From contig JAZLEQ010000018.1 of assembly GCA_045615365.1 (NCBI GenBank), forward strand, positions 106,384-170,383: a stretch of 64,000 nt of DNA. The letters run 5' to 3'. Both the position numbers and the translations under genes were made by a program. Shown piece after piece: positions 1-64,000 of the stretch. The stretch comes from Alphaproteobacteria bacterium. Lineage in GTDB: Bacteria; Pseudomonadota; Alphaproteobacteria; RF32; CAG-239. Under the pieces are notes generated by a model, which was not told the DNA's origin, did no database searches, and saw only the letters and a list, made by a program, of their open reading frames with translations. Numbering within the stretch: position 1 is the stretch's first letter; the number at the start of each line of letters is the position of its first letter.

Positions 1-244
1 TTGCATCGTTTAACTCCGAACAATTCTGCCCTTCTAAATAGATGTGCCCTTTTGAAGGTTTTTCAAGTAAGCCGGCTAATTGCAATAACGTAGACTTTCC
101 TGCACCGGATTGTCCTACCAAAGCTACAATCTCACCTTTATTAATTTCCAAATCAACATCCTTCAAAACCTTCAAATTAAGGTTTCCTTGCTTAAACGAT
201 TTGCAAACTTTCTTAAGCTCTAATACAGGTGTTTGTTTATTCAT
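1..244 (-). CDS. lolD: Lipoprotein-releasing ABC transporter ATP-binding protein LolD, N-terminal part; C-terminus lies beyond the window start
   Basis: Minus-strand translation from ATG at 244 gives MNKQTPVLELKKVCKSFKQGNLNLKVLKDVDLEINKGEIVALVGQSGAGKSTLLQLAGLLEKP with Walker A GQSGAGKST. Start overlaps the lolE stop. The + strand ORF 42..287 is its antisense shadow. Confidence 0.8.
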   Translation of the reverse strand, partial: MNKQTPVLELKKVCKSFKQGNLNLKVLKDVDLEINKGEIVALVGQSGAGKSTLLQLAGLLEKPSKGHIYLEGQNCSELNDA

Positions 245-1499
245 AACGCAAAGCCTCCACAGGATCAGTTTTTGCCGCTTTCCATGACGGATACAAGGTC
301 GCTGCAAACGACAACACCAAAGCCATCCCCACGACTGTCAAAACTTCATACATATCAACCTCTGCCGGCAACTTAGACAAGAAATAAATTTCCGCCGAAA
401 ACAAATCTCTTCCGAGCATCGTTTGCAATCCTTGCCTTATAGCTTCTATATTATCGCAGAACAGTAATCCCAGCATCACACCCAATATTGTTCCGACCAC
501 TCCGATAAAAGCACCATCAATAAAAAAGATACGCATAATCATCCCTTTTGAAGCCCCCATGGTTCGCAAAACCGCAACATCTCTGCTTTTATCCTTAACC
601 AACATAATCAAACTGCTTATGATATTAAATGCAGCCACTACAATAATTAAGGTCAAAATAATAAACATCACGTTCCGCTCAACCTCAATAGCATTAAAAA
701 ATGCCGCATTACTTTGTTTCCAATCATAAATATATGCACCGCCGTTCAATGTACTCTCCAAAATTTTACGCACATTTTGCAAATTCTTATCATCATCCAA
801 AGTAATATCAATATGAGTAACGGCATCTTTTAGACCAAAATAAACCTGAGCTTCCTCCAAAGGCATAAATATAAAATTGGCATCATACTCATACATTCCC
901 GAATCAAAAAAGCCGATAACCTGATAAGATTTCATCCTTGGAACTGTTCCGAAAGCCGTAACTTTTCCGTTTGGCGACAACAATGTTATCTTATCTCCTT
1001 CAACAACTCCCATTTTTCGGGCCATCCGAATTCCCATAATCACACTGTCATCTTCAAAATAGCGCATATCAACTTTTTCAACAGCATCAGCCATAGCTTT
1101 TTTGTTAAGCAAGTCTTCTTTTCTCACTCCTCTGACCATGGCTCCTTCTGCAGATTTTCCGGCGGTAACCAACAATTGGTTTTCAATCATCGGCATAACA
1201 GTTTTTATATGGTCAATTTCTTTTATCTCTGTAATCGCTTCCTTATAATTATTAAAAGGATAGCTGCTTGGAGCCATCACCCCGATATGGCCGTTAATTC
1301 CCAAAATTCTGTTTAGCAACTCATTTCTGAAACCGTTCATCACACTCATCACGATAATCAAAGTTGCAACACCTAATGCAATTCCCGCAAAGGAAAAACC
1401 GGTTATTAACGAAACAAAACCTTCTTTACGTTTTGCTCGCAAATACCGTCCCGCAACCATTCGTTCAAATTTACCAAAAATCATATTACCACTACTCAA
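237..1499 (-). CDS. lolE: Lipoprotein-releasing system transmembrane permease, LolC/LolE family
   Basis: 420 aa with N-terminal TM helix, large periplasmic domain and C-terminal FtsX-like TM bundle (MIFGKFERMVAGRYLRAKRKEGFVSLITGFSFAGIALGVATLIIVMSVMNGF). Immediately followed by lolD. Confidence 0.8.
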   Translation of the reverse strand: MSSGNMIFGKFERMVAGRYLRAKRKEGFVSLITGFSFAGIALGVATLIIVMSVMNGFRNELLNRILGINGHIGVMAPSSYPFNNYKEAITEIKEIDHIKTVMPMIENQLLVTAGKSAEGAMVRGVRKEDLLNKKAMADAVEKVDMRYFEDDSVIMGIRMARKMGVVEGDKITLLSPNGKVTAFGTVPRMKSYQVIGFFDSGMYEYDANFIFMPLEEAQVYFGLKDAVTHIDITLDDDKNLQNVRKILESTLNGGAYIYDWKQSNAAFFNAIEVERNVMFIILTLIIVVAAFNIISSLIMLVKDKSRDVAVLRTMGASKGMIMRIFFIDGAFIGVVGTILGVMLGLLFCDNIEAIRQGLQTMLGRDLFSAEIYFLSKLPAEVDMYEVLTVVGMALVLSFAATLYPSWKAAKTDPVEALRYE

Positions 1500-1571
1500 T
1501 TCTAATTTATCTTTTTATCAATTTTATATTATCTTTATGCCAAACTTACAACCTTGTCATTCAACTTATAC

Positions 1572-1608
1572 AAAAAAAAAGCTTTGCACAAAACAAAGCT
1601 TTTTTTTC
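1572..1608. terminator. Bidirectional intrinsic terminator hairpin (aaagctttg / caaagcttt) flanked by A-run and T-run
   Basis: Inverted repeat with poly-T on both strands, between lolE start and the upstream minus-strand gene end. Confidence 0.5.
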
Positions 1609-1624
1609 TCAAACCGTCACCGAC

Positions 1625-2287
1625 TTATCTGTGCCCGAGCAATCCTTCGGAAATGTGTTTATTTATGTTTATAAAACTTTCAATCTTGCTCTTGCTCACA
1701 TTTTCCACATCTTTAATCAACACACTGGTATTGCTGCAAATATAATCAGACAATGTCATCAAATTACTCTTAACATCTTCAGCCAAATTTGTCGAATTTC
1801 TTTTCATCAAAACCTTAATAAAAAGCCACAAATTCATATTGTTTTGCAATGCTCCAACCAACATATCTTTGTCATTAGAGTTCAAAGCTGTTGACAAATC
1901 CAAACCGCATTTTGCCAAATAATATGCTTCACATTGCGCCAGATTAGCATTAACGGATTCTTTCAAACCTTCCGATATCTGACGATTAATCTCTGCCAAA
2001 GACTTAAAATATGAATCCGTCATATTTACACCCTTTGCCAAAGTAACACTTTCAACATAGTTTGAAAGTTTCTTCAAGCCGGATTTAATATTTTGCGGAA
2101 ACATGTTGCTTTCTTTATTAACGGCAACCTTAATCCCTACCCACATCTTTAAATTTTCATCTAAAGCCAAAGCCTTATAACTCAAGTCATCCGATACGAT
2201 GGCTTTTTCTAAAGACTGTGCAACTTCACATAAAACATCGGCATCTTTTTGTGCTTCTTCAATATTGTTTTTTATTTCTTCAAACAT
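1625..2287 (-). CDS. Hypothetical protein with internal duplication, collinear with the flgFGAH cluster
   Basis: 220 aa. Two internally similar halves (…SNYVESVTLAKGVNMTDSYFKSLAEINRQISEGL… vs …LSDYICSNTSVLIKDVENVSKSKIESFININKHISEGL…). No recognisable family. Sits directly downstream of flgH on the same strand. Confidence 0.45.
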   Translation of the reverse strand: MFEEIKNNIEEAQKDADVLCEVAQSLEKAIVSDDLSYKALALDENLKMWVGIKVAVNKESNMFPQNIKSGLKKLSNYVESVTLAKGVNMTDSYFKSLAEINRQISEGLKESVNANLAQCEAYYLAKCGLDLSTALNSNDKDMLVGALQNNMNLWLFIKVLMKRNSTNLAEDVKSNLMTLSDYICSNTSVLIKDVENVSKSKIESFININKHISEGLLGHR

Positions 2288-2354
2288 ATTAAATCCCTAT
2301 AAGTTAAATAATTAAAAACCAAAAAATCTTTCTAAAATTCATTCCAAAAAAATA

Positions 2355-2425
2355 AAAAAGGAGAAAAACATCAAGTAATGTTGGGGAATATATAAAAAAC
2401 AATACTAAGCACGTTTTTCTCCTTC
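2355..2425 (-). terminator. Long hairpin (ggagaaaaac … gtttttctcc) followed by a T-run on the minus strand; putative terminator after flgH
   Basis: 10-bp perfect inverted repeat with a large loop, located in the 260-nt gap between flgH and the 220-aa ORF. Confidence 0.35.
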
Positions 2426-2549
2426 CTTTATTTTTTATAACCGACATACTCTCGGCTACATCATTTTTTAAGAAAAAATTGGGGAGATTTTTTCTGTAAA
2501 AAACATTTATCACATAATAATAAGGGAAACTTTTTTTCAAATTACTCTA

Positions 2550-3311
2550 TTAGAATGGAGCAACAATATCCAAAATCTGTCTTCCGTATCTAGGCTGCTG
2601 AACATCGGAAATAACACCCTGCCCGCCGTAAGAAACTCTAAGTTCCGCAATTTTGCTCGATTCTATAGTATTATTAGATGATATATCTGCTCTACGAATA
2701 ATACCTTTCATCGAAAGCTGACGAACTTCATAGCTCACTCTAACTTCTTGAGTTCCTTCAATTACCAAATTTCCGTTTGGCAAAACCTGAGTAACAATAG
2801 CTGCAAACGTAACATTAATACTTTCTTTTCTGTCAATCTTACCATCACCGGCTATTTCTCTGTTTGATGTCACATTAATCAAATTATCGCTTTGAACCGT
2901 ATCAGGAAAAACTTTACCCAAGTATTTTTCATACCCGAACACCGACGAAATTCCCATAGAATCTGTATTATTATCTCTGTTTTGTTCCATTTCGTTTTCC
3001 ATCAATGCTGTATCATTCACAGTAATATTAACTGTAATAATATCGCCAACCTTAGATGCTCTCTGATCCTTAAAGAAACCTGCCGAACCTTGTTTCCACA
3101 AAGAATTTGCAGCTTGAGTTTCTTCTCTTTGCTCCGGCATAGGCATTGAAACCGGCATATATCCCTTTGCATCTAAAGGGTTTGTAATCGGCGACAATGG
3201 CGGTTCTTCCCCTACTTGGCCCAAACGACTCAATATACCGCATCCTGACAACGAAGTAGCCACCATTAAAACTGCCAACCCCTTTATAATATTTTCATTT
3301 TCTCTCATCAT
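2550..3311 (-). CDS. flgH: Flagellar L-ring lipoprotein FlgH
   Basis: 253 aa, lipoprotein signal (…ATSLSGCG), typical FlgH length and composition; in flgF-flgG-flgA-flgH order. Confidence 0.85.
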   Translation of the reverse strand: MMRENENIIKGLAVLMVATSLSGCGILSRLGQVGEEPPLSPITNPLDAKGYMPVSMPMPEQREETQAANSLWKQGSAGFFKDQRASKVGDIITVNITVNDTALMENEMEQNRDNNTDSMGISSVFGYEKYLGKVFPDTVQSDNLINVTSNREIAGDGKIDRKESINVTFAAIVTQVLPNGNLVIEGTQEVRVSYEVRQLSMKGIIRRADISSNNTIESSKIAELRVSYGGQGVISDVQQPRYGRQILDIVAPF

Positions 3312-3326
3312 TTCAATAGCTCCTCA

Positions 3327-4043
3327 TTACTCCGTCACAACTTCAATCATATTTGCATTCAACACTTTTCCTTTGAGTGTCTTTTCACTTTTCATATTCA
3401 TCAGTTTAATCGTCTGTCCTCTTGCCCCATCTTCCAAGGCCTCCATTTTAGAAACTATTTCCAAGCCTTTATATTTATAAACGACCACTACCGACTGCCC
3501 TTTTTTAACAATTATTTCTTCTCTGACATCTTTTCTGCTTACCGGTTTATTTGCAGCAATGGTTCGAACAACTTGTTTACCGAGCAAATCTTCTTTGTTT
3601 TTCAACACATCATCACGCAAACGATTACTTCTTACTTTAATTTTTTGCAAAGTTTCTTCTTTTATGATTTCTCCCTTTGCAATACTCATCACAGGAACAT
3701 AAATCTCTTCCGATACAAAAAACCTACCCAACAAACCGGTTTCATCAACTTTTGTTCCATCGGCAAAAATTTCCGCCTTTGCTTCAAACTTATTTTGATC
3801 TTCGTCAATATCTAAATCGGTTATCATAATTTTAATATTTTTGGCCTCGGTCAATTCAAAGCTTGTTTTTCCGCCGAAAATTTCCAATTCCACATCTTCG
3901 CCGTATCCTTTTTCAACAAACTCTCTTGCCACTTCGTCAATAAGAGAAATCGCACTAACCGTCATTCGTTCAGAAGCTAAAGCAACTGAAGCAACCAACC
4001 AAGCAAATACTAAAACCGATCTAAATAGCATATTATCAAACAC
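3327..4043 (-). CDS. flgA: Flagellar basal-body P-ring formation chaperone FlgA
   Basis: 238 aa, signal peptide, C-terminal SAF-like region (…KGQSVVVVYKYKGLEIVSKMEALEDGARGQTIKL…); position between flgG and flgH. Confidence 0.75.
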   Translation of the reverse strand: MFDNMLFRSVLVFAWLVASVALASERMTVSAISLIDEVAREFVEKGYGEDVELEIFGGKTSFELTEAKNIKIMITDLDIDEDQNKFEAKAEIFADGTKVDETGLLGRFFVSEEIYVPVMSIAKGEIIKEETLQKIKVRSNRLRDDVLKNKEDLLGKQVVRTIAANKPVSRKDVREEIIVKKGQSVVVVYKYKGLEIVSKMEALEDGARGQTIKLMNMKSEKTLKGKVLNANMIEVVTE

Positions 4044-4044
4044 C

Positions 4045-4833
4045 CTATTTCATCTGATTAATTGTATTTAACATTGAATCTGATGTTGTGATAATTTTTG
4101 AATTCATTTCATATGCACGTTGTGCTGAAATAAGTTCGGTAATTTCACTCACGGGATTAACGTTTGAAGTATTGAGATACCCTTGTAAGATTGAACCGAA
4201 ACCTTCACTGTCCGGATTATCAACAATCGGATCTCCTGAAGCTTCTGTTTGCACAAACAAATTATCACCCAAAGCTTCCAATCCGGCTTCATTTACAAAT
4301 GTTGCAAGTTCTAATTGTCCGACATTAACTTCATCTGTTTCGCCGTCTTGTTTCACCCAAACTTCACCTGAGCTGTTAACATAAACTTCAACTGCGTCTT
4401 CAGGAATTGTAATTTCAGGCTGCACGACATATCCGTCATGAGTAACTATTGTTCCGTCACCATTACGCTGAAAAGCACCATCTCTGGTATATGCGGTTCC
4501 TTTTCCTTCCGGTAATTCAATAGTAAAGTATCCTCTACCTCTGATAGCCAAATCCAAATCATTTCCGGTAGAAGTTAGTGATCCCCCTTCTGTAATACGA
4601 TAAATTGCTGATGTTCTCACACCCAATCCCAATTGAATACCTGCCGGAACAATAGTATTATCAGCTGTGGAAGCAGACCCCGGACGAACAATATTTTGAT
4701 ACAACAAATCGCTAAACTCAGCTCTTCTCTTGGTGTAAGCTGTTGTGTTCATATTGGCAATATTGTTAGAAATTGTGTCAACATTTGTTTGTTGAGCCAA
4801 CATTCCGGTTGCACCTATTTGTAATGATCTCAT
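4045..4833 (-). CDS. flgG: Flagellar basal-body rod protein FlgG
   Basis: 262 aa; N-terminus [36 protein letters not shown] and C-terminal …[25 protein letters not shown] rod-protein motifs. Confidence 0.9.
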   Translation of the reverse strand: [262 protein letters not shown]

Positions 4834-4853
4834 CTTAATATTCCCCTAAATTT

Positions 4854-5597
4854 TTAAGCTAATTCTGCATATGTTGAAATTGTATTTGATAAACGATTGT
4901 GTTCTTCATCAATCATTTGTTGCACATAATCATAACTGCGTTGAATTTTAACCAAATTTGTCATTTCAGCAATTGCATTAACATTTGAGTTTTCAACCAT
5001 TCCTTGAGCAATTCTGACATTCCCCGAACCATATGTAACAGCATTATCTTTTACATTTTCAAATAAAACGCCGCTGAGTTTTTTCAATTTTTGGTTATCG
5101 GCAAATTTTGCCACTTTCAACTTTCCTACAACTCCGTTTTCCGTAATAACATCGCCACTTTCCGAAATTGTAATTTCTGTTTCTCCCGGAGCAATAAACA
5201 AAGGAGTATTATTCTCACTCAACACATAATCGCCTTCACTTGTAACAATTGCTCCATCTTGATCTAAAGTAAATTGTCCCTTACGAGTATATTTTTCACC
5301 GTCTGCCGTTTCCACACAGAAAAAACCGTCTCCCTTAATTGCCACATCAAGAGTATTTCCTGTATACTTAAAATCACCTTCCATAAAATTATGATAATTT
5401 GCAAAATCCTGAGTAAAGAATTGCGGCATCGCTCCGATACCTTCAGCATCAGGTGTTTCATTAATATACAAAGTAAACAAAACTCCGTCTTGCTTATAAC
5501 CGGCAGTATTCATATTGGCCATATTATTAGAAACAATATCCATCTGTTTCCAAAGAGCCATTTGACGCGAAAGAGCTATATAAGCTGTATTATCCAT
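4854..5597 (-). CDS. flgF: Flagellar basal-body rod protein FlgF
   Basis: 247 aa; MDNTAYIALSRQMALWKQMDIVSNNMANMNTAGYK… rod N-terminal domain and VENSNVN…MTNLVKIQRSYDYVQQMI C-terminus. Confidence 0.85.
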   Translation of the reverse strand: MDNTAYIALSRQMALWKQMDIVSNNMANMNTAGYKQDGVLFTLYINETPDAEGIGAMPQFFTQDFANYHNFMEGDFKYTGNTLDVAIKGDGFFCVETADGEKYTRKGQFTLDQDGAIVTSEGDYVLSENNTPLFIAPGETEITISESGDVITENGVVGKLKVAKFADNQKLKKLSGVLFENVKDNAVTYGSGNVRIAQGMVENSNVNAIAEMTNLVKIQRSYDYVQQMIDEEHNRLSNTISTYAELA

Positions 5598-5668
5598 TAA
5601 ATATTCCCCTTATTAATTTTCCAATCATTCCCCGATGAATGAAAAAATTTAACATTTGAAAATATATA

Positions 5669-5684
5669 TGCAAAAGGCGTGCCA
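5669..5684 (-). promoter_or_regulatory. σ54 (RpoN) -24/-12 promoter for the flgFGAH operon
   Basis: Minus strand reads TGGCACgccttTTGCA, a perfect match to TGGCAC-N5-TTGCA, ~70 nt upstream of the flgF start. Confidence 0.6.
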
Positions 5685-5700
5685 AATTTTAAAACAATAA

Positions 5701-5736
5701 AAAAAAGCTCGTTTTTTTTTCAAAACGAGCTTTTAA
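5701..5736 (-). terminator. Intrinsic terminator downstream of ssb
   Basis: Hairpin aaaagctcgtttt / aaaacgagctttt with T-run on the minus strand immediately after the ssb stop. Confidence 0.55.
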
Positions 5737-5756
5737 CTTCATATTTTTCAATATTT

Positions 5757-6218
5757 CTAGAACGGAATATCATCATCCAAATTTGCTGACGGAGCAGAAG
5801 GAGTTGAATCCCATCCGGAATCAGATGCCCCGAAAACATCATTTCCACCGGCAGGAGCACCATCACCTTTAGCGTCTAACAAAACCATATTGCCGTTAAA
5901 GTTTTGCAAAACAACCTCTGTTGTATATCTTTCCTGACCATTATTGTCTTCCCAACGACGTGTCTGTAATTGACCTTCCAAGTAAACTTTGGAACCTTTA
6001 CGTAAATATCTTTCGGCCACATCTGCAAGAGCAGGATTAAAAATAACCACTCTGTGCCATTCCGTTCTTTCCTTACGTTCACCTGTGGCTTTGTCTTTCC
6101 AAGATTCTGAAGTTGCCACATTCAAGTTAACGATTTTTGAACCATTTGCTGTGTTGCTGACCTTGGGGTCTGCACCCAAATTACCTACCAATATAACTTT
6201 ATTAATACTTCCGACCAT
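5757..6218 (-). CDS. ssb: Single-stranded DNA-binding protein
   Basis: 153 aa; OB-fold N-terminus ([16 protein letters not shown]…), Gly-rich tail ending in acidic DDDIPF. Confidence 0.9.
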
Positions 6219-6293
6219 TATTTTATTATCCTATACAAAAAATTAAAACTTCGCTGATTATATACTCATAAATTTTCAAGATAAAGCAAAAAA

Positions 6294-7415
6294 TCAATTT
6301 ACCTGTGTATATTCACCGTTTTCTATTCTATATATTGAATATTCAATAGGAATGTCTGTATTTCCCTTATTAAAAGAAACTTCTCCCCATGGGGTTTTGA
6401 AAACATTGCCTTTATTTTTTTCTTCTAACTTCAATACATCATAACTATTGGCATTTTCCACCATTTGCTTCCACAAATTAACCGCGGTATAACCATAAAC
6501 TCCAAGTCCTTTAGGCTCTTTACCGAGCAATCGTAATTTTACCAAATCTTCGGTAAAATACGGATTATCCTTAAAATCTTTCAATCTGAATAAATAAACT
6601 CCCTCCACAAAATTTCCCAACTCTCTGAAAAATTTGTCATTAACCATATAATCATCTGCAAAAATTATAATTTCCGAATTTTCTTCCTGTAAGTTTTGCA
6701 CTAAAGAAGCCGATTTATCGCTCCTTCCCAAAACATAAACGATCTGATTATTAAGCAATATTTCTTTTGCTGTCTTGGAATAATTGTCTCCGCATTCAAA
6801 AAAATTGAACAAGGTCAGATTATTAAAACCGTTTTCTCTAAACAAATTTTGCAATTCAAAAGCAACTTCCGTTGTTTTCGGCATGGAAGAATCATACACC
6901 ATAGCCACATTTTTACCCGCAAATTTATTTCTATAAAAATCAAAAAACGTTTTCGCCTGAGCACTCATCAATCCTGCCGTTTTAAACAAACCTTTTTCGT
7001 TTGTAAAATACTCATTTGCCGCCAACGGCATATATGCAATTCTCGCAATTTTCCCGTCAGCATAAATTTTAGCAATATTTTGAAACTCATTATTACAAAA
7101 CGGCCCCACAACCATACTTATCTTGTCTTTGTTTGATGAATTAAGCGTAATCATCTGCGATGCCGAAACCGCAAAAGAATTTTCACACCTATCATCAATT
7201 CTTACCAAATTCACCTTTTTACCCAAAAGTCCGCCTTCACTGTTAATAATATCAACGGCAATCTGAGAACCGTCTATAACTTCTTGCCCGAATTTTGCCG
7301 TATCTCCTACCATCGGAGCAATAACCGCAATATTAACCTCTGCCTTACAAACAGATGTAAAGTTCAAGCAAACAAAAAGCAATAACGCAAATATTTTAAG
7401 CTTTTTATCGGTCAT
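6294..7415 (-). CDS. ABC transporter substrate-binding protein, branched-chain amino acid (LivJ/LivK, PBP type I) family
   Basis: 373 aa, signal peptide, IAVIAPMVGDTAKFGQEVIDGSQIAVDIINSEGGLLGKKVNLVRIDDRCE pattern typical of Leu/Ile/Val-binding proteins. Confidence 0.7.
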   Translation of the reverse strand: MTDKKLKIFALLLFVCLNFTSVCKAEVNIAVIAPMVGDTAKFGQEVIDGSQIAVDIINSEGGLLGKKVNLVRIDDRCENSFAVSASQMITLNSSNKDKISMVVGPFCNNEFQNIAKIYADGKIARIAYMPLAANEYFTNEKGLFKTAGLMSAQAKTFFDFYRNKFAGKNVAMVYDSSMPKTTEVAFELQNLFRENGFNNLTLFNFFECGDNYSKTAKEILLNNQIVYVLGRSDKSASLVQNLQEENSEIIIFADDYMVNDKFFRELGNFVEGVYLFRLKDFKDNPYFTEDLVKLRLLGKEPKGLGVYGYTAVNLWKQMVENANSYDVLKLEEKNKGNVFKTPWGEVSFNKGNTDIPIEYSIYRIENGEYTQVN

Positions 7416-7574
7416 TCCGCATCATTTTTAAATTTAAAAACAAGTTACAATATTATATTTTTTTTTATTTTGCAAGTTTTAGCATTACTTTATTTTGTAT
7501 GTTGACAAAAATCACCATAAATTATACCATACGGCCGACAAAATTAAGAATATTATAATTATTAAAGTTAAAGA

Positions 7575-8084
7575 ATGAAAAAAATAACAAGAAATTTCTT
7601 ACCTGTATATAATGAAGTTATACAAGTAAAAAATTGTGTCCGATCAATGATCGGCCAAGAAATAATAGATGTTAACGTTATAATTAACATCGGATTCAAT
7701 GGACGAGAGTACGTTTCTTCAACAGAATGGATGCTCAAAACTGCTGGTAACGAAGAATGCATTTTGCCGTTTTCGATAACTCCGCAATATCCAACTTTCA
7801 TCTCTATGGTAGCCGGCACAAGTATTTCAAACAATAATGGCAACATTATGTTTGAACATAACAGCAAACAGGCCATTATAATCACGCCTGATGGCAACCA
7901 AAGAAGTTTATCTCCCGGAGAACCTGTCCGCATTGTAATAGCAGATGGAGCTAAAAACTTTGTCTGCAGCGACTGTGTAGTTGAGGTTACGGAAAATAAC
8001 GATGCCGTAACTTACACAATAATCCCTGATGAATCAACCCACTATGGGAAATTTATCAAAGGAATGATTGTTCCGGCAAATTAA
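7575..8084 (+). CDS. Hypothetical protein
   Basis: 169-aa ORF followed directly by an intrinsic terminator on the + strand. The competing antisense ORF 7568..7933 has no such support. Confidence 0.45.
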   Translation: MKKITRNFLPVYNEVIQVKNCVRSMIGQEIIDVNVIINIGFNGREYVSSTEWMLKTAGNEECILPFSITPQYPTFISMVAGTSISNNNGNIMFEHNSKQAIIITPDGNQRSLSPGEPVRIVIADGAKNFVCSDCVVEVTENNDAVTYTIIPDESTHYGKFIKGMIVPAN

Positions 8085-8094
8085 AAAAAATTTT

Positions 8095-8130
8095 TTCCCG
8101 CAAAACTTAAATTGTTTTGCGGTTTTTTTG
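8095..8130 (+). terminator. Intrinsic terminator (cccgcaaaac / gttttgcgg + T-run)
   Basis: GC-rich hairpin followed by TTTTTTT just after the 7575..8084 ORF. Confidence 0.6.
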
Positions 8131-8179
8131 TTGCCATCTGTTTTCAATACAATTATATTATCCTTTCAGGAGAATAAAT

Positions 8180-10987
8180 ATGAGCAATGATTATATAGAA
8201 ATAAAAGGCGCCCGAGAACACAACCTCAAAAATATAAATGTCCGCATACCCAAAAATAAACTTACCGTAATCACCGGCCTTTCCGGATCCGGTAAGTCAT
8301 CTTTGGCTTTCGATACCATTTATGCCGAAGGACAGAGGCGCTATGTTGAAAGCTTATCATCCTATGCTCGTCAATTTTTAGACCTCATGAAAAAACCTGA
8401 TGTCGATTCCATTGAAGGTCTTTCTCCCGCAATTTCAATAGAGCAAAAAAGCACTTCGCATAACCCACGTTCTACTGTTGGAACAATCACCGAAATATAT
8501 GATTATATGCGTCTTTTATGGGCTCGTGCCGGCACCCCTTATTCTCCGGCAACCGGCTTACCCATTGAAAGTCAGACCGTTTCACAAATGACCGACAAAA
8601 TTCTAAGCCTTCCCGAAGGAACAAAACTCATAATATTAGCACCTGTCGTCCGCGGCAAAAAAGGCGAATATAAAAAAGAATTTCAAAACTTGCAAAAGCA
8701 AGGATATCAACGCGTTAAAATAGATAATGAAATATACGATTTAGAAGAAGTGCCGGACTTAAACAAGAACCAAAAACACGATATTTCGGTTGTGATTGAT
8801 CGCATTGTTGTAAAAGAAGGCATTTCCGAACGCCTTGCTCAATCTCTGGAAACCACCCTAAAACTCAGCGATGGTTTAGTTCATATTGATAACCTTACAG
8901 ACAATACGCAAATAATTTTTTCTTCCAAGTTTGCCTGCCCTGTATCCGGCTTCACAATCTCTGAAATTGAACCTCGCTTATTCTCGTTCAACAACCCTTA
9001 TGGCGCTTGCCCGCATTGTGACGGCATCGGCGCCAAATTATACATGGATCCCTTACTGGTTGTGCCCAACCCCAACTTATCCATTTCACAAGGAGCAATA
9101 GCCCCTTGGCACGGCTTCAGGTCTTCATTTTATGAACAAGCCCTATATTCTTTGGCCGATTACCTCAATATATCGGTCAAAACCCCATGGAAAGACCTTC
9201 CGCAAAAAGCCAAAGACATAATTTTATACGGTTCGGGAGATGAACCTATACCTCTCTACTATTCACGTTTTGTAACAAACAAACCTTTTGAAGGCGTAAT
9301 CCCCAACATGGAACGTCGTTTTCTTGAAACAGATTCACCTTCGGCACGAGAAGAATTGGCTCGCTACCAATCTGCCGCCCCTTGTGAATTCTGCCAAGGG
9401 AAACGCCTCAAACAAGAAGCCTTGGCTGTCAAGATATGCGGACTTGATATTATGGACGTTTCCGAAATGTCAATTAAAAAAGCCCTTATGTGGTTTGGAG
9501 GCATCCTTCCCACCCTCACCCCGCAAAAACAAGAAATCGCCACCAAAATCATAAAAGAAATTTGCGAACGTCTGAATTTCTTAAACAACGTAGGCTTAGA
9601 TTATCTGACACTTTCTCGTCAATCAGGCTCTCTTTCCGGCGGCGAGGCACAAAGAATTCGTTTAGCCAGCCAAATAGGAACCGGTTTAACCGGAGTTTTA
9701 TATGTCTTGGATGAACCATCAATCGGTCTGCACCAACGTGATAACGATAAGCTTCTGCAAACACTAAACCGCCTCAGAGATATAGGCAACACGGTTGTTG
9801 TGGTAGAACACGACGAAGATGCAATCCGCACTGCCGATTTTATTATTGATATCGGCCCTAAAGCAGGTGCGAACGGCGGCAAAATTATGGCAGCAGGCGA
9901 TTTAAAAGAAATATTAAAATCCGATTCTTTAACGGCGCAATACCTCAATGGAACAAAAAAGATAAAACTTCCGCAAACACGCCGCAAAGGTTCCGGCAAA
10001 TTTTTATCCCTAAACGGCGTCAAAACCAACAATTTAAAAAATATTGATGTTCAAATTCCTTTAGGAACATTCACCTGTGTTACAGGCGTTTCCGGCTCTG
10101 GAAAATCGTCATTAATTTTGGAGACTCTGTGTAATGCTCTGGAAAAAGAATTAAACGGTTCTCGCACTCCTTGCGGAATTTATTCCAAACTTTCCGGTGT
10201 TGAAAACATTGATAAAATAATAAACATCGATCAATCTCCGATTGGTCGCACTCCTCGTTCCAATCCTGCTACCTACACCGGCGTTTTCACCAATATCCGA
10301 GACTGGTTCGCAGGCCTTCCCGAAGCTAAAGCACGCGGCTATACGGCAAGTCGCTTTTCATTCAACGTTGCCGGCGGAAGATGCGAAGCTTGCAAAGGAG
10401 ACGGTGTAACCAAAATAGAAATGCACTTTTTACCCGATGTCTATGTTGAATGCGATGTTTGTAAAGGCACTCGTTTCAATCGTGAAACTTTAGAAGTAAA
10501 ATACAAAGATAAATCCATTGCCGATGTTTTAGACATGACCGTAGATGAAGCATATTCTTTTTTTGAAAACATACCGGCAATCAAAAATCGCTTAGATTTA
10601 CTGCGTCGTGTCGGTTTAGGTTATATCAAACTCGGACAACCTGCCACCACTCTTTCCGGCGGCGAAGCACAACGCATAAAACTCTCTAAAGAACTATCCA
10701 AACGCGCAACGGGAAAAACTTTATATATTTTGGACGAACCGACAACCGGCCTGCATTTTGAAGACATAAACAAACTGTTGGATATTTTGCAATCATTAGT
10801 TGATCAAGGTAACTCGCTGATCGTAATTGAACACAACTTGGATGTCATCAAAACTGCCGACCACATCATTGATATCGGCCCTGAAGGCGGTGACGGCGGA
10901 GGAAAAATCATAGCTCAAGGCACCCCCGAAGAAGTAGCAAAATCACAAATCAGCCACACTGCAAAATTTTTAAGAGAAAAACTATAA
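8180..10987 (+). CDS. uvrA: Excinuclease ABC subunit A
   Basis: [55 protein letters not shown]…, two ABC ATPase modules, zinc-finger Cys clusters. AGGAG RBS before the ATG at 8180; the track ORF begins 21 codons further upstream. Confidence 0.95.
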
Positions 10988-10995
10988 AATAACAC

Positions 10996-12546
10996 TTAAT
11001 GCTGAAAATCAGACTTTAAAATGTGAATTGGCTTTATCTGATGTGCTTTCTCACACATTTCTGCACGATAATCACCTTTATATGCATTTGCATTGCCGAT
11101 AGAAAACGACATATCTTCAAAAGCTTCTTTTCCATTACCGCCTCTTTCAATTACTCTTTGCAAATTCCAAACTTTGTCATCATCATAATCATATTCAGAT
11201 ACAACCGAACGGAAAAATTTGGTCATTTTTTCATGAAGCGACATATCTGCCAAACTTTCCATTTTTTTATTTCCCATATAATCAACATACAGTTGAGCAA
11301 TATCCAAAACTAACTGCTCTCTGTTTTCTTTCTCATTTTCCACCAAATTCCACAATCCGCAAATTCTAACCGGATTACTTGTTGTTTTTTCAGCTTGTTT
11401 AAACAAATTTTCAGCATAGTTTATTGCATTATCATAGCTATAATTTCCATCATTTTCCCCTAAAGGATTTTTTTGAATTGCTTTGTTATTTTTAGCCAAA
11501 CTTTCAATATTTTCTCTCAATTCATTCAATCTCGAAAGTTTTGCTTTTCCTTTGATTTGAACATTTATCGTATTTAAAATTTCATCAACATCTTTATTTG
11601 TATAATCTGCTGCTTCAAAAGACAAAACCGCCAACCTTTTCATCTGATTAGCTAAATTCTCATTAAAACAATCACCTATTTTCACATGCTCAACATAAGC
11701 CTTATAAATATCACAAACCGCCTTTTTATCCAAAACTCTTTTTTCACCACAATACCTTGCAGTTTTCTGAGCCGACATTGTTTTAGTAGCCAAATAACGC
11801 AAAACAGCAATATCAAGCTCGCCATCAACTTTATCAGCCATCATAAAAAACATTTTTGCATAATCTGAAACTGCAGAATTGTGAACAAGCTTAATATTTT
11901 TAGCATATACTTGAAACATCTCAAAATAAGTTTTTACTTTAGTCTTTCCCGCTTCATTTCTTCTTTTTTTACTGATATTTTCCACTGATACTTTATACAA
12001 GCTATCTAAGTCGTTTTGTTTCAAATCATGAGGATTAATAGATGCCAAAACCTTCAAACTTTCTCTTGAAATCAGACTAACACCGTTTTTATCTTTTTTA
12101 TCAAGATAACCATTAGCAACCAGATGCTCCAACAGTCTAAATTTATCTAAAGAAGTTGAAGGCTTTTCACAAAAAACATCATTAATATAATTCAATCCGT
12201 CATTTAAAAAATGGTGTGAATTCATATTCAGTTTTTTTCCCCGCAACTCACCTTTATAATAAACTTCTTTTACCTTCCACCAAAAATGACCGTTGATTTG
12301 TTGTTTATCTTCTAATTTTTCAAATTTTGCCATATAGGCTTTAAGACTTTCGTAAAATACTTTTTTATTTTTCTCACTGGCATCAACTTCTTTGTTATAC
12401 GTCTCATCTTCTTTTAATTTGCCTTCCAAGCCCCCATTAGCAAAAAATTTACAACGAGCCTGTTCTCGTCGCCCGACTGCCAATGCATAATCAAGCAACT
12501 TTTGTTCTACAGACAAACATCTTTCATCTTTAGATAAATCCATCAT
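10996..12546 (-). CDS. Large ORFan hypothetical protein (516 aa), K/E/D/N-rich, no signal peptide
   Basis: Long uninterrupted ORF with no recognisable motif, wedged between uvrA and rpsU. Confidence 0.5.
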   Translation of the reverse strand: MMDLSKDERCLSVEQKLLDYALAVGRREQARCKFFANGGLEGKLKEDETYNKEVDASEKNKKVFYESLKAYMAKFEKLEDKQQINGHFWWKVKEVYYKGELRGKKLNMNSHHFLNDGLNYINDVFCEKPSTSLDKFRLLEHLVANGYLDKKDKNGVSLISRESLKVLASINPHDLKQNDLDSLYKVSVENISKKRRNEAGKTKVKTYFEMFQVYAKNIKLVHNSAVSDYAKMFFMMADKVDGELDIAVLRYLATKTMSAQKTARYCGEKRVLDKKAVCDIYKAYVEHVKIGDCFNENLANQMKRLAVLSFEAADYTNKDVDEILNTINVQIKGKAKLSRLNELRENIESLAKNNKAIQKNPLGENDGNYSYDNAINYAENLFKQAEKTTSNPVRICGLWNLVENEKENREQLVLDIAQLYVDYMGNKKMESLADMSLHEKMTKFFRSVVSEYDYDDDKVWNLQRVIERGGNGKEAFEDMSFSIGNANAYKGDYRAEMCEKAHQIKPIHILKSDFQH

Positions 12547-12615
12547 ATGGCGACCTCACTTTTGTCTATTTTCCGTCATTATATCATATTTTTGATACTA
12601 TTCAACAAAAAACTC

Positions 12616-12644
12616 TTGCATTCTTAAATTTTGAATGCTAAATA
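12616..12644 (+). promoter_or_regulatory. σ70-like promoter for rpsU (TTGCAT-17-TAAATA)
   Basis: -35 ttgcat at 12616-12621, 17-nt spacer, -10 taaata at 12639-12644, ~55 nt upstream of the rpsU GTG start. Confidence 0.4.
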
Positions 12645-12697
12645 AAACAAGCACAATTGGATTAACCTTTTAACTATAATGAAATGGGGTGATTTAA

Positions 12698-12904
12698 GTG
12701 GTTCAAGTTACTGTTATTGGTAATGACGTTGGACAATCTTTGAAAGTTTTGAAGAAAAAAATGCAACGTGAAGGCATTTTCCGCGAAATGAAATTGCGTC
12801 GTTGTCACGAAAAAAACTCTGAAAAGAAAGCTCGTCGTCAAGCTGAAGCCGTTCGTCGTGCTCGCAAACAGTTGCGTAAACGCTTAGATACTGAAGGATT
12901 CTAA
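12698..12904 (+). CDS. rpsU: 30S ribosomal protein S21
   Basis: 68 aa, GTG start; [56 protein letters not shown] matches alphaproteobacterial S21. Confidence 0.9.
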
Positions 12905-12926
12905 TTGGAGTTTCCTTTCAAAAAGT

Positions 12927-12962
12927 TAAACCGCTTCTTTAATAAGAAGCGGTTTTTCTTTT
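12927..12962 (+). terminator. Intrinsic terminator after rpsU (aaaccgcttctt / aagaagcggttt + T-run)
   Basis: 12-bp hairpin followed by tttttctttt. Confidence 0.65.
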
Positions 12963-13009
12963 GAAATAAAAAAATATTCTTGCCAAATTACTTAAAATCT
13001 ATTAGCTTA

Positions 13010-13180
13010 GATTTCGCAAAGACGAGTTGCCTTTGCGGAGTGTCGAAACTCCCAAAAGAAGTAAGAACATCTCCAAATGGGGAGCTGAGGATATAAGGCT
13101 TATGCTCGAATGACTCAGACTGTTCTTTTGCAGTTTCGAACTCCCCGCCTTTTTTGATTAAAAAGGCGGTTTTGTTTTAA
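13010..13180 (+). ncRNA. Structured intergenic element: candidate small RNA / cis-regulatory leader, or palindromic repeat element, ending in an intrinsic terminator immediately before the XRE gene
   Basis: Possible promoter (ttgcca-17-tagctt) near 12980, then nested hairpins (gcaaag/ctttgc; ggagtgtcgaaactcc; ctcc/ggag; ctgag/ctcag). ~28-bp imperfect inverted arms 13043-13070 and 13125-13154 around the core gagt(g)tcgaaact. Terminator ccgcctttt/aaaaggcgg + T-run at 13143-13178. Confidence 0.35.
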
Positions 13181-13199
13181 CAAAATCAAACGGGAGTTT

Positions 13200-13430
13200 A
13201 TGAAAATGACAGAATCTTTTCGTGCCGAAGTATTAAAAAATTTGGGCGCCAATTTAAGAAAAATTCGCATAGAAAAAGGATTAGCAACAGCTGATGTTGC
13301 CCTACACTGCGATTTATCACTAAATTCAATAAACGAAATTGAAAAAGGAAACAAAGTTTCTTTTACAAAATTCAAAAGATTACTTTCCTTTTACGACAAA
13401 AGATTCGAAATACTTATAACCGATAAATAA
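13200..13430 (+). CDS. XRE-family helix-turn-helix transcriptional regulator (Cro/CI-type), small
   Basis: 76 aa; LRKIRIEKGLATADVALHCDLSLNSINEIEKGNKVSFTKFKRL is a canonical HTH_XRE; GGGAG RBS 6 nt upstream. Confidence 0.7.
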   Translation: MKMTESFRAEVLKNLGANLRKIRIEKGLATADVALHCDLSLNSINEIEKGNKVSFTKFKRLLSFYDKRFEILITDK

Positions 13431-13444
13431 AATCAAAATAAAAA

Positions 13445-13488
13445 AGTCGGCGAGTGAGCGTAGATAAGCCTACGTGACCGAGCCGACT
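13445..13488. terminator. GC-rich nested hairpin between convergent XRE and aas genes (agtcggc…cgtag…ctacg…gccgact)
   Basis: 7-bp outer and 5-bp inner stems; likely a bidirectional terminator, though the T-run is weak. Confidence 0.4.
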
Positions 13489-13528
13489 ATTTGAAATTTT
13501 GGCTTTAGATGAGCCGTTATACAAACTT

Positions 13529-15712
13529 TTAAGCTATTTTTAATTCAGCCATAACCTCCTTCTTCAACGTCACATTATCTGCTTTACCTGTTGCAAATAC
13601 AGGTAACGATTCGCGATAAACAATAGTGCGCGGAAGATAAAGTTCGGGCAATCCATTTTGCTTAATGTAAGTATGCAAACGATCATTGGTGGCTTTTTTA
13701 TTGTTGGTAGCAAGAACAATTTGCTCACCTTTGGTCTCATGAGGAACGGCAACAATACCATAAGCCCACTCAACACCGTCAGCTTCCAAAGCTTTAACAA
13801 CTGTTTCGTGAACGGCATTAAGCGATACCATCTCACCCCCGACTTTAGCAAAACGTTTGATACGGTCACGAATATAAACAAAACCGATTTCATCAATCTC
13901 AACCACATCGCCGGTATGATACCAACCATCCTTAAGCGGAACCAAAACTCCGGGATTATCAGGCATAATATATCCCATCATCACATTCGGACCTTTAACC
14001 CAAAGCTCTCCGCCCTTCTCGATTCCGTCAACCGGAACAATCTTGTGCTGAATTTTAGGCAACAACTTACCGATAGAACCGAAACGATTGAAAATACAGT
14101 TATTTGCAGTAACCACCGGAGCGCATTCGGTTGAACCGTAAGCTTCTTTAACACTGACTCCCAATCTTTCACCCCAAAGGTTGCGAGTATCAGGTTTAAC
14201 GGCTTCAGCACCGCCATACATAATTCTGATACTACGGAAATCCATCGGGTGAGCAATTTTAGCATATCCGCGGAAGAAGGTGTCTGTTCCAAGCAACGCA
14301 GTTGCACCGATTTCATAAGAAAGCTCAGCAATAATACGATAATGCAACGGCGACGGATAAAGGAACAATTTTGAACCTCTGAACATTGGGAACAAAGTTC
14401 CCACTGTTAAGCCGAAACTATGGAACATCGGAAGCGCGTTAAGCAAAATATCCTTAGTTGTTAATGTTTCAATACAGCTCAACTGATCAACGTTTGAAAT
14501 AATATTTTCATGACTTAACACAACTGCCTTAGGAGCACCTTCCGAACCGGAAGTAAACAAAATGACTGCTTTTCTGTTTCCGCCTTCCGGATGAGGAACA
14601 CGTTTGGTTTTATATCTGATATATGCACCCAACTTATCTTTCAAGGTGAGATGTTTACGCAGTTCTTCCAAATAAAAGATTTTGTAACCGGCTTTGCGCA
14701 ATTCATCAATCACATCTTCCATCTTGGCATTACGAATAAACATATGTGATGTAATAACTGTTTTAACTTGCGCAGTATTACACATCGACACCATATTTTT
14801 CGAACCCACCGAGAAGTTCAACATAACCGGAACACGGTTATATGCAGACAAACCGAAGAAAGTGCAAACCGTTGCCAACGCATTAGGCAACAACAACGCA
14901 ACGTGCTCCTCCGGATTCGTCATCTTTTTAAAGAAACGTCCCAAAACAAAAGATTTAATAACAATATCCTTATATGAGTTTGGTTCGCGGTTAATATCTT
15001 CAAAAAATTTAACACGACGAAACCAACCCTGCTTGGAGTTTACTTTAGCCACTTTCATCAACATCGCAAACAACGAAATATTCTCGTTATGAGCAGCATC
15101 AAAACACATATCACGCATAATCATATAAACTTCGTTGCTGATATGGTCACGTTGACGACGCAATTCATCTTTCAACTTAAATTTAACAGGTTTTCTTACC
15201 GTAATTGTAATTCTCGGCAACGGACGATGAGGCAATTTTCCCTTTGTTTTTGAGAAATAACCGAATTGCGGACCATCAATCCAAACCGGCACAATCGGAG
15301 CACCCGACTTATCGGCTGCCAACCCGGGAGCTTCGTAAATTTTCATCAACCCGCCATTATCTGTCATACGACCTTCAGCAAACATAACACAGCATCTGCC
15401 ACTATCAATCTTTGCGATAAGTTCTTTCAAATCGCCGGGTTCAATCGGATTAAACGGCATCACATCGGCTGTCTGCATCAACATCCTAATCCATTTATTA
15501 CGATATAGGTGCCCGTTCAACGCAAAAATGGGATTCCCCGGTAAAAATGCAAACAACATAATTGGGTCTAAGAAAGACACGTGGTTAGAAATATAAACCG
15601 CCTTTGTCGGAAGTTTATTTTCATCAAACTGAATATTGCATCTCACCTTAAAAACGTTAAACACAACACGCAAACAAAACCTAACAATATTTCTCACAAG
15701 TAAATCCTCCAA
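13529..15712 (-). CDS. aas: Bifunctional 2-acylglycerophosphoethanolamine acyltransferase / acyl-ACP synthetase (Aas-like)
   Basis: 727 aa. N-terminal PlsC-type acyltransferase with NHVSFLDP (HX4D) motif; C-terminal AMP-binding adenylation domain (…ILFTSGSEGAPKAVVLSHENI…, …YGSTEC…, …GWYHTGDV…). Length matches E. coli Aas. Confidence 0.75.
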   Translation of the reverse strand: MEDLLVRNIVRFCLRVVFNVFKVRCNIQFDENKLPTKAVYISNHVSFLDPIMLFAFLPGNPIFALNGHLYRNKWIRMLMQTADVMPFNPIEPGDLKELIAKIDSGRCCVMFAEGRMTDNGGLMKIYEAPGLAADKSGAPIVPVWIDGPQFGYFSKTKGKLPHRPLPRITITVRKPVKFKLKDELRRQRDHISNEVYMIMRDMCFDAAHNENISLFAMLMKVAKVNSKQGWFRRVKFFEDINREPNSYKDIVIKSFVLGRFFKKMTNPEEHVALLLPNALATVCTFFGLSAYNRVPVMLNFSVGSKNMVSMCNTAQVKTVITSHMFIRNAKMEDVIDELRKAGYKIFYLEELRKHLTLKDKLGAYIRYKTKRVPHPEGGNRKAVILFTSGSEGAPKAVVLSHENIISNVDQLSCIETLTTKDILLNALPMFHSFGLTVGTLFPMFRGSKLFLYPSPLHYRIIAELSYEIGATALLGTDTFFRGYAKIAHPMDFRSIRIMYGGAEAVKPDTRNLWGERLGVSVKEAYGSTECAPVVTANNCIFNRFGSIGKLLPKIQHKIVPVDGIEKGGELWVKGPNVMMGYIMPDNPGVLVPLKDGWYHTGDVVEIDEIGFVYIRDRIKRFAKVGGEMVSLNAVHETVVKALEADGVEWAYGIVAVPHETKGEQIVLATNNKKATNDRLHTYIKQNGLPELYLPRTIVYRESLPVFATGKADNVTLKKEVMAELKIA

Positions 15713-15781
15713 TAGTTCTTGTTAACATATTTTTAACTTTAAATCACCGCATATGTAAAGAGAAAAAATGCTCCTCTCAAA

Positions 15782-15798
15782 TTCAATCAATCGATTTA
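15782..15798. promoter_or_regulatory. Candidate TetR operator half-palindrome in the aas/tetR divergent region (TTCAATCAATCGATTTA)
   Basis: Shares TTCAATC…AATCGATT with the perfect palindrome upstream of fadL. Confidence 0.3.
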
Positions 15799-15934
15799 AC
15801 GGATATCATATTGATTTTTATAATTTTTTATCATTTTATACCAAAGTGGATAAAAAGAATATTGTCTTTTAAAAATCTTATGCTAAAACAACCGACATGT
15901 GCACAACATACATATTAATAAGGAGTGAACTTTA

Positions 15935-16573
15935 ATGGCCAACGATTCAAAAACCAAGCTGCTTTTAAGTGCTTTTGAAGAATTTGCCAAAAATGGTTTC
16001 GGAGGAGCCTCAACCCGTGATATTGCCGCCAAGGCAAATATTAATATATCATCAATCCTTTATTACTTCGGCGGAAAAAAAGGAATTTACACTGCGGCCC
16101 TTAAAAAAATTGTTGACACAATCAATCATAAAACCGCTGAACTGACAAATAGTTATCAAAATGTTATCGAACTAAAAAATCCGGAAATGGCTCGTAAATT
16201 GCTGAAAGAAATGTCGGAAAAATTCTTAAACATTCTTTGCAATAAAGATATATCGCCCGACATTAAAAAGGTTTTCTTAAGCGAATATTCGAGTCCCACA
16301 GAAGAATTTAATATTTTATACGATGAGTTGATTCGCCCTGTTCATGACCGTATGGCCAATCTTCTTCACCTTGCAAGCTCTGAAAAGATTGATATTAAAG
16401 ACTGCTATTTTTACATTGTTCCCTTATTTTCGCAGCTATTTGTTTTTGCTTCTCGCAAAGATTCCATCTGCAAATTAATGAGCTGGGAAGACTATAATGA
16501 AACAGAACAAAACAAGCTTTTACAATACACTAGCTCCCAAATTGACTTCATTTTAGACTATCTGAAAAAATAA
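15935..16573 (+). CDS. TetR/AcrR-family transcriptional regulator
   Basis: 212 aa; N-terminal TetR HTH (KLLLSAFEEFAKNGFGGASTRDIAAKANINISSILYYFGGKKGIY). Confidence 0.8.
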   Translation: MANDSKTKLLLSAFEEFAKNGFGGASTRDIAAKANINISSILYYFGGKKGIYTAALKKIVDTINHKTAELTNSYQNVIELKNPEMARKLLKEMSEKFLNILCNKDISPDIKKVFLSEYSSPTEEFNILYDELIRPVHDRMANLLHLASSEKIDIKDCYFYIVPLFSQLFVFASRKDSICKLMSWEDYNETEQNKLLQYTSSQIDFILDYLKK

Positions 16574-16586
16574 TATTCACATTTAT

Positions 16587-16627
16587 TCAATCGATTGATT
16601 GACAAATTGTTTTTTTTGTTTTATAAC
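16587..16627 (+). promoter_or_regulatory. fadL promoter (TTGACA-17-TATAAC) with overlapping 12-bp perfect palindrome TCAATCGATTGA (candidate TetR operator)
   Basis: Palindrome at 16587-16598 abuts -35 ttgaca (16599-16604); -10 tataac at 16622-16627; fadL ATG at 16665. Confidence 0.45.
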
Positions 16628-16664
16628 CCCTCTTGTGTGTTTTAACAAAAAGGACATTATACTT

Positions 16665-17912
16665 ATGAAAAAACTACTTACATATACCGCTTTAGCAGGT
16701 ATTATAGCAATTTCAAATGCCAATGCCGCAGGCTTCAACCTTCGTGAACAATCTGCCGCTGCATTGGGCAACGCATTCGCCGGTGCAACTGCCGGAGCAG
16801 AAAATATTTCATATTCATATTTTAACGCTGCCGGCTTAACAAAGCACAAAGGCACTCAAGTTCACATCGGTGGAACTCACATCGCTCCTGAAGCAAAAGC
16901 CCGCAATGTTAAAAGAGCTGGCGTCACTCCCGATTCTGATGTTGACAACATCGTTCGCGCAGCTATTGCTCCTAATTTGAGTGCGTCTCATCAATTAAAC
17001 GACAAAACCGTTATGGGCATCAGCGTAAACGTTCCTTTCGGAATGGTTACCAAATATAAAGACCGCAATTGGGCTGGTTCTGATCATGGTTTAACTTCAA
17101 AAGTTACTGCCGTAACCACAACCCCGATGGTTGCCTACAAAGCTACTGACAAATTGTCTCTCGGTGTAGGTTTGCCGATTCAATACTTCAAAGCCAAATT
17201 GTCAAACTCCGTATTGGGAATGGGCGCATCTTCATACACCAAAGTTGAAGGCGAAACTGTTGATATCGGCTATCAACTGAGCGCTATGTATGAATTCAAC
17301 GAAAACACCCGTATCGGTGTTAACTACCGTAGTGAAATCAATCACAAATTGAAAGGCGAGATTGAATCTAAATTACCGGTATCATACTTAAACCAAGACA
17401 TCTCTGCTCGTATTGATACTCCTGCTATGTTGTCAGTTGGCGGTTTCCACAAAATCAACGACAAATGGGAAGTTATGGCCGAATATCAAAAAGTGTTCTG
17501 GAATTCTTTTGACAGTATCGATATCTACGGCAAAGATTTCCCTAAAGGAACATCATACTTGCTGAGCACAACTCCCGAACATTGGGAAGATGCAAATTTC
17601 TATGCTTTGGGCGCAAGCTACAATGTTAACGACCAATGGAAAATTCGTGCTGGTATCGCTTATGACGAATCTGCTGTTCGTTTAGATTATCGCACACCTC
17701 GCGTTCCGGATTCTCGTCGTATGTGGTATTCTGCCGGTGTTGGCTATAAATACAATGAAAATCTGACCTTTGATGCTGCTTATACTTTCATCAAAGCTCG
17801 TCCGGCCAGTGTTGACTTACCTGCAACTGATGCCGGTGGACGTAAAGGCTACACTGCCGATTATAAGAACCAAGTTCATATGATTGGCTTTTCTATGAAC
17901 TACAAGTTCTAA
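16665..17912 (+). CDS. fadL: Outer-membrane long-chain fatty acid / hydrophobic compound transporter, FadL (OmpP1/FadL/TodX) family
   Basis: Signal peptide, then AAGFNLREQSAAALGNAFAGATAGAENISYSYFNAAGL (FadL N-terminal hatch signature); beta-barrel with C-terminal aromatic …FSMNYKF. Confidence 0.75.
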   Translation: MKKLLTYTALAGIIAISNANAAGFNLREQSAAALGNAFAGATAGAENISYSYFNAAGLTKHKGTQVHIGGTHIAPEAKARNVKRAGVTPDSDVDNIVRAAIAPNLSASHQLNDKTVMGISVNVPFGMVTKYKDRNWAGSDHGLTSKVTAVTTTPMVAYKATDKLSLGVGLPIQYFKAKLSNSVLGMGASSYTKVEGETVDIGYQLSAMYEFNENTRIGVNYRSEINHKLKGEIESKLPVSYLNQDISARIDTPAMLSVGGFHKINDKWEVMAEYQKVFWNSFDSIDIYGKDFPKGTSYLLSTTPEHWEDANFYALGASYNVNDQWKIRAGIAYDESAVRLDYRTPRVPDSRRMWYSAGVGYKYNENLTFDAAYTFIKARPASVDLPATDAGGRKGYTADYKNQVHMIGFSMNYKF

Positions 17913-17949
17913 GAAAAAAAAATAAAAAAACTCTGAAAACTCCCTTAAG

Positions 17950-17987
17950 AAAAACCACATTATCTCTAATGTGGTTTTTCTTTTTTT
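17950..17987 (+). terminator. Intrinsic terminator after fadL (aaaaaccacat / atgtggttttt + T-run)
   Basis: 11-bp hairpin followed by a long T-run. Confidence 0.65.
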
Positions 17988-18004
17988 AATAATCCTGATT
18001 TTAT

Positions 18005-18589
18005 TTATTCAATACAACAATCAACTGCTTTTCTGACAAAAGCTTTCATCTTGCTGAAAGCACCGCCCTCTTCTTTAACCTCAACTTCTTTCTTTTTAAC
18101 AGGTGCTTTGTTTTCTTCCAACTTTGCGGAAATCTTTTTAATATCTTCCATATTGTCTTCAACCCACTTAACATCAGATACATCAAGCATCTTCATATTA
18201 AGTCCCCAAAACAGACAATACAAATCATATGCCTGATTAAACAAACTATATGCCAAATCTTTGTTTCCTAAAGATTGTTGTTTAGTTCCCACCTCCATAA
18301 GACGCATTGATGAAGCCAACAAGTGTTTTGAAATACACCAAACTTCGCCTTCATATTCGGGAATAACTCTTTGCATTAAATTTTTGCGTAATTCTCTCAC
18401 ATTTTCAATCAAATCATAAAAACTGTTTTTACCTGTTTTTGCTCCGGAAAAAACCAAATGTTCTTCGATTGAAATAAGGTTCATAATTGCAATAGTCAAA
18501 TCCTGATCCGACGACAAATCTTTAGGATTAACCTTTTTTGAGGCATCAATTCTTTCCACGAATTCTTTTACATCTTTTGCTTTTTTCAT
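18005..18589 (-). CDS. Hypothetical protein (194 aa), C-terminal …DCCIE
   Basis: ORF translationally coupled to the upstream membrane-protein gene (stop/start overlap at 18589/18590). Confidence 0.45.
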   Translation of the reverse strand: MKKAKDVKEFVERIDASKKVNPKDLSSDQDLTIAIMNLISIEEHLVFSGAKTGKNSFYDLIENVRELRKNLMQRVIPEYEGEVWCISKHLLASSMRLMEVGTKQQSLGNKDLAYSLFNQAYDLYCLFWGLNMKMLDVSDVKWVEDNMEDIKKISAKLEENKAPVKKKEVEVKEEGGAFSKMKAFVRKAVDCCIE

Positions 18590-19156
18590 TTATTTTTCTC
18601 CCGAAAATTCATACAATCCCGAAGCATCAAGCAAACCGCTTTCCGGTGCCAATTCAACGCCGATAGGAAAATAATTAAAATAAACACTCAATATTGCCAA
18701 TGCAGCAACCGGCAATACAACCTTTTCAAACGGAAAATGTGCATGACCACCGTTTCTTGCTTTCATCCATTGATAAAATTTTGAAACATAAATAAAAGTA
18801 AGCGCACCTAAAATTGTGCTAAACAACAACGGATCCATATAGAAAATTCCGATAACCTTTGCTTGATATGGCATTGTCATATACATAAAACCGATTGATC
18901 CGACAGAAATTGCCATCATCAAAAAATCTCTTCCGAAAAAATGCCAATTTTTCTTATCGCACCACAATATCAACCAATACCCCAAAAGCGATAAAAATGC
19001 ACCGGCCCAAACCCCCACAACCGCATCATCAACGCCATATCGGCGAGCAACTTCCAAAGATGCTCCTACCGCAACGGTGCAAACCGCACAAGCAGGATTA
19101 GCAACAGCTTTCCCTGCAACCAACAACAAGGCAAACAACGATGCAAAAAACTTCAT
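18590..19156 (-). CDS. Hypothetical membrane protein with signal peptide and N-terminal CAVC motif
   Basis: 188 aa; MKFFASLFALLLVAGKAVA signal, NPACAVCTVAVG, then 4-5 predicted TM helices. Confidence 0.5.
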   Translation of the reverse strand: MKFFASLFALLLVAGKAVANPACAVCTVAVGASLEVARRYGVDDAVVGVWAGAFLSLLGYWLILWCDKKNWHFFGRDFLMMAISVGSIGFMYMTMPYQAKVIGIFYMDPLLFSTILGALTFIYVSKFYQWMKARNGGHAHFPFEKVVLPVAALAILSVYFNYFPIGVELAPESGLLDASGLYEFSGEK

Positions 19157-19280
19157 ATCAAACTTTCCTTATTTTTCTTTTAATCACATACTTATATAAA
19201 ATACATTTACTCAAAAAAAAGCAATGGCTTTTTATAATTTATCATATTATATTAGCAAAAAAGTTTAGGAATAATTACCG

Positions 19281-20315
19281 ATGCAAAATTTAATCCAAAA
19301 AGCCATAAACACTCATTCTCTTTCAAAAGAAGAAATAATCAAAATACTAAACGACGATTCTTGCGACAAACAACTTTTTAATGCCGCCGATTATATAAGA
19401 AAACAATTTGTCGGCGATGAAATTCATCTCCGTGCGTTGATTGAATTTTCCAACTTTTGCAAAAACAACTGCCTATATTGCGGCCTGAGACGTGATAATA
19501 AAAATGTTAATCGTTACCGCATGAACAGTCAAACAATCTTCAATTTAGCACAATATGCCGCACAAAATTTAGGACTTAAAACAATCGTTCTGCAATCAGG
19601 CGAAGATATGTTTTTTTCAAAAGAAAAAATGTGCGAAATAATCAAACAAATCAAAACGCTTGATGTCGCCCTCACCTTAAGTATCGGCGAAAAAAACTTG
19701 GATGAATACATCGCTTATAAAAATGCCGGTGCCGACCGCTTTTTATTGCGAATTGAAACCACCGATAAAAACCTTTATCACAAGCTTGATCCGGATATGA
19801 GTTGGGACAACCGTTTTCAATGTTTAACAGATATCAAAAATGCCGGATTGGAAGTTGGCTCCGGCATAATGGTAGGCCTTCCCGAACAAACGATTGCAAG
19901 TATTGCCGACGATATTCTTTTCTTTCAAAAAATTAATGCCGATATGATTGGAATTGGCCCGTTTATTCCTCATCCCGACACCCCCTTAAAAATCGAACAA
20001 GGAGGCAAACTCAATTTATCGCTTAAAGTAATGGCCATAACCCGCCTGCTTTTGCCGGATATCAACATCCCAGCCACAACCGCCATGGAAACACTCGAAC
20101 CAAACGGTCAACTGATGGCTTTGCAAGCCGGAGCCAATGTGATTATGCCCAATGTTACTCTGAATGAATATCGCAAACACTACGAGATATATCCCGGAAA
20201 ATCTTCAACCAATGCCACACCCGATAAAAACCTTACAAATCTTAAACAAAAAATAGCATCAATCGGGCGAAGCATCTCCTCCGATTACGGGTTTCATAAA
20301 CATATGATAAAATAA
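19281..20315 (+). CDS. hydE: Radical SAM enzyme of the HydE / biotin-synthase-like family ([FeFe]-hydrogenase maturase HydE-like)
   Basis: 344 aa; CX3CX2C (EFSNFCKNNCLYCGLRRDNKNVNRYRM), TIVLQSGED, GADRFLLRIET, IGIGPFIPHPDTPL, LLPDINIPATTAME, GANVIMPN. These blocks recall HydE. No hydF, hydG or hydrogenase gene is in the window. Confidence 0.55.
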   Translation: MQNLIQKAINTHSLSKEEIIKILNDDSCDKQLFNAADYIRKQFVGDEIHLRALIEFSNFCKNNCLYCGLRRDNKNVNRYRMNSQTIFNLAQYAAQNLGLKTIVLQSGEDMFFSKEKMCEIIKQIKTLDVALTLSIGEKNLDEYIAYKNAGADRFLLRIETTDKNLYHKLDPDMSWDNRFQCLTDIKNAGLEVGSGIMVGLPEQTIASIADDILFFQKINADMIGIGPFIPHPDTPLKIEQGGKLNLSLKVMAITRLLLPDINIPATTAMETLEPNGQLMALQAGANVIMPNVTLNEYRKHYEIYPGKSSTNATPDKNLTNLKQKIASIGRSISSDYGFHKHMIK

Positions 20316-20318
20316 AGC

Positions 20319-21020
20319 TTATTTATCCTTTTTGGGTTCGACCAAACCGCCGGAAACAATAAACTTAATTGCTTCCTCCACACTCATATCCATTTCAATA
20401 ATATCTTTTCTGGGGACAAAAATCAAAAATCCTGATGTTGGGTTAGGAGTTGTAGGGATAAACACATTAACCATCTCATCTGGCAATTTTTGTTCTATTT
20501 CCCCTTCCAAATCTGCACTCACAAGACCCAAAATCCAAATTCCCTTTCTCGGATATTCAAGCATTACAACTTTCTTGAAAGCCTGTGTCTTATTGGAAAA
20601 AACAGTTTCGAATATTTGTTTCAACAATGAATACACCGATGAAATCAACGGCATTTTTGCCACAAACCATTCTCCCAAGCGAATAAAAAATCTGCCTAAG
20701 AAACCGGCCGCAAACATACCTACCAACATTAGGAACATAATTAATACAATCAGTCCTAACCCCGGAATAGTTATCGGCAAATAACTGTCCAATTTATATT
20801 GCGGCGGCAAAAGCTTATAAACAAAAACATCAACCCACAAAATGAATTTATAAGCCAAATAAAAAGTTATCGCCACCGGAGCGGTAACTAAAATTCCCGT
20901 AAACAAATAAGCCTTCAGCTTTGAACCGAAAGCCATAAAAACTTTACGTTCCTTCTCCAATCTCTCTTTTTTAATCTTCTGAATATTTTTTGCTCTCGCT
21001 ATTGCTTTTTTATTTGCCAT
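20319..21020 (-). CDS. DUF502-family membrane protein
   Basis: 233 aa, two N-terminal TM helices and the family hallmark …NVFIPTTPNPTSGFLIFVP…. Confidence 0.7.
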   Translation of the reverse strand: MANKKAIARAKNIQKIKKERLEKERKVFMAFGSKLKAYLFTGILVTAPVAITFYLAYKFILWVDVFVYKLLPPQYKLDSYLPITIPGLGLIVLIMFLMLVGMFAAGFLGRFFIRLGEWFVAKMPLISSVYSLLKQIFETVFSNKTQAFKKVVMLEYPRKGIWILGLVSADLEGEIEQKLPDEMVNVFIPTTPNPTSGFLIFVPRKDIIEMDMSVEEAIKFIVSGGLVEPKKDK

Positions 21021-21041
21021 TATCTGTTTTCTCCAAACTTT

Positions 21042-22814
21042 CTAACATGATTTTCTCACATCACTTATTATAAACTGAACATCATTTTTTCCGTTCCAAC
21101 GATCGTGCCGTAAAATTCCCGCCACATCAAATTTTTCACCTTTTGCATTTAACATTGCATTTCCTATCTGATTATCTCCGACCCTGAATGCAATCGCTTT
21201 TATTGACGCTCCGTTATCCGATATTAAAACGCATTTAACATGTCCTGTTCCGATTAATGCCGGCCTTATAATTTTAACCCCCTTAAGCATCAAAACAGGC
21301 TCCTGATTACCGGCTCCGAACGGTTCTAATTTTTCCAAACAATCGGCCAAATCAATATTAGCCCCTCCAACATCCAAAACCGCATCAACCTCCAATTCCG
21401 GAATAACCGCTTCTCTTCCCGATTTTGCCACAACATATTCGCCGACAAATTTTTTAAATTCTTCAATTTTATCTTCCGTCAGAGAAAAACCTGCCGCCAT
21501 TATATGGCCGCCTCCTTTTGTTAATATCCCCTTTTCTTTAGCCGCAATAATCAACGCCCCCAAATCAACCTGAGAAACTGAACGTGCCGATCCTTTAACC
21601 TCATCCGCTTCTACTGACATCACGAAAGACGGCACATTATACCTTTCCTTCAAACGTCCGGCAACAATTCCGATAACCCCCTGATGCCAATCTTTTCCGT
21701 AAACAAAAGCAATCGGATATTCTTGAGGAGTTCCTTCAACTTGTTCTATAGCCGATAACAGCACATGGTTTTCAATATCCTTACGATAAGCATTAAATTC
21801 ATTCAATTTATCAACCAAAAGCTGTGCTTGATAATCGCTTTCACAACACAAAAGCTGATTTCCCATATCTGCATCGCCCACTCTTCCGCAAGCATTAATT
21901 CGCGGTCCTAGCACATATCCCAAATGAAAAGCATTGGGTTCTTCCGAAATATTTGCCTTATCCATCAGGTTTTTCAAGCCTACATTGTTTCGCAACGCCA
22001 AAACCTTAAGTCCTTGTTTAACAAATGCTCTATTCAACCCTTTCAACGGCACAACATCGCAAACTGTTCCCAAAGCCACCAAATCAATCCAATTTTTCAG
22101 ATTTGGTTCTTCAATATTTTTCCCATAAAAACCTCTTTGCCGCAAAACACGATTAACCGCAACAATCGTCATAAAAACAACTCCTACGGCAGCCATATAT
22201 TTCAAAAACGGATAATCATTTGTTTCATCAAGTCTTTTTGGGTTAACAACCGCATAAATTTTGGGCAGTTTCACTTCTGCTTCATGGTGATCTAAAACAA
22301 CAACATCCATTCCCAAAGAAGCCGCATACTCTAACGGTTCAAAAGCTGTTGTCCCGCAATCTAATGTAAGCAAAAGTTCCGCTTCCGTTTTCTTAAAATC
22401 ATCAACCGCTTGTTTACTCGGCCCATATCCCTCATCTCTGTCAGGAATATGAACATCAGGCTCCACACCGACAGCTCTCAAAAACAATTTCATAACCGAT
22501 GTTGAAGTTGCTCCGTCAACATCATAATCACCAATAATGGCAATTTTTTGTTTTTTTTCTACGGCTGTAGCAATCCTCTCCGCAGCTTTTTGCATATCAT
22601 TCAACACATACGGATCAGGCATAAGTGTAGCCAATTTCGGATTCAAATAACTTTCAACTTCATCAACACAAATTCCGCGAAGCGATAAAATTTTTGCAAC
22701 AATATAGGGCAAGTCGAATTTTTGAGCAATAACCTCAGACAAACGCTCATCCGATTGGGCAATTTTCCATAAATTTCCCCCCAAAGAAACACTATTATTT
22801 AAAGAATCATCCAT
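21042..22814 (-). CDS. recJ: Single-stranded-DNA-specific exonuclease RecJ
   Basis: 590 aa; DHH motifs (IAIIGDYDVDGATSTSVM…, VVVLDHHE), DHHA1 domain (GGGHIMAAGFS). Confidence 0.9.
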   Translation of the reverse strand: MDDSLNNSVSLGGNLWKIAQSDERLSEVIAQKFDLPYIVAKILSLRGICVDEVESYLNPKLATLMPDPYVLNDMQKAAERIATAVEKKQKIAIIGDYDVDGATSTSVMKLFLRAVGVEPDVHIPDRDEGYGPSKQAVDDFKKTEAELLLTLDCGTTAFEPLEYAASLGMDVVVLDHHEAEVKLPKIYAVVNPKRLDETNDYPFLKYMAAVGVVFMTIVAVNRVLRQRGFYGKNIEEPNLKNWIDLVALGTVCDVVPLKGLNRAFVKQGLKVLALRNNVGLKNLMDKANISEEPNAFHLGYVLGPRINACGRVGDADMGNQLLCCESDYQAQLLVDKLNEFNAYRKDIENHVLLSAIEQVEGTPQEYPIAFVYGKDWHQGVIGIVAGRLKERYNVPSFVMSVEADEVKGSARSVSQVDLGALIIAAKEKGILTKGGGHIMAAGFSLTEDKIEEFKKFVGEYVVAKSGREAVIPELEVDAVLDVGGANIDLADCLEKLEPFGAGNQEPVLMLKGVKIIRPALIGTGHVKCVLISDNGASIKAIAFRVGDNQIGNAMLNAKGEKFDVAGILRHDRWNGKNDVQFIISDVRKSC

Positions 22815-22823
22815 TTTGTTTTT

Positions 22824-23645
22824 TTAGTATGTCAAGTAAATTTCAACTCGTCTGTTCAGACGCTCCCCCTCGGGCATAACTTCCAAATACAAAGGTTTAG
22901 AATCAGATAATGCCTGAACATTAATTACATCTTTCTTAACACCGTATTTTCTTAAAATTTTAGCCACACTTTCAGCTCTTTTGGCCGAAACCTCAAAATT
23001 AACGAGCTTATGTGTTGCCGGATCAGTATTATTTGTGCGAGAAGAAGCATACCCGTATACATCAACCGTTGCATTCATTTCTTTTATTGTTCTTGCTAAC
23101 TTACGCAAAATTTTCATACCTTCATCATCAACTTCCGATGAACCGTTTGCAAAATATATCATATCAGCCAAATAATGCATTGTTGGGACGCTTAAGTTTG
23201 CATCTTCAACTTTTTCCATTGTTTTTTTGCTGTTATCATCGAGCTTAATTTCGTTTTTAACATCAGTTTCTTTTGCAGCCATTGCCACATCAAACTTTTC
23301 TTCAACTTTAATACCATCTGCACTGTAAAATTCGTCAGTTTCAACAATCAACGGTGCAATATTTTCTCTTTCAACACTGACAACCTTAGCCGGTTCAACT
23401 TTTTCTTCGGCATTAAAATCAATAACTTGCAGGTCGTCATCCTCATAAGCTGCGTTTTCTTTATCAGCAACCAATATTCCGCTTTCATCGACCTTTCTCA
23501 CTTCGATTCTGCCGCCTTCATCGACAACAACATCATCATCAGTTTCAAAATCAGGAAAAACCGTTGATGCACATCCGTTCAAGATCAACAGTGCAAAAAA
23601 CAAAGAAACAAACTTATTTGGCTCCAACATATTACTACATCCCAT
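22824..23645 (-). CDS. OmpA-family (peptidoglycan-associated) lipoprotein
   Basis: Lipobox LILNGCAS, acidic linker, C-terminal OmpA-like domain ending …NRRVEIYLTY. True start may be the internal Met at ~23630. Confidence 0.7.
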   Translation of the reverse strand: MGCSNMLEPNKFVSLFFALLILNGCASTVFPDFETDDDVVVDEGGRIEVRKVDESGILVADKENAAYEDDDLQVIDFNAEEKVEPAKVVSVERENIAPLIVETDEFYSADGIKVEEKFDVAMAAKETDVKNEIKLDDNSKKTMEKVEDANLSVPTMHYLADMIYFANGSSEVDDEGMKILRKLARTIKEMNATVDVYGYASSRTNNTDPATHKLVNFEVSAKRAESVAKILRKYGVKKDVINVQALSDSKPLYLEVMPEGERLNRRVEIYLTY

Positions 23646-23799
23646 CTATTCTATAAAATACAATCTTCGAGCAAGACTAAAACAATTATTCTTTTTACAC
23701 AAGAACAAAAACTTATTTTTTAGCAAATAAATCATTAACAAAAGAAAGTTATTATTTTTTTAATATTCAATTTGAAATTTTTAAATAATTGATTATAAT

Positions 23800-24363
23800 A
23801 TGCCTGATATTTATCAAACGATAATTTTACATAGAACAATGAGCAAAAAAACTTTTTATTCATCAATAACCGTAGGTGCTTGGCTGTTTAACAAATTTAA
23901 GCATGCCGGTCTTATGTTCGACGAACTTAAATACAAGCACATCATTTTTTTATGCCAAATGCATTATCTCTTAAAAAACAAACGCTTACTATTTCCCTCA
24001 TTTTTCGTCTGCGACAAAAATTGCTTTTACGAACCATCCTTGTCTGAAATAATGCAAACAGGCTTTCCTTTGTCTTTTTCGTATTCATTATCCGAAGAAG
24101 ACCTCTCTCTTTTAAATATCATTTGGCAAAAATACAGCCTTTTGCAAACATCAGAATTGAGCTCCTTCATAAAAAAATTCTGTGAATTTTCGGAAATAAA
24201 AGAAGGAACAATAGTTAATCCTGCAAATATTATAGATACATTTGCCGAATATTTACAAATCAACAAAAACTCAAAATCGCTGTCAAAATCAAAAATTATG
24301 CTCTCTCAAAACGGACCTGTTCGCGTAACCGAATGGAAGCCGAGAAAAATACACAACAACTAA
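23800..24363 (+). CDS. Hypothetical protein (187 aa); weak resemblance to Panacea/DUF4065 (SocA-like) domain
   Basis: ORF with pattern …FDELKYKHIIFLCQMHYLLKNKRLLFPSFF…YEPSLSEIMQ… loosely resembling Panacea-domain proteins; start may be the internal Met at ~23839. Confidence 0.35.
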   Translation: MPDIYQTIILHRTMSKKTFYSSITVGAWLFNKFKHAGLMFDELKYKHIIFLCQMHYLLKNKRLLFPSFFVCDKNCFYEPSLSEIMQTGFPLSFSYSLSEEDLSLLNIIWQKYSLLQTSELSSFIKKFCEFSEIKEGTIVNPANIIDTFAEYLQINKNSKSLSKSKIMLSQNGPVRVTEWKPRKIHNN

Positions 24364-24375
24364 GGAGAAAACTTA

Positions 24376-24885
24376 ATGAAAAAAATTTTATCCATCTTCC
24401 TAATCTGCCTATTTGCCTTTGGCTGCTCTCAAGAAGAAAACAAAAAAAACACTACCCCTCTTGTAATAAAAACCGCAAACGGTTCAGCTCGTTTTTTGGT
24501 TGAAACTGCTCGCACACCTGAAGAGTTGAAAACAGGACTCATGCACCGCACGGACCTCAAAGAAAACGAAGGAATGTTGTTTGATATAGATCCGGTTCGC
24601 CCTGTAGCCATGTGGATGAAAAACACTCAAATTCCTCTCGATATGATTTTTGTTGCCCCCAACCTTACAATCAGCATGATAAAAGAAACAACAACTCCGC
24701 TTTCGGAAGAACAAATCATTTCAACCGATCCTGTGCGCGCCGTTATTGAAGTAAACGCAGGACAAGTAAAAAAACACAAAATTTCTGTCGGCGACTTGGT
24801 TACTCACGTATCTTTAACCGACATGATATCAATTAAAGAAACTCCGGCACGTTCTCGTCCGAAACCGTTACCGGCTAACAAGTAA
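24376..24885 (+). CDS. DUF192-domain lipoprotein
   Basis: 169 aa, lipobox FAFGCS. …ARFLVETARTPEELKTGLMHRTDLKENEGMLFDIDPVRPVAMWMKNTQIPLDMIFVAPN… matches the DUF192 signature. Confidence 0.7.
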   Translation: MKKILSIFLICLFAFGCSQEENKKNTTPLVIKTANGSARFLVETARTPEELKTGLMHRTDLKENEGMLFDIDPVRPVAMWMKNTQIPLDMIFVAPNLTISMIKETTTPLSEEQIISTDPVRAVIEVNAGQVKKHKISVGDLVTHVSLTDMISIKETPARSRPKPLPANK

Positions 24886-24892
24886 ATAAATA

Positions 24893-24928
24893 AAAAAATC
24901 CTCACAAACAATTTTGTGAGGATTTTTT
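24893..24928. terminator. Bidirectional intrinsic terminator (aaaatcctcacaaa / tttgtgaggatttt)
   Basis: 12-bp hairpin flanked by A- and T-runs between convergent genes. Confidence 0.6.
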
Positions 24929-24931
24929 TAT

Positions 24932-25771
24932 TTAACTCCCCGTATAAAACCACTCTTCCCCGATATCGCATTCATGATTCGGTATTATTATATATCCGTC
25001 AAATTGCGAAACGATTTGTTCCCCGTTATTATAAATTGCCAACACTTCTCCTTTTTTTATTTTAGTCAAATGTTTATATTCTTTAGTCATTTTTCCTTCA
25101 GCTTTTTTAACAAAAAATGAACTCATATTTATAATTTCAGAATTATAAATTTCATGTCTTTTATCAATCAAACCATAATAAGCAAACACATTAAGAAGAG
25201 AAGTAAGTGCAACATCAACAGAATCAGTGCTTTTATGATAACCGCATTCAACCGTTATACCGACTTTTCCGCATATATTGGCATACTTTTCCGTGCAAAA
25301 ATTTTCAATTTCTTCACTTTGTTCATACACATTCGGCCATCCTGCCAAAGCATATCTGACAGGAATCAAAGACAACAAATCTTTATTTCCTTCATTAGGA
25401 TAATCCATAAACGCAAAAGCCTCATCTCCTTTGCAATGCGTTGAATGCAAATCAATCATAACATCGCATTTTTCAATTTCTTTTATCAACTCATTTGCAA
25501 TTTTTTCTTCGTTAAGCTTTGCATTTTCATGAAAACAAACAACTCTGTTCAAATTAACATCAACAAAGCGTTTATCTTGCCTTTGAGCTTCTTTATTAAC
25601 AACCGGAATAAATGTTATTAAACCGCTTTTTAAATTTAACTCATTATTTTTAATTTTTTCCATAAGAATATTCTGTGCTTTTGTTCCTGCAACTTCATTA
25701 CCATGCACTCCTCCAAGCACTAAAATATTTTTTCCTTTAATTTTGCTGTCAAAGACATATTTTTTAAACAT
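24932..25771 (-). CDS. Succinylglutamate desuccinylase / aspartoacylase (AstE/AspA) family zinc hydrolase
   Basis: 279 aa; NILVLGGVHGNEVAG zinc-binding N-terminal motif, later H-x-T-H region (MIDLHSTH). Confidence 0.65.
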   Translation of the reverse strand: MFKKYVFDSKIKGKNILVLGGVHGNEVAGTKAQNILMEKIKNNELNLKSGLITFIPVVNKEAQRQDKRFVDVNLNRVVCFHENAKLNEEKIANELIKEIEKCDVMIDLHSTHCKGDEAFAFMDYPNEGNKDLLSLIPVRYALAGWPNVYEQSEEIENFCTEKYANICGKVGITVECGYHKSTDSVDVALTSLLNVFAYYGLIDKRHEIYNSEIINMSSFFVKKAEGKMTKEYKHLTKIKKGEVLAIYNNGEQIVSQFDGYIIIPNHECDIGEEWFYTGS

Positions 25772-25772
25772 T

Positions 25773-26597
25773 TTAAATTTCCATACTTCTATTATTTTTG
25801 TAAATTGCCATTTTTTTATTCATCATATCAAAACCGTTGTAAGGCACAAATTTAATATATCCGGTATCGGCATCAAATTCACTTCCGACATAATCCTTAG
25901 TCAACATTTTATCAATCAATTCATATCGGTTATACGGCACCCTTATACCAAGCACATAGTTATTTTCTTTCGCTCTTAAATCATTGTGCATCAATGCAAT
26001 CTTTCCGCCATCGGCAGGATCAACACTTGTTGCATACATATTAAAACCATTACTGAAATATGGAGCCATATTCCAATGATTTGCTCTGTCAATGATTGAG
26101 AAAGCTCTTTCACATCCCATATTTTTAGCATATTCAATTCTGCATTCAATCATAACCTTATTCAAGCCATTTCCTCTATACATCGGATGAACACTATCTG
26201 CCCCCAAAGCAGCAACCTTCATTTTATGATTTTTTGCAAAAAAGTTTATCGGACTGTTTGGAACCTCACTATCAAAATCTTTTTTATTTTCACAAACTCT
26301 TATATAAGACATTCCCACAAGACAGCCTCCGACAAAAACTCCGATATAATGAATAGACTTATCGTTAAAAACATTATCGTAATAATTTTTATTGTGTTTA
26401 TGAATAAAGCACTCTTCACCCTTATTTAAATGCTGATAAATGATTTTCGACAATTTTTCCATTTCAGCCGAATCTGTTTCATTTAACGGCCTGACCACAA
26501 AACGCGGCATATTTTTGCTTTGGCTGTTTTTGATTTTATTCAAATATCCTCGCCAAACCATTTGATTGTTCAATTCATATTTTTCAATTACACTCAT
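25773..26597 (-). CDS. GNAT-family N-acetyltransferase (putative)
   Basis: 274 aa; acetyl-CoA binding-like motif …VHPMYRGNGLNKVMIECRIEYAKNMGCERAF…; 1-nt spacing to the downstream AstE/AspA-family gene. Confidence 0.45.
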   Translation of the reverse strand: MSVIEKYELNNQMVWRGYLNKIKNSQSKNMPRFVVRPLNETDSAEMEKLSKIIYQHLNKGEECFIHKHNKNYYDNVFNDKSIHYIGVFVGGCLVGMSYIRVCENKKDFDSEVPNSPINFFAKNHKMKVAALGADSVHPMYRGNGLNKVMIECRIEYAKNMGCERAFSIIDRANHWNMAPYFSNGFNMYATSVDPADGGKIALMHNDLRAKENNYVLGIRVPYNRYELIDKMLTKDYVGSEFDADTGYIKFVPYNGFDMMNKKMAIYKNNRSMEI

Positions 26598-26614
26598 TTT
26601 TTTCTCCGCATTTA

Positions 26615-26650
26615 AACAAAAAAGAACGGGAGCTTATCTCCCGTTCTTTC
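26615..26650 (-). terminator. Intrinsic terminator after ackA (aaagaacggga / tcccgttcttt + T-run on minus strand)
   Basis: 11-bp hairpin; poly-T on the minus strand. Confidence 0.6.
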
Positions 26651-26817
26651 AGCGTTTTATATTCTATATATTTTTAAATACCAAACAACCACGACGGGAA
26701 CATATTTTCCTGACGTTTCTTAGATTTGAGTTGTTTAGCAATATTTAAAAACATATCTATTCCTTTTTCAATCGTATGCTGACAATATATACACCTATCA
26801 ACATACAGTCAAGTTTT

Positions 26818-27999
26818 TTATTTTGTAAGATTAACCGTATCTTGAGCAATCATCAATTCTTCATCTGTAGGAATAACGAAAGCTTTAACTTTAGAACCTT
26901 TGGTAGAAATTTCTTCAACATTTCCTCTACGGCCATTGGCTTCTTCATCAATGCCGATTCCCAAATAGCTTAATCTTTCCAAAATCAATTTTCTGATAAT
27001 CGGAGAATTTTCACCGATACCGGCTGTAAACACAATTGCGTCAACACCACCTAAAGCGGCAATATAGCTACCGATAAATTTAACAATGGTATAAACATAT
27101 GTTTGCAAACCGACAACGGCATTTTCATCACCTTTCAAATATGCTGCTTCAACATCACGCATATCCGAATATCCGGTCAAACCCAACATACCGCTTTGTT
27201 TATTCAAAAGATTGTTTACTTCATCAACACTCAATTCTTGTTCCTTCATAATATGAAGCGGAATATACGGATCAATATCACCGGAACGAGTTCCCATTAT
27301 TATACCAGCCAACGGAGTAAAGCCCATTGATGTATCAATACATTGCCCGTTTTTAATAGCCGATAATGATGCACCATTACCCAAATGGCAAACAACTACT
27401 TTTGAGTTTTCACCAATAATTTTAGCCACTTCTTGTGCAATATATCTGTGAGAAGTTCCGTGCATTCCATAGCGACGAATTTGATGTTTTGTATATTGTT
27501 CCAAAGGTAAACCGTAAAGGAATGCCTCTTTAGGCATTGTTTGATGAAAAGCAGTATCAAATACTGCAACTTGAGGAACATTAGGCAAAGATTTTTCAAC
27601 AGCTCTGATACCCAATACACCGGCCGGATTATGCAATGGAGCCAAAGAAGACAATTCTTCAACTTTCTTAACCACTTCTTCATCAATTACAACGGATTTT
27701 GCGTAAACTTCACCACCATGAACAATACGGTGCCCCACAGCAGTAATTTCGTTCAAATTTTCAATAGCACCATTCAACAACAAATTGAAAACCTCTTGTA
27801 ATGCTTCGTTATGAGTAGGCAAATCTTTTTCAACTTCTTTTTTGCTTCCATCAGCATATTTAATACCAACTTTTGAACCGTTAATACCAATACGTTCTGC
27901 CAAACCTTTTGCAACAACTTCATAGTTATCACCATCAACATTAAACAACTGATATTTTAATGAAGATGAACCTGAATTCAAAACCAAAACTTTTTTCAT
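26818..27999 (-). CDS. ackA: Acetate kinase
   Basis: 393 aa; MKKVLVLNSGSSSLKYQLF…, …VHGGE…, …HLGNGASL… acetate/propionate kinase signatures. Confidence 0.9.
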   Translation of the reverse strand: MKKVLVLNSGSSSLKYQLFNVDGDNYEVVAKGLAERIGINGSKVGIKYADGSKKEVEKDLPTHNEALQEVFNLLLNGAIENLNEITAVGHRIVHGGEVYAKSVVIDEEVVKKVEELSSLAPLHNPAGVLGIRAVEKSLPNVPQVAVFDTAFHQTMPKEAFLYGLPLEQYTKHQIRRYGMHGTSHRYIAQEVAKIIGENSKVVVCHLGNGASLSAIKNGQCIDTSMGFTPLAGIIMGTRSGDIDPYIPLHIMKEQELSVDEVNNLLNKQSGMLGLTGYSDMRDVEAAYLKGDENAVVGLQTYVYTIVKFIGSYIAALGGVDAIVFTAGIGENSPIIRKLILERLSYLGIGIDEEANGRRGNVEEISTKGSKVKAFVIPTDEELMIAQDTVNLTK

Positions 28000-28041
28000 T
28001 TATTTACCCTTATCAAAAAATTAAAAAAACAACATTCAAAA

Positions 28042-29037
28042 TTACATTGCCTGAACAGCCGTCAGCGCAACCGTAAAGAAGATATCTTCAGCCGAACATC
28101 CGCGAGACAAATCATTAATCGGAGCATTCAATCCTTGCAATATCGGTCCATAAGCATCAAATCCGCCCAATCTTTGCACCAATTTATAAGCAATGTTACC
28201 GGCATCCAAATTCGGGAAAATCAAAACTTTTGCCTTTCCTGCAACCTCACTGTTCGGAGCCTTTTTAGCACCTACTGACGCAACCAATGCAGCATCACCT
28301 TGCAACTCGCCGTCAAGCTTTATTCCTAAATTCTTAAATTCATCTTTTTTCAACATTTCTTTTGCTATTTGGGTTGCATTTTGCACTTTAGAAACCAACG
28401 GTCCCTTACCCGAACCATATGTTGAAAACGACAACATTGCCACATTCGGCTCAATTCCGAATTGAATTGCCGTCTGCGAAGCCTGAATTGCAATATTGGC
28501 CAATTCTTGCTCTGTCGGATCAACCACGATTCCGCAATCGGAAAACACATAAGTATCTTCTCCTTTATCCATAAAGAAGAATGAAGAAACCCCCATATCC
28601 TTACGCGATGATTTAATAATCTGCAACGCCGGACGAACTGTATCGGCAGTTGAATGAGCTGCCCCCGAAACCATACCGTCGGCATCGCCTGATTTCATCA
28701 TCAATGTTCCGAAATAATTATTATCAAGCGCAAACTTCATTGCATCTTCTTTGCTGATTCCTTTTTCTTTGCGAAGTTCATAAAACAACTCTGCATATTT
28801 TTCAAGTTTCGGCGATGTTTTCGGATTGATGATATCAATACCGTCAAAACTCCAACCTTTTGCAGTCATCTTATTTTTTATTTCAACTTCATCACCGAGC
28901 AAAATAATCTTTGCCACTTTTTCTTTTGTTACATTATAAGCGGCTTCCAAAACTCTTTCATCTTCACCTTCCGGCAAAACAATAGTCTTAAAACCTTCTT
29001 TAGCCTTAGCCACGATTGAATCAACAAATTTAGTCAT
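28042..29037 (-). CDS. pta: Phosphate acetyltransferase (short, PTA_PTB-domain form)
   Basis: 331 aa; …IVLPEGEDERVLEAA…, …AGNIAYKLVQRLGG… typical of Pta; adjacent to ackA. Confidence 0.85.
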   Translation of the reverse strand: MTKFVDSIVAKAKEGFKTIVLPEGEDERVLEAAYNVTKEKVAKIILLGDEVEIKNKMTAKGWSFDGIDIINPKTSPKLEKYAELFYELRKEKGISKEDAMKFALDNNYFGTLMMKSGDADGMVSGAAHSTADTVRPALQIIKSSRKDMGVSSFFFMDKGEDTYVFSDCGIVVDPTEQELANIAIQASQTAIQFGIEPNVAMLSFSTYGSGKGPLVSKVQNATQIAKEMLKKDEFKNLGIKLDGELQGDAALVASVGAKKAPNSEVAGKAKVLIFPNLDAGNIAYKLVQRLGGFDAYGPILQGLNAPINDLSRGCSAEDIFFTVALTAVQAM

Positions 29038-29182
29038 TTACTCACCTTTCATTCTCTCTTAAAAAAAATAATTTTCATATAATAAACAACTTTCTTTATA
29101 AAAAGTCAAAATATCTTTTGCTTATTTGTATAAAGTATTGTATGTTATATTTGTGTTAACATAAAAATTAGGGTCCCAAACC

Positions 29183-29596
29183 ATGGAACAAACTCTTTCA
29201 ATAATCAAACCGGATGCCACAACGCGTAATATAACCGGTCAAATCAATGCAATGATTGAAAATGCCGGACTCAAGATTGTGGCTCAAAAAATGGTTAAGC
29301 TTTCCAGAGAACAAGCACAAAAATTCTATGCCGAACACCAAGGTAAAGGATTTTTTGAAAACTTGGTAACATTCATGAGCTCAGCTCCGATAATTGTCCA
29401 AGTTTTGGAAGGTGAAAACGCCATCAGCTCATATCGCAAAATTATGGGAGCAACTAATCCCGATGTTGCCGAAGAAGGAACTATTCGCAAAACCTTTGCT
29501 TTATCAATCGATAAAAATTCGGTTCACGGTTCGGATTCTCCAGAAAGTGCCGCTCGTGAAATAGCCTTTTTCTTCACATCCATCGAAATTTTCTGA
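29183..29596 (+). CDS. ndk: Nucleoside diphosphate kinase
   Basis: 137 aa; [12 protein letters not shown]…, NxxHGSD active-site histidine (NSVHGSDS). Confidence 0.9.
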
Positions 29597-29614
29597 TTTT
29601 AGAGGAGTATAAAA

Positions 29615-30670
29615 TTGAATAAGTTGGTTTTATGCCTTATTTGTTGCTGTCTGTTATTTTCTCATAACGCTTTGTCTGCAGACGAGCGTTTTACCGTTGA
29701 AATTAAAGTTGACGTTACCGATAAAAATGCTTCCATTGCTCGTGAAAAAGCAATGAGCAGTGCATCTGTAGCTGCGGTTAATGCTGTTGCTCGCAAAATT
29801 TCAACCTCCGTCGGATCCGAAAAAATTGCCAAACTTAACGAAAATCAAATTTTAAATTTCATTAAGGAAACCTCAGTCTTAAACGAAAAAACATCCGATG
29901 TTCGCTATATGGCAGACCTTAAAATAGTCATCAATGAAGAACTTTTAAAACAATATATGGAAGAACGCGAAATTCCTTTGGTTAACAAAAAAGATACATC
30001 TATACTGATTGTCCCTATTTTCCGTGAATTTTCCGATGACAAACCGATGCTTTGGGAAGCGGATAACCCGTGGAAACAAGCATGGGACAAAGCTCAAAGC
30101 TCTTCTGCAATCAAATTTTTGTCTTTAGCAAACACCGCTTCGAACATGGAAGCTATCGATGCAAACAAAGCTTCCGTATCCGATTCGTTTGCCATGGAAC
30201 GCCTGCAAACAATTTCCGGTAGCAACGATGTCTATATCTTAGATGCCTCTTATAACGGTGTTGAAGGAATTATAATCACAGCCACATCTCTTTCCGGAGA
30301 ACATTTTAACATTGAAGTTGCCGGAACCAAATCGAGCGGCGATGAACTTTTTGATAATGCTGTTGTTGAGAGTAAAATCCAAATTGAAGAACGCATCTTA
30401 AAAGCCAGTATGGAGCAAGCCGTTCAAGAAAACGAACTCACCGTTTTATTTCCTTTCAATTCTCTTGGCGATTGGATTACCGCCGAACAAAAAATCAAGG
30501 GATTAAACGAAATAACCAATATGCAGGTTCAAGCTATGGCTCCTAAAAAAGCCCAATTCAAAATTTGGTTTACCGGTGATATCAACACCTTACAAAACCT
30601 GCTAAAACGTCAAGGATATCGCCTGATTAACAACGACAACTACATGCTTTTGGAAAAAATCGGAGAATAA
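29615..30670 (+). CDS. Hypothetical secreted protein (351 aa)
   Basis: Cleavable signal peptide (…HNALSADE); no recognisable catalytic motif; 5 nt upstream of the AI-2E transporter gene. Confidence 0.5.
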   Translation: MNKLVLCLICCCLLFSHNALSADERFTVEIKVDVTDKNASIAREKAMSSASVAAVNAVARKISTSVGSEKIAKLNENQILNFIKETSVLNEKTSDVRYMADLKIVINEELLKQYMEEREIPLVNKKDTSILIVPIFREFSDDKPMLWEADNPWKQAWDKAQSSSAIKFLSLANTASNMEAIDANKASVSDSFAMERLQTISGSNDVYILDASYNGVEGIIITATSLSGEHFNIEVAGTKSSGDELFDNAVVESKIQIEERILKASMEQAVQENELTVLFPFNSLGDWITAEQKIKGLNEITNMQVQAMAPKKAQFKIWFTGDINTLQNLLKRQGYRLINNDNYMLLEKIGE

Positions 30671-30675
30671 ACACC

Positions 30676-31734
30676 ATGCCCAAAACCGAAAATAAAAACT
30701 GGATTTTCTGGCTTACTCTTTTTGCGGTATTTGCCGCTTTGGTTTATGCTTTGCGTTCAGTCCTTCTGCCTTTCGTTGTAGGCATAATTATCGGATACTT
30801 GTTGGACCCGTTGGCATCACGTTTTGAAAAATTAAAATTAAACCGCACAACTGCCACCTGCTTGGTTTTGTTTCTAGTTGCAATTATCCTAATTCCGGCA
30901 GTTGTTGCCCTTGCCGGCATGATAGACGAACAACTTGCCGATTTCATCTCTGCTGTCCCGCAATATATGGCAGCATTAAGCAAAAAAATTGAACCGGTTG
31001 TTGTTAACCTGCAAGACAATTTCCCAGGTTTGAGCAGAGAAAAAATCCGCGAATATCTTCAAGGCAATATGTCAAACGGTCTAAAACTATTAGGCAATGT
31101 TCTGCGTAAACTGATTACCAGCAGCTATGCTCTGTTCAACATCATCTCTTTGCTTTTAATTACTCCGGTCGTTGCATTTTATATGCTTCGAGATTGGAAC
31201 GATTTTGTTAAAAAAGTTGACAGCCTGTTACCTAAAAACCATAAAAAAGAAATCCGCACCCAAGCCAAAGCCATTGATAAAATCATCTCTGCTTTCATCC
31301 GCGGACAACTTTCCGTATGCGTTTTGTTAGGATCATTCTATGCCATAGGTCTAACATTTGTCGGCTTAGATCTTGGAATGTTGGTCGGTTTTATTGCCGG
31401 CATCATATCATTCATCCCTTATGTCGGCTCCATTGTCGGTTTCATCACTGCAATCGGAATTGCTTTTGCCCAATTTGATACTTGGATTCCTATTGCGCAG
31501 GTTGTCGGCGTTTTTGCCGTTGGTCAATTTTTGGAAGGCAACTTTCTCACCCCGAAACTCGTCGGAGATTCTATCGGGCTTCATCCTGTTTGGGTTATGT
31601 TTGCATTGCTGGCCGGCGGTGTATTGCTTGGCTTTTTAGGTTTGATGATGGCAGTTCCATTAGCCGCTGTAATAGGTGTTTTAACTCGCTTTGCCATTTC
31701 AAAATACAAACAAAGCTCACTATATCAGGAATAA
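30676..31734 (+). CDS. AI-2E family transporter (PerM/YhhT, UPF0118)
   Basis: 352 aa, ~8 TM helices with the characteristic N-terminal …LLPFVVGIIIGYLLDPL… region. Confidence 0.75.
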   Translation: MPKTENKNWIFWLTLFAVFAALVYALRSVLLPFVVGIIIGYLLDPLASRFEKLKLNRTTATCLVLFLVAIILIPAVVALAGMIDEQLADFISAVPQYMAALSKKIEPVVVNLQDNFPGLSREKIREYLQGNMSNGLKLLGNVLRKLITSSYALFNIISLLLITPVVAFYMLRDWNDFVKKVDSLLPKNHKKEIRTQAKAIDKIISAFIRGQLSVCVLLGSFYAIGLTFVGLDLGMLVGFIAGIISFIPYVGSIVGFITAIGIAFAQFDTWIPIAQVVGVFAVGQFLEGNFLTPKLVGDSIGLHPVWVMFALLAGGVLLGFLGLMMAVPLAAVIGVLTRFAISKYKQSSLYQE

Positions 31735-31874
31735 ATTTCAAACAAAACTTTATAATCCCTTGAACAAATCAAGAGATTTTTAACTTGATATAAAAAAATT
31801 TGAAATTTTATAATTAACTGAAAACTGTTATATCTGAAAAGAATCATTTTTAACCACGGCAATCAATTAAAAAC

Positions 31875-31910
31875 AAAAAAAAGCTCCAAGATTTTCTTGG
31901 AGCTTTCTCT
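31875..31910. terminator. Bidirectional intrinsic terminator (aagctccaag / cttggagctt)
   Basis: 10-bp hairpin with A-run upstream and T-rich downstream; serves rplI on the minus strand. Confidence 0.6.
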
Positions 31911-31926
31911 TTAACTAAAAAACGAA

Positions 31927-32412
31927 TTAAGTGTTTTCATAAGCCTTAGCTTGTTTCTTAGCATCATCTTCGGTTCTTGCAACGTTAACCAAAATTGTTT
32001 GACTAACTTCCGGGTGCAAATTCAATTTAACTTGGTAAACACCCAAATCTTTAATAGCTTTGTCCAAGAAAACCTGACGGCGTTCAACAGCATATCCGGC
32101 TTCTTTAACAGCTTGAGCAATATCACGAATTGTAACTGAACCGTAGAGTTGACCTGTTTCGGCAGCTTGACGAATCAATACTGCAGAATAACCTTTCAAA
32201 GATTCAGCAATTTCAGATGCTTTTTCAAGCAATTTCTTGTTGTTTACTTCCAATTCGGCTTTTTGTTGTTCATAAACAGCCAAGTTTGCTTCTGTTGCAC
32301 GCAAAGCTTTGCCTTGAGGCAACAAATAGTTACGGGCATAACCGTTTTTAACGTTTACTTTTTCGCCCATTTTGCCCAATTTTTCAACATGTTCAAGCAA
32401 GATAACTTCCAT
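31927..32412 (-). CDS. rplI: 50S ribosomal protein L9
   Basis: 161 aa; MEVILLEHVEKLGKMGEKVNVKNGYARNYLLPQGKALRATEANL…. Confidence 0.9.
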   Translation of the reverse strand: MEVILLEHVEKLGKMGEKVNVKNGYARNYLLPQGKALRATEANLAVYEQQKAELEVNNKKLLEKASEIAESLKGYSAVLIRQAAETGQLYGSVTIRDIAQAVKEAGYAVERRQVFLDKAIKDLGVYQVKLNLHPEVSQTILVNVARTEDDAKKQAKAYENT

Positions 32413-32429
32413 AATTTTTCTCCCTCAAA

Positions 32430-32657
32430 CTACATTGCAACATAGGGCAACAAACCGAGATAGCGAGCTCTTTTAATAGCTTTAGCCAATTCTCTTTGTT
32501 TTTTAGCCGAAACTGAAGTGATACGACTTGGAATGATTTTGCCTTTTTCGGAAATATAACGAGAAAGCAATTTTACATCTTTGTAGTCGATTTTAAGTCC
32601 GTCTTCACCTGAAAACGGGCAGCTTTTTTTTCTTCTAAAGAATACTTGTTTAGCCAT
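32430..32657 (-). CDS. rpsR: 30S ribosomal protein S18
   Basis: 75 aa; …[61 protein letters not shown]. Confidence 0.9.
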
Positions 32658-32668
32658 TTTATATTCTC

Positions 32669-33007
32669 CTATTCTTCAACAACCGAATCAACACCGTCAG
32701 AGTTTGAAGAAACTTCAGAGAAGTTTTCAACTTTGATGGTCATATAACGGATAATGTCTTCATTAACGCGCATAACACGTTCATATTCTGCAACAGCTTG
32801 AGCCGGAGCAGCAATATTCAAAAGAACATAATGGCCTTTACGGTTTTTCTTAATACGATAAGCAAGGTTTTTCAAACCCCAGTTATCAACGCGAACAACT
32901 TCACCGCCTTGAGCAGAAACAACTTCTTTCAAGCTGTCAACCAAAGCATTAACTTGTGAAGCGCCCAAATCTTGACGTGCAATCAACACGCTTTCATATT
33001 TATTCAT
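32669..33007 (-). CDS. rpsF: 30S ribosomal protein S6
   Basis: 112 aa; [14 protein letters not shown]…[21 protein letters not shown]…; operon rpsF-rpsR-rplI. Confidence 0.9.
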
Positions 33008-33260
33008 TTTAATTTTAACTCCTTATGGATTCTCAACAATTGACCCGAGTTAGCCGAACAAAGAAACATATTTCCCCTGCTCTTCAACCCGAGCCGCCTT
33101 TTTGTATAGCCGCAAACATTCACTTGTTGCGGCAAGGACGAAGTGTCTTATAACACAAAATCTTTATTTTGCAAGTATTTTATACATAATTTTTAATGAA
33201 GATTTAATCTTTTAATGTTACATTCTTTCTAAAATTGGTGGAATTCGGGAAATTAACGAC

Positions 33261-33554
33261 ATGTTATCAAAAAAAATCATCTTTTTTTCGTTGTTGTCAT
33301 TGGGGCTTGGTATATCAGATGCTTCTGTTGCAAGCGATAGCTCAATCGGCTTACAAAACATTCATACTCGCACCATAATTTATTGCTATTCCAATTCCGA
33401 TTACACGGCCGAAGAATGTGCATCTTTTTACGAAACCCAAGGTTTCACTCGTATGCGCGATATTCCTCAAAAACCCGCCAAATACGATTTTCTGACCGTT
33501 GAAACATACCCTACCAGACGTTGGCGTGATGGCGAAAAAACACCTCGTTGGTAA
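33261..33554 (+). CDS. Small hypothetical secreted protein (97 aa)
   Basis: Signal peptide (…GLGISDASVAS); 4 Cys. Confidence 0.4.
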   Translation: MLSKKIIFFSLLSLGLGISDASVASDSSIGLQNIHTRTIIYCYSNSDYTAEECASFYETQGFTRMRDIPQKPAKYDFLTVETYPTRRWRDGEKTPRW

Positions 33555-33566
33555 GGATATGGCGCA

Positions 33567-35081
33567 ATGTTAACTCACATTAACACTCTCACTTTTAACG
33601 GGCTTGAAGTCCTTAAAGTTGATTTACAAGTGCAAATTTCCTCCGGACTTCCCAATTTTATAATCGTCGGACTTCCCGACAAAGCCATTGCCGAAAGTAA
33701 AGAGCGAGTTCGTGCTGCCATGCAATCGGCAGGACTTCAGCTTCCGCCCAAACGCATTGTCGTAAATCTTGCACCTGCAGATCTCTTAAAAGAAGGCTCT
33801 CATTTTGACCTCCCGATTGCTTTAGCTATTTTAAGTTCTATGGGCATTGTTCCGACAGAAAAACTGAAATCATACATGATTTTGGGAGAACTGGGATTAG
33901 GTGGTGAAATTTTGGCGGTAAACGGAGTTTTACCTGTTGCTGTTTACGCCGCTCAAAATAACATGGGACTCATCTGCCCCGAAACTTGCGGATCGGAAGC
34001 AGCTTGGGCAAAAGTAAAAGACATTATAGCGGCTCCTCATTTGGTTAATCTGATTAATCACCTTAAAGGAAGCGAAACCCTATCCTATCCGGAAATCAAA
34101 CAAACATCATCGCAAATTTCCGCTTTGGATATGGCTGATGTTAAGGGACAAGAAACAGCCAAACGCGCATTGGAAATTGCAGCAGCCGGCGGACACAATC
34201 TTTTGATGATCGGTCCTCCCGGGTCCGGTAAATCTATGTTGGCATCCCGTTTGCCATCGATTCTTCCCCCGATGAGCATTGAAGAAGCTTTGGAAACTTC
34301 AATGATAAAATCAATCTCCGGCGAATTGAAAAATTCCGATCTTTGTTTTGACCGCCCGTTTCGCGATCCGCATCATAGCGCTTCCACTCCGGCCTTAGTC
34401 GGCGGCGGACGCAAAGGCACTCCGGGAGAAATTTCGCTGGCACACAACGGGGTCCTTTTCTTAGACGAACTTCCTGAATTTAACCGCCCCACTTTAGAAG
34501 CTTTGCGCCAACCTTTGGAAACCGGCAACATTCAAATATCTCGCGTTAATGCTCACACTTCTTATCCGGCAAATTTTCAACTTATTGCTGCCATGAACCC
34601 ATGCCGTTGCGGCTATATGGGGCAAAAAGAAAAAGAATGCAATCGAGCACCGCAATGTGCCAAAGACTATATGGCCAAAATATCAGGTCCTCTTTTAGAC
34701 CGTATTGACATCAAAATTGAGGTTCCTGCAGTTAGTCCTTGGGAGCTTGCCGACATCAAGAAAGGCGAATCTTCAAAAGTTATCCAAAGGCGAGTAATTC
34801 AAGCTCGCGAGATTCAAAAACAAAGATTACATTCATTGGGCGAACATTCTGTTCATACTAACTCTGCTCTGAAAGGCAAGCTTTTAGAGGAAATTTGCGT
34901 TTTAGAAAAAGATGCCGAAGCACTCCTTTTAGCTTTCGCCGAAAAAAATTCTCTCTCGGCCAGAGCCTATCATCGCACTTTGCGGTTAGCAAGAACAATT
35001 GCGGACTTGCAAAATGAATCAAAAATACTTAAACTGCATATAGCTGAAGCTTTGTCATACCGTCAAAGCCGATATTTTTGA
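33567..35081 (+). CDS. comM: YifB/ComM-family Mg-chelatase-like AAA+ ATPase
   Basis: 504 aa; N-terminal Lon-like domain, Walker A GPPGSGKSMLASRL, …VLFLDELPEFNR…, C-terminal Mg-chelatase region. Confidence 0.85.
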   Translation: MLTHINTLTFNGLEVLKVDLQVQISSGLPNFIIVGLPDKAIAESKERVRAAMQSAGLQLPPKRIVVNLAPADLLKEGSHFDLPIALAILSSMGIVPTEKLKSYMILGELGLGGEILAVNGVLPVAVYAAQNNMGLICPETCGSEAAWAKVKDIIAAPHLVNLINHLKGSETLSYPEIKQTSSQISALDMADVKGQETAKRALEIAAAGGHNLLMIGPPGSGKSMLASRLPSILPPMSIEEALETSMIKSISGELKNSDLCFDRPFRDPHHSASTPALVGGGRKGTPGEISLAHNGVLFLDELPEFNRPTLEALRQPLETGNIQISRVNAHTSYPANFQLIAAMNPCRCGYMGQKEKECNRAPQCAKDYMAKISGPLLDRIDIKIEVPAVSPWELADIKKGESSKVIQRRVIQAREIQKQRLHSLGEHSVHTNSALKGKLLEEICVLEKDAEALLLAFAEKNSLSARAYHRTLRLARTIADLQNESKILKLHIAEALSYRQSRYF

Positions 35082-35105
35082 TGATATATTGGAGTTTGTC
35101 TTAAA

Positions 35106-37082
35106 ATGCATAAAAAATTGTCGCTGACACTTTTATCTTCTTTGTTCTGGTTATCTGCATGCAGCAAAGAAAGTCCCGAATTAATTCCCTGTATGTGCGA
35201 TCCCAATGCCGAGTCTACTTTGGGTATCTTCGATTGTATGTGCGAATCATCCAAGAACAAACCTGTTCGCCGCATTTCCTACATACAGGACAATGCCAAG
35301 GTTCGCTATAAAAGCTTAATAATCAACGACGAACAAAAAGAAGCATATTCTCTACTGCATAAGAGTCGTGACTTTTATGCCCCCATAAAGCTTGAAAATG
35401 TTGATTTTCGCATCAAAAAAAGCCACAAATACGACGAATTTCAAACAAAACTCGGCAACTACCATTTCCGCCTTTTCGGATGCCGCAGAGAAACCAAAAA
35501 TGCATATTTGAACCAAGGACGTTCAATGCAAAAAGACATGCATTTCTTTAATGTTTTCTACGAAACTCTAAATGATTACTACCCTGTGGTTGTTGATCCG
35601 TCAAATGTATATTATCACGATTCGGACAAATTACCTCACCCTGAATATATCATCACTGCCGAAATAACCGACTATTTCATGAATATTTGTGATGAATTTG
35701 ATTGGGAAGAAGCCCAAAACAAAAAACTTCGCACCGGCTCATCAGAAATTACGGTTGTGTGGCGTGTTATGAACTTGTCAAAAGACGAAGTTTATTGCAA
35801 AGGCACAACCACCGGCTACGGACAAGTTGCGGAAGGCGAACCCAACGGCGAAACTTTGCTTGTTGAACGTGCGTTTGAAGATGCTTTAACCAAATTGCCG
35901 GAAATAAGCTGTTTGAACGAAACTTTATCACAAAGAGTTTGTCCTGCAGATATTGCCGCCCAACTTGCCGCCCTCACAGGAAAACGAGACTGTGTCAATT
36001 GTTTCGATTCGCAGTATGCTGATGAACTTGCAGCAATCAACATGCTTCAAGAATGCGACCATTCCGTTCAAATGACTCCTGTTTGCGGAGAAGCAGATGC
36101 TTCTTGTCAATCGGCAATCAACGAAGAAAACATCACTATTGTTGATGATTGCCAAACTGCAGAAATTAACAACGAAACAATTGTTAAAAACGAACAAAAA
36201 CTATCCCCCGGTGAAGATTATTTTGTTGATATTCCGCTGGAGATTGATGCAGCCAAATCCGGTGAAATCGTCGAAGACGGTGGTTCAAGTGCAACCGGCA
36301 CCAACATTGAAATAAACGAAGTTGATGAAAATTCTTTCGCTTCGGTAAACAACAATTTCTGCATTGAGAATAACCCTCCGTTTGAAGATCTGGACCCGCA
36401 CAATTTGTATAAGTTGCGAGCATCAATGGTAATGGTTGAAAACTCAGCCGGCCAAAAAGGATCAGGCATTATCATTGCCGATAACATGGTTCTAACTTCA
36501 GCCGATCTCATCCAGAAAGACAACAACAAATACAACCTCAAAACCGTTAATGGTCGTGAACTCAAAGCTTCGGCTTTCAGAGTAAACCCAACCAAAAATG
36601 TGGCTGTTTTGATGCTTGAAGAACCCACCAAATATCAACCTCTTCCATTGGTTTTAGAGTTACCTGAGGTTAACAAAGACATCCTCATGACCCTTGGTTT
36701 ATTAAACCTTGATGAAGACGGCGAAAACTATTTGGACAACGAAGGACGTGTTACCGGCTATCGTTGGACCGAAGAACGCGGAGCCGAAATTTTGGTTGAC
36801 ACTTTTGTTCAGTCCGTAAGCTTGGGCGGTGCATTAATCGACCAAAGAGGAAACATTATCGGTATTTCTCACGAAGCTTCCAAAGAAAAAGATTCGCAAG
36901 ACTTGTTTATTCCGATCGAAACAGCCTTAAAGAGTCTCGGGCTTGAAATCTGCAACTATACTGCGCCGGTAAAACCTCAACCCAAGCCCAAAGCGGTTAA
37001 GATTATCACACCGATTGCCGATGCGATTGAAAACAACATTCAAGAAGCACCCAAACCGGTTGAAGGCTTAAAACGCAAATAA
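35106..37082 (+). CDS. Large lipoprotein with Cys-rich N-terminal region and a C-terminal degenerate (catalytically dead) trypsin-like S1 peptidase fold
   Basis: 658 aa; lipobox LSACS. The C-terminal domain aligns block by block with DegP/S1C proteases (GSGIIIADNMVLTSADL ~ GSGxIIxxxGYILTNAHV; NVAVLML ~ DLAVLKI; VSLGGALIDQRGNIIGIS ~ GNSGGPLxNxxGExIGIN), but His, Asp and Ser of the triad are replaced. Confidence 0.5.
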   Translation: MHKKLSLTLLSSLFWLSACSKESPELIPCMCDPNAESTLGIFDCMCESSKNKPVRRISYIQDNAKVRYKSLIINDEQKEAYSLLHKSRDFYAPIKLENVDFRIKKSHKYDEFQTKLGNYHFRLFGCRRETKNAYLNQGRSMQKDMHFFNVFYETLNDYYPVVVDPSNVYYHDSDKLPHPEYIITAEITDYFMNICDEFDWEEAQNKKLRTGSSEITVVWRVMNLSKDEVYCKGTTTGYGQVAEGEPNGETLLVERAFEDALTKLPEISCLNETLSQRVCPADIAAQLAALTGKRDCVNCFDSQYADELAAINMLQECDHSVQMTPVCGEADASCQSAINEENITIVDDCQTAEINNETIVKNEQKLSPGEDYFVDIPLEIDAAKSGEIVEDGGSSATGTNIEINEVDENSFASVNNNFCIENNPPFEDLDPHNLYKLRASMVMVENSAGQKGSGIIIADNMVLTSADLIQKDNNKYNLKTVNGRELKASAFRVNPTKNVAVLMLEEPTKYQPLPLVLELPEVNKDILMTLGLLNLDEDGENYLDNEGRVTGYRWTEERGAEILVDTFVQSVSLGGALIDQRGNIIGISHEASKEKDSQDLFIPIETALKSLGLEICNYTAPVKPQPKPKAVKIITPIADAIENNIQEAPKPVEGLKRK

Positions 37083-37104
37083 CCAAGTGCTTTACAAAGC
37101 AAAA

Positions 37105-37143
37105 AGGAAAGCTTCCAAGTATAAACTTGGAAGCTTTTTTTTG
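37105..37143. terminator. Bidirectional intrinsic terminator (aaagcttccaagt / acttggaagcttt + T-run)
   Basis: 13-bp hairpin followed by 8 T; between convergent genes. Confidence 0.65.
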
Positions 37144-37179
37144 CAAAATATAAATAAAATGAAAAATAAAAAACTTTTA

Positions 37180-37827
37180 TTATTCGGCGCAAGCTTCAAT
37201 TAAATATGTCAGATTGCTGGTAAACAATTTTACAGAAATTGCCAACAAAATAATACCGAAAAACTTACGAACCATATACAAAAAACCTGTGCTGATATAA
37301 CGATCAATTTTTTTGATGAGTCTCAAAACAATATAGATAATCAGCATATTAACCAATACTGCCAACCCGATATTTATTGTGTCGTATTCAGAACGAATAG
37401 ATATGAGTGTTGTTAAAGCCCCTGCTCCGGCAATCAGAGGAAAAACAACCGGAAAGAAGGTAGAATCTTTGGGAGCATCTTCTGATTCTTGAAAAATTTG
37501 AATATCCAAAATCATTTCAAGAGCAATCACAAAAATAACCAATGAACCGGCTATGGCAAATGATGCAATATCAACATGGAAGAGTTGCAAAAACGCCTCT
37601 CCGACATAGAAAAATATGAGAAACATAGCCAACGACAAAAGTGTGGCTCTTCCGGCATGAATTTTACGACGTTTTTTGGTGATGTTAATCAGAATAGGAA
37701 CCGATCCGAAAATATCGATAATTGCAAACAAGACGAAAAATGCGCTAATAAATTCTTTAAAATTAAATGTTCCCAACATTACATACTCCTCTGAAAAAAA
37801 TTTTTTAATGCTCGGCGAATATATCAA
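37180..37827 (-). CDS. MarC-family (UPF0056 / NAAT) integral membrane protein
   Basis: …FFVLFAIIDIFGSVPILINI… family motif, 6 TM helices; the likely true start is the internal Met at ~37779. Confidence 0.65.
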   Translation of the reverse strand: MIYSPSIKKFFSEEYVMLGTFNFKEFISAFFVLFAIIDIFGSVPILINITKKRRKIHAGRATLLSLAMFLIFFYVGEAFLQLFHVDIASFAIAGSLVIFVIALEMILDIQIFQESEDAPKDSTFFPVVFPLIAGAGALTTLISIRSEYDTINIGLAVLVNMLIIYIVLRLIKKIDRYISTGFLYMVRKFFGIILLAISVKLFTSNLTYLIEACAE

Positions 37828-38049
37828 TTTAAAAATCTATAGCAAGAGTAATTTTAAAAAGTTGTGCATTTATTTTAATTACCGGCAACGCATATTAACG
37901 AACAAAAAAAGGCCCCCTTGCTTTAAGGAAGGCTTTTAAAATTCCAATCTAACAACTTTTCGGTTTATTTTCTTTTCCCCCTTGCGTAGAAACAAATTTT
38001 TTCCTAAATATATTTCTATCAAGAAAAACAACAAAGGATTCTAAACAAA

Positions 38050-38580
38050 ATGACCACAATCTTATGTATCAGAAAAAACGGTAAAGTTGTTATGGCCGGC
38101 GACGGGCAAGCAACCCTAGGCGAAGCCATTGTCTTCAAATCTCACTCGGTTAAAGTGCGCCGCATAGGCAACGGCAATATCATTGCCGGATTTGCCGGAG
38201 CTGCCGCCGACGGCATAACTTTAATTGAACGCCTTGAAGCCAAACTTGAAAAACATGCCAACCAACTCAAACGCGCTGCCGTAGAACTCGCCAAAGATTG
38301 GCGCATGGACAAATATCTGCGCCAACTCCAAGCTTTTATGATTGTGGCCGACAAAGAAACATCTTTGGTAATCTCCGGCACCGGCGAAGTTATGGAACCC
38401 GACGACGGAATCATCGGCATCGGCTCCGGTGGCAACTACGCAATGTCTGCCGCCAAAGCCTTATACGATATTGAAGGTCTAAACCTTGAAGAAATTGCCC
38501 GCAAATCAATGAAAATTGCCGGTGATATCGACATCTACACCAATCACAATGTTATTATGGAAAGTATCAACAATGACTAA
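38050..38580 (+). CDS. hslV: ATP-dependent protease subunit HslV
   Basis: 176 aa; [24 protein letters not shown]… (N-terminal Thr nucleophile after Met). Confidence 0.9.
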
Positions 38581-39880
38581 TTTCAGCCCTCGCGAAATCG
38601 TATCCGAATTGGATAAATTCATTATCGGTCAAAACGAAGCCAAAAAAGCCGTTGCCGTAGCCCTTCGCAATCGTTGGCGCCGTATGCAACTCCCCGACAA
38701 ATTAAAAGAAGAAATCGTTCCCAAAAATATCCTTATGATTGGTCCCACCGGTGTCGGCAAAACCGAAATATCGCGCCGTTTGGCCAAACTCGCCAAAGCC
38801 CCTTTTATTAAGGTTGAAGCCACCAAATTTACCGAAATCGGCTATGTCGGACGCGATGTTGAAAGCATAATCCGCGACCTTTTGGAAATTTCAATCAACC
38901 AAACTCGCAAAACTTTGCGTAAAAGTGTTTACGCCAAAGCCGAAAGCGCAGCCGAAAAACGTATTGTTGAGGCCCTGGTCGGTGCTAATGCCGGCGACGA
39001 CACCAAAACCAAATTTTTGCAAATGCTCCGCGATCATCAACTTGACGAACGCGAAGTAGAAATATCTTTGCTTGACAATTCCAATGCTTCAATGCCCACA
39101 ATCGACATCCCCGGAATGCCCGGTGCTTCAATGGGCATGATAAGCCTCGGTGATTTGCTTGGCGGCAACACACAAAAATATAAAACCCGCAAACTCAAAG
39201 TTGCCGAAGCTTTCAAATCTTTGGTTGATGAAGAATGCGACAAACTTTTGGATAACGACACCATAACCGACACCGCCATAAAATCAGTTGAAAACGACGG
39301 AATTGTATTTATCGATGAAATTGATAAAATCACAGGCAAATCGGAAGGAACACGCGGCGATGTTTCACGAGAAGGTGTCCAACGCGACCTCCTACCTTTA
39401 ATTGAAGGCACCACTGTAACCACCAAATATGGAATGGTAAAAACCGACCACATTTTGTTTATTTGTTCCGGCGCATTTCACTTGGCCAAACCGTCGGATA
39501 TGTTGCCCGAACTGCAAGGTCGTCTGCCGATAAGAGTTGAGCTTAAAGCCCTCACTCATGACGATTTCGTGCGCATCCTGACCGAACCGGAAGCCAACCT
39601 GATCGAGCAATATATAGCCCTTATGGCAACCGAAAATTTCACCTTGAAATTTGATGATAACGCCATTGATAAAATTGCCGAAATTGCCGTTGCAATCAAC
39701 GAAAATGTTGAAAATATCGGCGCCAGAAGACTTCATACCGTCTTGGAAATTTTGCTTGAAGACATAAGCTTCCAAGCTTCGGATAAAAGTGGACAAGAAG
39801 TGACCATAACCGCAGAAATGGTCGCCGAAAAATTGGAAAAATTCACCGCCAAATCCGATTTATCGAAGTTTATCTTATAA
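38573..39880 (+). CDS. hslU: ATP-dependent protease ATPase subunit HslU
   Basis: [37 protein letters not shown]…, Walker [17 protein letters not shown]; start overlaps the hslV stop. The track ORF is extended upstream. Confidence 0.9.
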
Positions 39881-40968
39881 TGAACGATTTAAGCATATAT
39901 TTCCATTGGCCCTATTGCCTGAGCAAATGCCCTTATTGCGATTTTTTCTCTAAAGTTAAAAAAAATATCGAACAAGACGAAATCATTAGGGGCTATTTGC
40001 TCTCTTTGGAAAAATATGCCGAATTCTTAGGCAATAAAAACCAAATTATCTCTGTGTTTTTCGGCGGAGGAACCCCATCGCTCATCAAACCGCAAAATAT
40101 TGAGCTTCTGCTAAACAAAATCCAAAAATTGTGGCCCCTTGCTTCAAATATTGAAATATCACTGGAAGCCAACCCCAACACTCAAACACCTACATTATTT
40201 GCCGATTTGGCTCAAGCTGGAATCAATCGTCTTTCTCTAGGGATTCAATCATTAGACGACAATCAATTAAAATTTTTGGGACGAACTCACAATTCCAAAC
40301 AAGCTCTAACCGCTATTGAAGACGTGAAAAAAAACTTTTCCAATCATTCTGTTGATCTCATATATGCCCTGCCCACACAAACAATCGCATCTTGGCAGAA
40401 CGACCTCAAAAAAGTTACCTCTCTTGGCATGAAACACATTTCTCTTTATCAGCTTACCATTGAAGAAAACACTTTCTTCCATAAAAAAGGCATCAAACCT
40501 GCCGATGAAGAAACAGCATCGCAAATGTATTTATTAAGCGAAGACACCTTAGCTCAAAAAGGCTATGATAAATATGAAGTTTCAAATTATGCTCAAAAAG
40601 ACTTTGAATCGGTTCATAATCAAGTATATTGGAAAGGCGGAAACTATATCGGTATCGGCGAAACAGCTCATGGTCGTCTGAAAAAAAACGACAAATTCTA
40701 TGCCATAACACATCCCATGCAATTTGAAGAACTCTCCCCACATGAACGTGCCGAAGAATTGATTATCATGGGGCTCCGCCTTGTTAGCGGCATTCATAAG
40801 GCTGATTTTGAAAAAAATTGCGGAATTGATATCAACAATATAATCAATAAAGAATTTAAGGATAATGCCATCAAAGAAGGATTGCTGAAAGAAACCTCTT
40901 CCCACTTATTTGCAACCAAACAAGGTTTTTTATTACTTGATTATCTTATCAATGGTCTTTGTTGTTAA
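39880..40968 (+). CDS. hemW: Radical SAM heme chaperone HemW (HemN-like, oxygen-independent coproporphyrinogen-III oxidase family)
   Basis: 362 aa; …IYFHWPYCLSKCPYCDFFS… CX3CX2C motif, …FFGGGTPSL…; start overlaps the hslU stop. Confidence 0.85.
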   Translation: MNDLSIYFHWPYCLSKCPYCDFFSKVKKNIEQDEIIRGYLLSLEKYAEFLGNKNQIISVFFGGGTPSLIKPQNIELLLNKIQKLWPLASNIEISLEANPNTQTPTLFADLAQAGINRLSLGIQSLDDNQLKFLGRTHNSKQALTAIEDVKKNFSNHSVDLIYALPTQTIASWQNDLKKVTSLGMKHISLYQLTIEENTFFHKKGIKPADEETASQMYLLSEDTLAQKGYDKYEVSNYAQKDFESVHNQVYWKGGNYIGIGETAHGRLKKNDKFYAITHPMQFEELSPHERAEELIIMGLRLVSGIHKADFEKNCGIDINNIINKEFKDNAIKEGLLKETSSHLFATKQGFLLLDYLINGLCC

Positions 40969-41867
40969 TCCGTAACATTAAAATTTCCATTAACTAAAAT
41001 CATTATCAGCGCCAAAAAAAACAACATCGCAAAACCTGATTTTTCGGTAAAACCACCGCTCACCTTAGAATCTCTGGTCAATAAATATACAAACACCGGC
41101 GCTGTCAGCAACAATGTCACCACATACCCCGGATTTGGCGCTAAACGCATTGCCATAGTTTTAGCTGCAATTAGTGCTGCCGAAAATCCCACAATAAAAA
41201 TTCCGGTTGCAAGCACCTCTTTGGCAAAAACCATTTTCACAGTCAAAACAACATTATAATGCTTATGTCTCAACAACAAAATTAAATTATAAAACCCCGA
41301 AACAAATGTTGAAACAGTTAAATAATACAATATATTCGCCCACACATCCTGCCCCATCATGGCGATTTCTTTTGTTGCAACACTCATCCCCGCTAAAGCC
41401 AAAATCGCCGGAACCATATACCAAAAAGCATCTCGGCTTATCCTGCTTTTCATCACATACCAATAACAAACACAAAATCCGAACATTGCCAAAAGTAATG
41501 TGATAAAAACACTTTCATTATGCAAAAGATTTAAGAATAACTCCGGTGTCAATCCCCACCACATAAAAGTTGTAACCAAAACACTCAATACCGATAATCG
41601 TGAGGTTGCTCCTGCTCCATAACGTGCTGAAGCAAAAAAGACATGAGAATCATAAATTCCTATCAAAACCCCTTGAATCAGTAAAAGTTCCCAGTTACGT
41701 ATATCTGTTTGCAACGGCACCAAAAATAAAAAAGGTGCAAAAATCAGCGCAATACCAAAACCTCGCCAAACCCCCAACACATAGCCATTAAATTTGTGCC
41801 TTTGATTCACAAGGGTGTAAAGTGCCATAAAAAAACCATATATCAATCCGTTAATTATCCAAAGCAT
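40965..41867 (-). CDS. Polytopic integral membrane protein (about 10 TM; possibly DMT/EamA-like)
   Basis: 300 aa, hydrophobic throughout; family assignment uncertain. Confidence 0.4.
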   Translation of the reverse strand: MLWIINGLIYGFFMALYTLVNQRHKFNGYVLGVWRGFGIALIFAPFLFLVPLQTDIRNWELLLIQGVLIGIYDSHVFFASARYGAGATSRLSVLSVLVTTFMWWGLTPELFLNLLHNESVFITLLLAMFGFCVCYWYVMKSRISRDAFWYMVPAILALAGMSVATKEIAMMGQDVWANILYYLTVSTFVSGFYNLILLLRHKHYNVVLTVKMVFAKEVLATGIFIVGFSAALIAAKTMAMRLAPNPGYVVTLLLTAPVFVYLLTRDSKVSGGFTEKSGFAMLFFLALIMILVNGNFNVTD

Positions 41868-41972
41868 CTATTCATGCCTCCTTATATCAAGAAAGATATA
41901 TTTCTTAATCCGAAGTTTTAAAGTTGACTCTTTTAATTCTAAAGATAAAATGACCGAACTACACTTAAAAAT

Positions 41973-42365
41973 ATGTTTATTATGAAAAAGGAAATCTACC
42001 TATCTTCCATTACAGTTGCATTCACCATGGAACACATTAGTAAAGATTACAACAAGGAAAAAGTCCTTGAATTCTTAACTCAAAAACTTTCAGGCGATTG
42101 CTTTTATTTCATAGGTTCAACCTTCATACGAACTTTGCCCAAACTTGTAGCTCCGGCACTTAAAGTTGAAATAAAAGAAGCATTCAAAGGTGAAAAAGAA
42201 GGCGAATGGTTTGTCCTCATCCATGTAAATCGCCATGCTGGTAAAGGCCACTCGCTTGATGATGATTTTGTTTTCCGCAGAGGAGACTACTTCATCACTC
42301 AAACCGCAGTTCCATTCAGCGGCAATGTTGAAAGTGTCCTCAATGGAGAATCTATGGAAGAATAA
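41973..42365 (+). CDS. Hypothetical protein (130 aa)
   Basis: ORF followed by an intrinsic terminator at 42378-42420. Confidence 0.4.
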   Translation: MFIMKKEIYLSSITVAFTMEHISKDYNKEKVLEFLTQKLSGDCFYFIGSTFIRTLPKLVAPALKVEIKEAFKGEKEGEWFVLIHVNRHAGKGHSLDDDFVFRRGDYFITQTAVPFSGNVESVLNGESMEE

Positions 42366-42377
42366 CATTTCTTTCAA

Positions 42378-42420
42378 AAAAAACTTCCCGACCTTCTCGG
42401 CCAGGAAGTTTTTTTTATTT
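42378..42420. terminator. Bidirectional intrinsic terminator (aacttcc…ggaagtt + T-run)
   Basis: Hairpin between convergent 41973..42365 (+) and 42438..43142 (-). Confidence 0.55.
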
Positions 42421-42437
42421 TAAAAGCAACAAGATAA

Positions 42438-43142
42438 TTATTTATCTTCAAGCTTTTTATAAAGTTCTTTCCGATCCTTACGCGACTTAGACCATAGGTT
42501 TCCCCATCCGTTAACCGGTTGAACTCTATATAGCGATTCAAAATTAAAATCTCTGGCAAAAAATACCGAAGTCGTTTTGGTATAGGCATTCATCGGACAA
42601 AAACCATAAAAATCAACCTGTAATAAATCAGCCTTTTTCAAAAAATCAACTGCTTTAACATACTCTTCAGACGTGTTAATCCTGTCACTGTCATCCAAAA
42701 TAATCATCCCGCCTTTAGCCAATGCTTTTACAGCAGCTTCTGCACATTGCCATCTTCTTTTTCCGTCAACCACAATCACATCATATTTATTTCCGTCTTC
42801 AAAAATAGCATTTTCGTAAATTTCCCCTTCATCACGCCAGCGAATATCCAAATTTGCCTCATCAAACTCTTTTTGCCATTTTTCAAACCATTTCAAATTA
42901 TCCTCAATTGAGATCACCCTATTTGCTCTTTTAGCCCAAAACAATGACGAAAACCCACAACCGAACTCAAAAATATTTTTCTTTCTATAGTCAAATTGGC
43001 TTAAATATTCTATCGCCGGATATGTATACCAAGGCAACGGATTATCATTTTTATCCAAACAAATTTTTTCGTTAATTGAGCGTTCTATTGCAAATTCTTC
43101 ACGCCACATATCAATAAAAATCTTAAACTTTTCGCTATACAT
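42438..43142 (-). CDS. Class I SAM-dependent methyltransferase (putative O-methyltransferase)
   Basis: 234 aa; motif I …IFEFGCGFSSLFWA…, acidic motif II …YDVIVVDGKRR…, …GGMIILDD…. Confidence 0.55.
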   Translation of the reverse strand: MYSEKFKIFIDMWREEFAIERSINEKICLDKNDNPLPWYTYPAIEYLSQFDYRKKNIFEFGCGFSSLFWAKRANRVISIEDNLKWFEKWQKEFDEANLDIRWRDEGEIYENAIFEDGNKYDVIVVDGKRRWQCAEAAVKALAKGGMIILDDSDRINTSEEYVKAVDFLKKADLLQVDFYGFCPMNAYTKTTSVFFARDFNFESLYRVQPVNGWGNLWSKSRKDRKELYKKLEDK

Positions 43143-43225
43143 AATCCGCCTCTATCCGATATTGAAAAATTACATACCATATCTATATCATAGAAGTATT
43201 CAAAAATAAACAGGAGATTTTAATC

Positions 43226-43447
43226 ATGAATAACTGGATGCGAAACACTGCCTTGGTATTGACCATAATTGGTGGCCTGAACTGGGGATTGGTAGGACTT
43301 TTCGGCTTTGATTTGGTTGCATTTTTATTTGGTCCGATGTCTATTCTAAGCCGTATTGTTTATACTCTCGTTGCTCTTTCTGCAATTACGCTTGCATTCT
43401 CACCGTCTTGCTCTTTGCGCGAATCTGTTCAACATAAAATGAACTAA
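43226..43447 (+). CDS. DUF378-family small membrane protein
   Basis: 73 aa; …LVLTIIGGLNWGLVGLFGFDLVAFLFG… hallmark of DUF378. Confidence 0.65.
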   Translation: MNNWMRNTALVLTIIGGLNWGLVGLFGFDLVAFLFGPMSILSRIVYTLVALSAITLAFSPSCSLRESVQHKMN

Positions 43448-43462
43448 ATTACATCAGATAAA

Positions 43463-43500
43463 AGCAAAGCCCCCTTGAAAAAGAGGGCTTTGTTTTTATT
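43463..43500. terminator. Bidirectional intrinsic terminator (caaagcccc / gggctttg)
   Basis: Hairpin with T-run, between DUF378 gene (+) and recX (-). Confidence 0.6.
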
Positions 43501-44038
43501 CTTCAAATTCCAAAGCTCTTAAGGCCACATCATAATCAAAACCGGCCCTCATCAAAACGGCCAAATCTTTGCTTTTTCTTTCTTTTCGCAAATTTTCATC
43601 CAAACAAAAAAAGCCTAACTTTTTCTTTCTGGCCAACTTAAGAGCAGATTCAAATTCATCAAAATCTTGTTGTGCAAGCAACATCTCGCCCAAATTTTCG
43701 TCAATTCCCTTTTCTTTTAATTTTCCCAAAATATAACGTGGAGATTTTCCGGCACTCAAATACCCTCTTATTCTGATTTCAGCAAAACGTTCATCATCAA
43801 CATATTTCATCTCCGACAAATCACCTACCAACTCATCAACCCATCCGTAAGCTTCATACTTATCAAAATCCTTATCAAAATAAGCATATTTATCGATTCT
43901 TTTTTTAAGAACCGTTTTCAAATTATATTCGGTTGTTTCAAATCGTTTTAAATAAAACAACGCAATATTCTTCAACCTTTGTTTAGTTATTTTTTTTGGT
44001 ATTTTTTTTCTAAATTCTTTTTTATTTTCTGATAACAC
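43496..44038 (-). CDS. recX: RecA regulator RecX
   Basis: 180 aa; three-repeat helical architecture with …RIRGYLSAGKSPRYILGKLKEKGIDE… typical of RecX. Confidence 0.7.
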   Translation of the reverse strand: MLSENKKEFRKKIPKKITKQRLKNIALFYLKRFETTEYNLKTVLKKRIDKYAYFDKDFDKYEAYGWVDELVGDLSEMKYVDDERFAEIRIRGYLSAGKSPRYILGKLKEKGIDENLGEMLLAQQDFDEFESALKLARKKKLGFFCLDENLRKERKSKDLAVLMRAGFDYDVALRALEFEE

Positions 44039-44109
44039 TTGAAAATTCTCTCTTTTTGGATTATAGCATAAAACAAATTTGTTTTTTAATTATACAAGGA
44101 TTTCCCGTA

Positions 44110-45027
44110 ATGGCTAACAAAAATTTTGATAATTGTGCATCATTCTTCATTGACAACGGAGCATATCAAGGACGTCTTATCCGCCTCAATCAGGTTTTGG
44201 ATGATATTTTAACCAAACATGCTCATCCTCTTCCGGTTTCTGCCGTGATAGCTGAATGCACTGTTTTGGGAGCCATGCTTGCCAGCACCTTAAAATATGA
44301 CGGATTATTCACTTTGCAAACACAAAGCAATGGTCCGATTCCTATGGTTGTTGTTGATGTCACTTCCGACGGGAAAGTCCGCGCTTGCGCACGCTTTGAC
44401 GAAGAACGCTTAAATAAAGGACAAACATTGCGTAAAACAGTTGGTCAAATTGAACCGGCCCCTCACCTGATGGGCGGCGGACACTTGGCCTTCACTGTTG
44501 ATCAAGGTAAAAAAGCCGATTTATATCAGGGAATTGTCGATTTGCAAGGTAAAAACTTATCCGAATGCGCATTACGCTATTTCAAACAATCCGAACAAAT
44601 TGATACAGCACTCAAATTATTTCTCCATGCCCCGCAAGGTGAAAGCAAATCATGGTTTGCAGCCGGTATCATGCTCCAAAAAATGCCTGTTAAAGGTGGC
44701 AATGAAGTTGATGAACAAACCGCTGAAGAAGCATGGAACGAAGCTAAAATATTCATGGAAAGCTTAACTGAAGATGAAGTCTTTAATGCCAACCTCTCGT
44801 CTGCTGATATTTTACACCGTCTTTTCCATGCAAACAATTTAAATATCACCCAGGAAAAAGAATATTCTTTTTCTTGCCGTTGCAGCCGCGAAAAACTCTT
44901 TCAAACATTAAGTAATTTTTCACAAGATGATATTGCATCAATGGTTGAAGACGGCAAAATCAAAGCAACCTGCCACTTTTGCTCTGAAGAATATTGCTTC
45001 ACGCCTCAAGAATTGCAAAAACAATAG
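44110..45027 (+). CDS. hslO: Redox-regulated chaperone Hsp33
   Basis: N-terminal Hsp33 domain; C-terminal zinc centre CRCSREK…CHFCSEEYCF (CxC…CxxC). Start placed at the internal Met (MANKNFDN…). Confidence 0.85.
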   Translation: MANKNFDNCASFFIDNGAYQGRLIRLNQVLDDILTKHAHPLPVSAVIAECTVLGAMLASTLKYDGLFTLQTQSNGPIPMVVVDVTSDGKVRACARFDEERLNKGQTLRKTVGQIEPAPHLMGGGHLAFTVDQGKKADLYQGIVDLQGKNLSECALRYFKQSEQIDTALKLFLHAPQGESKSWFAAGIMLQKMPVKGGNEVDEQTAEEAWNEAKIFMESLTEDEVFNANLSSADILHRLFHANNLNITQEKEYSFSCRCSREKLFQTLSNFSQDDIASMVEDGKIKATCHFCSEEYCFTPQELQKQ

Positions 45028-45114
45028 ATTAACCAGATTTTAATTAATTATAATATAAACTTGCAACTAATAATATGCAGGGATTAATCTGTTTTTAAAT
45101 ATGGACATAAAGCA

Positions 45115-45735
45115 ATGATTACATCAAAAAAAATATTATCAGCCGTCGGATTAAGTTTACTTTTATGTAGCTGCGGCACACTCTACGGCACATCTGATAA
45201 TGACGTCGCCCAATATAGTGAACCTCGTTTTAATGAAGAAACACCTATTGAACTTAAGGTAAATAAAATAAATATTGTTTCCGAATTCACACCTTCATTT
45301 ACACGACCGAATGTGGAACACCTTTTTCCTGTATCGATTGAAAAAACAGCCAAACTTTGGGCTGAAGACCGCCTTAAAGCTTCAGATTTTTCATCCCCAA
45401 AAGTTGCTGAAATAACCATTCACGATGCTTCAGTTACTGAAGAATTGGAAGAAGGTAAACAACTTTTTGAGCAAGATAAAGTAAAATATGCTGCCAATTT
45501 AATTGTTTCAGTAAAAGTATATGACCCCAACAGTCTTGCCCAAGCCTCCACCAAAGTTGAGGCATGGCGCAGCTTAACCATACCTGCCAATACGGATATC
45601 GCCACCAAAGAAACTTATTGGAACAGTATGGTTGAAAAACTATTCAACGATTTTAATGAAAAAATGACTGCTAATATTCAACAACATTTAAATGCTTTTA
45701 TCATAAGCGATAATGTTGTTCCAACATACTACTAA
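45115..45735 (+). CDS. Hypothetical lipoprotein (206 aa)
   Basis: Lipobox LLLCSCG; no recognisable domain. Confidence 0.5.
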   Translation: MITSKKILSAVGLSLLLCSCGTLYGTSDNDVAQYSEPRFNEETPIELKVNKINIVSEFTPSFTRPNVEHLFPVSIEKTAKLWAEDRLKASDFSSPKVAEITIHDASVTEELEEGKQLFEQDKVKYAANLIVSVKVYDPNSLAQASTKVEAWRSLTIPANTDIATKETYWNSMVEKLFNDFNEKMTANIQQHLNAFIISDNVVPTYY

Positions 45736-46136
45736 TTCAATATTGCAGGGTTTAGCTTTCCTCGTGCCGTCATATTAAATGTCGGCACTTTTACATTTTT
45801 AGAAACTCCATCTGTTTGCACCTTACAAGAACCATAAAACACCGCATTTTTAGCCTTTAGCGGCGCATAAGAGGTATATTCAAAATATTCCCCCGGCTCA
45901 AGTTCCGGAAATTCCCCCTTAAAACCTAAAGACGAATCGTTAAAACGATTCCCTTTATCATCGGTAATATTCCAGTCCTTACCGACCAAGCGTATTTTCT
46001 TAGGACTATTATTTTCAACACATAAATAATACCCCCACATGTATCGATTCTCTATATCCTCATCAACCAAAACAGGTCCTGCCGAAACGACGATTCCATC
46101 GGTTTGTAAGGTGTTTAAGTCATCAAATACGCTCAC
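45732..46136 (-). CDS. apaG: ApaG (DUF525) domain protein
   Basis: 134 aa; …LVGKDWNITDDKGN…GEFPELEPGEYFEYTSYAPLKAKNAVFYGSCKVQTDGVSK… matches ApaG. Confidence 0.8.
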   Translation of the reverse strand: MSVFDDLNTLQTDGIVVSAGPVLVDEDIENRYMWGYYLCVENNSPKKIRLVGKDWNITDDKGNRFNDSSLGFKGEFPELEPGEYFEYTSYAPLKAKNAVFYGSCKVQTDGVSKNVKVPTFNMTARGKLNPAILN

Positions 46137-46229
46137 TTCTATAAAACCCCTGTGTTAATATTAATTATTTATTAAGGATTATTCCTTGCATATAAATTCA
46201 AAGCAAGCGCTTACTGACTTATCCCCAAA

Positions 46230-46270
46230 GTTATACTCAAAAAAAAAGCTCCTTTTTTTTTCAAAAGGAG
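46230..46270 (-). terminator. Intrinsic terminator after the CarD/CdnL gene (gctcctttt / aaaaggagc)
   Basis: 9-bp hairpin flanked by T- and A-runs. Confidence 0.55.
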
Positions 46271-46301
46271 CCTTTTTCAATGACATTAATCCAAACAAAA
46301 A

Positions 46302-46808
46302 TTATTTTGTTAAGATACTCAAAATTTTCTGAGTAGCATCATTAAGCGAAATATTTTCAAAAACAGCATATTCATTAGCCAGACGATTCAATGCCTGCTC
46401 ATAAATTTGCCTTTCACTATAAGACTGTTCAGCCAAATTTTCGTTGCGATGCAAATCTCTTATAACTTCAGCAATGGCAACCGGACTACCGGAATTTATT
46501 TTATTTTCATATTCCTGAGCTCTGCGAGACCACATAATTTTCTTCACTTTAGCCTTACCTTTCAGAGTGGTGAAAGCATCAGCGATTGTTTCTGCCGAAG
46601 ATATTCTACGCAAACCTGCTGTTTCAGCTTTAGCCATAGGAATTCTCAGTGTCATTTTGTCTTTGTCAAAATTAACAACAATCAATTCCAATTCTGTTCC
46701 GGCAATATTTTGTTTGGTAACATCAGAAACCTTACCGACACCATGTGCCGGATAAACAACATATTCGCCGGTAGCATAAGGATTGTGGACTGTAATTTTC
46801 TTATTCAT
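46302..46808 (-). CDS. cdnL: CarD/CdnL-family RNA polymerase-binding transcription factor
   Basis: 168 aa; N-terminal …GEYVVYPAHGVGKVSDVTKQNIAGTELELIVVNF… CarD_CdnL_TRCF domain. Confidence 0.85.
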   Translation of the reverse strand: MNKKITVHNPYATGEYVVYPAHGVGKVSDVTKQNIAGTELELIVVNFDKDKMTLRIPMAKAETAGLRRISSAETIADAFTTLKGKAKVKKIMWSRRAQEYENKINSGSPVAIAEVIRDLHRNENLAEQSYSERQIYEQALNRLANEYAVFENISLNDATQKILSILTK

Positions 46809-46990
46809 TTTCCTTACCTTTATCTTCTAACCGTGATTATTTTTATAATTACGAAAGGCAATATATCATAAAAAAGGGTTTAAATCTAGAGGAAAAAACA
46901 TATTTTTTTCATTTTTTTTAACTCAATATTAAATCTAATGACATAAAATTTTCTCACATTGAGGTATTTGTGTTTATTTCGGAACCATTA

Positions 46991-48718
46991 ATGAAACATA
47001 TAAGCAAAATTTTATTATTCGGATTATTTGTATTTTCAAGCGCATCCGAAGCAGCCATGCTTCCGGAATATGCTGACAATTCATATACCGAACATTCCCT
47101 ATCCCGTTCCGACACAAATTGCATAAAAGCCGGCTATAAGGTAACTTATGGAGATTGCAAAGGGCAAACTGCTCCTGAAGGACGTTGTCCGCACAGCAAT
47201 AACTACTATCGCGCTTGCACTCAAAGACAATGGTGCTTGAACTATAACTATACATATTCAAACAAAAATTGTCCGTCTCCGCAATTCCCTGCCAAACAAT
47301 GTAGCAACGGATATGAACTTTATCGCGCATGTAACCTTAACAATGAAAAAGCATGCCGTCAACTCGGCTACAATCCCCAAAACGAATGTATGCTCACCGA
47401 AGAGCGCTGCCCTTATGACAACACTTATGGCAAGTGCTGCGATTCATGTCCTAATTTTTCTCATTCGATTGATGAAATTCCAGCCGGCTACATTGCTGAT
47501 GGTCCCATATGCATAACTTGCGACAAAATCAAAAAAACCAACATCATTGAAAATCCGTGTGAAGGCTACACAAAATGCAGCTATGGACCTAAAACACTCC
47601 AAACAACATCATGCTTACGCGGTAAAGAAGTTTTATATTCCGAATGCAAAAGTTCCGAACAATTGTGCATTGAACAAGGATACACAAAGAAGTCCTGCAA
47701 ATCCACAGAAAACACAATAAGCTGCCCTCAAAACACCAATTTGAAAAGCTGCACTACAAATTGCGAAAAACTCATCAGTAAACTATACCCTGAAGCACAA
47801 ATCATCACACACGACATAGTAAACCCTAAAATTGATGATACAAAAAAGGAATTGCGTTCCAGTTACGGAATACTGTCCAAAGAATGTAACTCAGAATATC
47901 GTCCGGAAATCAGGCTTGATTTAAACTACAATAATTATAATGACTACGTATACTTATTTAATAAAAACATAAGCAATATAAATTTCGTGCTCAATTTTGA
48001 AGATCCGGTTGATATAATCTTTGGCGGCATATTGGAAAATGTTAAAATAAAAACAATTGGCAATACTCCGGAATGCCCGATTAAAGGAGAGCTCATAAAA
48101 ATAAATGACACAGTAAGCTTTATTAATGACAAAACAATATGTGCCAATATTGAAATCAGAGATTCTTCCAAATTTATCACCACCGGCAATGTAAAAGGCG
48201 ATATCAATGCCGGACAAAACTCTTCAATAGGCATAAAAGGAAATCTTAACGGCCTGCTTCAAACCAAATCCTTTTCCGAAATTTTCATAAAAGGAAATTA
48301 TAGCGCCACAGACACCAACAATCTTATACATCCGAACGGCAGCATTGTTTTCGGCTGCGACAATAAGGCCAAAATACTTGGCGGAATATCTGCCGAAACT
48401 GCAAATATTATAATAAAACGAAATTCAACCGTAGACACTCCATTTATCAAAATAAAATCAACAAGCTCCAACTTAGATTTACCCAACCAAATAAGCAGCA
48501 TTCATGTTCACAAATATTCTAAAATCATGACAACATACGATAAAACCGAATTCCCCATGATTTACAACAATAGCTTTGATTGCGATGACAAATATTTCAT
48601 CCATCTGGGTTCAGATATTCAACTTGCCAAACAAGAAATATCCATAGAACCTTCGGCATTTTATCGTGAAAAATGGCAGTGCCAAAAAATATCTCGCCAA
48701 CAGGCAAATTGCGATTAA
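46991..48718 (+). CDS. Large cysteine-rich secreted protein (575 aa from Met-8), ORFan
   Basis: Signal peptide (…SSASEAAML). About 40 Cys in repeated modules (C…GY…C, YRAC…C…GY), then a Cys-poor Asn/Ile-rich C-terminal half. No homology recognisable. Confidence 0.55.
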   Translation: MKHISKILLFGLFVFSSASEAAMLPEYADNSYTEHSLSRSDTNCIKAGYKVTYGDCKGQTAPEGRCPHSNNYYRACTQRQWCLNYNYTYSNKNCPSPQFPAKQCSNGYELYRACNLNNEKACRQLGYNPQNECMLTEERCPYDNTYGKCCDSCPNFSHSIDEIPAGYIADGPICITCDKIKKTNIIENPCEGYTKCSYGPKTLQTTSCLRGKEVLYSECKSSEQLCIEQGYTKKSCKSTENTISCPQNTNLKSCTTNCEKLISKLYPEAQIITHDIVNPKIDDTKKELRSSYGILSKECNSEYRPEIRLDLNYNNYNDYVYLFNKNISNINFVLNFEDPVDIIFGGILENVKIKTIGNTPECPIKGELIKINDTVSFINDKTICANIEIRDSSKFITTGNVKGDINAGQNSSIGIKGNLNGLLQTKSFSEIFIKGNYSATDTNNLIHPNGSIVFGCDNKAKILGGISAETANIIIKRNSTVDTPFIKIKSTSSNLDLPNQISSIHVHKYSKIMTTYDKTEFPMIYNNSFDCDDKYFIHLGSDIQLAKQEISIEPSAFYREKWQCQKISRQQANCD

Positions 48719-49185
48719 TCATTAACATTAGGCGAATATATAGTCTGAGGTTGCGCAGGATTACTCATAACCTTAATATCTTCTTCCGGATATGATTGCA
48801 CATCATAAATACGTCCGTTAGCTTCGACCAAAGTATTCTGAAAATCTTTTCCTAGTTTAATTGCTTCTTGTTGCGGATTATTAATCTGCTCGTTACTAGT
48901 TGTATTTTCATTCAAATTTTCCGTTTCACCGGAACCAAAACTTTGAACCGGATTTTTCGAAATTTTATTTTCTTGAATTCCTGACGGCTGCGACACAACA
49001 TCCGGCAACGGACTTCCTAACGGATTCGGAGCATCTTTCGGCTGTTCCACCACCATAACATTTTGTCCTCCGTCAGGGGTTGCCGCCGAAACTTCAATAA
49101 TTGTAGGAGTTTCATTAACCTCAGCTCTGGCCACCCCTCCCAACATCACTAAAATTGCGAATACTGCATTATAATAACCCAACAT
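48715..49185 (-). CDS. Hypothetical secreted low-complexity protein (156 aa)
   Basis: Signal peptide (…GGVARAEV), Pro/Gln/Asn/Ser-rich; its stop overlaps the Cys-rich gene stop (convergent). Confidence 0.45.
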   Translation of the reverse strand: MLGYYNAVFAILVMLGGVARAEVNETPTIIEVSAATPDGGQNVMVVEQPKDAPNPLGSPLPDVVSQPSGIQENKISKNPVQSFGSGETENLNENTTSNEQINNPQQEAIKLGKDFQNTLVEANGRIYDVQSYPEEDIKVMSNPAQPQTIYSPNVND

Positions 49186-49326
49186 TTTTCCTCCTTCAAC
49201 AAAATCTAAATAACTTTATTTTTATATAATTACACTTATCCACAAAACAATGCATATGGAGAGTGTGATTTTAATATTTTTTAAACTTTTTAAGCTAAAA
49301 TTTAAAATAACAAAAGGAGAAATATA

Positions 49327-49500
49327 ATGACTGAACTTGGTGCAATAAGCACATATAAACTTGCCGTTCAACAAGTGCAAATGAGCATAATTAAAAACGA
49401 AGCCGAAGCGCAACAAGAAATTGTTGAAATACTAAACAATTCCGATGGCATCAAACACACACCGGGAGATAGAGGAAGTCTTGTTGATGTAGAACTCTAA
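49327..49500 (+). CDS. Small YjfB-like putative motility protein (57 aa); not in the supplied ORF track
   Basis: Strong RBS aaaaggagaaatataATG. MTELGAISTYKLAVQQVQMSIIKNEAEAQQEIVEILNNSDGIKHTPGDRGSLVDVEL resembles the YjfB motility family (…QMSI.K…Q…IV.ML…G..LD…). Confidence 0.45.
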   Translation: MTELGAISTYKLAVQQVQMSIIKNEAEAQQEIVEILNNSDGIKHTPGDRGSLVDVEL

Positions 49501-49817
49501 AAAATATTTATCATTGTTGCAAACGACAATGATAAAACAAAAGAAATAAAATATTTAACAAAATTCCAAACAGCTAAACCGAATGTTGCTTTAATATCAA
49601 TTTTCATTGATGCTTCTTTATATATCTTGGCAAAACCGAATGCATAAATCAAAGCACAAACAGCAATTGTCGCATACCACCAATTTTCAAAAAACAAAGC
49701 CCTTATTTCTTCAGCTTTTTTATTAGCGAAACACCAAAATCCGCTGACTATTCCCAAAAGCACTAACGGATTAAAAATAATACCCGAAGTAAATAAACTG
49801 ATTAAACCTTTTAACAT
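49497..49817 (-). CDS. Small hypothetical membrane protein (106 aa, 3 TM)
   Basis: Hydrophobic ORF; TAAATG junction with the upstream 65-aa ORF. Confidence 0.4.
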   Translation of the reverse strand: MLKGLISLFTSGIIFNPLVLLGIVSGFWCFANKKAEEIRALFFENWWYATIAVCALIYAFGFAKIYKEASMKIDIKATFGLAVWNFVKYFISFVLSLSFATMINIF

Positions 49818-50015
49818 TTACCAAGCAATTTTTCTGGTTAAATAACGTGAAGCATCTTTTTGTGAAACACTACTCCACACACAACGCGAAGAAGGTTGAT
49901 TTTGCCCGCTTAATTTTTGCGATAACATAAGTATTGCAGCCACACCCTTGGCTTGAATTTTCGGAGTTTTATCTTGTCTCCAATCAAAAAAATTTTTTTC
50001 AATATTTTTGCGCAT
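49818..50015 (-). CDS. Small hypothetical protein (65 aa)
   Basis: Short ORF translationally coupled to 49497..49817. Confidence 0.3.
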   Translation of the reverse strand: MRKNIEKNFFDWRQDKTPKIQAKGVAAILMLSQKLSGQNQPSSRCVWSSVSQKDASRYLTRKIAW

Positions 50016-50102
50016 TCAAAATCTCCTAAAAAATCTTAATAAACACCATATACCCACAATATTAGTGCCAAAAAGTAAACAAAATATTAATTATTGATTT
50101 TA

Positions 50103-51455
50103 CTAACAAGCAAGCTCAGTAATCTTGTTCCAAAGTGTTTTACCGAGTTCATTAACCACCGCCTCGTCATCACCGCAAACCCAAACTCTTATTTTTGGTT
50201 CTGTTCCCGACGGATGAATAACCACCCTGCCATGCCCTTCAATTTTTCTACTTAATTCATCAACCAAATTTTTCAATTCTTCTGCCTGAGTAATTTCTTT
50301 CACCTGAGCATTATTTTTGGTTTTATAATTTTCAAAATACAAAAAATCGTCCTTAAACAACGGAAAAACTTGCGAAGCTTTTTTGCCTTCTGCCTTCAAA
50401 CCTTGCAAAACTTTCAAAAATGTCATCATGGCATCGCCCGATTTTGCATAATCCAAAAGCACAATATGACCGGACTCTTCCCCGCCTATCATACCGCCAT
50501 TTTCTTTCAAAGCCTTAATCACGGGTCTTTCACCTACTGCCGTTGAAACATATTGCAGTTTCAATTTCTGAGTTATAAATCTCTCCAAAGCAGTATTTGA
50601 AAGCTTTGTAGAAGCAAATGCTCTGCCATTATTTTCGCCGTTTTTTTCCAAAAACATTGCAATAAAAGCCATCAACTGCTCGCTTTTTATCAAATTTCCT
50701 TCATCATCGCCGATTTTTATTCTGTCTCCATCGCCATCAACCGCAATTCCCAAATCGGCTTTTTGTTTTTTTATTTCTTCCAACATTGATTTGGGATGTT
50801 GCGAACCGCAATCACGATTAATATTATACCCGTCAGGTTTATTTCCCAAAACCCAAACATCTGCACCCAATTTTTTCAAAACATCGGGCAGAATCTCCGA
50901 AAAAACACCATTTGCGCAATCAGCTACAATTTTCATACCTGCCAAATTTTGTTTTTTGTCAAACATATTCAATGCAATTTGTTTATATTTTTCGGCAATT
51001 GTATAATCCTCAAAAACTTTGCCGATATTATCTTTATTTAAGATAAATTCATTTTTTTCAATTAAGTTTTCAATTTTTGCGGTAATTTCATCAGCAAATT
51101 TATCACCACTGTTTGTAATAAGTTTAATTCCGTTATCATAATACGGATTATGTGAAGCGGTAATCATCACTGCCATATCAACTTCAAGCTCGGAAACAAA
51201 TGTTGTAACAGCCGGGGTTGGCAAAACTCCGAGCTTTATCACATCCACACCTTTAGAAGTAAAACCGGCTATTAAAGCAGCCTCCAACATATCTCCGGAA
51301 ATTCTGGTATCTTTTGCTATTGCCACCTTTTTTCTATCATCACATACCAATTCTGCCACAGCCATTGCCAATTTGCAGGCAAACTCTGCCGTCATCGGAA
51401 ATTCATTAGCAACACCTCTAACACCATCTGTCCCGAACCATTTATTTTTAGCCAT
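50103..51455 (-). CDS. glmM: Phosphoglucosamine mutase
   Basis: 450 aa; MAKNKWFGTDGVRGVAN…, phosphoserine loop ITASHNPYYDNGIKL. Confidence 0.9.
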   Translation of the reverse strand: MAKNKWFGTDGVRGVANEFPMTAEFACKLAMAVAELVCDDRKKVAIAKDTRISGDMLEAALIAGFTSKGVDVIKLGVLPTPAVTTFVSELEVDMAVMITASHNPYYDNGIKLITNSGDKFADEITAKIENLIEKNEFILNKDNIGKVFEDYTIAEKYKQIALNMFDKKQNLAGMKIVADCANGVFSEILPDVLKKLGADVWVLGNKPDGYNINRDCGSQHPKSMLEEIKKQKADLGIAVDGDGDRIKIGDDEGNLIKSEQLMAFIAMFLEKNGENNGRAFASTKLSNTALERFITQKLKLQYVSTAVGERPVIKALKENGGMIGGEESGHIVLLDYAKSGDAMMTFLKVLQGLKAEGKKASQVFPLFKDDFLYFENYKTKNNAQVKEITQAEELKNLVDELSRKIEGHGRVVIHPSGTEPKIRVWVCGDDEAVVNELGKTLWNKITELAC

Positions 51456-51554
51456 TTTACCCTCACTTATATAAAAACAACATTCTTATATAAAATCATT
51501 TTATCCTCATCATTTCAAGGCAAACTTAAAAACTATCACAAGCTACTTCACATA

Positions 51555-51585
51555 AAAAAAAGCGCCTTTCAAAAAAGCGCTTTTA
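51555..51585 (-). terminator. Intrinsic terminator after 51604..52527 (aagcgcc / gcgctt + T-run on the minus strand)
   Basis: Short GC hairpin flanked by A8 / T-runs. Confidence 0.5.
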
Positions 51586-51603
51586 ATTATGACACAACAA
51601 TTA

Positions 51604-52527
51604 TTATCTTTGTTTTTCGACCTGTTTTAACAAAAGTTTTTTATTTTTCTGCAACATTTTTCTAAGTTCTTTTTGTTTTTGATAAATTCTGGCTCTTCCT
51701 GCCACCCAGTTATATATTTTCTGCATTGTTTTATCGCCTTTACTTGCAAAATTTTCCGGATGCCACTGCACACACAAAACCTTTTCATCCTCATTTCCCC
51801 AGGCTTCAGGAACGCCGTCTTTTCCGCATGCATAAATTTTCAAATCACTGCCACTTGTATCCGGCACCATAGCCTCGTTATGTCTTGAATTAACAACAAG
51901 TTTTTTCTCACCCAACAATTCATATAACGGCGAATCCGGAATAATTGATATTTCATGAGCTTCCGAATTTTTTGTTTTATGTTCAATACTTGTATTTACA
52001 TATTCCTTCACATTTCTAAGCATTTTCATCTTATGCATACCGCCGACAATTTGCGCTCCGGCACATATCCCCAATATCGGCATATTAGCTTTTTTAGCTT
52101 GCAATATTGAAGTTACATAAGCATACGAACGATCACCGGGTTTGTTATTAGTTTTCTTTAGAGGGTCTGTATAAAATTCATCCGGCGAATCAAACGAACC
52201 TCCGGGTAAAATAAGCCCATCGGCATTTTCCATTTGCATAACATTTTCGCCATACGTTAAAAATATAATATTAACATTACTCTGAGCAATTGCTTTGGCA
52301 TAATTAAAATCAATAGTATAATGCCCCTCTTCTCTTCCCAGTAAAAAAGCTATTGTCGGAGCATTTTCTTTTGGCAGATTGCAACCGAGTTTTTCATAAT
52401 CTTCTTTTTTTAATGATATTAGCGGCAAACACCCTTCTTTAGTTGTTTTTTCCACAACCCTGTCAGATATTCCAAATGCATTATATTGAGGCAGGAATTC
52501 AAGATTTAGATTTTCTTTTTTCATCAT
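51604..52527 (-). CDS. Gamma-glutamyl-gamma-aminobutyrate hydrolase family protein (class I glutamine amidotransferase-like, peptidase C26)
   Basis: 307 aa; nucleophile elbow …PILGICAGAQIV…, …LPGGSFD…, …VQWHPE…. Confidence 0.7.
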   Translation of the reverse strand: MMKKENLNLEFLPQYNAFGISDRVVEKTTKEGCLPLISLKKEDYEKLGCNLPKENAPTIAFLLGREEGHYTIDFNYAKAIAQSNVNIIFLTYGENVMQMENADGLILPGGSFDSPDEFYTDPLKKTNNKPGDRSYAYVTSILQAKKANMPILGICAGAQIVGGMHKMKMLRNVKEYVNTSIEHKTKNSEAHEISIIPDSPLYELLGEKKLVVNSRHNEAMVPDTSGSDLKIYACGKDGVPEAWGNEDEKVLCVQWHPENFASKGDKTMQKIYNWVAGRARIYQKQKELRKMLQKNKKLLLKQVEKQR

Positions 52528-52633
52528 GCCACCTCCTGTCAGTTATTGATAATAGCACAAAATTTAACTCATGTCAAAAAAATGCGAAGCAAATAATAAA
52601 AAATAAAATTTAACAACTTAGTAAAAATAATTA

Positions 52634-52662
52634 TTGACATTAAAAGAACAAACCTATATAAA
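52634..52662 (+). promoter_or_regulatory. σ70-like promoter for tRNA-Thr (TTGACA-17-TATAAA)
   Basis: -35 ttgaca 52634-52639, -10 tataaa 52657-52662, ~14 nt before the tRNA 5' end. Confidence 0.45.
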
Positions 52663-52676
52663 CAACCCCAGATTAC

Positions 52677-52752
52677 GCCGACATAGCTCAGTTGGTAGAG
52701 CTACTGATTTGTAATCAGTGGGTCGGGAGTTCGAGTCTCTCTGTCGGCACCA
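52677..52752 (+). tRNA. tRNA-Thr (anticodon UGU), CCA encoded
   Basis: Cloverleaf read by hand: acceptor GCCGACA/TGTCGGC, D-arm GCTC-AGTTGGTA-GAGC, anticodon stem ACTGA/TCAGT with loop TTTGTAA, T-arm GGGAG-TTCGAGT-CTCTC, 3' ACCA. Confidence 0.85.
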
Positions 52753-52754
52753 TT

Positions 52755-52786
52755 AAAAAATCCCCCTTTCATGGGGGATTTTTTAA
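52755..52786 (+). terminator. Intrinsic terminator after tRNA-Thr (aaaaaatccccc / gggggatttttt)
   Basis: Perfect hairpin plus T-run. Confidence 0.65.
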
Positions 52787-52789
52787 TGG

Positions 52790-52935
52790 TTTTCGCCAGA
52801 GGCCGCGAACTCACGAAGAAAGGGAGTTTGACTAGGAGGAGCAGGCGAGACGGAAGTATCGCCGCACTTGCGACGACGAAGCGGCCGAGCATTTTATATG
52901 CGAGGTCAGTCTCTCTGACAGCCCTCAAGGGCTGT
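52790..52935. repeat. Repeat copy A of a ~140-bp element (tttcgccagaggccNcgaactcacNaagggagtttga … cagtctctctgNcNgc) with a degenerate tRNA-Thr 3'-end-like tail
   Basis: Its first ~43 nt are ~93% identical to 60022-60064. Its end (52907-52924, cagtctctctgacagccc) resembles the tRNA-Thr 3' end gagtctctctgtcggcacc. Confidence 0.5.
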
Positions 52936-53159
52936 TCAGATATTCTGCACCAGTTTTCCAAGGGTTTCAGAGTTTTCTGAAATCCTTATTTTTTTGGTGC
53001 TACACAGGTGCTACATTTTTAAATCAGATCTTTGTGTTTAAATATAATTGCTAAGATTTTACAAAAATGTATGAAGCAAAATAATTGTTATTTGTTTGCA
53101 TTTTTTAAATAAATTTAAATTTTATATGTTACAATTCTCTTTAGTATGAGGATAAAAGA

Positions 53160-54023
53160 ATGTTATTACACTTATTAATTAATACTTTGATTGTCGGGTC
53201 TGGCTATGGTTTGGTTGCCATGGCTTTTCGTCTGATGTACTCTGTTTCGCCATTTTTTAATATGACGCTCGGCGCAATAGCCGCTTTGGGAGCTTATACA
53301 GCCTATTGGTTGCTAAACCTTGGCACACCATTGCCGGTAGTGGTGGTTGCTGCACTGTTGATGAGTGCTTTATTTTCGAGCTTTTTAGAAATTTGTATAT
53401 ATACTCCTATGCGCAATCACGGTGCTTCTTCAATGATTTTGATGGTTGCATCTTTGGGTGTTTATACGATTTTTGAATCGGTTATTCACTTGATTTTTGG
53501 TCCACAATATCAAACTTTGGGCAACATTAACTCTGCAATCAATGTAAATTTAGGTTTTGTAAACATTCCGTTGGTGCAGTTTTTAACCATTATTGCTAAT
53601 ATTGTAGTGTTTGTTTTCTTAAATTACTTTTTACATCATACATTTACCGGAAAACAAATCAGAGCGGTTAATGATAGCTCTACCTTGGCCAATATAATTG
53701 GTATGAAAAACAACCAAATAATCTTGTTGGTATCGGTTTTGACCGGTTTAATTCTTGGCTTAGACGGTGTTTTGGTCGGATATGATACCGGAATGGAGCC
53801 GACAATGGGCTTTAATTTGTTGTTTAAGGGAATGATAGGTGCAATTATAGGCGGACTTGCCAACTTGCGTGGAGCTTTCTTTGGAGCGCTTTTCTTAGCC
53901 TTAGCCGAAAATGTCGGAGTGTTGTTGTTTGCTTCGGAATGGCGCGATTTGATAGCCTTTGTGATATTTATTACATTTTTATCGCTTCGCCCGAAAGGAA
54001 TTTTTCAAAAAAAAGGAGAATAA
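53160..54023 (+). CDS. livH: Branched-chain amino acid ABC transporter permease, LivH-like
   Basis: 287 aa, 8-9 TM, BPD_transp_2-type membrane protein. First gene of the T/G-rich cassette. Confidence 0.7.
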   Translation: MLLHLLINTLIVGSGYGLVAMAFRLMYSVSPFFNMTLGAIAALGAYTAYWLLNLGTPLPVVVVAALLMSALFSSFLEICIYTPMRNHGASSMILMVASLGVYTIFESVIHLIFGPQYQTLGNINSAINVNLGFVNIPLVQFLTIIANIVVFVFLNYFLHHTFTGKQIRAVNDSSTLANIIGMKNNQIILLVSVLTGLILGLDGVLVGYDTGMEPTMGFNLLFKGMIGAIIGGLANLRGAFFGALFLALAENVGVLLFASEWRDLIAFVIFITFLSLRPKGIFQKKGE

Positions 54024-54028
54024 AAGAA

Positions 54029-55144
54029 ATGAAAAAGGTTTTATTGAGTTTGATGATGGCGACATCTTTGGTTGCTTGTGGTGAAAAAGCCGAGGCTCCG
54101 AAAGAAAACGAAAAACCGATTATAAAAATCGGCGCGACTTTACCTTTGACAGGTGATGCAGCGGAGGCTGGACAGGCTGCAAAGGCCGGACTTGAGATGG
54201 TTTTAGATGATTTGTCGCAAAAGGGACTAAAATATGATTACAGGCTTATTTTTGAGGATAACCAGATGAATCCTCAAAAAGTGGCTACTACCATAAACAA
54301 AATGGTAAATATTGATAATGTCAAAGCGGTGCTATCATTTTGGAACCTAATGGGTAATGTTTCGTCGGCTTTGGCAGAACAAAATAATGTTTTTTCATTT
54401 ACTTGCTCTATTGGCGAGGATTCGACCAAAGGAAAGTACAATTTTAACAATTATGCTTCAAATTATCAACAAGCGGAAGTATTGGTTGAAACCTTAAAAG
54501 AGTACAATGTTAAGACTGTTGCACTGTTTACGGATAATTCCGGTATGCGCCATCAGTTTGAAGTTGTAAAAGACTATATGAAGAATCATTCTGATATTGA
54601 GATTGTGTTTGAAGAGTTCTTTAACCCCGGAGAAAAAGATTATAAAGCAGCAATAATCAAAGCTTCGACAAAAAATCCGGATATGTATTTGTATTCAGGG
54701 TATAATCCTTCAACCTATATTTTTATGAAGCAACTCAAAGAAATTACCGGCAAGAATAATAACGTTACCACTATTGATATGTTTTTTGATATGGCTGTTA
54801 AGGACCGTGATATTATTGAAGGATTGTGGTATGTTGATTCTAATTTGAACGGAACAAAAGAATTTCAAGACAGGTTATTAAAGGAAAAGGGCTTAGTTTC
54901 GCAGTCTTGCACAGGTAATACAGCTGCAAATTTGGAAATTATTGTTAACGCATATGAAAATGCTCTTGTATCTGAGGGCGAAACTATCCCGAGTAATGAT
55001 GCTGTCAGAGATTGGATTTTTGCTAATGTTAAAGATTTTGATACTGTTGGCGGTAGAGTTTCAGTTGTAAGAGAAGGATTGTTTGATAAAAAACCATCGA
55101 TTAAAAAAATGATAAATCGTGAACCGGTTGTGGTGGAGGAATAA
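54029..55144 (+). CDS. ABC transporter substrate-binding lipoprotein, Liv (PBP type I) family, paralog 1
   Basis: MKKVLLSLMMATSLVACGEKAEAPKENEKPIIKIGATLPLTGDAAEAG…; lipobox LVAC. The track ORF 53939.. is an upstream extension. Confidence 0.75.
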   Translation: MKKVLLSLMMATSLVACGEKAEAPKENEKPIIKIGATLPLTGDAAEAGQAAKAGLEMVLDDLSQKGLKYDYRLIFEDNQMNPQKVATTINKMVNIDNVKAVLSFWNLMGNVSSALAEQNNVFSFTCSIGEDSTKGKYNFNNYASNYQQAEVLVETLKEYNVKTVALFTDNSGMRHQFEVVKDYMKNHSDIEIVFEEFFNPGEKDYKAAIIKASTKNPDMYLYSGYNPSTYIFMKQLKEITGKNNNVTTIDMFFDMAVKDRDIIEGLWYVDSNLNGTKEFQDRLLKEKGLVSQSCTGNTAANLEIIVNAYENALVSEGETIPSNDAVRDWIFANVKDFDTVGGRVSVVREGLFDKKPSIKKMINREPVVVEE

Positions 55145-55153
55145 TATTAAACC

Positions 55154-56020
55154 ATGGAATATTTAATTAACTTAGCGATTTTATTTGGTATATATTCAAT
55201 GTTGGCGTTGTCGCTCAACTTGGTGGTTGGTATGAGCGGGCTTGTGTCTTTGGCTCAAGCGGCGTTTTACGGTATTGGCGCTTATGCTACGGCTATCGGC
55301 ATGACATCGTTGGGGTTGGGCTTTTTTACAACCATTTTGTTCGGAATGATTATAAATGCTCTTGTTGCCTTTGTAGTGGGTAAAATCTTGGCTCGTTTCC
55401 AAGGCGATATATATGCTATTGTTTCGGCGGGATTATCTATTATTGTCTTTTCAATTTTACTGAACTGGAAATCTGTAACCAACGGACCTTTGGGAATTTT
55501 CGGAATCGGAAAGCCTGAAATCGCCGGATATGCTTTTTATTCTAATTCGGCATTTTTGATGCTGACCTTAGTCTTTACCCTTGTGATTTTTGCAATTTAT
55601 TGGTGGATTGACAAATCTTCTTTCGGACGAGTCTTAAAGGCTCTGCGCGAAGATGAAAAACTTACACAAATCATGGGATACAAAACCAAATATTATAAAA
55701 GTGTGATTTTTGTATTGTCAGCGGCTTTATCGGGAATAGCAGGTTCGTTTTTTGCCAGCTATATTGCATTTATCGACCCATCAACATTTCAGCTTAAAGA
55801 AGGTATCTTTTTGTTTACAATCATTATTGTCGGAGGATTGTCATCAGCCAGAGGAAGTGTGATTGGTGCATTGATTCTCATATCTTTGCCCGAGATTTTG
55901 CGTTTTATCGGTCTGCCCTATGAAACAGCCGCTCAAATGCAACAAATTATTTATGGTGCAATGTTGTTGCTGATGATGATATTCAAACCACAAGGCCTGT
56001 TCGGAAAGTATAGGATGTAA
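55154..56020 (+). CDS. livM: Branched-chain amino acid ABC transporter permease, LivM-like
   Basis: 288 aa, polytopic, glycine-rich TM helices typical of the LivM/BraE family (shorter than E. coli LivM). Confidence 0.65.
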   Translation: MEYLINLAILFGIYSMLALSLNLVVGMSGLVSLAQAAFYGIGAYATAIGMTSLGLGFFTTILFGMIINALVAFVVGKILARFQGDIYAIVSAGLSIIVFSILLNWKSVTNGPLGIFGIGKPEIAGYAFYSNSAFLMLTLVFTLVIFAIYWWIDKSSFGRVLKALREDEKLTQIMGYKTKYYKSVIFVLSAALSGIAGSFFASYIAFIDPSTFQLKEGIFLFTIIIVGGLSSARGSVIGALILISLPEILRFIGLPYETAAQMQQIIYGAMLLLMMIFKPQGLFGKYRM

Positions 56021-56025
56021 TATAA

Positions 56026-56841
56026 ATGAAAAAAGTAACAGATATATTAAATTTCAAAAAACTACAATCGGGAGTGGCGTGTGATGCAAAAATAGCTTCG
56101 CCGTATGGTTTGGATATTATTACTTGTAAGGATCTTAATAAGCAATTTATGGGGATTAAAGCAATTGATAACCTCTCAATTGCAATTCCTCAGGCGATGA
56201 CTACCGGTCTGATTGGCCCTAACGGCTCGGGCAAAACAACCTTGATGAACATTTTAACCGGTATGCTAACTCCGGATTCCGGCGAAATAACGATTCGCGA
56301 CAAAAAACGTAATAGAGTAAAATCTCACGAATTGCGAAAATATCGCATGGCACGCACATTCCAAGACGGACGCCTTATTGAACAGCTTTCGGTAGAGGAC
56401 AATCTGTTGCTTCCGGTGGCAGAAAATTCATTGGTTGAGGCTTTGAAGGAGATTAAAACAGATGATTATAAAGCTCGCATGGAGAAAGTGCTAGAGATGA
56501 CATCGCTGACTGCTCATCGCTTTAAGAGAGCCGAAGAATTGTCTTATGGTTTGCGCAAACTCTTAGAGGTCGGCCGAGTATTGATGCAAGATGCCGACAT
56601 ATATTTCTTTGACGAGCCGTTTACCGGTCTGTTCCCTGAGGTTGTGGAACAAGTTTGCGGTATCATCGGAGGCTTACAAAAACAAGGTAAAACAATAGTG
56701 ATTATTGAACATAATATGGGACTGATTAAGCGCCTGAGTGATTATATAATTGTGCTTAACCATGGTGCGTTAATGGCTGAGGGCAAGCCGGATAGTGTCT
56801 TGCAAAACAAAGACGTCCGCGAGGCGTATTTGGGCGTATAG
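56026..56841 (+). CDS. livG: ABC transporter ATP-binding protein, LivG-like
   Basis: 271 aa; Walker A GPNGSGKTTLMNILTG, signature LSYGLRK, Walker B IYFFDEP, C-terminal branched-chain-type extension. Confidence 0.8.
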   Translation: MKKVTDILNFKKLQSGVACDAKIASPYGLDIITCKDLNKQFMGIKAIDNLSIAIPQAMTTGLIGPNGSGKTTLMNILTGMLTPDSGEITIRDKKRNRVKSHELRKYRMARTFQDGRLIEQLSVEDNLLLPVAENSLVEALKEIKTDDYKARMEKVLEMTSLTAHRFKRAEELSYGLRKLLEVGRVLMQDADIYFFDEPFTGLFPEVVEQVCGIIGGLQKQGKTIVIIEHNMGLIKRLSDYIIVLNHGALMAEGKPDSVLQNKDVREAYLGV

Positions 56842-56908
56842 AAATAATGTCATAGCGAGGAGAATAGCGACGAAGCTATTTTGGCTAATTAAAAAGAAAG
56901 GAAGGGAT

Positions 56909-58009
56909 ATGAAAAAGGTTTTATTAAGTATAATGATGGCTTTTAGCTTAACCGCCTGTGGGGAAAAAGCCGAAACTCCGAAAGAAAACGAAAAGCCGGT
57001 GGTGAAAATCGGTGCAACCTTGCCTTTAAGCGGTGGATTTGCCGAAACCGGTGTTTTGAGCCAACAGGCAATGCAAATGGCATTGGATAAATGGAAAGCA
57101 AAAGACACTAAATATGATTATCAGTTGTTTGTAGAAGATGATGTTTCAGAGCTTAAAAAAGCTGTTTTGAATGCTCAAAATTTTATCAATACTAAAAAAG
57201 TACAAGCTATTATGACAATGTTTGGTATTGTTGATAGACCGGTTGATGAAATTGCCAACAACAACAAGGTTATCAGTTTGTCTTGTTCTTATGGCAAAAC
57301 AGATGTTTTAGAATATGCGGCCAATAATTGTGTGCAAAATCATCGCGTTGCTGAAACATTACTTCCAAAATTAAAAAAAGAAAATATTAAAAAAGTAGCT
57401 TTAATTATGGCAAATACGGCTGTTAATCGTGTTGTCGGTGATTATTTTGCCGAAAGATTGCCTCAAGAAGGTTTTGAAGTTGTGGCTTATGAAAAGTATA
57501 ATATGGATACTCGCGATATGAGAATGTCGATTTTAGCCATGGAAGAAAAACAACCGGATTATTATCTTACTTTTGCAACACCCCCTCTAACAGATATTTT
57601 TGTAAAACAGCTTCAAGAAACCGTCGGTAAAAGAAATGTAGCTTCTTTTGGCTCATTTCCTGAGATGGATCCGGCGTTGTTTCCGTTGGTTGAAAATTTG
57701 TGGACAATTTATTCGGTTGCCGGAACAGATGAATTTGCAAAAGAATTTGAAAATAAAACCGGCAGTGTGTTAAAAAGTTGTAATGCCAATTCTTATGATA
57801 ATATGGATATGTTGATTTGGGCTTTTGAAAATACTCCGGTAAAAGAGGGAAAAGTTTTGCCTGATACGGCTGATGTCGCCGCTAAGTTGAAGAGTATAAA
57901 AAATTGGCAAGGTGCTACGGGAAATGTATCTTTTGAAAATGGCGTAATCAGTCCTAAAGCAGAATTGAGAATGTATCAAAACGGAAAATGGGTTAAGATT
58001 GAGGAATAA
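56909..58009 (+). CDS. ABC transporter substrate-binding lipoprotein, Liv family, paralog 2
   Basis: MKKVLLSIMMAFSLTACGEKAETPKENEKPVVKIGATLPLSGGFAETG…; RBS aaaggaagg. The track ORF 56795.. is an upstream extension. Confidence 0.75.
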   Translation: MKKVLLSIMMAFSLTACGEKAETPKENEKPVVKIGATLPLSGGFAETGVLSQQAMQMALDKWKAKDTKYDYQLFVEDDVSELKKAVLNAQNFINTKKVQAIMTMFGIVDRPVDEIANNNKVISLSCSYGKTDVLEYAANNCVQNHRVAETLLPKLKKENIKKVALIMANTAVNRVVGDYFAERLPQEGFEVVAYEKYNMDTRDMRMSILAMEEKQPDYYLTFATPPLTDIFVKQLQETVGKRNVASFGSFPEMDPALFPLVENLWTIYSVAGTDEFAKEFENKTGSVLKSCNANSYDNMDMLIWAFENTPVKEGKVLPDTADVAAKLKSIKNWQGATGNVSFENGVISPKAELRMYQNGKWVKIEE

Positions 58010-58013
58010 AAAT

Positions 58014-59117
58014 ATGAAAAAAGTTTTACTTAGTTTGTTAATGGCGACATCTTTGGTTGCTTGTGGAGAAAAAACAGAAGCTCCAAAGGATAATGGTAAA
58101 CCGACAATCAAAATTGGAGCAACCTTGCCTTTGAGTGGCGATTTGGCATATATTGGTGTTGGTGCTAAAAATGCTTTGAATATGGTTATGGAGAAATGGC
58201 AACAAAAAGATACCAAGTACAATTATCAGATTGTTTATGAAGACGATATGGTTAAGCCCAAGCAAGCTGTTTTAAATACTAATAAGTTTATAAATGTTGA
58301 TAAAGCAAATGTTGTTATTTCGGTGTTTGGTGTAGTTGACAGACCAGTTGATGAGATTGCTAACAAAAATAAAGTTATCAGCCTTTCTTGCTCTTATGGC
58401 AAAAATGATGTACCAGCATATGGATTCAACACCTCACCGCAAAATGAAGAGATTTATGTCGCATTACTTAAAGAACTCAAAAAGAGAAATGTTAAAACGG
58501 TGGCTTTGTTAGGAAGCAATGCTGCTGTGAGTAATGTTTTGTTGGGTTATACCGCAGAACACTTACCAAAAGAAGGAATTGAAGTTGTTTTTAATGAAAG
58601 ATATAATTTAGGCGAAACAGATTTTCGCTTGTCTATTCAAAAAATGGAACAAAAAGCTCCGGATTATTATGTTTTGTTCGGAGTTGAGCCGATGAACAGT
58701 ATTTTTGTACGCCAATATTATGAATTGACTGGTAAAAAGAATGTTACTTCAATGGGAACTTTTCCTAACATTAGTACAAAAGTTTTTCCGGCAATAAATG
58801 GTATATGGTCAGTATATGTGGTTGGTAACAGTGACGATTTTGAAAAGGCATATTTTGAAAAACATCAAGATCGAGTAGAAGCATGCTCTGCCAACTTATA
58901 TGATGGTTTGGATATGATTATCAATGCTTTTGAGAACACATCTCCGAAAGAAAATGAAACCATAGCTAACAATGCCGATGTCTTACAAATGATTAGGTCC
59001 CCTAAGGTTTGGGACGGCGTTTCAGGAAAAATGAAGATTGAGCCTAACGGATGCGTGCGCATGGACGTTCCTGTTCGAGAATACCAAAACGGAGAATGGG
59101 TTAAGATTGAGGAGTAA
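58014..59117 (+). CDS. ABC transporter substrate-binding lipoprotein, Liv family, paralog 3
   Basis: MKKVLLSLLMATSLVACGEKTEAPKDNGKPTIKIGATLPLSGDLAYIG…; RBS gaggaa. N-terminal ~25 codons nearly identical at the DNA level to paralog 1. Confidence 0.75.
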   Translation: MKKVLLSLLMATSLVACGEKTEAPKDNGKPTIKIGATLPLSGDLAYIGVGAKNALNMVMEKWQQKDTKYNYQIVYEDDMVKPKQAVLNTNKFINVDKANVVISVFGVVDRPVDEIANKNKVISLSCSYGKNDVPAYGFNTSPQNEEIYVALLKELKKRNVKTVALLGSNAAVSNVLLGYTAEHLPKEGIEVVFNERYNLGETDFRLSIQKMEQKAPDYYVLFGVEPMNSIFVRQYYELTGKKNVTSMGTFPNISTKVFPAINGIWSVYVVGNSDDFEKAYFEKHQDRVEACSANLYDGLDMIINAFENTSPKENETIANNADVLQMIRSPKVWDGVSGKMKIEPNGCVRMDVPVREYQNGEWVKIEE

Positions 59118-59149
59118 AAATATGAAAAAGGTTTTGTTGAGGAGTAAAA

Positions 59150-59848
59150 ATGCTCGAGCTTAAAAATGTTAATGCCGGATATGGCAAAAAAATGGTGTTG
59201 AGTAACGTTTCGGTTAAGCTTAATGATAACACTATTACCGTTGTTATGGGACCAAACGGTGCGGGCAAATCAACATTGTTAAAAACAGCTTATGGTTTGA
59301 TAAAAACATCATCAGGCGATATTTTGCTTGATGTCAAAAAAATCACTCCAACCCCGCAAAAATTGGTTGAACTTGGAGTTTTTATGGTGCCGCAAGGAAA
59401 ACGTGTTTTTCGCAATATGACCGTTATGGAAAATCTTGAGCTTGCATCTCATTTTTGGAAAGACAGATCTATATTTCCTCAGCGATTGGACGAGGTTTTA
59501 GCTCATTTTCCCGATTTGAAAGAACGATTAGATGATTTGGCAGGAAATCTCTCAGGCGGACAGCAGCAAATGGTCGCTTTGGTTCGCGGACTTATCAATA
59601 AACCCAAAATGGTGTTTATGGACGAGCCATCGATCGGTTTGTCACCTAAATTGATTAACGACACTTTCCATAAGATTAAAGAAATAAAAGACAATATGGG
59701 AACAGCTTTTGTTATTGTAGAGCACAACCTTAAAACTTTACTTCCTCTTACCGATTGGGCTTATATCTTAGATCAGGGAAAAGTGATTTATGACGGCAAA
59801 TCCGAGGGTAAAACCCTAGAAAAAATGGTCTCTGCTGTGTTTAAATAG
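59150..59848 (+). CDS. livF: ABC transporter ATP-binding protein, LivF-like
   Basis: 232 aa; Walker A GPNGAGKSTLLKTAYG, signature LSGGQQQMVALVRGL, Walker B VFMDEPSIGL. Confidence 0.8.
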   Translation: MLELKNVNAGYGKKMVLSNVSVKLNDNTITVVMGPNGAGKSTLLKTAYGLIKTSSGDILLDVKKITPTPQKLVELGVFMVPQGKRVFRNMTVMENLELASHFWKDRSIFPQRLDEVLAHFPDLKERLDDLAGNLSGGQQQMVALVRGLINKPKMVFMDEPSIGLSPKLINDTFHKIKEIKDNMGTAFVIVEHNLKTLLPLTDWAYILDQGKVIYDGKSEGKTLEKMVSAVFK

Positions 59849-59983
59849 TTAATATAAATCTCTTTTCATATGAGGGTAGCGGTCGAAAAAATCTTGTATT
59901 TGCAATGCGGTAGCATATAATTCCTCAATATTCATCTCTCTAAAAGGTTCGAAGAATGCTTCAATACTCGCACCATTAAAACA

Positions 59984-60010
59984 AAAATGCACCCTTGTGG
60001 TGCTTTTTTT
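59984..60010 (+). terminator. Intrinsic terminator (gcaccc ttg tggtgc + T7), preceded by an att-like caccattaaaacaaaaa copy
   Basis: Hairpin plus T-run. The preceding 17 nt (59971-59987) repeat the sequence that follows the tRNA 3' end duplicate at 60156-60175. Confidence 0.55.
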
Positions 60011-60021
60011 GTTTTAAATTG

Positions 60022-60161
60022 TTTCGCCAGAGGCCTCGAACTCACAAAGGGAGTTTGAAACTTCTCTTAACTTTGTGAGGTAAAACCGAAACAAAGTTTA
60101 GTTGTTCGCGCAAGTAGAAAGCGTCAGCTTTCGTAGCGGCGCAGTCTCTCTGTCGGCACCA
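60022..60161. repeat. Repeat copy B of the ~140-bp element; ends in an exact 25-nt duplicate of the tRNA-Thr 3' end plus flank (agtctctctgtcggcaccattaaaa), putative attR
   Basis: 60022-60064 matches 52790-52835 (tttcgccagaggccNcgaactcacNaagggagtttga). 60143-60167 is identical to 52734-52758, the tRNA T-stem 3' strand + acceptor 3' strand + CCA + ttaaaa. Confidence 0.6.
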
Positions 60162-60205
60162 TTAAAACAAAAAAAGGAGAGTTTTGAATACCCTCCCCTT
60201 TTTTA

Positions 60206-60919
60206 TCATAACCGATACGTTGCAGAATTTCCATACTCATCATAAAGATGAACTTTAGCAAACCCTTTTCCTGTTGTTATATCAATAAACGCATCCTTCG
60301 CATAAAACGAAAGCTTTTGATTTTGATATAAACTAAAATAATAATCTTTGCCCTTAAGTGAAACTTTAAGTTGCCCAAAATAGCGCTCAAAGACCATATC
60401 TCCGACACTAATACGAACAGGAGCCTCAAAATCACCCCAAAGATAATAACCGAGCATGGCATCAAAATACCTATCATCATAACGCATATGACGTATAAAT
60501 CTGTTGGTATATCCCCTCCATTTAATCCAAGTCCAACTGTCAAAAACACAGTCATAATGATGGTGGCGATAACTTTCATGATGTTTATACTCCGGTTTCC
60601 AACCTTTACGCTGTGGTTGAGGTGGTGGAGTTACGGAATATGGCTTCAACACATGATTCCTCTGTTGCACCCCAGGTCTGTAAGGCATTCCAACCGGCAT
60701 ATCCGAACGATAATTATCCTGTTTTGGCTTTCCCTTACGAGAATAATTTGGTCTAGATTTATCTCGTCGTGTCTGACTTTGAGATGAAGAATAACTCTTT
60801 TCCGAACGTGTTTTAGTATTATATCTTTGCATTTCACGTCCTCTTGCTTCTTGCGCGTAACCTTGAACTGCAAAAAGCACAATAGCCGACATAGCTATAA
60901 ATAAAAACTTTCCTTTCAT
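60206..60919 (-). CDS. Hypothetical secreted protein (237 aa), basic and low-complexity (S/Q/R/K/P/Y-rich) in its N-terminal half
   Basis: Signal peptide (…AVQGYAQEA); no recognisable domain. Confidence 0.45.
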   Translation of the reverse strand: MKGKFLFIAMSAIVLFAVQGYAQEARGREMQRYNTKTRSEKSYSSSQSQTRRDKSRPNYSRKGKPKQDNYRSDMPVGMPYRPGVQQRNHVLKPYSVTPPPQPQRKGWKPEYKHHESYRHHHYDCVFDSWTWIKWRGYTNRFIRHMRYDDRYFDAMLGYYLWGDFEAPVRISVGDMVFERYFGQLKVSLKGKDYYFSLYQNQKLSFYAKDAFIDITTGKGFAKVHLYDEYGNSATYRL

Positions 60920-61095
60920 ATATATACAAATAATAATTTTCTATTACTTGCAACACTATATCCTATTTTGATAAAAGTCGAACACTTTTTTGCAGCTGAA
61001 TTTGTTATATAAAAAAACACAATAAAAAACATTTGATTTTTGAAACAAATAGATTATCATCGCCCCAATTAATAAACTTATTAAACTTTATTATC

Positions 61096-61461
61096 ATGGA
61101 AAAAATAAAATTTATAAGCGCCAGATTAAAAGCTAAAATTTTAAACATTATCGGACACGATGTATTATCTTCACGCCTTGTTTTATTGGTAAAAGAATTG
61201 TATTATACCGACATCAATGGAAAAACCGGACAAGTTATCTTTGACGATTTCACCCACAAAGTTGTTTTTCGAGCAGACATGACAACTGAACCATCATTTC
61301 ACAGTAGCTTGTGGGACAATGGAGATATAATCAATGGAGATATCGTAGAAATTGCCATTGAAAATTACCAAGATCTTTATTTTTTCACATCTTTTAAGGT
61401 TGTAGAAAAAGAAAAGCGTTTCGAAGGTTTTAGCGGACTGGAAGAGCTGGCAATGCTTTAA
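61096..61461 (+). CDS. Hypothetical protein (121 aa from MEKIKF; a TTG at 61033 would add 21 aa)
   Basis: ORF followed by a bidirectional terminator at 61470-61502. Confidence 0.4.
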   Translation: MEKIKFISARLKAKILNIIGHDVLSSRLVLLVKELYYTDINGKTGQVIFDDFTHKVVFRADMTTEPSFHSSLWDNGDIINGDIVEIAIENYQDLYFFTSFKVVEKEKRFEGFSGLEELAML

Positions 61462-61469
61462 CAGACAAA

Positions 61470-61502
61470 AAAACAGAAGCCTTTTAAGACTTCTGTTTTT
61501 TG
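61470..61502. terminator. Bidirectional intrinsic terminator (aacagaag / cttctgtt + T-run)
   Basis: 8-bp hairpin with A-run before and T-run after; between convergent genes. Confidence 0.55.
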
Positions 61503-61504
61503 AG

Positions 61505-62602
61505 TTATTTTAGCATTTTCAACCATTTTTTTCTCGCCGTACAGCACAAACTTCCATGTTTAAGGAAGTATATTTCTCCAAGTTTTTTGCCGTTTTTTAA
61601 TTCAAGCATTTTCACTTGGGCTTTTGCACAAAGAGTATGTTTCTTAACATATTCTCTGATAAGCTTATCGGCATCCGAAAGTTCAAATAATTTAATTTGC
61701 ACTTTTTCGCAAAGCTCATATTCTTCGATATACCTCTTTAGAAACTTCGGATAGTCAAGCAATTTAAACTGACCAGACACATAAAGACTAAGCTTACCGA
61801 TACATACATCCAAAAGCTCTTCTGCATTTTCAAGCTCAAACATTTTAAGTTCTGCTTCAGAACAAAAAGAGCCGAACTCAACATATGCTTTAAGAATTTC
61901 CTTTGCATTCGGCAGATCAAGCATTTTTAATTGCGCCTCTGCACAAAGAGCATACTTTTGAGAATATATTTCAAGAATTTCCTTTGCATTCGGCAGATCA
62001 AGCATTTTTAATTGGGCTGCTTTGCTCAAAGAATCATGCTCAACATACAATTTAAGAATTTCCTCAACATTCGGAAAATCAAGAAATTTCAGCTCTACTT
62101 CTTCACAACAACTCTCATATTGGACATAGATTTCTATAAATTCACTTGCTTTAGGATGCTCCATCATTTTCAATTCCGTTTCATCAAAAAGAGGATATGC
62201 ACGAAGATATACTTTAAGAATTTCCTTTGCATTCGGCAAATCAAACATTTTAAGTTCTGCTTCATTGCAAAGTTCATATCTTTCAACATACTTCTTAACC
62301 AACTTTTCGGCATTCGGAAGTTCAAATAACTTCAACTGAGCTTTATCACAAAGAATATAATCCAAAACATACTCTTTCAAAATTGTCTCAGGATCTGGCA
62401 GATCAAAAATCTTCAACTCAGCTGCGTCATAAAAACCTCTCCTCTTAACATACGCTTTTACAGCCTCTTCCGGATAAGGAAGTTCAAATAACTTCAACTG
62501 AGCCTCTTCGCAAAGGACATTACCCTTTTTAATAAACGATAATACACGTTCTTGTGCATCATCAGTGGCAAACATTTCTAATTGCCAAGTTACATCTTTC
62601 AT
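61505..62602 (-). CDS. Tandem-repeat protein: about nine ~36-aa repeats of consensus (A/E)(Q/E)LK(M/L)(F/L)(D/E)LPNA(K/E)E(I/L)LK.YV…(L/F)C.EA; ORFan family
   Basis: 365 aa. Repeat units such as AQLKLFELPNAEKLVKKYVERYELCNEAELKMFDLPNAKEILKVYLRAY… recur along the whole protein. The underlying DNA contains near-identical ~40-80-bp repeats. Confidence 0.6.
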   Translation of the reverse strand: MKDVTWQLEMFATDDAQERVLSFIKKGNVLCEEAQLKLFELPYPEEAVKAYVKRRGFYDAAELKIFDLPDPETILKEYVLDYILCDKAQLKLFELPNAEKLVKKYVERYELCNEAELKMFDLPNAKEILKVYLRAYPLFDETELKMMEHPKASEFIEIYVQYESCCEEVELKFLDFPNVEEILKLYVEHDSLSKAAQLKMLDLPNAKEILEIYSQKYALCAEAQLKMLDLPNAKEILKAYVEFGSFCSEAELKMFELENAEELLDVCIGKLSLYVSGQFKLLDYPKFLKRYIEEYELCEKVQIKLFELSDADKLIREYVKKHTLCAKAQVKMLELKNGKKLGEIYFLKHGSLCCTARKKWLKMLK

Positions 62603-62615
62603 ACTTTTTTTATTT

Positions 62616-63044
62616 TTAATTATTTTTCAACATCTTCTGCCATTTTTCTTGCAGTTCTTCACAAAGGCGTTGTTTGCTTATATAAATAGCAACTAAAGAA
62701 CTTGCATCTAAATGTTCAAACAACTTAATTTGAGCACTTTTGCAAAGCAAATCTTTTTCCGCAAACACCCTAAGAAGATCTTTAACATTTACGCATTCCA
62801 TCATCTTTAATTGGGCATTACGACTTAGTGAATAATGTTGAAGATATTCCTTCAACAGATCAACAGCATTTGGAAGTTCAAGCATTTTTATTTGTGCTTC
62901 CGGACACAAAAAATTTCCTTTTTGAACATATTCAAACACAAACTTTTGTGCATTTTCAGATTCAAACAAGGCCATCTGCTCGTGAATTTTTGTATTTTTC
63001 ATATAATATAAATTTAAAAATTTGACAAAATTATAAAACTTCAC
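62616..63044 (-). CDS. Short paralog (142 aa, about three repeats) of the adjacent 36-aa tandem-repeat protein
   Basis: The N-terminus (…HEQMALFESENAQKFVFEYVQKGNFLCPEAQIKMLELPNAVDLLKEY…) parallels the N-terminus of 61505..62602. Both end …K(W)LKMLK. Confidence 0.55.
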   Translation of the reverse strand: MKFYNFVKFLNLYYMKNTKIHEQMALFESENAQKFVFEYVQKGNFLCPEAQIKMLELPNAVDLLKEYLQHYSLSRNAQLKMMECVNVKDLLRVFAEKDLLCKSAQIKLFEHLDASSLVAIYISKQRLCEELQEKWQKMLKNN

Positions 63045-63151
63045 AAAAATAATAATCTGTTTTTATTAAAAATCAAGTTTTTTTCAAAAAAATAGACAAA
63101 AAACATTTGAGTCTCTTCAACTTTAATTTGTTATTTTTCCCACAATAAATA

Positions 63152-63192
63152 AAACCCCTCACACATTTAACCATTGTGAGGGGATTTTTTTA
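63152..63192 (-). terminator. Intrinsic terminator after the CaCA antiporter gene (cccctcaca / tgtgagggg)
   Basis: 9-bp GC-rich hairpin flanked by A/T runs. Confidence 0.6.
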
Positions 63193-63207
63193 CCATTTTT
63201 TCAAAAC

Positions 63208-64000
63208 TTAAATCATCCAAATTCCCTTAGCAATCAAAACTTGTGAGGTAATATAAAATATATACAACCCCAAAAACAAAATGCCCTCACCTCTGCTTAT
63301 TGTATTTTGCGAAAGCATAATCGGTAATAACAAAAGCGTTGCTCCCAGCATTATCCATATATCATAAACCAAGAACTGGCGCGCTACCTCTACATCAACA
63401 AAAGCCGATGTGGCGCCCATAATAAACACAATATTCCAAATATTAGAACCTATTATATTACCTAAAGCCACGCCGCTTTGTTTTTTTATCGCAGCTACAA
63501 CGGTTGTTGCCAATTCCGAAAGCGAAGTTCCGAATGCCACAATCGTAAGCCCGATAATTTCATCAGAAACACCTAACATTTTGGCTATTACAACAGCTCC
63601 TTGCACCAACAAATCAGCACCGTAAATAATTGCCCCCAATCCGATTAAGGTAATGGCAACAACCCTAAACCACCCCTTATCAGCCAAAGCCGGCTGCGCC
63701 TCATTTTCAAGATTGGAATTTTGTGAGTTTTTGTAATTAAACCATAAAAATCCCACCAAAATCAAAAGCAAAATTGCACCATGCCACCAAACAAATTTTC
63801 CAAAAGCGGCAAAAACGCAAAACAACACTGTTACAAATAACAAAAACTTGTAATCGCGCAAAAATTCTTTTCTATTACAAACAACCGGACAAATAATTGC
63901 GGTTAACCCTAAAATAAGCAAAATATTTGCGATATTCGAGCCTACTATATTTCCGGTTGCAATACCTGCATTACCGCCTAAAGCAGCCTTTAAACTAACC
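63208..64000 (-). CDS. Ca2+/Na+ (cation) antiporter, CaCA / YrbG-like family, C-terminal part; N-terminus lies beyond the window end
   Basis: Second alpha-repeat motif …GNIIGSNIWNIVFIMG…; the reading frame stays open through 64000, and the sequence upstream of the track start encodes a second GNIxGSNI repeat. Confidence 0.75.
   Translation of the reverse strand, partial: VSLKAALGGNAGIATGNIVGSNIANILLILGLTAIICPVVCNRKEFLRDYKFLLFVTVLFCVFAAFGKFVWWHGAILLLILVGFLWFNYKNSQNSNLENEAQPALADKGWFRVVAITLIGLGAIIYGADLLVQGAVVIAKMLGVSDEIIGLTIVAFGTSLSELATTVVAAIKKQSGVALGNIIGSNIWNIVFIMGATSAFVDVEVARQFLVYDIWIMLGATLLLLPIMLSQNTISRGEGILFLGLYIFYITSQVLIAKGIWMI

Follow-up and report, generated by a model that had tools for sequence, protein, structure and literature searches.

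HydE and its closest described relatives

HydE is a radical SAM enzyme and one of the three maturases that assemble the H-cluster, the active site of [FeFe]-hydrogenase. The enzyme of Thermotoga maritima converts the HydG product, [Fe(Cys)(CO)2(CN)], towards the [2Fe] precursor, and two residues of its catalytic cavity, M224 and M291, have been named as functionally important (PMC10114646). HydE proteins form two subsets, with or without an auxiliary Fe-S cluster that is non-essential, and non-natural thiazolidines are also accepted in vitro (PMC10114646). PylB (methylornithine synthase) and BioB (biotin synthase) belong to the same radical SAM plus BATS branch of the superfamily. The hydE gene of T. 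maritima presumably lies outside any hydE-hydG-hydF operon, as does the gene described here. Scattered hyd genes are documented for gut Alphaproteobacteria. For Azospirillum sp. CAG:239, Azospirillum sp. CAG:260 and Acetobacter sp. CAG:977, HydA, HydE, HydF and HydG have been listed with non-adjacent accessions (Degli Esposti et al. 2016, PMC4967309, Table 1), and [FeFe]-hydrogenases of two types occur in these organisms (PMC4967309).

The stretch of DNA analysed here, 64 kb in full and called the window below, carries a hydE gene divergent from two small genes, m188 and p194. Our preferred reading, to which we give a probability of about 0.8, is that the gene encodes an ordinary HydE maturase doing its usual job with partners encoded elsewhere in the genome, and that the m188-p194 pair is an independent cassette.

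Layout of the locus

The three open reading frames in Table 1, with the motifs quoted from them in an earlier note on this DNA, are exactly where that note had placed them. The stop codon of m188 (18590-18592) abuts the ATG of p194 (18587-18589), so the two genes are translationally coupled, in agreement with the earlier description of a divergent, coupled pair encoding a CxxC membrane protein and a 194-aa protein with a CC tail. The spacer presumably holds promoters for both m188 and hydE. A consensus promoter scan of 17800-20500 returned 10 sites compared with 9.1 in shuffled sequence, and none in the spacer was convincing. The hairpin sits between the convergent ends of p194 and a FadL-like porin gene, identified through the Toluene_X Pfam match of its homologue at locus L005, and is likely a bidirectional terminator closing the m188-p194 operon.

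Table 1. Features of the hydE locus (positions in the window)
Feature	Position	Strand	Description	Basis
hydE	19281..20315	+	344 aa, radical SAM [FeFe]-hydrogenase H-cluster maturase	profile, Pfam and PDB matches, conserved residues
m188	18590..19156	-	188 aa, contains ANPACAVCTVA	ORF list
p194	18005..18589	-	194 aa, ends VDCCIE	ORF list
Divergent spacer m188/hydE	19157..19280		124 bp	coordinates from ORFs
Hairpin	17947..17982		16-bp stem followed by a T-run	terminator-like scan

Identity of the 344-aa protein

The radical SAM motif CX3CX2C is present as CKNNCLYC, with C58, C62 and C65 (ORF list and motif scan). All six sequence blocks quoted earlier (EFSNFCKNNCLYCGLRRDNKNVNRYRM, TIVLQSGED, GADRFLLRIET, IGIGPFIPHPDTPL, LLPDINIPATTAME and GANVIMPN) occur in the translation. 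In a search with NCBIfam profiles the protein scored 369.3 bits on TIGR03956, the HydE equivalog, for which the cut-off is 254.6. The second-best family was PylB (TIGR03910; 168.5 against a cut-off of 348.2), and BioB (TIGR00433; 111.6 against 225), HmdB (79.3 against 320.9), ThiH (63.1 against 380) and HydG all remained below their thresholds. Radical_SAM (PF04055, 1.1e-18) and BATS (PF06968, 2e-05) are the Pfam domains detected, and the length of 344 aa lies within the range of about 340-360 aa expected of a HydE TIM-barrel protein. Among known structures, T. maritima HydE chains match at E=5e-106 (query residues 16-342 against chain residues 31-354), whereas PylB matches at 6e-28 and BioB at best at 5e-15. 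That the protein is a misassigned relative from the BioB, PylB, HmdB or ThiH families is therefore hardly credible, even though the Radical_SAM plus BATS architecture is common to both sides and HydE sequences have in the past been mislabelled as BioB (PMC10114646). The BioB or PylB affiliation that had been weighed against HydE thus falls away on the profile scores, and the assignment to the HydE family stands.

Conserved residues were compared over columns invariant in eight reference HydEs, seven of them encoded in hydE-hydG-hydF operons and the eighth from T. maritima. The protein retains 75 of the 81 invariant columns, and its M222 and M289 align to M224 and M291 of the T. maritima enzyme, which has been characterised structurally (PDB 3CIW, 3CIX, 5FEW and others) and biochemically. 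The likeness to that enzyme thus extends over the full length and includes the CX3CX2C motif. The earlier expression "near-identical to Thermotoga HydE" is apt for the motif blocks but not for the whole protein, where identity is 52%. Further differences are S, N and N in place of the auxiliary-cluster cysteines C311, C319 and C322, and four substitutions at reference-invariant sites (Y156F, H160I, R279Q and P296L in T. maritima numbering) that characterize the clade of the window protein. The auxiliary cysteines do not define HydE, since both subsets exist (PMC10114646); they are present in the related HydE of locus L058. The six columns that are not retained are shared, by identity or by column, with the relatives at L002, L066 or L058, and the organisms or contigs of these three carry HydF or HydA. 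Judged by the equivalog score, the full-length match to the T. maritima enzyme and the retention of invariant residues, the gene encodes a bona fide HydE.

Lineage and lifestyle of the host

The window HydE shares 80% identity with its nearest database match, and relatives at 62-80% identity come from MAGs of gut and rumen origin that carry the label Alphaproteobacteria or "uncultured Azospirillum sp." (the title, for example, of locus L027). Genes for FlaF, FlgH, FlgA, FlgG and FlgF at 1.6-5.6 kb in the window, together with the labels of the relatives, support the flagellated alphaproteobacterium proposed earlier. The aerobic, endosymbiont-like lineage proposed with it is not supported. Genes for flavodiiron proteins, PerR and rubrerythrin are typical of anaerobes, and a block of hydE, flavodiiron, Fur/PerR and rubrerythrin genes is found in 14 of the 15 species-representative loci of relatives. 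Pta and AckA are encoded in the window itself. From this block, these two enzymes and the gut and rumen origin of the relatives, the host is, as far as its genes tell, an uncultured, flagellated, fermentative and anaerobic alphaproteobacterium of a gut and rumen clade. Record titles and habitat, rather than a tree, suggest that this is the clade of PMC4967309. The HydE proteins reported there resemble the present one in coming from uncultured gut Alphaproteobacteria and in being encoded apart from hydF and hydG.

Partner genes in the window and in relatives

No hydA, hydF or hydG was detected in the 64 kb by motif scan or by tblastn with HydG, HydF and HydA queries, in accord with what had been noted for the surroundings of hydE. 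The queries were taken from hyd clusters. HydF chains in the PDB bore out the identity of the HydF query, and motif, size and place in the operon served to identify those for HydG and HydA.

Partner genes have been found in several relatives. Locus L058 encodes a homologue of p194, a HydE with 61% identity to that of the window and, 3.7 kb from hydE, a HydF whose HydF_dimer and HydF_tetramer domains mark it as genuine. At L066 an m188-p194 pair is divergent to a HydE gene (65% identical product), and HydC-HydB-HydA are encoded 8-10 kb away. At L123 an alphaproteobacterial HydF gene adjoins two Fe_hyd_lg_C genes. P0007, a HydE with 75% identity whose gene order is that of the window (MBE6444213.1), is 321 accession numbers from a HydF, P0469 (MBE6444534.1); both are titled "Alphaproteobacteria bacterium" and apparently come from one MAG, going by accession proximity and not by an assembly identifier. 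The HydF locus L119 encodes HslV and HslU that match those of the window at 85% and 83%; there hydF is found some 4.5 kb upstream of hslV, a position occupied by other genes in the window. HydG was not seen in the alphaproteobacterial loci examined, so for this protein the clade is covered by the list in PMC4967309. Three candidates were set aside. The tblastn match to HydF at L071 proved to be MnmE, and at L030 (Pectinatus) a radical SAM gene of 470 aa is HemN-like and not HydG. The cluster of hydE, TM1266-like, ammonia-lyase and hydF genes at L126, from a MAG labelled Alphaproteobacteria, contains a HydE of a different lineage (45% identical) and does not count as evidence for the clade.

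The earlier note had suggested an orphan HydE with a different substrate. In such a genome hydA, hydF and hydG would have been lost, and HydE would act on some other substrate that contains sulfur or cysteine. Such a change would be of interest because the chemistry of HydE has been settled only recently, and it would fit the lack of any hyd partner within 64 kb, the other genes found where L119 has hydF, the four clade substitutions and the tolerance of the enzyme for non-natural thiazolidines in vitro (PMC10114646). We regard it as very improbable. The same four substitutions occur at L066 and L002, in organisms with HydABC or HydF; most invariant residues and both cavity methionines are kept; dispersal of the hyd genes is documented as normal for the clade (PMC4967309); and 64 kb is a small share of a genome. 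With HydF and HydA found in relatives and all four hyd genes listed in PMC4967309, this HydE has most likely kept its usual function and is not an orphan. A full set of hyd genes at other sites, the outcome that would make for ordinary maturation, is thus found for the lineage, with HydG from PMC4967309 only, and is extrapolated for the window's genome, in which hydF, hydG and hydA are probably present by analogy with the relatives.

As an ordinary maturase, and by the mechanism described for the T. maritima enzyme, the window HydE would take [Fe(Cys)(CO)2(CN)] from HydG and convert it towards the [2Fe] precursor, which would pass to HydF and from there to HydA. Since hyd genes are scattered in the clade, hydF, hydG and the [FeFe]-hydrogenase genes of this host would be expected outside the 64 kb.

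The m188 and p194 proteins

The N-terminus of m188 is signal-like. In the family alignment its CxxC (C23/C26) is invariant and is the only conserved cysteine pair, and a loop with the sequence NGGHAxFPFxKV is conserved. About four transmembrane helices, with the CxxC on the extracytoplasmic side, are suggested by hydrophobicity and the positive-inside rule. A single-sequence AF2 model was poor (pLDDT 52). Of 46 environmental loci, 39 have the gene directly upstream of a p194 homologue, as do most of the gut loci.

The partner protein p194 is predicted to be soluble and cytoplasmic, with an N-terminal four-helix bundle at about residues 25-131; the AF2 core has pLDDT above 90. A variable, K/E-rich linker follows and leads to an invariant C-terminal [DN]CCxE. 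Invariant positions are D24, D30, E42, E43, H44, R65, R68, E82, W84, K88, R96, E99, C191 and E194, and C192 is nearly so (at least 90%). It has more than 8000 close homologues, every one labelled "hypothetical", and the family comprises 510 clusters at 50% identity. A Foldseek search of the model against the PDB gave no significant fold match (best E=0.2, a generic helical bundle), and neither p194 nor m188 has a Pfam or NCBIfam match at E<=0.01.

The pair beside hydE and elsewhere

In the window, in the species of P0007 and in all 15 species-representative loci with enough flank, m188 is upstream of hydE and divergent to it, and in these 15 related species the distance is at most 7 kb. Arrangements like that of the window are also found at L002-L004, L008 and L066. 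The outer contexts of the window and of its relatives are different, and the pair and hydE are the sole neighbours common to both. Up to three unrelated genes intervene between the pair and hydE, and four related species keep m188 without an adjacent p194. The unrelated genes for SulP, flavodiiron protein, PerR and rubrerythrin are no less constant in position than the pair.

Both partners also occur apart. Outside the family of the window, the pair is without hydE in reach at 21 of 24 loci (11 of 11 environmental and 10 of 13 gut-like), counting only those flanked by 8 kb or more on each side. Conversely, hydE is found without an adjoining pair at L005 and L006 and at loci of Gastranaerophilales, Elusimicrobiaceae and Clostridia; the gene has apparently been transferred to and from Gastranaerophilales and Elusimicrobia. 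The co-occurrence of pair and radical SAM gene that had been raised earlier is seen among related species and is mostly lacking beyond them. The m188-p194 pair is a separate, widespread and unannotated cassette of two or three genes. In many genomes the third gene encodes an exported CxxC protein of thioredoxin fold, for which the 64-kb window has no homologue. Thioredoxin-like, DsbD_2, Thioredoxin_3, ArsR and ArsP_1 genes are other recurrent neighbours in some loci.

Cooperation between HydE and the pair, for example with the CC tail of p194 carrying or receiving a cysteine- or iron-bound intermediate, is one way to read this neighbourhood. The short divergent spacer and its counterparts at related loci would suit it, as would the persistence of m188 upstream of hydE across the related species and across a change of outer context, and the (near-)invariant CC of p194 recalls the cysteine-bound iron complex that is the HydE substrate (PMC10114646). 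We consider it very improbable, given that each partner is so often found without the other, that unrelated genes may intervene, that p194 may be missing from beside m188, and that the recurrent neighbours of the cassette elsewhere are thioredoxin-like, DsbD_2, ArsR and ArsP genes. A stricter form, in which hydE, m188 and p194 are a functional trio and the pair supplies a HydE altered at four otherwise invariant residues with a thiol- or iron-bound species, or accepts one for it, is very unlikely because the cassette occurs so many times without hydE. If true, H-cluster maturation would have an accessory branch that is new, or HydE a new substrate. The position of the pair beside hydE fits inherited synteny and not a functional partnership, since many cassette loci lack hydE and unrelated genes are equally stable in position.

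As for the independent cassette itself, a role in envelope thiol-disulfide or metal handling is our working guess. The cassette recalls envelope thiol systems of the DsbA/DsbB or CcdA/thioredoxin type in its membrane protein with an extracytoplasmic CxxC, whose gene often adjoins one for an exported thioredoxin-like CxxC protein. It differs from them in matching no known family by sequence or fold (m188 by sequence profiles only), in the single conserved cysteine pair of m188, and in the need for a cytoplasmic partner, a four-helix-bundle protein with a CCxE tail. The likeness is a resemblance in parts and not membership.

Significance

A normal maturase at this locus belongs to a gut alphaproteobacterial clade that already figures in the debate on an alphaproteobacterial origin of eukaryotic hydrogenases. 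Modest by-products of the comparison are direct loci with hydE, hydF and hydABC in this clade and several HydE substitutions that are specific to the clade and fall at sites that are otherwise invariant. The unannotated cassette of CxxC membrane, CC-tailed helical-bundle and thioredoxin-like proteins is a modest lead as well, and is worth a family description.

Gene layout in the window

The radical SAM gene hydE is divergent to a pair of genes of the opposite strand, which encode a CxxC membrane protein (m188) and a partner with a CC tail (p194). The end of the m188 ORF meets the start of the p194 ORF on the same strand, and the pair is therefore translationally coupled; 124 bp separate m188 from hydE. 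The three ORFs have exactly the coordinates that the earlier note claimed, and all the motifs quoted there are found in the translations. The flagellated context is likewise confirmed by FlaF, FlgH, FlgA, FlgG and FlgF. GC skew is strongly negative across most of the window, positive at about 52-60 kb and negative again after, a pattern that probably tracks gene strand.

Features of the window discussed in the text
Feature	Position	Strand	Remark
p194	18005-18589	-	194-aa ORF
m188	18590-19156	-	188-aa ORF
hydE	19281-20315	+	344-aa ORF
Acetate kinase and phosphotransacetylase genes	26818-29037	-	adjacent
hslV-hslU-hemW	38050-40968	+	syntenic with L119 (a hydF locus), 15764-18679

Identity of the radical SAM protein

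Assignment of the 344-aa protein to HydE is supported. It scores 369.3 bits against the NCBIfam equivalog TIGR03956 (cut-off 254.6), and falls far below the cut-offs of the PylB (168.5 vs 348.2), BioB (111.6 vs 225), HmdB, HydG and ThiH profiles. In a PDB search it aligned end to end with Thermotoga maritima HydE (TmHydE; E=5e-106), the next match being PylB (E=6e-28). When aligned with eight references, TmHydE and seven HydEs from hydE-hydG-hydF operons (Clostridia and Bacteroidales loci), it keeps 75 of the 81 columns invariant among them. The TIGR03956 score, the TmHydE match and these columns bear out the description as a HydE-like radical SAM protein. The further description as near-identical to the Thermotoga enzyme holds for the motif blocks but not for the whole protein, where identity is 52%.

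Both M224 and M291 of TmHydE, which bind and relay the Fe(CO)2CN species according to a structural review (PMC10114646), are conserved in the alignment. Unlike TmHydE, the window protein has none of the three auxiliary-cluster cysteines; according to the review (PMC10114646), this cluster is not essential and some HydEs lack it. The cysteines are present in the HydE of a related contig, L058. Four of the six deviating positions, F154, I158, Q277 and L294 (Y156F, H160I, R279Q and P296L in TmHydE numbering; all invariant in the eight references), are shared with the relatives L002 and L066 and are therefore a clade trait.

Partner hyd genes

No second hyd gene was found in the 64-kb window by motif scan or tblastn, as the earlier note had claimed for hydF, hydG and hydrogenase. 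The scan for HydA H-cluster signatures, radical SAM motifs and P-loops gave only HemW, HslU and similar proteins. Searches by tblastn with HydG, HydF and HydA from hyd gene clusters returned nothing except HydE itself; the HydF query was verified with PDB HydF chains, and motif, size and operon position served to identify those for HydG and HydA. The reading of this HydE as an orphan in an aerobe, with a new substrate, is not supported; relatives carry HydF and HydA.

Apart from the window, its HydE sequence was located only on a 2-kb Logan contig, and the arrangement was judged from relatives. For example, contig L058 encodes a p194 homologue (72% identity) and a HydE (61%), and at 3.7 kb from its hydE a genuine HydF with HydF_dimer and HydF_tetramer domains. 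As a query this HydF retrieved several HydFs labelled 'Alphaproteobacteria bacterium', among them P0469 (MBE6444534.1), whose accession is 321 numbers away from that of the HydE P0007 (MBE6444213.1). The P0007 locus has the gene order of the window (Aas-TetR-p194-m188 divergent to hydE, then DUF502-RecJ-OmpA) at 74-95% protein identity, and L119 matches the window in HslV (85%) and HslU (83%). From the accession proximity and the HslV/HslU match, P0007 and P0469 very probably reside in one MAG. Just upstream of hslV-hslU-hemW, L119 has hydF-trmB-pntBA-chrA and the window has ComM, a trypsin-like protease and MarC.

L066 reproduces exactly the divergent arrangement of m188-p194 and hydE seen in the window, and an operon for a trimeric [FeFe]-hydrogenase (NuoE-like, NuoF-like, HydA) lies 8-10 kb away. 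On the alphaproteobacterial MAG contig L123 (2865-11215; see also L124), HydF adjoins two Fe_hyd_lg_C genes, accompanied by a SpoIIE phosphatase and two small 2Fe-2S thioredoxin-like genes; these hydrogenase genes may form a sensory (HydS-type) module. Degli Esposti et al. (2016) list HydA, HydE, HydF and HydG in three genomes of gut Alphaproteobacteria, where the HydE accessions are distant from the HydF and HydG ones (PMC4967309). HydG was seen in none of the alphaproteobacterial loci examined here, and is known for the clade from that study. All in all, to find hydE alone within 64 kb is normal for this clade.

Relatives and lifestyle

Closest to the window HydE (62-80% identity) are proteins from metagenome-assembled genomes of gut and rumen, under the labels 'Alphaproteobacteria bacterium', 'uncultured proteobacterium' or 'uncultured Azospirillum sp.'. 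Identity is 58-65% for HydEs of Gastranaerophilales and other Melainabacteria, Elusimicrobiaceae and a Clostridium MAG (L019, L023, L025, L026), and this level across those groups suggests HydE exchange among gut anaerobes. The HydF of the clade is 63-67% identical to that of Desulfovibrionaceae; HydE and HydF may have had differing transfer histories. In a MAG contig labelled Alphaproteobacteria (L126, 3057-7230), hydE and hydF stand in a classical maturation cluster together with a TM1266-like gene and one resembling aspartate ammonia-lyase. The HydE encoded there shares only 45% identity with that of the window, so at least two HydE lineages occur under this label.

Flavodiiron protein, Fur/PerR and rubrerythrin make up an oxygen-defence set typical of anaerobes. 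Their genes follow hydE in 14/15 species-representative alphaproteobacterial loci (L007-L024, L036; e.g., L009 10001-13407), and in 13 of those species a SulP transporter lies between m188 and hydE. The block is absent around the window hydE. The acetate kinase/phosphotransacetylase pair of the window is consistent with fermentative acetate formation. Nothing was found in support of the aerobic, endosymbiont-like lineage previously proposed; the gut and rumen relatives, the anaerobe-type neighbours of hydE in related species and the Pta and AckA of the window all speak against it.

The m188-p194 cassette

Neither protein has a Pfam or NCBIfam match. The N-terminus of m188 is signal-like, and the protein carries about four TM helices, an invariant CxxC and a conserved NGGHAxFPFxKV loop; by the positive-inside rule, the CxxC would face outward and the loop inward. 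The p194 family comprises 510 clusters at 50% identity, and more than 100 gut sequences, all annotated 'hypothetical', are 84-96% identical to p194. In the alignment D24, D30, E42-E43-H44, R65, R68, E82, W84, K88, R96 and E99 are invariant and C85 and H89 nearly so (core signature EEH...E..C..KH), and a variable linker leads to a C-terminal [DN]CCxE. Residues ~25-131 are predicted with confidence by AlphaFold to form a four-helix bundle, for which the PDB offered no significant counterpart (best E=0.2). Some family members of ~345 aa (P0262, P0263, P0267) show three matched stretches, the bundle domain being repeated in tandem.

Scanning metagenomes with the p194 alignment gave 80 loci. m188 lies directly upstream of p194 in contigs from the gut and also in distant environmental ones, where p194 is ~50-55% and m188 31-41% identical; the two form a conserved, unannotated cassette (L039-L118) whose range spans gut Alphaproteobacteria and distant environmental bacteria. 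The pair is preceded by an exported thioredoxin-like CxxC protein in 28/46 environmental loci, and a thioredoxin-like CxxC gene comes after p194 in many gut loci; this third member has no counterpart in the window. A few loci also have ArsR, Thioredoxin_3, an ArsP_1 permease, DsbD_2 or ferredoxin. Because of these neighbours and the thioredoxin-like protein, one might very tentatively guess at a role in envelope thiol or metal handling.

In the family closest to the window, hydE invariably has m188 upstream in divergent orientation (116-6903 bp). Where the flanks reach 8 kb or more on both sides of p194, hydE was absent in 11/11 environmental and 10/13 gut-like loci. Conversely, hydE occurs without the pair in all non-alphaproteobacterial loci and in L005 and L006, despite an outer context like that of the window. 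SulP, flavodiiron, PerR and rubrerythrin hold their positions as strongly as m188 in the closest family, and four related species (L007, L008, L010, L012) keep m188 without an adjacent p194; in L008 the p194 slot (7563-8147) spans 585 bp and lacks a convincing ORF. Inherited synteny explains the m188-hydE adjacency. Functional coupling is a residual possibility, because the pair and hydE are the sole block common to two different outer contexts.

Judged by its sequence, the window HydE is a new member of a known family, at most 80% identical to the proteins compared, from a clade in which a full hyd system is already documented. The m188-p194 cassette, a widespread unannotated family, is the only mildly novel element.

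Follow-up and report, generated by a model that had tools for sequence, protein, structure and literature searches.

Within the 64,000-nucleotide stretch of alphaproteobacterial DNA analysed here (the window, ~37% G+C), a gene for tRNA-Thr(UGU) with an encoded CCA end lies on the plus strand at 52677–52752, as identified by ARAGORN and by the Rfam tRNA model (72.6 bits). It anchors the locus functionally, and over the 41 nt compared at its end the relatives L002, L005, L006 and L007 do not differ from it. The ACCA end of the tRNA is itself part of a perfect 18-nt inverted repeat, ACCATTAAAAAATCCCCC / GGGGGATTTTTTAATGGT, at 52749–52790, a palindrome that is terminator-like on both strands at 52761–52777. 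Further copies of the tRNA 3′ end are found downstream. A terminator lies 3′ of every copy, as would be the case if each had once terminated the functional tRNA gene. The 25-nt duplicate AGTCTCTCTGTCGGCACCATTAAAA is exact at 52734–52758 and 60143–60167 (two matches in a 20-mer test, against 0.00 expected), and is extended to 31 nt when set against the tRNA trailer of L021 or L025. With the bidirectional terminator that follows it at 60169–60203, shared with the minus-strand gene 60206–60919, it forms a feature spanning 60143–60203. A third, partial copy, GGTTCGAAGAATGCTTCAATACTCGCACCA+TTAAAACAAAAA at 59946–59987 on the plus strand, retains decayed forms of the T-loop, acceptor and CCA. Its tRNA-end part (59946–59975) and trailer TTAAAACAAAAA align with the tRNA-Thr end and trailer of L021 and L025, and it is completed by a terminator palindrome (hairpin 59989–60003) that takes the feature to 60019. 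The fourth is a minimal plus-strand remnant, CTGCACCA at 52945–52952, with a terminator at 52960–52987 and a T-run ending at 52996. The perfect copy is the outermost and the inner ones are decayed, an arrangement not predicted by a simple order of age. The initial annotation had correctly placed the end of the tRNA at 52752 and a perfect 25-nt duplicate at the distal border. Its third partial copy, given as 59971–60010, is real and longer than claimed, and its suggestion that degenerate copies point to serial events agrees with the several such copies present.

Two units of a repeat family are found on the plus strand of the window. Unit A (52792–52937), directly 3′ of tRNA-Thr, contains an inverted copy of the tRNA T-arm and acceptor (52795–52814), GGGAGTTTGA (52822–52831), a G+C-rich centre, a degenerate tRNA 3′ end CAGTCTCTCTGACAGC (52907–52922) and a hairpin (52918–52935). 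Unit B (60022–60161) has its inverted T-arm copy at 60026–60045, GGGAGTTTGA at 60049–60058, a centre of its own rather than that of unit A, and a perfect tRNA 3′ end CAGTCTCTCTGTCGGCACCA at 60142–60161. The two copies had been recognized initially, and they share the 5′ arm TTCGCCAGAGGCCnCGAACTCAC (two matches in the window against 0.00 by chance), GGGAGTTTGA and the 3′ motif CAGTCTCTCTG(A/T)C(A/G)GC. Their ~80-nt centres are unrelated.

Seven plus-strand genes occupy the interval in the order livH-SBP-livM-livG-SBP-SBP-livF, as first read from the open reading frames and now confirmed by Pfam, with two BPD_transp_2 permeases, two ABC_tran ATPases and three Peripla_BP_6 substrate-binding proteins falling in that order. 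A predicted promoter, TTTACA-16-AATAAT (53058–53085), in a region conserved with L021 and L025, precedes the genes for a livH-type permease (53160–54023; PF02653, 5.3e-32), substrate-binding protein 1 (SBP1, 54029–55144; PF13458, 3.1e-29), a livM-type permease (55154–56020; PF02653, 4.3e-44), a livG-type ATPase (56026–56841; PF00005 and PF12399), SBP2 (56909–58009; PF13458, 4.2e-30), SBP3 (58014–59117; PF13458, 3e-31) and a livF-type ATPase (59150–59848; PF00005, 4.7e-30). Judged by its domains, the cargo is an entire ABC transporter operon of the LIV type (HAAT family), with three lipoprotein binding proteins, a terminator and a putative promoter of its own. LivH and LivF are respectively 94–96% and 95–97% identical in amino acid sequence to those of L021, L025 and L026. 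The binding proteins number from one to seven in related loci, and are only 27–38% identical between loci whose cores are 94–97% identical. SBP1, which has a lipoprotein-type signal ending LVAC, shows only 27–38% amino acid identity to the binding proteins of most other cassettes and 79% to that of L024. The 5′ 142 nt of the SBP2 gene are repeated in both other binding-protein genes, and a 54-nt junction repeat at SBP3 is 93% identical to the SBP2/SBP3 junction. The LIV-I or HAAT family of ABC transporters (TC 3.A.1.4) includes E. coli LivJ/LivK-HMGF and the rhizobial Bra system with its several binding proteins. As in those systems, a single translocator has a pair of permeases, a pair of ATPases and multiple Peripla_BP_6 binding proteins; in contrast to them, the cassette has its binding-protein genes scattered among the core genes, and they encode lipoprotein signals.

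The extent of the cassette unit, 52947–60019, emerges from comparison with L021, and lies inside the interval first proposed. Sequence homologous to L021 begins precisely at 52947, the point at which the latter reads ...CTCTCTGTTG running directly into GCACCAGTTTTCC, and ends at 60019; by this alignment these two positions are shown to be the true borders. They are marked by GCACCA and a decayed tRNA end, and the homology breaks at the same GCACCA sites despite unrelated upstream DNA. The left junction, TTCAGATATTCT followed by GCACCA, is unique to this contig.

How did the cassette come to be here? In the comparison with L025 the LivH, LivM, LivG and LivF proteins are 94, 95, 87 and 96% identical, against 73, 53, 43 and 64% for GlmM and three other flanking proteins, and with L026 the Liv core is 94–95% identical against 61–80% for housekeeping proteins. 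In nucleotide sequence the core is 81–92% identical where glmM is 70% in the same pair of genomes. Among 5.8 billion proteins the best relative of GlmM is 83% identical; LivM has 16 database clusters at 94–97% identity. The cassette is found in at least four genomic contexts and is absent from syntenic relatives. The operon lies in unrelated contexts in L021 and L026 at 86–92% nucleotide identity, livM and livG are 91–93% identical in L022 and L023, and L025 has it at the glmM-tRNA-Thr locus, as here, together with the same B unit. In L026, L022, L023 and L029 the liv operon occurs without tRNA-Thr, so that tRNA-linked insertion is not its only route. The cassette had also appeared odd in composition by eye. 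Its G+C content is in fact ordinary (0.38), but the impression is borne out by the third-codon GC skew, which is +0.11 to +0.33 (mean +0.19 ± 0.08) in its seven genes and −0.22 to −0.66 (−0.42 ± 0.11) in 17 of the 17 other plus-strand genes; the anomaly recurs in L021 and L025. At the level of sequence, discordant identity, patchy presence in several contexts and GC3 skew together show that the cassette was horizontally acquired and is mobile, in accord with its initial description as an acquired segment linked to the tRNA-Thr 3′ end.

How widespread are the repeat units? They are G+C-rich, palindromic sequences of 135–220 bp derived from the 3′ half of tRNA-Thr, and in related gut Alphaproteobacteria they lie directly 3′ of this gene, singly or in tandem, with or without the cassette. 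Four types (A, B, C and D) have one architecture, comprising a terminator, an inverted T-arm copy, a direct T-arm half, a variable centre and a tRNA 3′ end, and in some types the tRNA-end duplicate is intrinsic. The inverted T-arm copy common to all four is left unexplained by a model in which the units are scars. The centres of types A and C align in part and both share a short CGAAGCG motif with D, while that of type B has no alignable similarity to the other types. A scan of 185,579 species genomes with the 5′ arm found matches only in low-G+C MAGs named ‘Alphaproteobacteria bacterium’, either immediately 3′ of tRNA-Thr or within arrays that a contig end cuts short, and these loci have no liv genes. 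Type A units follow tRNA-Thr in cassette-less relatives, often as tandem arrays, and unit A is 92–96% identical to those in L002, L005, L006, L007 and L009, where glmM is 74–75% identical. Substitutions in type A avoid the predicted stems, affecting 7 of 90 paired and 13 of 57 unpaired columns (Fisher p = 0.013); such conservation and avoidance of stems would also fit a selected structured RNA. In L018 the tRNA-Thr and its terminator are followed by one C unit that ends in a tRNA 3′ end, ~180 bp from the tRNA and with no cargo between, and L017 has two C units between the same flanks, so that unit number varies within a lineage. In L025 the B unit stands at the right end of the cassette within a block of 91.5% identity. 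No intact parent element bearing a body of any of the four types came to light, and the unit centres are absent from the viral contigs and plasmids searched. The repeat family exists independently of the cassette. The type A units of cassette-less relatives, the C unit of L018 and the inner position of the borders all show that A and B are not an attL and attR created by insertion of the cassette, contrary to the reading of the bracketing repeats as marks of its integration in the initial annotation; for the repeats themselves its alternative, in which a family of repeats had taken up the end of the tRNA, was nearer the mark.

The absence of an integrase or transposase noted at the outset is upheld, with no recombinase domain in the 50 window ORFs scanned. 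These comprised most ORFs of at least 180 aa and all those within ~10 kb of the cassette; six ORFs of 150–176 aa, the 300-aa ORF 40965–41867 and shorter ORFs lay outside the scan. In L010 a tyrosine integrase adjoins a tRNA-Thr with the same 3′ end; in high-G+C alphaproteobacteria its family sits at tRNA-Leu(CAA). L011, the end of a prophage, carries a displaced tRNA-Thr 3′ half followed by a C unit, and in L016 a junction lies inside a C unit. Integrase-bearing elements thus use this tRNA; no tRNA-Thr-specific integrase was found in the loci of this clade.

On balance, the locus is probably an accretion of att-type remnants together with one integrase-less, cargo-bearing unit, resembling a CIME. 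The region 3′ of tRNA-Thr(UGU) would be a recombination hotspot holding stacked remnants of insertions at the tRNA 3′ end. Every insertion would bring a new tRNA 3′ end and terminator, displacing the older pair downstream, and most inserted elements would decay to the 135–220-bp bodies of units A, B, C and D, leaving 52947–60019 as the one unit in this genome still bearing cargo. The cassette is probably a recent arrival from another gut alphaproteobacterium, now head-on to replication and retaining the strand composition of its donor. It was most likely moved by a trans-acting integrase or by homologous recombination. The tRNA-Thr-specific integrase of a co-resident element could have acted in trans on GCACCA and tRNA-end sites, much as CIMEs accrete; alternatively, DNA uptake could have been followed by homologous recombination through the highly conserved tRNA and unit sequences. 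We infer that the units are decayed integrative elements, and it is by inference too that we name the kind of enzyme that moved the cassette.

The units might instead be genes for a structured non-coding RNA that arose from the tRNA-Thr 3′ half and were amplified in tandem, the cassette having landed among them. They would be expressed from the plus strand by read-through from the tRNA, or from the minus strand as small RNAs ending at terminators. Both window units indeed fold better than shuffled sequence on the plus strand (z = −2.3 and −2.6; −1.5 on the minus strand). Type A equals the tRNA region in conservation, and its substitutions fall preferentially in unpaired columns, three of them keeping G-U pairing on the plus strand only. 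The tandem arrays carry an intrinsic terminator on each unit, and the minus strand of type A has a CUCCUCC stretch and a strong terminator at its end. Yet Rfam gave no match even with E-values of up to 10 allowed. Neither unit has a sigma-70-like promoter ahead of it on either strand, and each is enclosed by bidirectional terminators. Compensatory pairs number zero among eight A copies, the B copy of L025 has several stem-breaking, uncompensated changes in its first hairpin, and the centres of the four types differ greatly, with no graded, compensated divergence. The sequence common to all types comes from the tRNA, in keeping with an origin in recombination, and we regard a family of RNA genes as unlikely.

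It is improbable that the liv operon is ancestral at tRNA-Thr and was lost from relatives by recombination between units, its conservation due to selection and its skew to a local inversion. Its presence in L025 at the same locus with the same B unit would agree with this, and directly repeated units would favour deletion. But those flanking repeats are direct and not inverted, and so could not have inverted the segment; moreover the skew anomaly is equal in three host genomes, the core is far better conserved than glmM in the same genome pair, and the same operon lies in unrelated contexts elsewhere. More doubtful still is a chimera of metagenome assembly, in which the cassette of a co-occurring species was threaded in through the shared tRNA-Thr and unit repeats. 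L021 and L025 are independent MAGs from other samples with the same junction sequences and skew contrast, the left junction occurs in this contig alone, and the distal shared repeat is only 25–31 nt, shorter than the usual final k-mers of assemblers. These points weigh against a chimera even though the window is a MAG contig, related contigs often end at the tRNA or inside arrays, and anomalies of identity and skew would be expected from it as well. Least probable of all, the units could be MITE-like non-autonomous transposons whose terminal inverted repeats resemble the T-arm by chance, with the cassette a composite element between two of them. Against this, no dispersed copies were found, the matches in the clade all lying at the tRNA-Thr locus or in contig-end arrays, and the 64-kb window has only two. 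The units are short and repeated, and their 5′ arm forms an imperfect inverted repeat with the 3′ end, but there is no target-site duplication besides the tRNA end, no transposase among the ORFs scanned, and no coincidence of cassette borders with unit ends.

The accretion of insertion remnants can be set beside several known systems. Islands targeted to tRNA genes have a distal direct repeat of the 3′ part of the tRNA, the incoming copy restoring the gene, and Williams in 2002 reportedly set out a sublocation scheme for such prophages and islands with tyrosine integrases. L010 and L011 show elements of this kind at the same tRNA; unlike them, the cassette lacks an integrase and is bracketed by a pre-existing unit family. 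With integron attC sites and cassette arrays the units have in common an imperfectly palindromic form, conserved ends around variable centres, and a place at the boundaries of a promoter-distal series of inserted segments. IntI, attI and Pc are all absent here, however, the borders depart from the GTTRRRY core, the 7-kb cargo is preceded by a putative promoter of its own, and the centres of the units form separate hairpins instead of a single long stem. CIMEs and accretion at tRNA genes, as in the ICESt1-related elements of Streptococcus, involve elements that have lost integration and transfer genes but kept attL and attR, in tandem at the 3′ end of the target gene (PMC5704250). The integrase-less units stacked here are similar, but the remnants are far smaller, have a conserved palindromic architecture and belong to uncultured gut Alphaproteobacteria; no partner element whose integrase would match was found, and the likeness need not mean descent from an ICE or IME. 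In Dehalococcoides, segments are stacked 3′ of the single-copy ssrA, bounded by direct repeats of its 3′ end that begin within the T-loop; a short conserved motif lies immediately 5′ of each repeat, and the metabolic cargo is phylogenetically discordant with the core genome (McMurdie et al. 2011, PMC3146451). Those islands are on a 10-kb scale, and 16 of 31 have a six-gene integration module with a serine recombinase (PMC3146451). Most units here are by contrast 135–220 bp, gene-free, without a recombinase and with an extra inverted T-arm copy, yet the stacked segments, direct repeats of the 3′ end and discordant metabolic cargo are features of both.

The DNA inserted 3′ of tRNA-Thr(UGU) carries a transporter operon of the HAAT/LIV-I type. 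Pfam confirms the seven-gene order livH, SBP, livM, livG, SBP, SBP, livF put forward in the initial annotation, with two BPD_transp_2 proteins, two ABC ATPases, one of which has a BCA_ABC_TP_C tail, and Peripla_BP_6 substrate-binding proteins (SBPs), at E-values of 1e-27 to 4e-44. A promoter-like site for the operon lies at 53058-53085. The tRNA-Thr gene (52677-52752, plus strand) is the sole tRNA found in the window by ARAGORN and Rfam, and the inserted DNA starts directly after its end at 52752; the same tRNA linkage is seen in two of the loci used for comparison, L021 and L025. The rest of the window contains flagellar genes, uvrA, ack-pta, recJ, glmM and similar housekeeping genes.

The liv genes stand out from these by their strand composition, surveyed over every window ORF of 150 aa or more. 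On their own strand the 31 minus-strand genes show a GC3 skew of +0.37, and all 17 other plus-strand genes lie between -0.22 and -0.66 (mean -0.42). This very strong bias indicates that the minus strand of the window is the leading strand, with which about two thirds of the genes are co-oriented. The seven cassette genes have values of +0.11 to +0.33 (mean +0.19), while their G+C content is ordinary. Thus the suggestion that the cassette differs in composition from its surroundings holds for GC3 skew but not for G+C content. The contrast between cassette and flanks recurs in L021 and L025. In L026, an unrelated contig of 41% G+C, the flanking genes have a weak skew and the cassette again one of +0.1 to +0.26. 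The cassette keeps one composition in every host, which is what one expects when DNA is transferred more quickly than it can equilibrate.

Sequence identities show the same disparity. In a collection of 5.8 billion proteins the best relative of GlmM is 83% identical, whereas LivM has 16 clusters at 94-97%. The closest GlmM relatives (83 and 79%) are on 5-kb contigs that cannot show presence or absence of the cassette because they end too early, L020 within the tRNA-Thr gene and L019 some 300 nt beyond glmM. L025 shares its chromosomal locus with the window; GlmM, the upstream proteins g582 and g156, and the downstream Na/Ca exchanger are 73, 53, 43 and 64% identical, against 94, 95, 87 and 96% for LivH, LivM, LivG and LivF. 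At the nucleotide level glmM is 70% identical, and livF with its terminator and the adjoining repeat unit B 91.5%. In L026 two housekeeping proteins are 61-80% identical to those of the window and the Liv core 94-95%. The cassette is absent from the tRNA-Thr loci of syntenic relatives (L005 and L006+L009), and its distribution is patchy. Its neighbours also vary. It lies near glmM in the window and L025 and near an LPG-synthase gene in L021, all three with tRNA-Thr. Away from tRNA-Thr it is found near the LPG-synthase gene in L029 and L030, dnaG-rpoD in L023, yqeY in L022 and tRNA-Arg/Pro in L032 and L033, and it also lacks tRNA-Thr in L026. Together these comparisons show that the cassette has been horizontally transferred and is both foreign and mobile.

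In L026 the liv operon is flanked by other direct repeats, CCCT(T/C)AATGTTAC(T/C)ATGTTGAG at 7690-7760 and 12690-12740, each forming a small hairpin. A further difference between loci is a peptidase C26/glutamine amidotransferase gene of native skew (51604-52527, minus strand) between glmM and tRNA-Thr in the window. It is missing there in every relative examined, and in L025 a hexapeptide-repeat gene takes its place.

The repeats that bracket the operon are built from the tRNA itself. The initial annotation had noted two copies of an element, here units A (52792-52937) and B (60022-60161), and the 23-nt 5′ arm TTCGCCAGAGGCCnCGAACTCAC does occur only at 52792 and 60023 in the 64 kb, against 0.00 matches expected from shuffled sequence. 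After the arm both units have GGGAGTTTGA, and both end in CAGTCTCTCTG(A/T)C(A/G)GC; the intervening centres of about 80 nt cannot be aligned. The arm (52795-52814 and 60026-60045) is an imperfect reverse complement of the T-arm and acceptor strand of the tRNA, GGGAGTTTGA is a direct copy of the 5′ half of the T-stem and part of the T-loop, and the final 16-20 nt are a direct copy of the 3′ part of the T-loop, the T-stem and the acceptor strand, including CCA in unit B. Comparison with the tRNA thus shows both units to be assembled from pieces of it. The units are palindromic, and the 5′ arm can pair with both direct pieces, so that A and B are predicted to fold into a closed multi-hairpin shape. 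Readings of the units as a two-piece or one-piece tmRNA, a Y-RNA-like RNA or a retron were dropped, there being no Rfam or ARAGORN signal and no partner genes. A short minus-strand ORF in unit A was also dropped: it overlaps the tRNA, and its substitutions lack codon periodicity.

The 25-nt sequence AGTCTCTCTGTCGGCACCATTAAAA (family D15) is exact at 52734 and 60143, as had been claimed. The direct repeat at the distal border is therefore present (60143-60167), its proximal counterpart being the 3′ end of tRNA-Thr itself. Degenerate copies of the tRNA end are more numerous than at first seen: 59946-59987 is a decayed T-loop, acceptor strand and CCA followed by the trailer TTAAAACAAAAA, and a minimal remnant at 52945-52952 keeps just CTGCACCA. 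Each tRNA end has its own hairpin or terminator (52761-52777, 52918-52935, 52960-52987, 59989-60003 and 60169-60203).

How widespread are the units? A scan for the 5′ arm in one genome for each of 185,579 species found four gut 'Alphaproteobacteria bacterium' MAGs of 32-39% G+C, together with four chance matches within coding sequence in genomes of 52-66% G+C. A metagenome match, L015, was likewise discarded as chance (58% G+C, in coding sequence). Type A follows directly after tRNA-Thr and its terminator in L002, L005, L006 and L007, and is tandemly repeated in L002, L007 and L009, where contigs often stop within the array. The upstream flank of these loci (g582, g156, glmM) is that of the window. 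The Na/Ca exchanger lies downstream in L005 and L009, the latter also having weak relatives of the downstream genes hyp237, g365 and g142. None of the type A loci that share the window flanks contains liv genes. Type A units are 92-96% identical between genomes whose glmM genes are 74-75% identical. Scanning of metagenomes brought up a type C, from a different lineage. Here L018 has a single C unit after tRNA-Thr and its terminator; the unit ends in CTCTCTGTCGGCACCA and TAAAAA, a second terminator follows, and no cargo intervenes. In L017 the same flanks enclose two C units. In L021 and L025 the interval from tRNA-Thr to livH contains a type D of about 220 nt. The type A and type C loci show that the repeat family exists independently of the cassette. 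Since units occur without the cassette in relatives, L018 and L017 among them, the tRNA-end duplicate is intrinsic to types B, C and D and degenerate in type A. It did not arise with the arrival of the liv cassette, one of two readings weighed in the initial annotation; the other, a repeat family that captured the tRNA end, comes closer for the repeats. A unit in L006 (25-100, minus strand) begins as type A but after about 77 nt, just short of where the contig stops, changes to an unrelated centre, and is perhaps a recombinant or a further, fifth type.

The borders of the cassette itself can be placed by comparison with L021. Homology of about 92% throughout starts exactly at 52947 (GCACCAGTTTTCC...) and stops at 60019, just past the terminator after the decayed tRNA end; because it breaks there, we define the cargo-bearing unit as 52947-60019. 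It is bounded on the left by GCACCA, preceded by TTCAGATATTCT in the window and by the 3′ end of the D unit, CTCTCTGTTG, in L021, and on the right by CTCGCACCA, TTAAAACAAAAA and a terminator. The cassette's own borders carry only decayed tRNA-end copies (52947 and 59946-59975), GCACCA running into GTTTTCC and CTCGCACCA into TTAAAAC. The right-border sequence is that found 3′ of the functional tRNA-Thr in L021 and L025, and these two loci are homologous to one another only between the first base of tRNA-Thr and that terminator. Solely from the borders shared with L021 we infer that the GCACCA and tRNA-end sites are putative att sites. In L025 the tRNA and D unit have TGTTGGC and the B unit TGTCGGC, the variant of the window, which indicates mosaic ancestry. 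The acceptor stem of tRNA-Thr has two variants related by a compensatory pair, GCCGACA/TGTCGGC and GCCAACA/TGTTGGC (window 52677-52752, L025 5124-5199, L021 6179-6254). The D units match the variant of the adjoining tRNA, and the B unit of L025 has the other.

As first reported, no integrase, transposase or excisionase accompanies the cassette: domains of a recombinase, transposase or excisionase are absent from all 50 ORFs scanned in it, within about 10 kb of it and elsewhere. These were most ORFs of at least 180 aa and all those near the cassette, leaving out six of 150-176 aa, the 300-aa ORF at 40965-41867 and shorter ORFs. Other elements do use this target. In the viral contig L010 a 448-aa tyrosine integrase (Phage_integrase and DUF6538) adjoins a tRNA-Thr with the same 3′ 35 nt, and L011 is a prophage end with a displaced 3′ half of tRNA-Thr that begins in the anticodon loop; the host terminator comes next, then a C unit. 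Such arrangements show that tRNA-Thr serves as a target for integrase-bearing elements. In L016 (971-1101, minus strand) a partial tRNA-Thr is fused from the anticodon loop into a C unit at GGGAGTT/TGAC, beside the end of an HlyD-like gene; the unit may have served as a secondary site, or have recombined at its T-loop-like site, or else the fusion may come from a microhomology deletion between two T-loop-like sites. Homologues of the L010 integrase proved a dead end, being just prophages at tRNA-Leu(CAA) in high-G+C Alphaproteobacteria. DUF6538-family prophages in L038 (9840-9880) and L039 (9815-9870) are preceded by partial tRNA-Leu(CAA) 3′ ends, with mobile or defence genes upstream, and are ordinary accretion at a tRNA gene. 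Neither viral contigs, scanned for the A, B and D centres and the 5′ arm, nor plasmids, searched for A, B and the whole cassette, contained a parent element. L025 has a small serine recombinase gene (Resolvase, 2.4e-30; 14997-15593, plus strand) 1.5 kb past the cassette, with an anomalous positive GC3 skew like that of the cassette, and a ddl gene of native skew in between.

The simplest account, and the likeliest, would be serial insertion at the 3′ end of tRNA-Thr. Each insertion would bring a replacement tRNA end and terminator, displacing the old ones; most inserts would decay to gene-less bodies, and one unit would have kept, or captured, the liv operon. For the cassette to move, an integrase would have to act in trans, or the conserved tRNA and unit flanks would have to recombine homologously. 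Site-specific excision would give a circle junction ...AATACTCGCACCA/GTTTTCCAAGG... and an empty site ...GCACCA/TTAAAACAAAAA... (junctions at the slash), and an intact element of the decay model would have a terminator and inverted T-arm on the left and GGGAGTTTGA...GCGAGG(T/A)C on the right. That the units arose by decay is inferred, as is the enzyme that would have moved the cassette; the inverted T-arm copy common to all types is unexplained by such a scar model. The account matches accretion and decay to CIMEs at tRNA genes (PMC5704250), and the stacked islands at ssrA of Dehalococcoides, whose repeats begin in the T-loop, after a conserved motif (PMC3146451). A CIME descends from an ICE or IME, retains attL and attR without integration and transfer genes, and is mobilised by a related element that integrates next to it; the cassette likewise lacks such genes, and its att sites are putative. 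The cassette shares with tRNA-targeted integrative islands its location at a tRNA 3′ end, a distal direct repeat, foreign composition and patchiness, but has no integrase of its own. It differs from an integron in that no IntI was found among the scanned ORFs and the borders depart from RYYYAAC...GTTRRRY.

Could the units instead be a structured RNA family? The plus strands of A and B fold better than shuffled sequence (z = -2.3 and -2.6; minus strand z = -1.5). Conservation of type A is strong; its 20 variable columns tend to fall outside the predicted stems (p = 0.013), and in three cases the change preserves a G-U pair, on the plus strand only. Yet there are zero compensatory pairs, and the B unit of L025 has uncompensated, stem-breaking changes. 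The centres of the four types differ greatly, A and C aligning partly and only a short CGAAGCG motif being shared. No sigma-70-like promoter was found 5′ of unit A or B, and with the Rfam 15 covariance models the tRNA is the sole match, the best others being far under threshold. MAFFT/RNAalifold on types A, B and C gave -5.8 kcal/mol with the first hairpin of B misaligned, and no usable consensus structure. We therefore regard a structured RNA as unlikely. The remaining alternatives are weaker. That liv was ancestral at the locus and repeatedly lost conflicts with the identity and skew data and seems very improbable; an assembly chimera is harder still to credit when the junctions recur in independent MAGs; and a MITE has the least to recommend it, since no dispersed copies with terminal inverted repeats and target-site duplications were found, all copies being at the tRNA-Thr locus or in contig-end arrays.

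A wider reading, to which we give a small chance, is that the units are functional structure-specific docking sites, attC-like but tRNA-anchored, with the recombinase elsewhere, or undescribed structured RNAs from the tRNA 3′ half. As docking sites they would form a cassette-capture platform moving recombinase-less operons such as liv between gut Alphaproteobacteria. Serial insertion does not overturn current models: tRNA-linked islands, accretion and recombinase-less remnants are known. New are the clade, the arrays of tRNA-derived units, which are very small and uniform in architecture, and the nutrient-uptake operon as cargo. At a site also used by phages and islands, the locus shows how an uptake operon without mobility genes spreads among gut Alphaproteobacteria that are uncultured and have small genomes; its value is as a clean natural example and a testable hotspot. 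The lineage-specific repeats also break metagenome assemblies at tRNA-Thr, which bears on MAG quality and annotation.

The binding proteins vary within this frame. The three SBP genes share a 142-nt 5′ segment, 73-78% identical, that encodes a lipoprotein signal peptide (54016-54157, 56896-57037 and 58001-58142), and a 54-nt junction between one 3′ end and the next start is 93% identical at 57974-58027 and 59082-59135; the gene bodies differ. Related loci combine a translocator core 94-97% identical with one to seven SBP genes, which are only 27-38% identical and whose places in the operon vary. The pattern resembles modular shuffling through conserved junctions, and so variable a repertoire on near-identical cores suggests that substrate range is rapidly retuned in the gut. 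Other genes interrupt otherwise collinear cassettes, a DUF559 (Vsr-like endonuclease) gene in L021 (11603-11941) and a methyltransferase gene in L029 (7969-8901). The window has in addition an orphan Peripla_BP_6 gene (6294-7415, minus strand, 373 aa) beside the flagellar genes, far from permease and ATPase genes, whose GC3 skew of +0.43 is native.

Follow-up and report, generated by a model that had tools for sequence, protein, structure and literature searches.

Two adjacent minus-strand genes in the 64-kb window (the whole stretch of DNA that was analyzed) encode paralogous proteins of 365 and, most likely, 128 residues, built from a 27-residue helical repeat. By sequence, the repeat FDLPNA...Y...LC.EA matches no described family in Pfam, NCBIfam, PADLOC, or the PDB sequences. 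We give an even chance to the reading that the two proteins belong to an undescribed, quickly diversifying family of cytoplasmic binding scaffolds carried in a self-contained two-gene unit. The binding function is put forward by analogy with other alpha-solenoids.

Organization of the locus

The sequence-only reading had reported two ORFs, and both were recovered on the minus strand at 61505..62602 and 62616..63044. It had placed the shorter paralog after the 365-aa gene. In the direction of transcription, however, the small gene comes first, and the two genes are read in different frames across an A-rich spacer of 13 nt (62603..62615, minus strand, read from the sequence). The large gene (61505..62602) is a 365-aa ORF from an ATG and consists of a 6-residue head, 13 units, and the tail RKKWLKMLK. 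For the small gene, the mechanical ORF of 142 aa from a GTG at 63044 (62616..63044) is real, but the most probable start of the protein is the ATG at 63002, which gives 128 aa (62616..63002, minus strand). The 128-aa form is identical (100%) to the public gene call P0024, and its start lines up both with MKDVTWQLEMF in the large paralog and with the N termini of small homologs. In addition, the GTG start lies just 5 nt beyond the end (63049) of the −10 element of the promoter candidate.

This promoter candidate is a sigma-70-like site upstream of the small gene (63049..63076, minus strand; TTGATT, 16 nt, TATTAT). It is a consensus match only, and the number of such sites equaled the shuffle expectation, so that the match is weak and no better than chance. 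Scanning and reading of the spacer 62603..62615 revealed no terminator-like site and no Shine-Dalgarno-like motif, and the sole hairpin between the ends of the two genes (62564..62537) sits within the coding sequence of the large gene. The large gene's stop codon is followed after 4 nt by an intrinsic terminator, a hairpin of 15 pairs with a T run behind it (61468..61501, minus strand), which is shared with the convergent gene at 61033..61461. At the other end, a terminator-like hairpin after the upstream Na/Ca-exchanger gene (63147..63183, minus strand; CCCCTCACA/TGTGAGGGG and then TTTTATTT) delimits the two-gene unit on its upstream side. It was read directly from the sequence and was absent from the scan output because its loop is 11 nt long. 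The best reading of the locus is a self-contained minus-strand unit of candidate promoter, 128-aa gene, 13-nt spacer, 365-aa gene, and terminator, whose two genes are probably co-transcribed. A Shine-Dalgarno-like motif is absent from both repeat genes and present in 20 of the 29 other genes of the window. Because this motif is absent and the promoter match is at chance level, expression of both genes is putative.

The genome had been described as endosymbiont-like. The same 64 kb contains genes for flagellar basal-body proteins (FlaF, FlgH, FlgA, and FlgG/F), Pta-AckA, FadL, LolCE, UvrA, RecJ, HslU, and a multi-component ABC importer, and these suggest instead a motile bacterium that is free-living or commensal. 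The named relatives of the HslU are Alphaproteobacteria MAG proteins.

Repeat period, unit number, and consensus

BLOSUM autocorrelation gave a period of 27 residues for both proteins, with z values at lag 27 of 19.5 for the 365-aa protein and 6.8 for the small protein; none of 1000 shuffles reached the observed lag-27 value. The tandem repetition seen in the earlier reading was therefore real, but its period of ∼36 residues was not (z = 0.1 and 0.4 at lag 36 for the large and the small protein, respectively). At the DNA level the period is 81 nt, with 8 in-register copies of 60–77% identity. The repeat array of the large gene (61535..62584, minus strand) comprises 13 units of 81 nt, apart from one of 24 and two of 28 codons. 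The count of 13 in the large protein (aa 7–356; 13 HMM domains) and 4 in the small protein replaces the previous estimates of about nine and three. Tandem Repeats Finder located the most alike neighboring units, roughly 7–9 (aa 174–242), at 61877..62083 on the minus strand (period 81, 2.6 copies, 77% matches, score 240), and units 8 and 9 have QLKMLDLPNAKEIL in common. Judged from the sequence, units ∼7–9 are the youngest internal duplication in the large gene. Identity between units is only about 34%.

The core consensus is [QE]LK[LM]F[ED]LPNAxE[LI][LV]xxY[IV]xxxxL[CS]xEA, and the LPNA turn and the conserved Cys near the unit end were present in the repeats, as had been noted. Both proteins follow the same three-part plan. 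An N-terminal cap repeat distinct from the core (Q..MF...DA...VL.YVK.GN.LC.EA) is followed by a variable number of core repeats, three of them in the small protein, and by a basic, Trp-containing C-terminal cap helix (..KKW..MLK). The proposed paralogy of the pair held (BLASTP 35–36% identity, E = 4e-22), and so did the matching N-terminal repeat (QLEMFATDDAQERVLSFIKKGNVLCEEA versus QMALFESENAQKFVFEYVQKGNFLCPEA); the C-terminal tails match as well (RKKWLKMLK versus QEKWQKMLKNN). A single gene split by a frameshift was ruled out, because N-cap and C-tail are present in each ORF and match between the two; small homologs with the same complete architecture also counter this reading.

Consensus and spacing for the family as a whole were taken from 597 units. 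The spacing between units was 27 (161 cases) or 28 residues (109 cases). Information in these 597 units was high at unit positions 1–5, 8–10, 17, 23, 24, and 26 and low at positions 11, 15, 16, and 19–22.

Predicted structure and protein properties

AlphaFold2 predicted an all-helical stack for both proteins, with 27 helices for the 365-aa protein (pLDDT 92.5, pTM 0.80) and 9 helices for the small protein (pLDDT 95.7, pTM 0.87). DSSP assigned two alpha-helices per unit to the models, of ∼7 and ∼9–11 residues. Each unit consists of a short helix A (about positions 25 to 4), the DLPN turn, helix B (about positions 10–19), and a loop ending in L-[C/S]. Both proteins are predicted to be alpha-solenoids with two helices per repeat, and this fold class is well supported by the models. 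The solenoid geometry suggested earlier was borne out, whereas the TPR/Sel1/HEAT-like periodicity of ∼36 residues was not, the real period being 27–28.

Neither protein has a hydrophobic N terminus or a transmembrane-like segment, and, in agreement with the sequence-only reading, neither has a signal peptide. The 365-aa protein is acidic (pI 5.25, net charge −11), and the median pI of the family is 5.9. Its Cys content is 3.3% compared with 1.17% in housekeeping proteins, with about one Cys (or Ser) per repeat. Because signal peptides and transmembrane segments are absent, the pI is acidic, and the high Cys content fits a reducing cytoplasm, both proteins are probably soluble and cytoplasmic.

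Distribution and genomic context of the family

A profile search of 1.84 billion representatives yielded 263 clusters at E ≤ 1e-3 and 121 at E ≤ 1e-10. The term ORFan is thus appropriate insofar as no relatives above about 40% identity were found for either protein, but not at the family level. All named members are annotated as hypothetical protein and stem from Alphaproteobacteria or "Acetobacter sp." MAGs, and the family appears largely confined to poorly known, uncultured Alphaproteobacteria. Pattern scans retrieved 2 distant loci in genomes and 6 in metagenomes. For several members the source was a gut- or rumen-type metagenome assembly or MAG, with the habitat inferred from sample and record names. 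Many members are 370–740 aa long, and some have N-terminal transmembrane segments.

The consensus had not been recognized in the earlier reading, and single-sequence and profile searches of Pfam, NCBIfam, PADLOC, and the PDB sequences likewise gave no significant match. No Pfam domain scored above its curated cut-off in 20 other members (the 10 longest and 10 more, 8 of which have transmembrane-like segments), and literature searches returned nothing on this 27-residue repeat. A phage or plasmid origin was rejected: tblastn found no relatives in phage genomes or plasmids, and a pattern scan of IMG/VR was empty too.

Paralogs of this family often occur in tandem arrays. Locus L005 contains at least five consecutive paralogs, and a second paralog is present in L001; the array paralogs are 100–300 aa long and diverge very fast. 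An all-against-all comparison of the neighbors in 14 non-redundant loci revealed no conserved neighbor family except the repeat proteins themselves. Adjacency to rpsF-rpsR-rplI is stable but confined to one subfamily. Homologs are located in housekeeping neighborhoods, for example beside ribosomal-protein and rpoBC operons, and not in islands.

Comparison with known repeat families

Four groups of known repeat proteins resemble the new family in part, and fold searches brought up generic solenoids only (PUF, alphaRep, and phage LRV). The leucine-rich repeat variant (LRV; Pfam PF01816, Azotobacter vinelandii 1LRV) is likewise a very short helical solenoid repeat with a Leu-rich core, and the best viral-model fold match was a phage protein annotated as LRV (E = 1.9e-7), although with a TM-score of only 0.33. 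LRV units have 24 residues with alternating alpha- and 3-10 helices, whereas the units described here have 27–28 residues with two alpha-helices. The Pfam LRV model gave no match for the large protein at E ≤ 10 and none among 9 family members.

PBS-lyase/EZ-type HEAT-like repeats and the designed alphaRep proteins share two-helix repeats of ∼30 residues, a bacterial origin, and regular stacking. An alphaRep chain gave the highest query-normalized TM-score for the small model (0.56), but the match was not significant (E = 0.82). The period of 27–28 residues differs from the ∼31 of these repeats (unit of about 31–47 residues), the consensus FDLPNA...Y...LC.EA is also different, and the Pfam models HEAT, HEAT_2, HEAT_PBS, and HEAT_EZ did not match the large protein at E ≤ 10 or family members at E ≤ 1.

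PUF/Pumilio and Nop9 proteins were the top Foldseek matches in the PDB and form an elongated helical-repeat stack of similar total length (E = 7.4e-4 for the large model, with a TM-score of 0.25). PUF units, usually eight in number, comprise 36 residues in three helices and carry a basic RNA-binding face on the concave side. In contrast, the present repeat has two helices per 27 residues in an acidic protein (pI 5.25), and the PUF Pfam model did not match the large protein.

Sel1-like Cys-rich proteins (the Helicobacter Hcp family) and TPR proteins have helix-turn-helix repeats with a conserved Cys, and Hcp-type and TPR proteins form paralog families in host-associated bacteria. However, the periods are 34 residues for TPR and 36–44 for Sel1, and Hcp proteins carry a signal peptide as well as one disulfide pair in each unit. 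Here, one Cys or Ser is present per 27-residue unit, and both a signal peptide and lag-36 periodicity are absent. No Sel1 or TPR Pfam match for the large protein passed the threshold; the sole TPR-type match was TPR_CFAP46_N (E = 0.11, 12.6 bits versus a cut-off of 27).

Proposed mode of action and alternatives

Both proteins would most likely act as a binding scaffold or adaptor without enzymatic activity. Conserved hydrophobic residues of the repeat would form the solenoid core, the near-invariant polar face of helix A (E26, Q/E1, and K3) would present a repeating ladder, and partner specificity would lie in a stripe of variable positions on helix B and the loop (11, 15, 16, and 19–22). Relatives with N-terminal transmembrane segments would display the same module at the inner membrane. 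The family grows by duplication of 81-nt units and of whole genes, which yields tandem paralogs differing in unit number. The conserved polar residues may be purely structural, serving as salt bridges or helix caps, and the choice of binding face is provisional, as the concave or exposed side was deduced from helical periodicity only.

A role in a conflict system, with the tandem helical-repeat proteins acting as immunity proteins for interbacterial toxins or as decoys or sensors against phage proteins, was also considered. The arrays of two to at least five very fast diverging paralogs of 100–300 aa resemble orphan immunity-gene arrays. Moreover, a search of PHROGs gave one weak match to phrog_13789, a phage family without known function (E = 1.8e-6), and the phage LRV protein was the best viral-model fold match. 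We nevertheless regard such a role as unlikely. No PADLOC model matched, and no toxin, nuclease, protease, or other effector was a conserved neighbor in the 14 non-redundant loci. The scans of phage genomes, plasmids, and IMG/VR were empty, and lengths of 370–740 aa in many members are long for immunity proteins. One subfamily is fixed beside rpsF-rpsR-rplI, unlike mobile defense islands.

In the sequence-only reading the proteins had been proposed as effector candidates. According to this explanation the solenoid would leave the cell, for example by a type IV, type I, or flagellar-type pathway that uses the basic C-terminal tail, and would then bind a protein of the host. Restriction to one lineage, a repeat-based build, fast diversification, and tandem paralog arrays form a pattern common in effectors, and the gut- or rumen-type origin of several members, taken from sample and record names, would fit a host. 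Six Lys/Arg residues are found among the last 10 of the 365-aa protein, and this tail recalls the positively charged C-terminal signals known in VirB/D4 substrates. However, no support for the proposal was found, and we judge it improbable. Both proteins lack a signal peptide and a eukaryote-like domain, and no type III (non-flagellar), IV, or VI secretion gene was present among the scanned ORFs of the window. The genome fragment comes from a motile bacterium with an ordinary metabolism, not from an endosymbiont; a Cys content of about one per repeat suits a reducing compartment, some relatives have N-terminal transmembrane segments, and homologs adjoin ribosomal-protein and rpoBC operons.

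Modular binding of nucleic acids, one nucleotide per unit, as in PUF, PPR, TALE, or mTERF proteins, is very unlikely. It is suggested by the fold matches to PUF and Nop9 RNA-binding solenoids, which were also at the top for the small model, by conserved Q/K/N/Y residues in every unit, and by a sub-threshold mTERF match in one long relative (E = 0.0056). The TM-scores were low, however, at 0.25 for the large and about 0.4–0.5 for the small model, and the E-values of the latter were >0.6. Units have two helices compared with three in PUF, the 365-aa protein is acidic, with a family median pI of 5.9, and the weakly similar units are without a two-residue hypervariable code.

The explanation that both genes are spurious or decaying ORFs in repetitive DNA that stays open by chance is extremely unlikely. 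In its favor, both lack a Shine-Dalgarno motif, and the 365-aa product is missing from a large public protein collection in which its neighbor was found. Against it, hundreds of homologs conserve identical residues at equivalent positions of the repeat, the paralogs agree at both of their intact ends, the AlphaFold2 models have very high confidence, the two genes are followed by a dedicated terminator, and GC3 lies within the range of the neighboring genes.

Significance

The alpha-solenoid fold class is well known, and its occurrence here is therefore unsurprising; the specific repeat with its own N- and C-caps is absent from Pfam, NCBIfam, and the PDB. As the geometry of the putative binding scaffold is very regular and confidently modeled, it lends itself readily to structure determination and partner screening. 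Naming the repeat family (∼260 clusters) would clear a block of hypothetical proteins in genomes of uncultured Alphaproteobacteria.

A bolder reading, which we hold to be a long shot, sees in the family a recognition module that is specific to one lineage of uncultured Alphaproteobacteria, probably from gut or rumen, and that diversifies fast. If this is true, the repeat would also be a natural scaffold with potential use in repeat-protein design, its 27 residues being fewer than those of ankyrin, TPR, and HEAT-like units. The helix-A ladder would then hold a common ligand feature while the helix-B stripe reads different targets, and paralog arrays with differing unit numbers would form a repertoire in phage, interbacterial, or host conflict.

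Period and organization of the gene pair

Both open reading frames named in the sequence-only reading are present on the minus strand: a large gene at 61505..62602 (ATG start, 365 aa) and a small gene at 62616..63044 (142 aa if read from a GTG). Read along the minus strand, the small gene precedes the large one; 13 nt separate them, and the frames differ. The start of the small gene is most likely the ATG at 63002, which would yield a 128-aa product, because a public collection contains an identical 128-aa gene product (P0024, 100% identity), because MKNTKIHEQMALFE at the beginning of this protein can be aligned both to MKDVTWQLEMFA of the large protein and to the N termini of small homologs, and because the -10 hexamer of the sole upstream promoter-like site ends at 63049, leaving 5 nt to the GTG.

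The repeat reported earlier is real, but its period (about 36 residues) and unit counts (about nine and three) had been mis-measured. The repeat in fact recurs every 27 residues (81 nt). For the 365-aa protein, BLOSUM62 autocorrelation peaked at lags 27, 54, and 81 (z = 19.5, 15.8, and 13.8), values reached by 0 of 1000 shuffles, and the small protein gave z = 6.8 at lag 27. At lag 36, z was 0.1 for the 365-aa protein and 0.4 for the small one. The 81-nt DNA period was recovered by Tandem Repeats Finder as well as by a direct-repeat search. Segmentation by hand, which an HMM of the units confirmed, divided aa 7-356 of the large protein into 13 units (one of 24 residues and two of 28) and gave 4 units in the small protein. 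Units 8 and 9 of the large protein are its most alike pair and suggest that an internal duplication took place recently.

Sequence identity between the large and the small protein is 35-36%. Both carry a special first unit, Q..MF...DAQ..V..[FY][IV].KGN.LC.EA, and a matching C-terminal tail (KKWLKMLK / EKWQKMLK), and are therefore complete paralogs; the presence of both elements in each protein rules out two halves of one broken gene. A six-frame HMM search recovered the two genes at E = 2e-147 and 3e-47 and no third copy within the 64-kb window (next best match E = 0.49).

A terminator-like hairpin, read from the sequence, follows the upstream Na/Ca-exchanger gene (63183..63147 (-)), and downstream of the large gene is another hairpin, of 15 pairs and accompanied by a T run (61501..61468 (-)). 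The 13-nt spacer contains no terminator. With these boundaries, the two genes appear to make up a transcription unit of their own. A/T-rich leaders precede both repeat genes, and a Shine-Dalgarno-like motif was found in neither (62603..62627 and 63003..63027 (-)); such a motif was present in 20 of the 29 other window genes checked. Neither of the adjoining genes, at 60206..60919 (-) and 61033..61461 (+), matched anything in Pfam, PHROGs, or PADLOC. One encodes 237 aa, with a signal peptide and a half that is basic, of low complexity, and rich in His and Pro; the other is small and convergent.

Sequence family and distribution

The claim of a novel sequence family was borne out by the searches. 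No match above the curated cut-off was obtained in Pfam or NCBIfam (searched at E≤10), none was obtained in PADLOC, and PDB sequences gave nothing significant, whether the query was one protein or a family profile made from segments of three units (best E 0.23). Across nine relatives that were scanned, no family came up repeatedly. In PHROGs, aa 221-248 of the 365-aa protein matched weakly to phrog_13789 (E 1.8e-6, 28.6 bits), a phage family of unknown function.

A word-indexed search of 5.8 billion clusters returned 12 relatives of the large protein, all at ≤38% identity; the small protein matched only itself. When 1.84 billion representatives were searched exhaustively by HMMER with a three-unit profile built from the window, 263 proteins scored E≤1e-3; the number was 121 for E≤1e-10 and 28 for E≤1e-30. 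Among the best 150 of the 263 relatives, lengths ranged from 58 to 739 aa (mostly 100-400), unit spacing was 27 in 161 cases and 28 in 109, and 597 units gave the consensus [QE]-L-K-[LM]-F-[ED]-L-P-N-A-x-E-[LI]-[LV]-x-x-Y-[IV]-x-x-x-x-L-[CS]-x-E-A. Information was highest at unit positions Q/E1, K3, F5, P8, N9, Y17, L23, and C/S24 and lowest at 11, 15, 16, and 19-22.

Three sub-architectures were distinguished. The first comprises small soluble proteins like the window pair, with an N-cap, 2-6 units, and a ..KW..M.K tail. Proteins of the second (~400 aa) start with MKKxxLxWLDFLA, and their genes hold a fixed place divergent from rpsF-rpsR-rplI in five relatives' loci, L007-L011 (about 8001..9236 in L007); in L009-L011 the gene lies between this operon and rplJ-rplL. 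The third (~300 aa, one of 739 aa) has hydrophobic transmembrane-like segments N-terminal to the repeats. Such segments occurred in 24 of 156 proteins, about 18 of them in the ~300-aa subgroup. Scans of 20 members, among them the ten longest and eight that have transmembrane-like segments, found no extra recognizable domain.

Members from named sources are all annotated as hypothetical proteins in MAGs labeled Alphaproteobacteria bacterium, Pseudomonadota bacterium, or "Acetobacter sp." Members also occur on two 58%-GC metagenome contigs (L018, 5641..6450; L021, 3915..4397), and the family is therefore not strictly confined to the low-GC lineage. By eye from translations, the L018 member sits between a 970-aa autotransporter-like and a 428-aa GTPase-like ORF. 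Neither a tblastn search of phage genomes and plasmids nor a pattern scan of IMG/VR found relatives. The surroundings of relatives consist of housekeeping genes (rpoBC, ribosomal proteins, HU, GreA, MacB-type transporters), and no shared partner gene emerged when all neighbors were compared across 14 non-redundant loci.

Tandem copies were seen elsewhere. Locus L005, from a MAG labeled Pseudomonadota bacterium S29M_St_20, carries at least five tandem paralogs at 6474..10458 (+) (219, 294, 314, and 219 aa, and one cut by the contig end); their units are far more uniform (LPNAAELLK[IV]YIS) than those of the window. Locus L001 has a second family member of 118 aa on the opposite strand. The family evolves through unit duplication and gene duplication, and it diverges far more quickly than housekeeping genes: no relative above ~40% identity was found, versus 85-91% for HslU. 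The HslU of the window is identical to the public protein P0179, and its closest relatives are 82-91% identical, the named ones being Alphaproteobacteria MAG proteins. P0179 and P0024 lie on the same NCBI contig (199,003 bp) and are both in the 15-billion-protein collection; the 365-aa product is not.

Predicted structure

AlphaFold2, supplied with small alignments of homologs, gave confident models for both the 365-aa protein (mean pLDDT 92.5, pTM 0.80, 27 helices) and the 128-aa protein (mean pLDDT 95.7, pTM 0.87, 9 helices). Each unit is modeled with two helices, in agreement with the alpha-solenoid that had been proposed from the sequence, and we consider this part of the account very probable. 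Mapping of the DSSP strings onto the units placed helix A at about positions 25-27 and 1-4, a turn at [ED]-L-P-N, and helix B at about positions 10-19, followed by a loop ending in L-[C/S]. In the 128-aa model the C-terminal tail forms a longer capping helix.

Foldseek searches of the PDB returned generic solenoids (PUF-8, Nop9, Hsm3, beta-catenin). For the large model, E was ≥7e-4 and the TM-score ≤0.29; for the small model no match had E < 0.67, and the top query-normalized TM-score was 0.56, to a designed alphaRep. Among predicted viral structures, the top match (E 1.9e-7, TM-score 0.33) was to a phage protein with the annotation "leucine rich repeat variant". All the tests that could be applied mark the repeat as a sequence family not described before, inside the broad class of short HEAT-like/LRV-like solenoids.

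Genomic context and possible function

The window encodes a flagellar gene cluster at 1625..5597 (-) (FlaF, the L-ring protein FlgH, FlgA, and two FlgF/G-type rod proteins), together with LolCE, UvrA, RecJ, HslU, a FadL-type transporter, an Aas-type acyltransferase/ligase, acetate kinase, phosphotransacetylase, an AI-2E family transporter, Hsp33, HemN, GlmM, and an ABC importer ATPase. The ATPase (59150..59848, Pfam ABC_tran) belongs to an importer-like cluster at 53160..59848 (+), the remainder of which was read from ORF translations. Three paralogous lipoprotein-type proteins of this cluster (53939..55144, 56795..58009, and 57999..59117 (+); N terminus MKKVLLS...ACGEK) look like substrate-binding proteins. 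Two further genes are without Pfam match: 46970..48718 (+), for a very Cys-rich 582-aa protein with a hydrophobic N terminus, and the convergent 48715..49185 (-), for a secreted-looking 156-aa protein.

Such a gene content belongs to a bacterium that is motile and fermentative and lives freely or as a commensal; the endosymbiont-like genome assumed before is not borne out. The flagellar cluster suggests that the organism is probably motile, which argues against an endosymbiont-like lifestyle.

The 365-aa protein is soluble, acidic (pI 5.25, net charge -11), and rich in Cys (3.3% versus 1.17% in ten housekeeping proteins), and it has no export signal. We infer that it stays in the cytoplasm and may serve as a binding scaffold without enzymatic activity. 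The core would be built by the conserved hydrophobic positions 2, 4, 5, 7, 10, 13, 14, 17, 18, 23, and 24. The free interchange of Cys (54%) and Ser (30%) at position 24 suggests that the residue there is small and buried. Helix A would bear a near-invariant polar ladder (E26, Q/E1, K3), and the variable positions 11, 15, 16, and 19-22, in helix B and the next loop, would fall on one helical stripe, a candidate specificity surface. Relatives with a membrane anchor would display this module at the inner membrane. The scaffold or adaptor function itself is a tentative assignment, somewhat doubtful even to us.

Tandem paralogs and rapid divergence also suggest immunity or decoy arrays, but toxin or defense neighbors are absent and PADLOC gave no match. 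For a secreted effector, the role favored by the sequence-only reading, no supporting evidence was found within the 64 kb visible, and no non-flagellar secretion apparatus was present among the window ORFs scanned. Only the weak fold matches suggest a PUF-like nucleic-acid binder, and both the acidity of the protein and its two-helix unit contradict it. Conservation across the family and the confidence of the models all but exclude spurious ORFs.

The proteins, whether or not they serve as scaffolds, constitute a repeat family that is new but has a familiar kind of architecture. Its interest for biology at large is moderate to low, with somewhat greater value for repeat-protein structure and design and for the annotation of uncultured Alphaproteobacteria.
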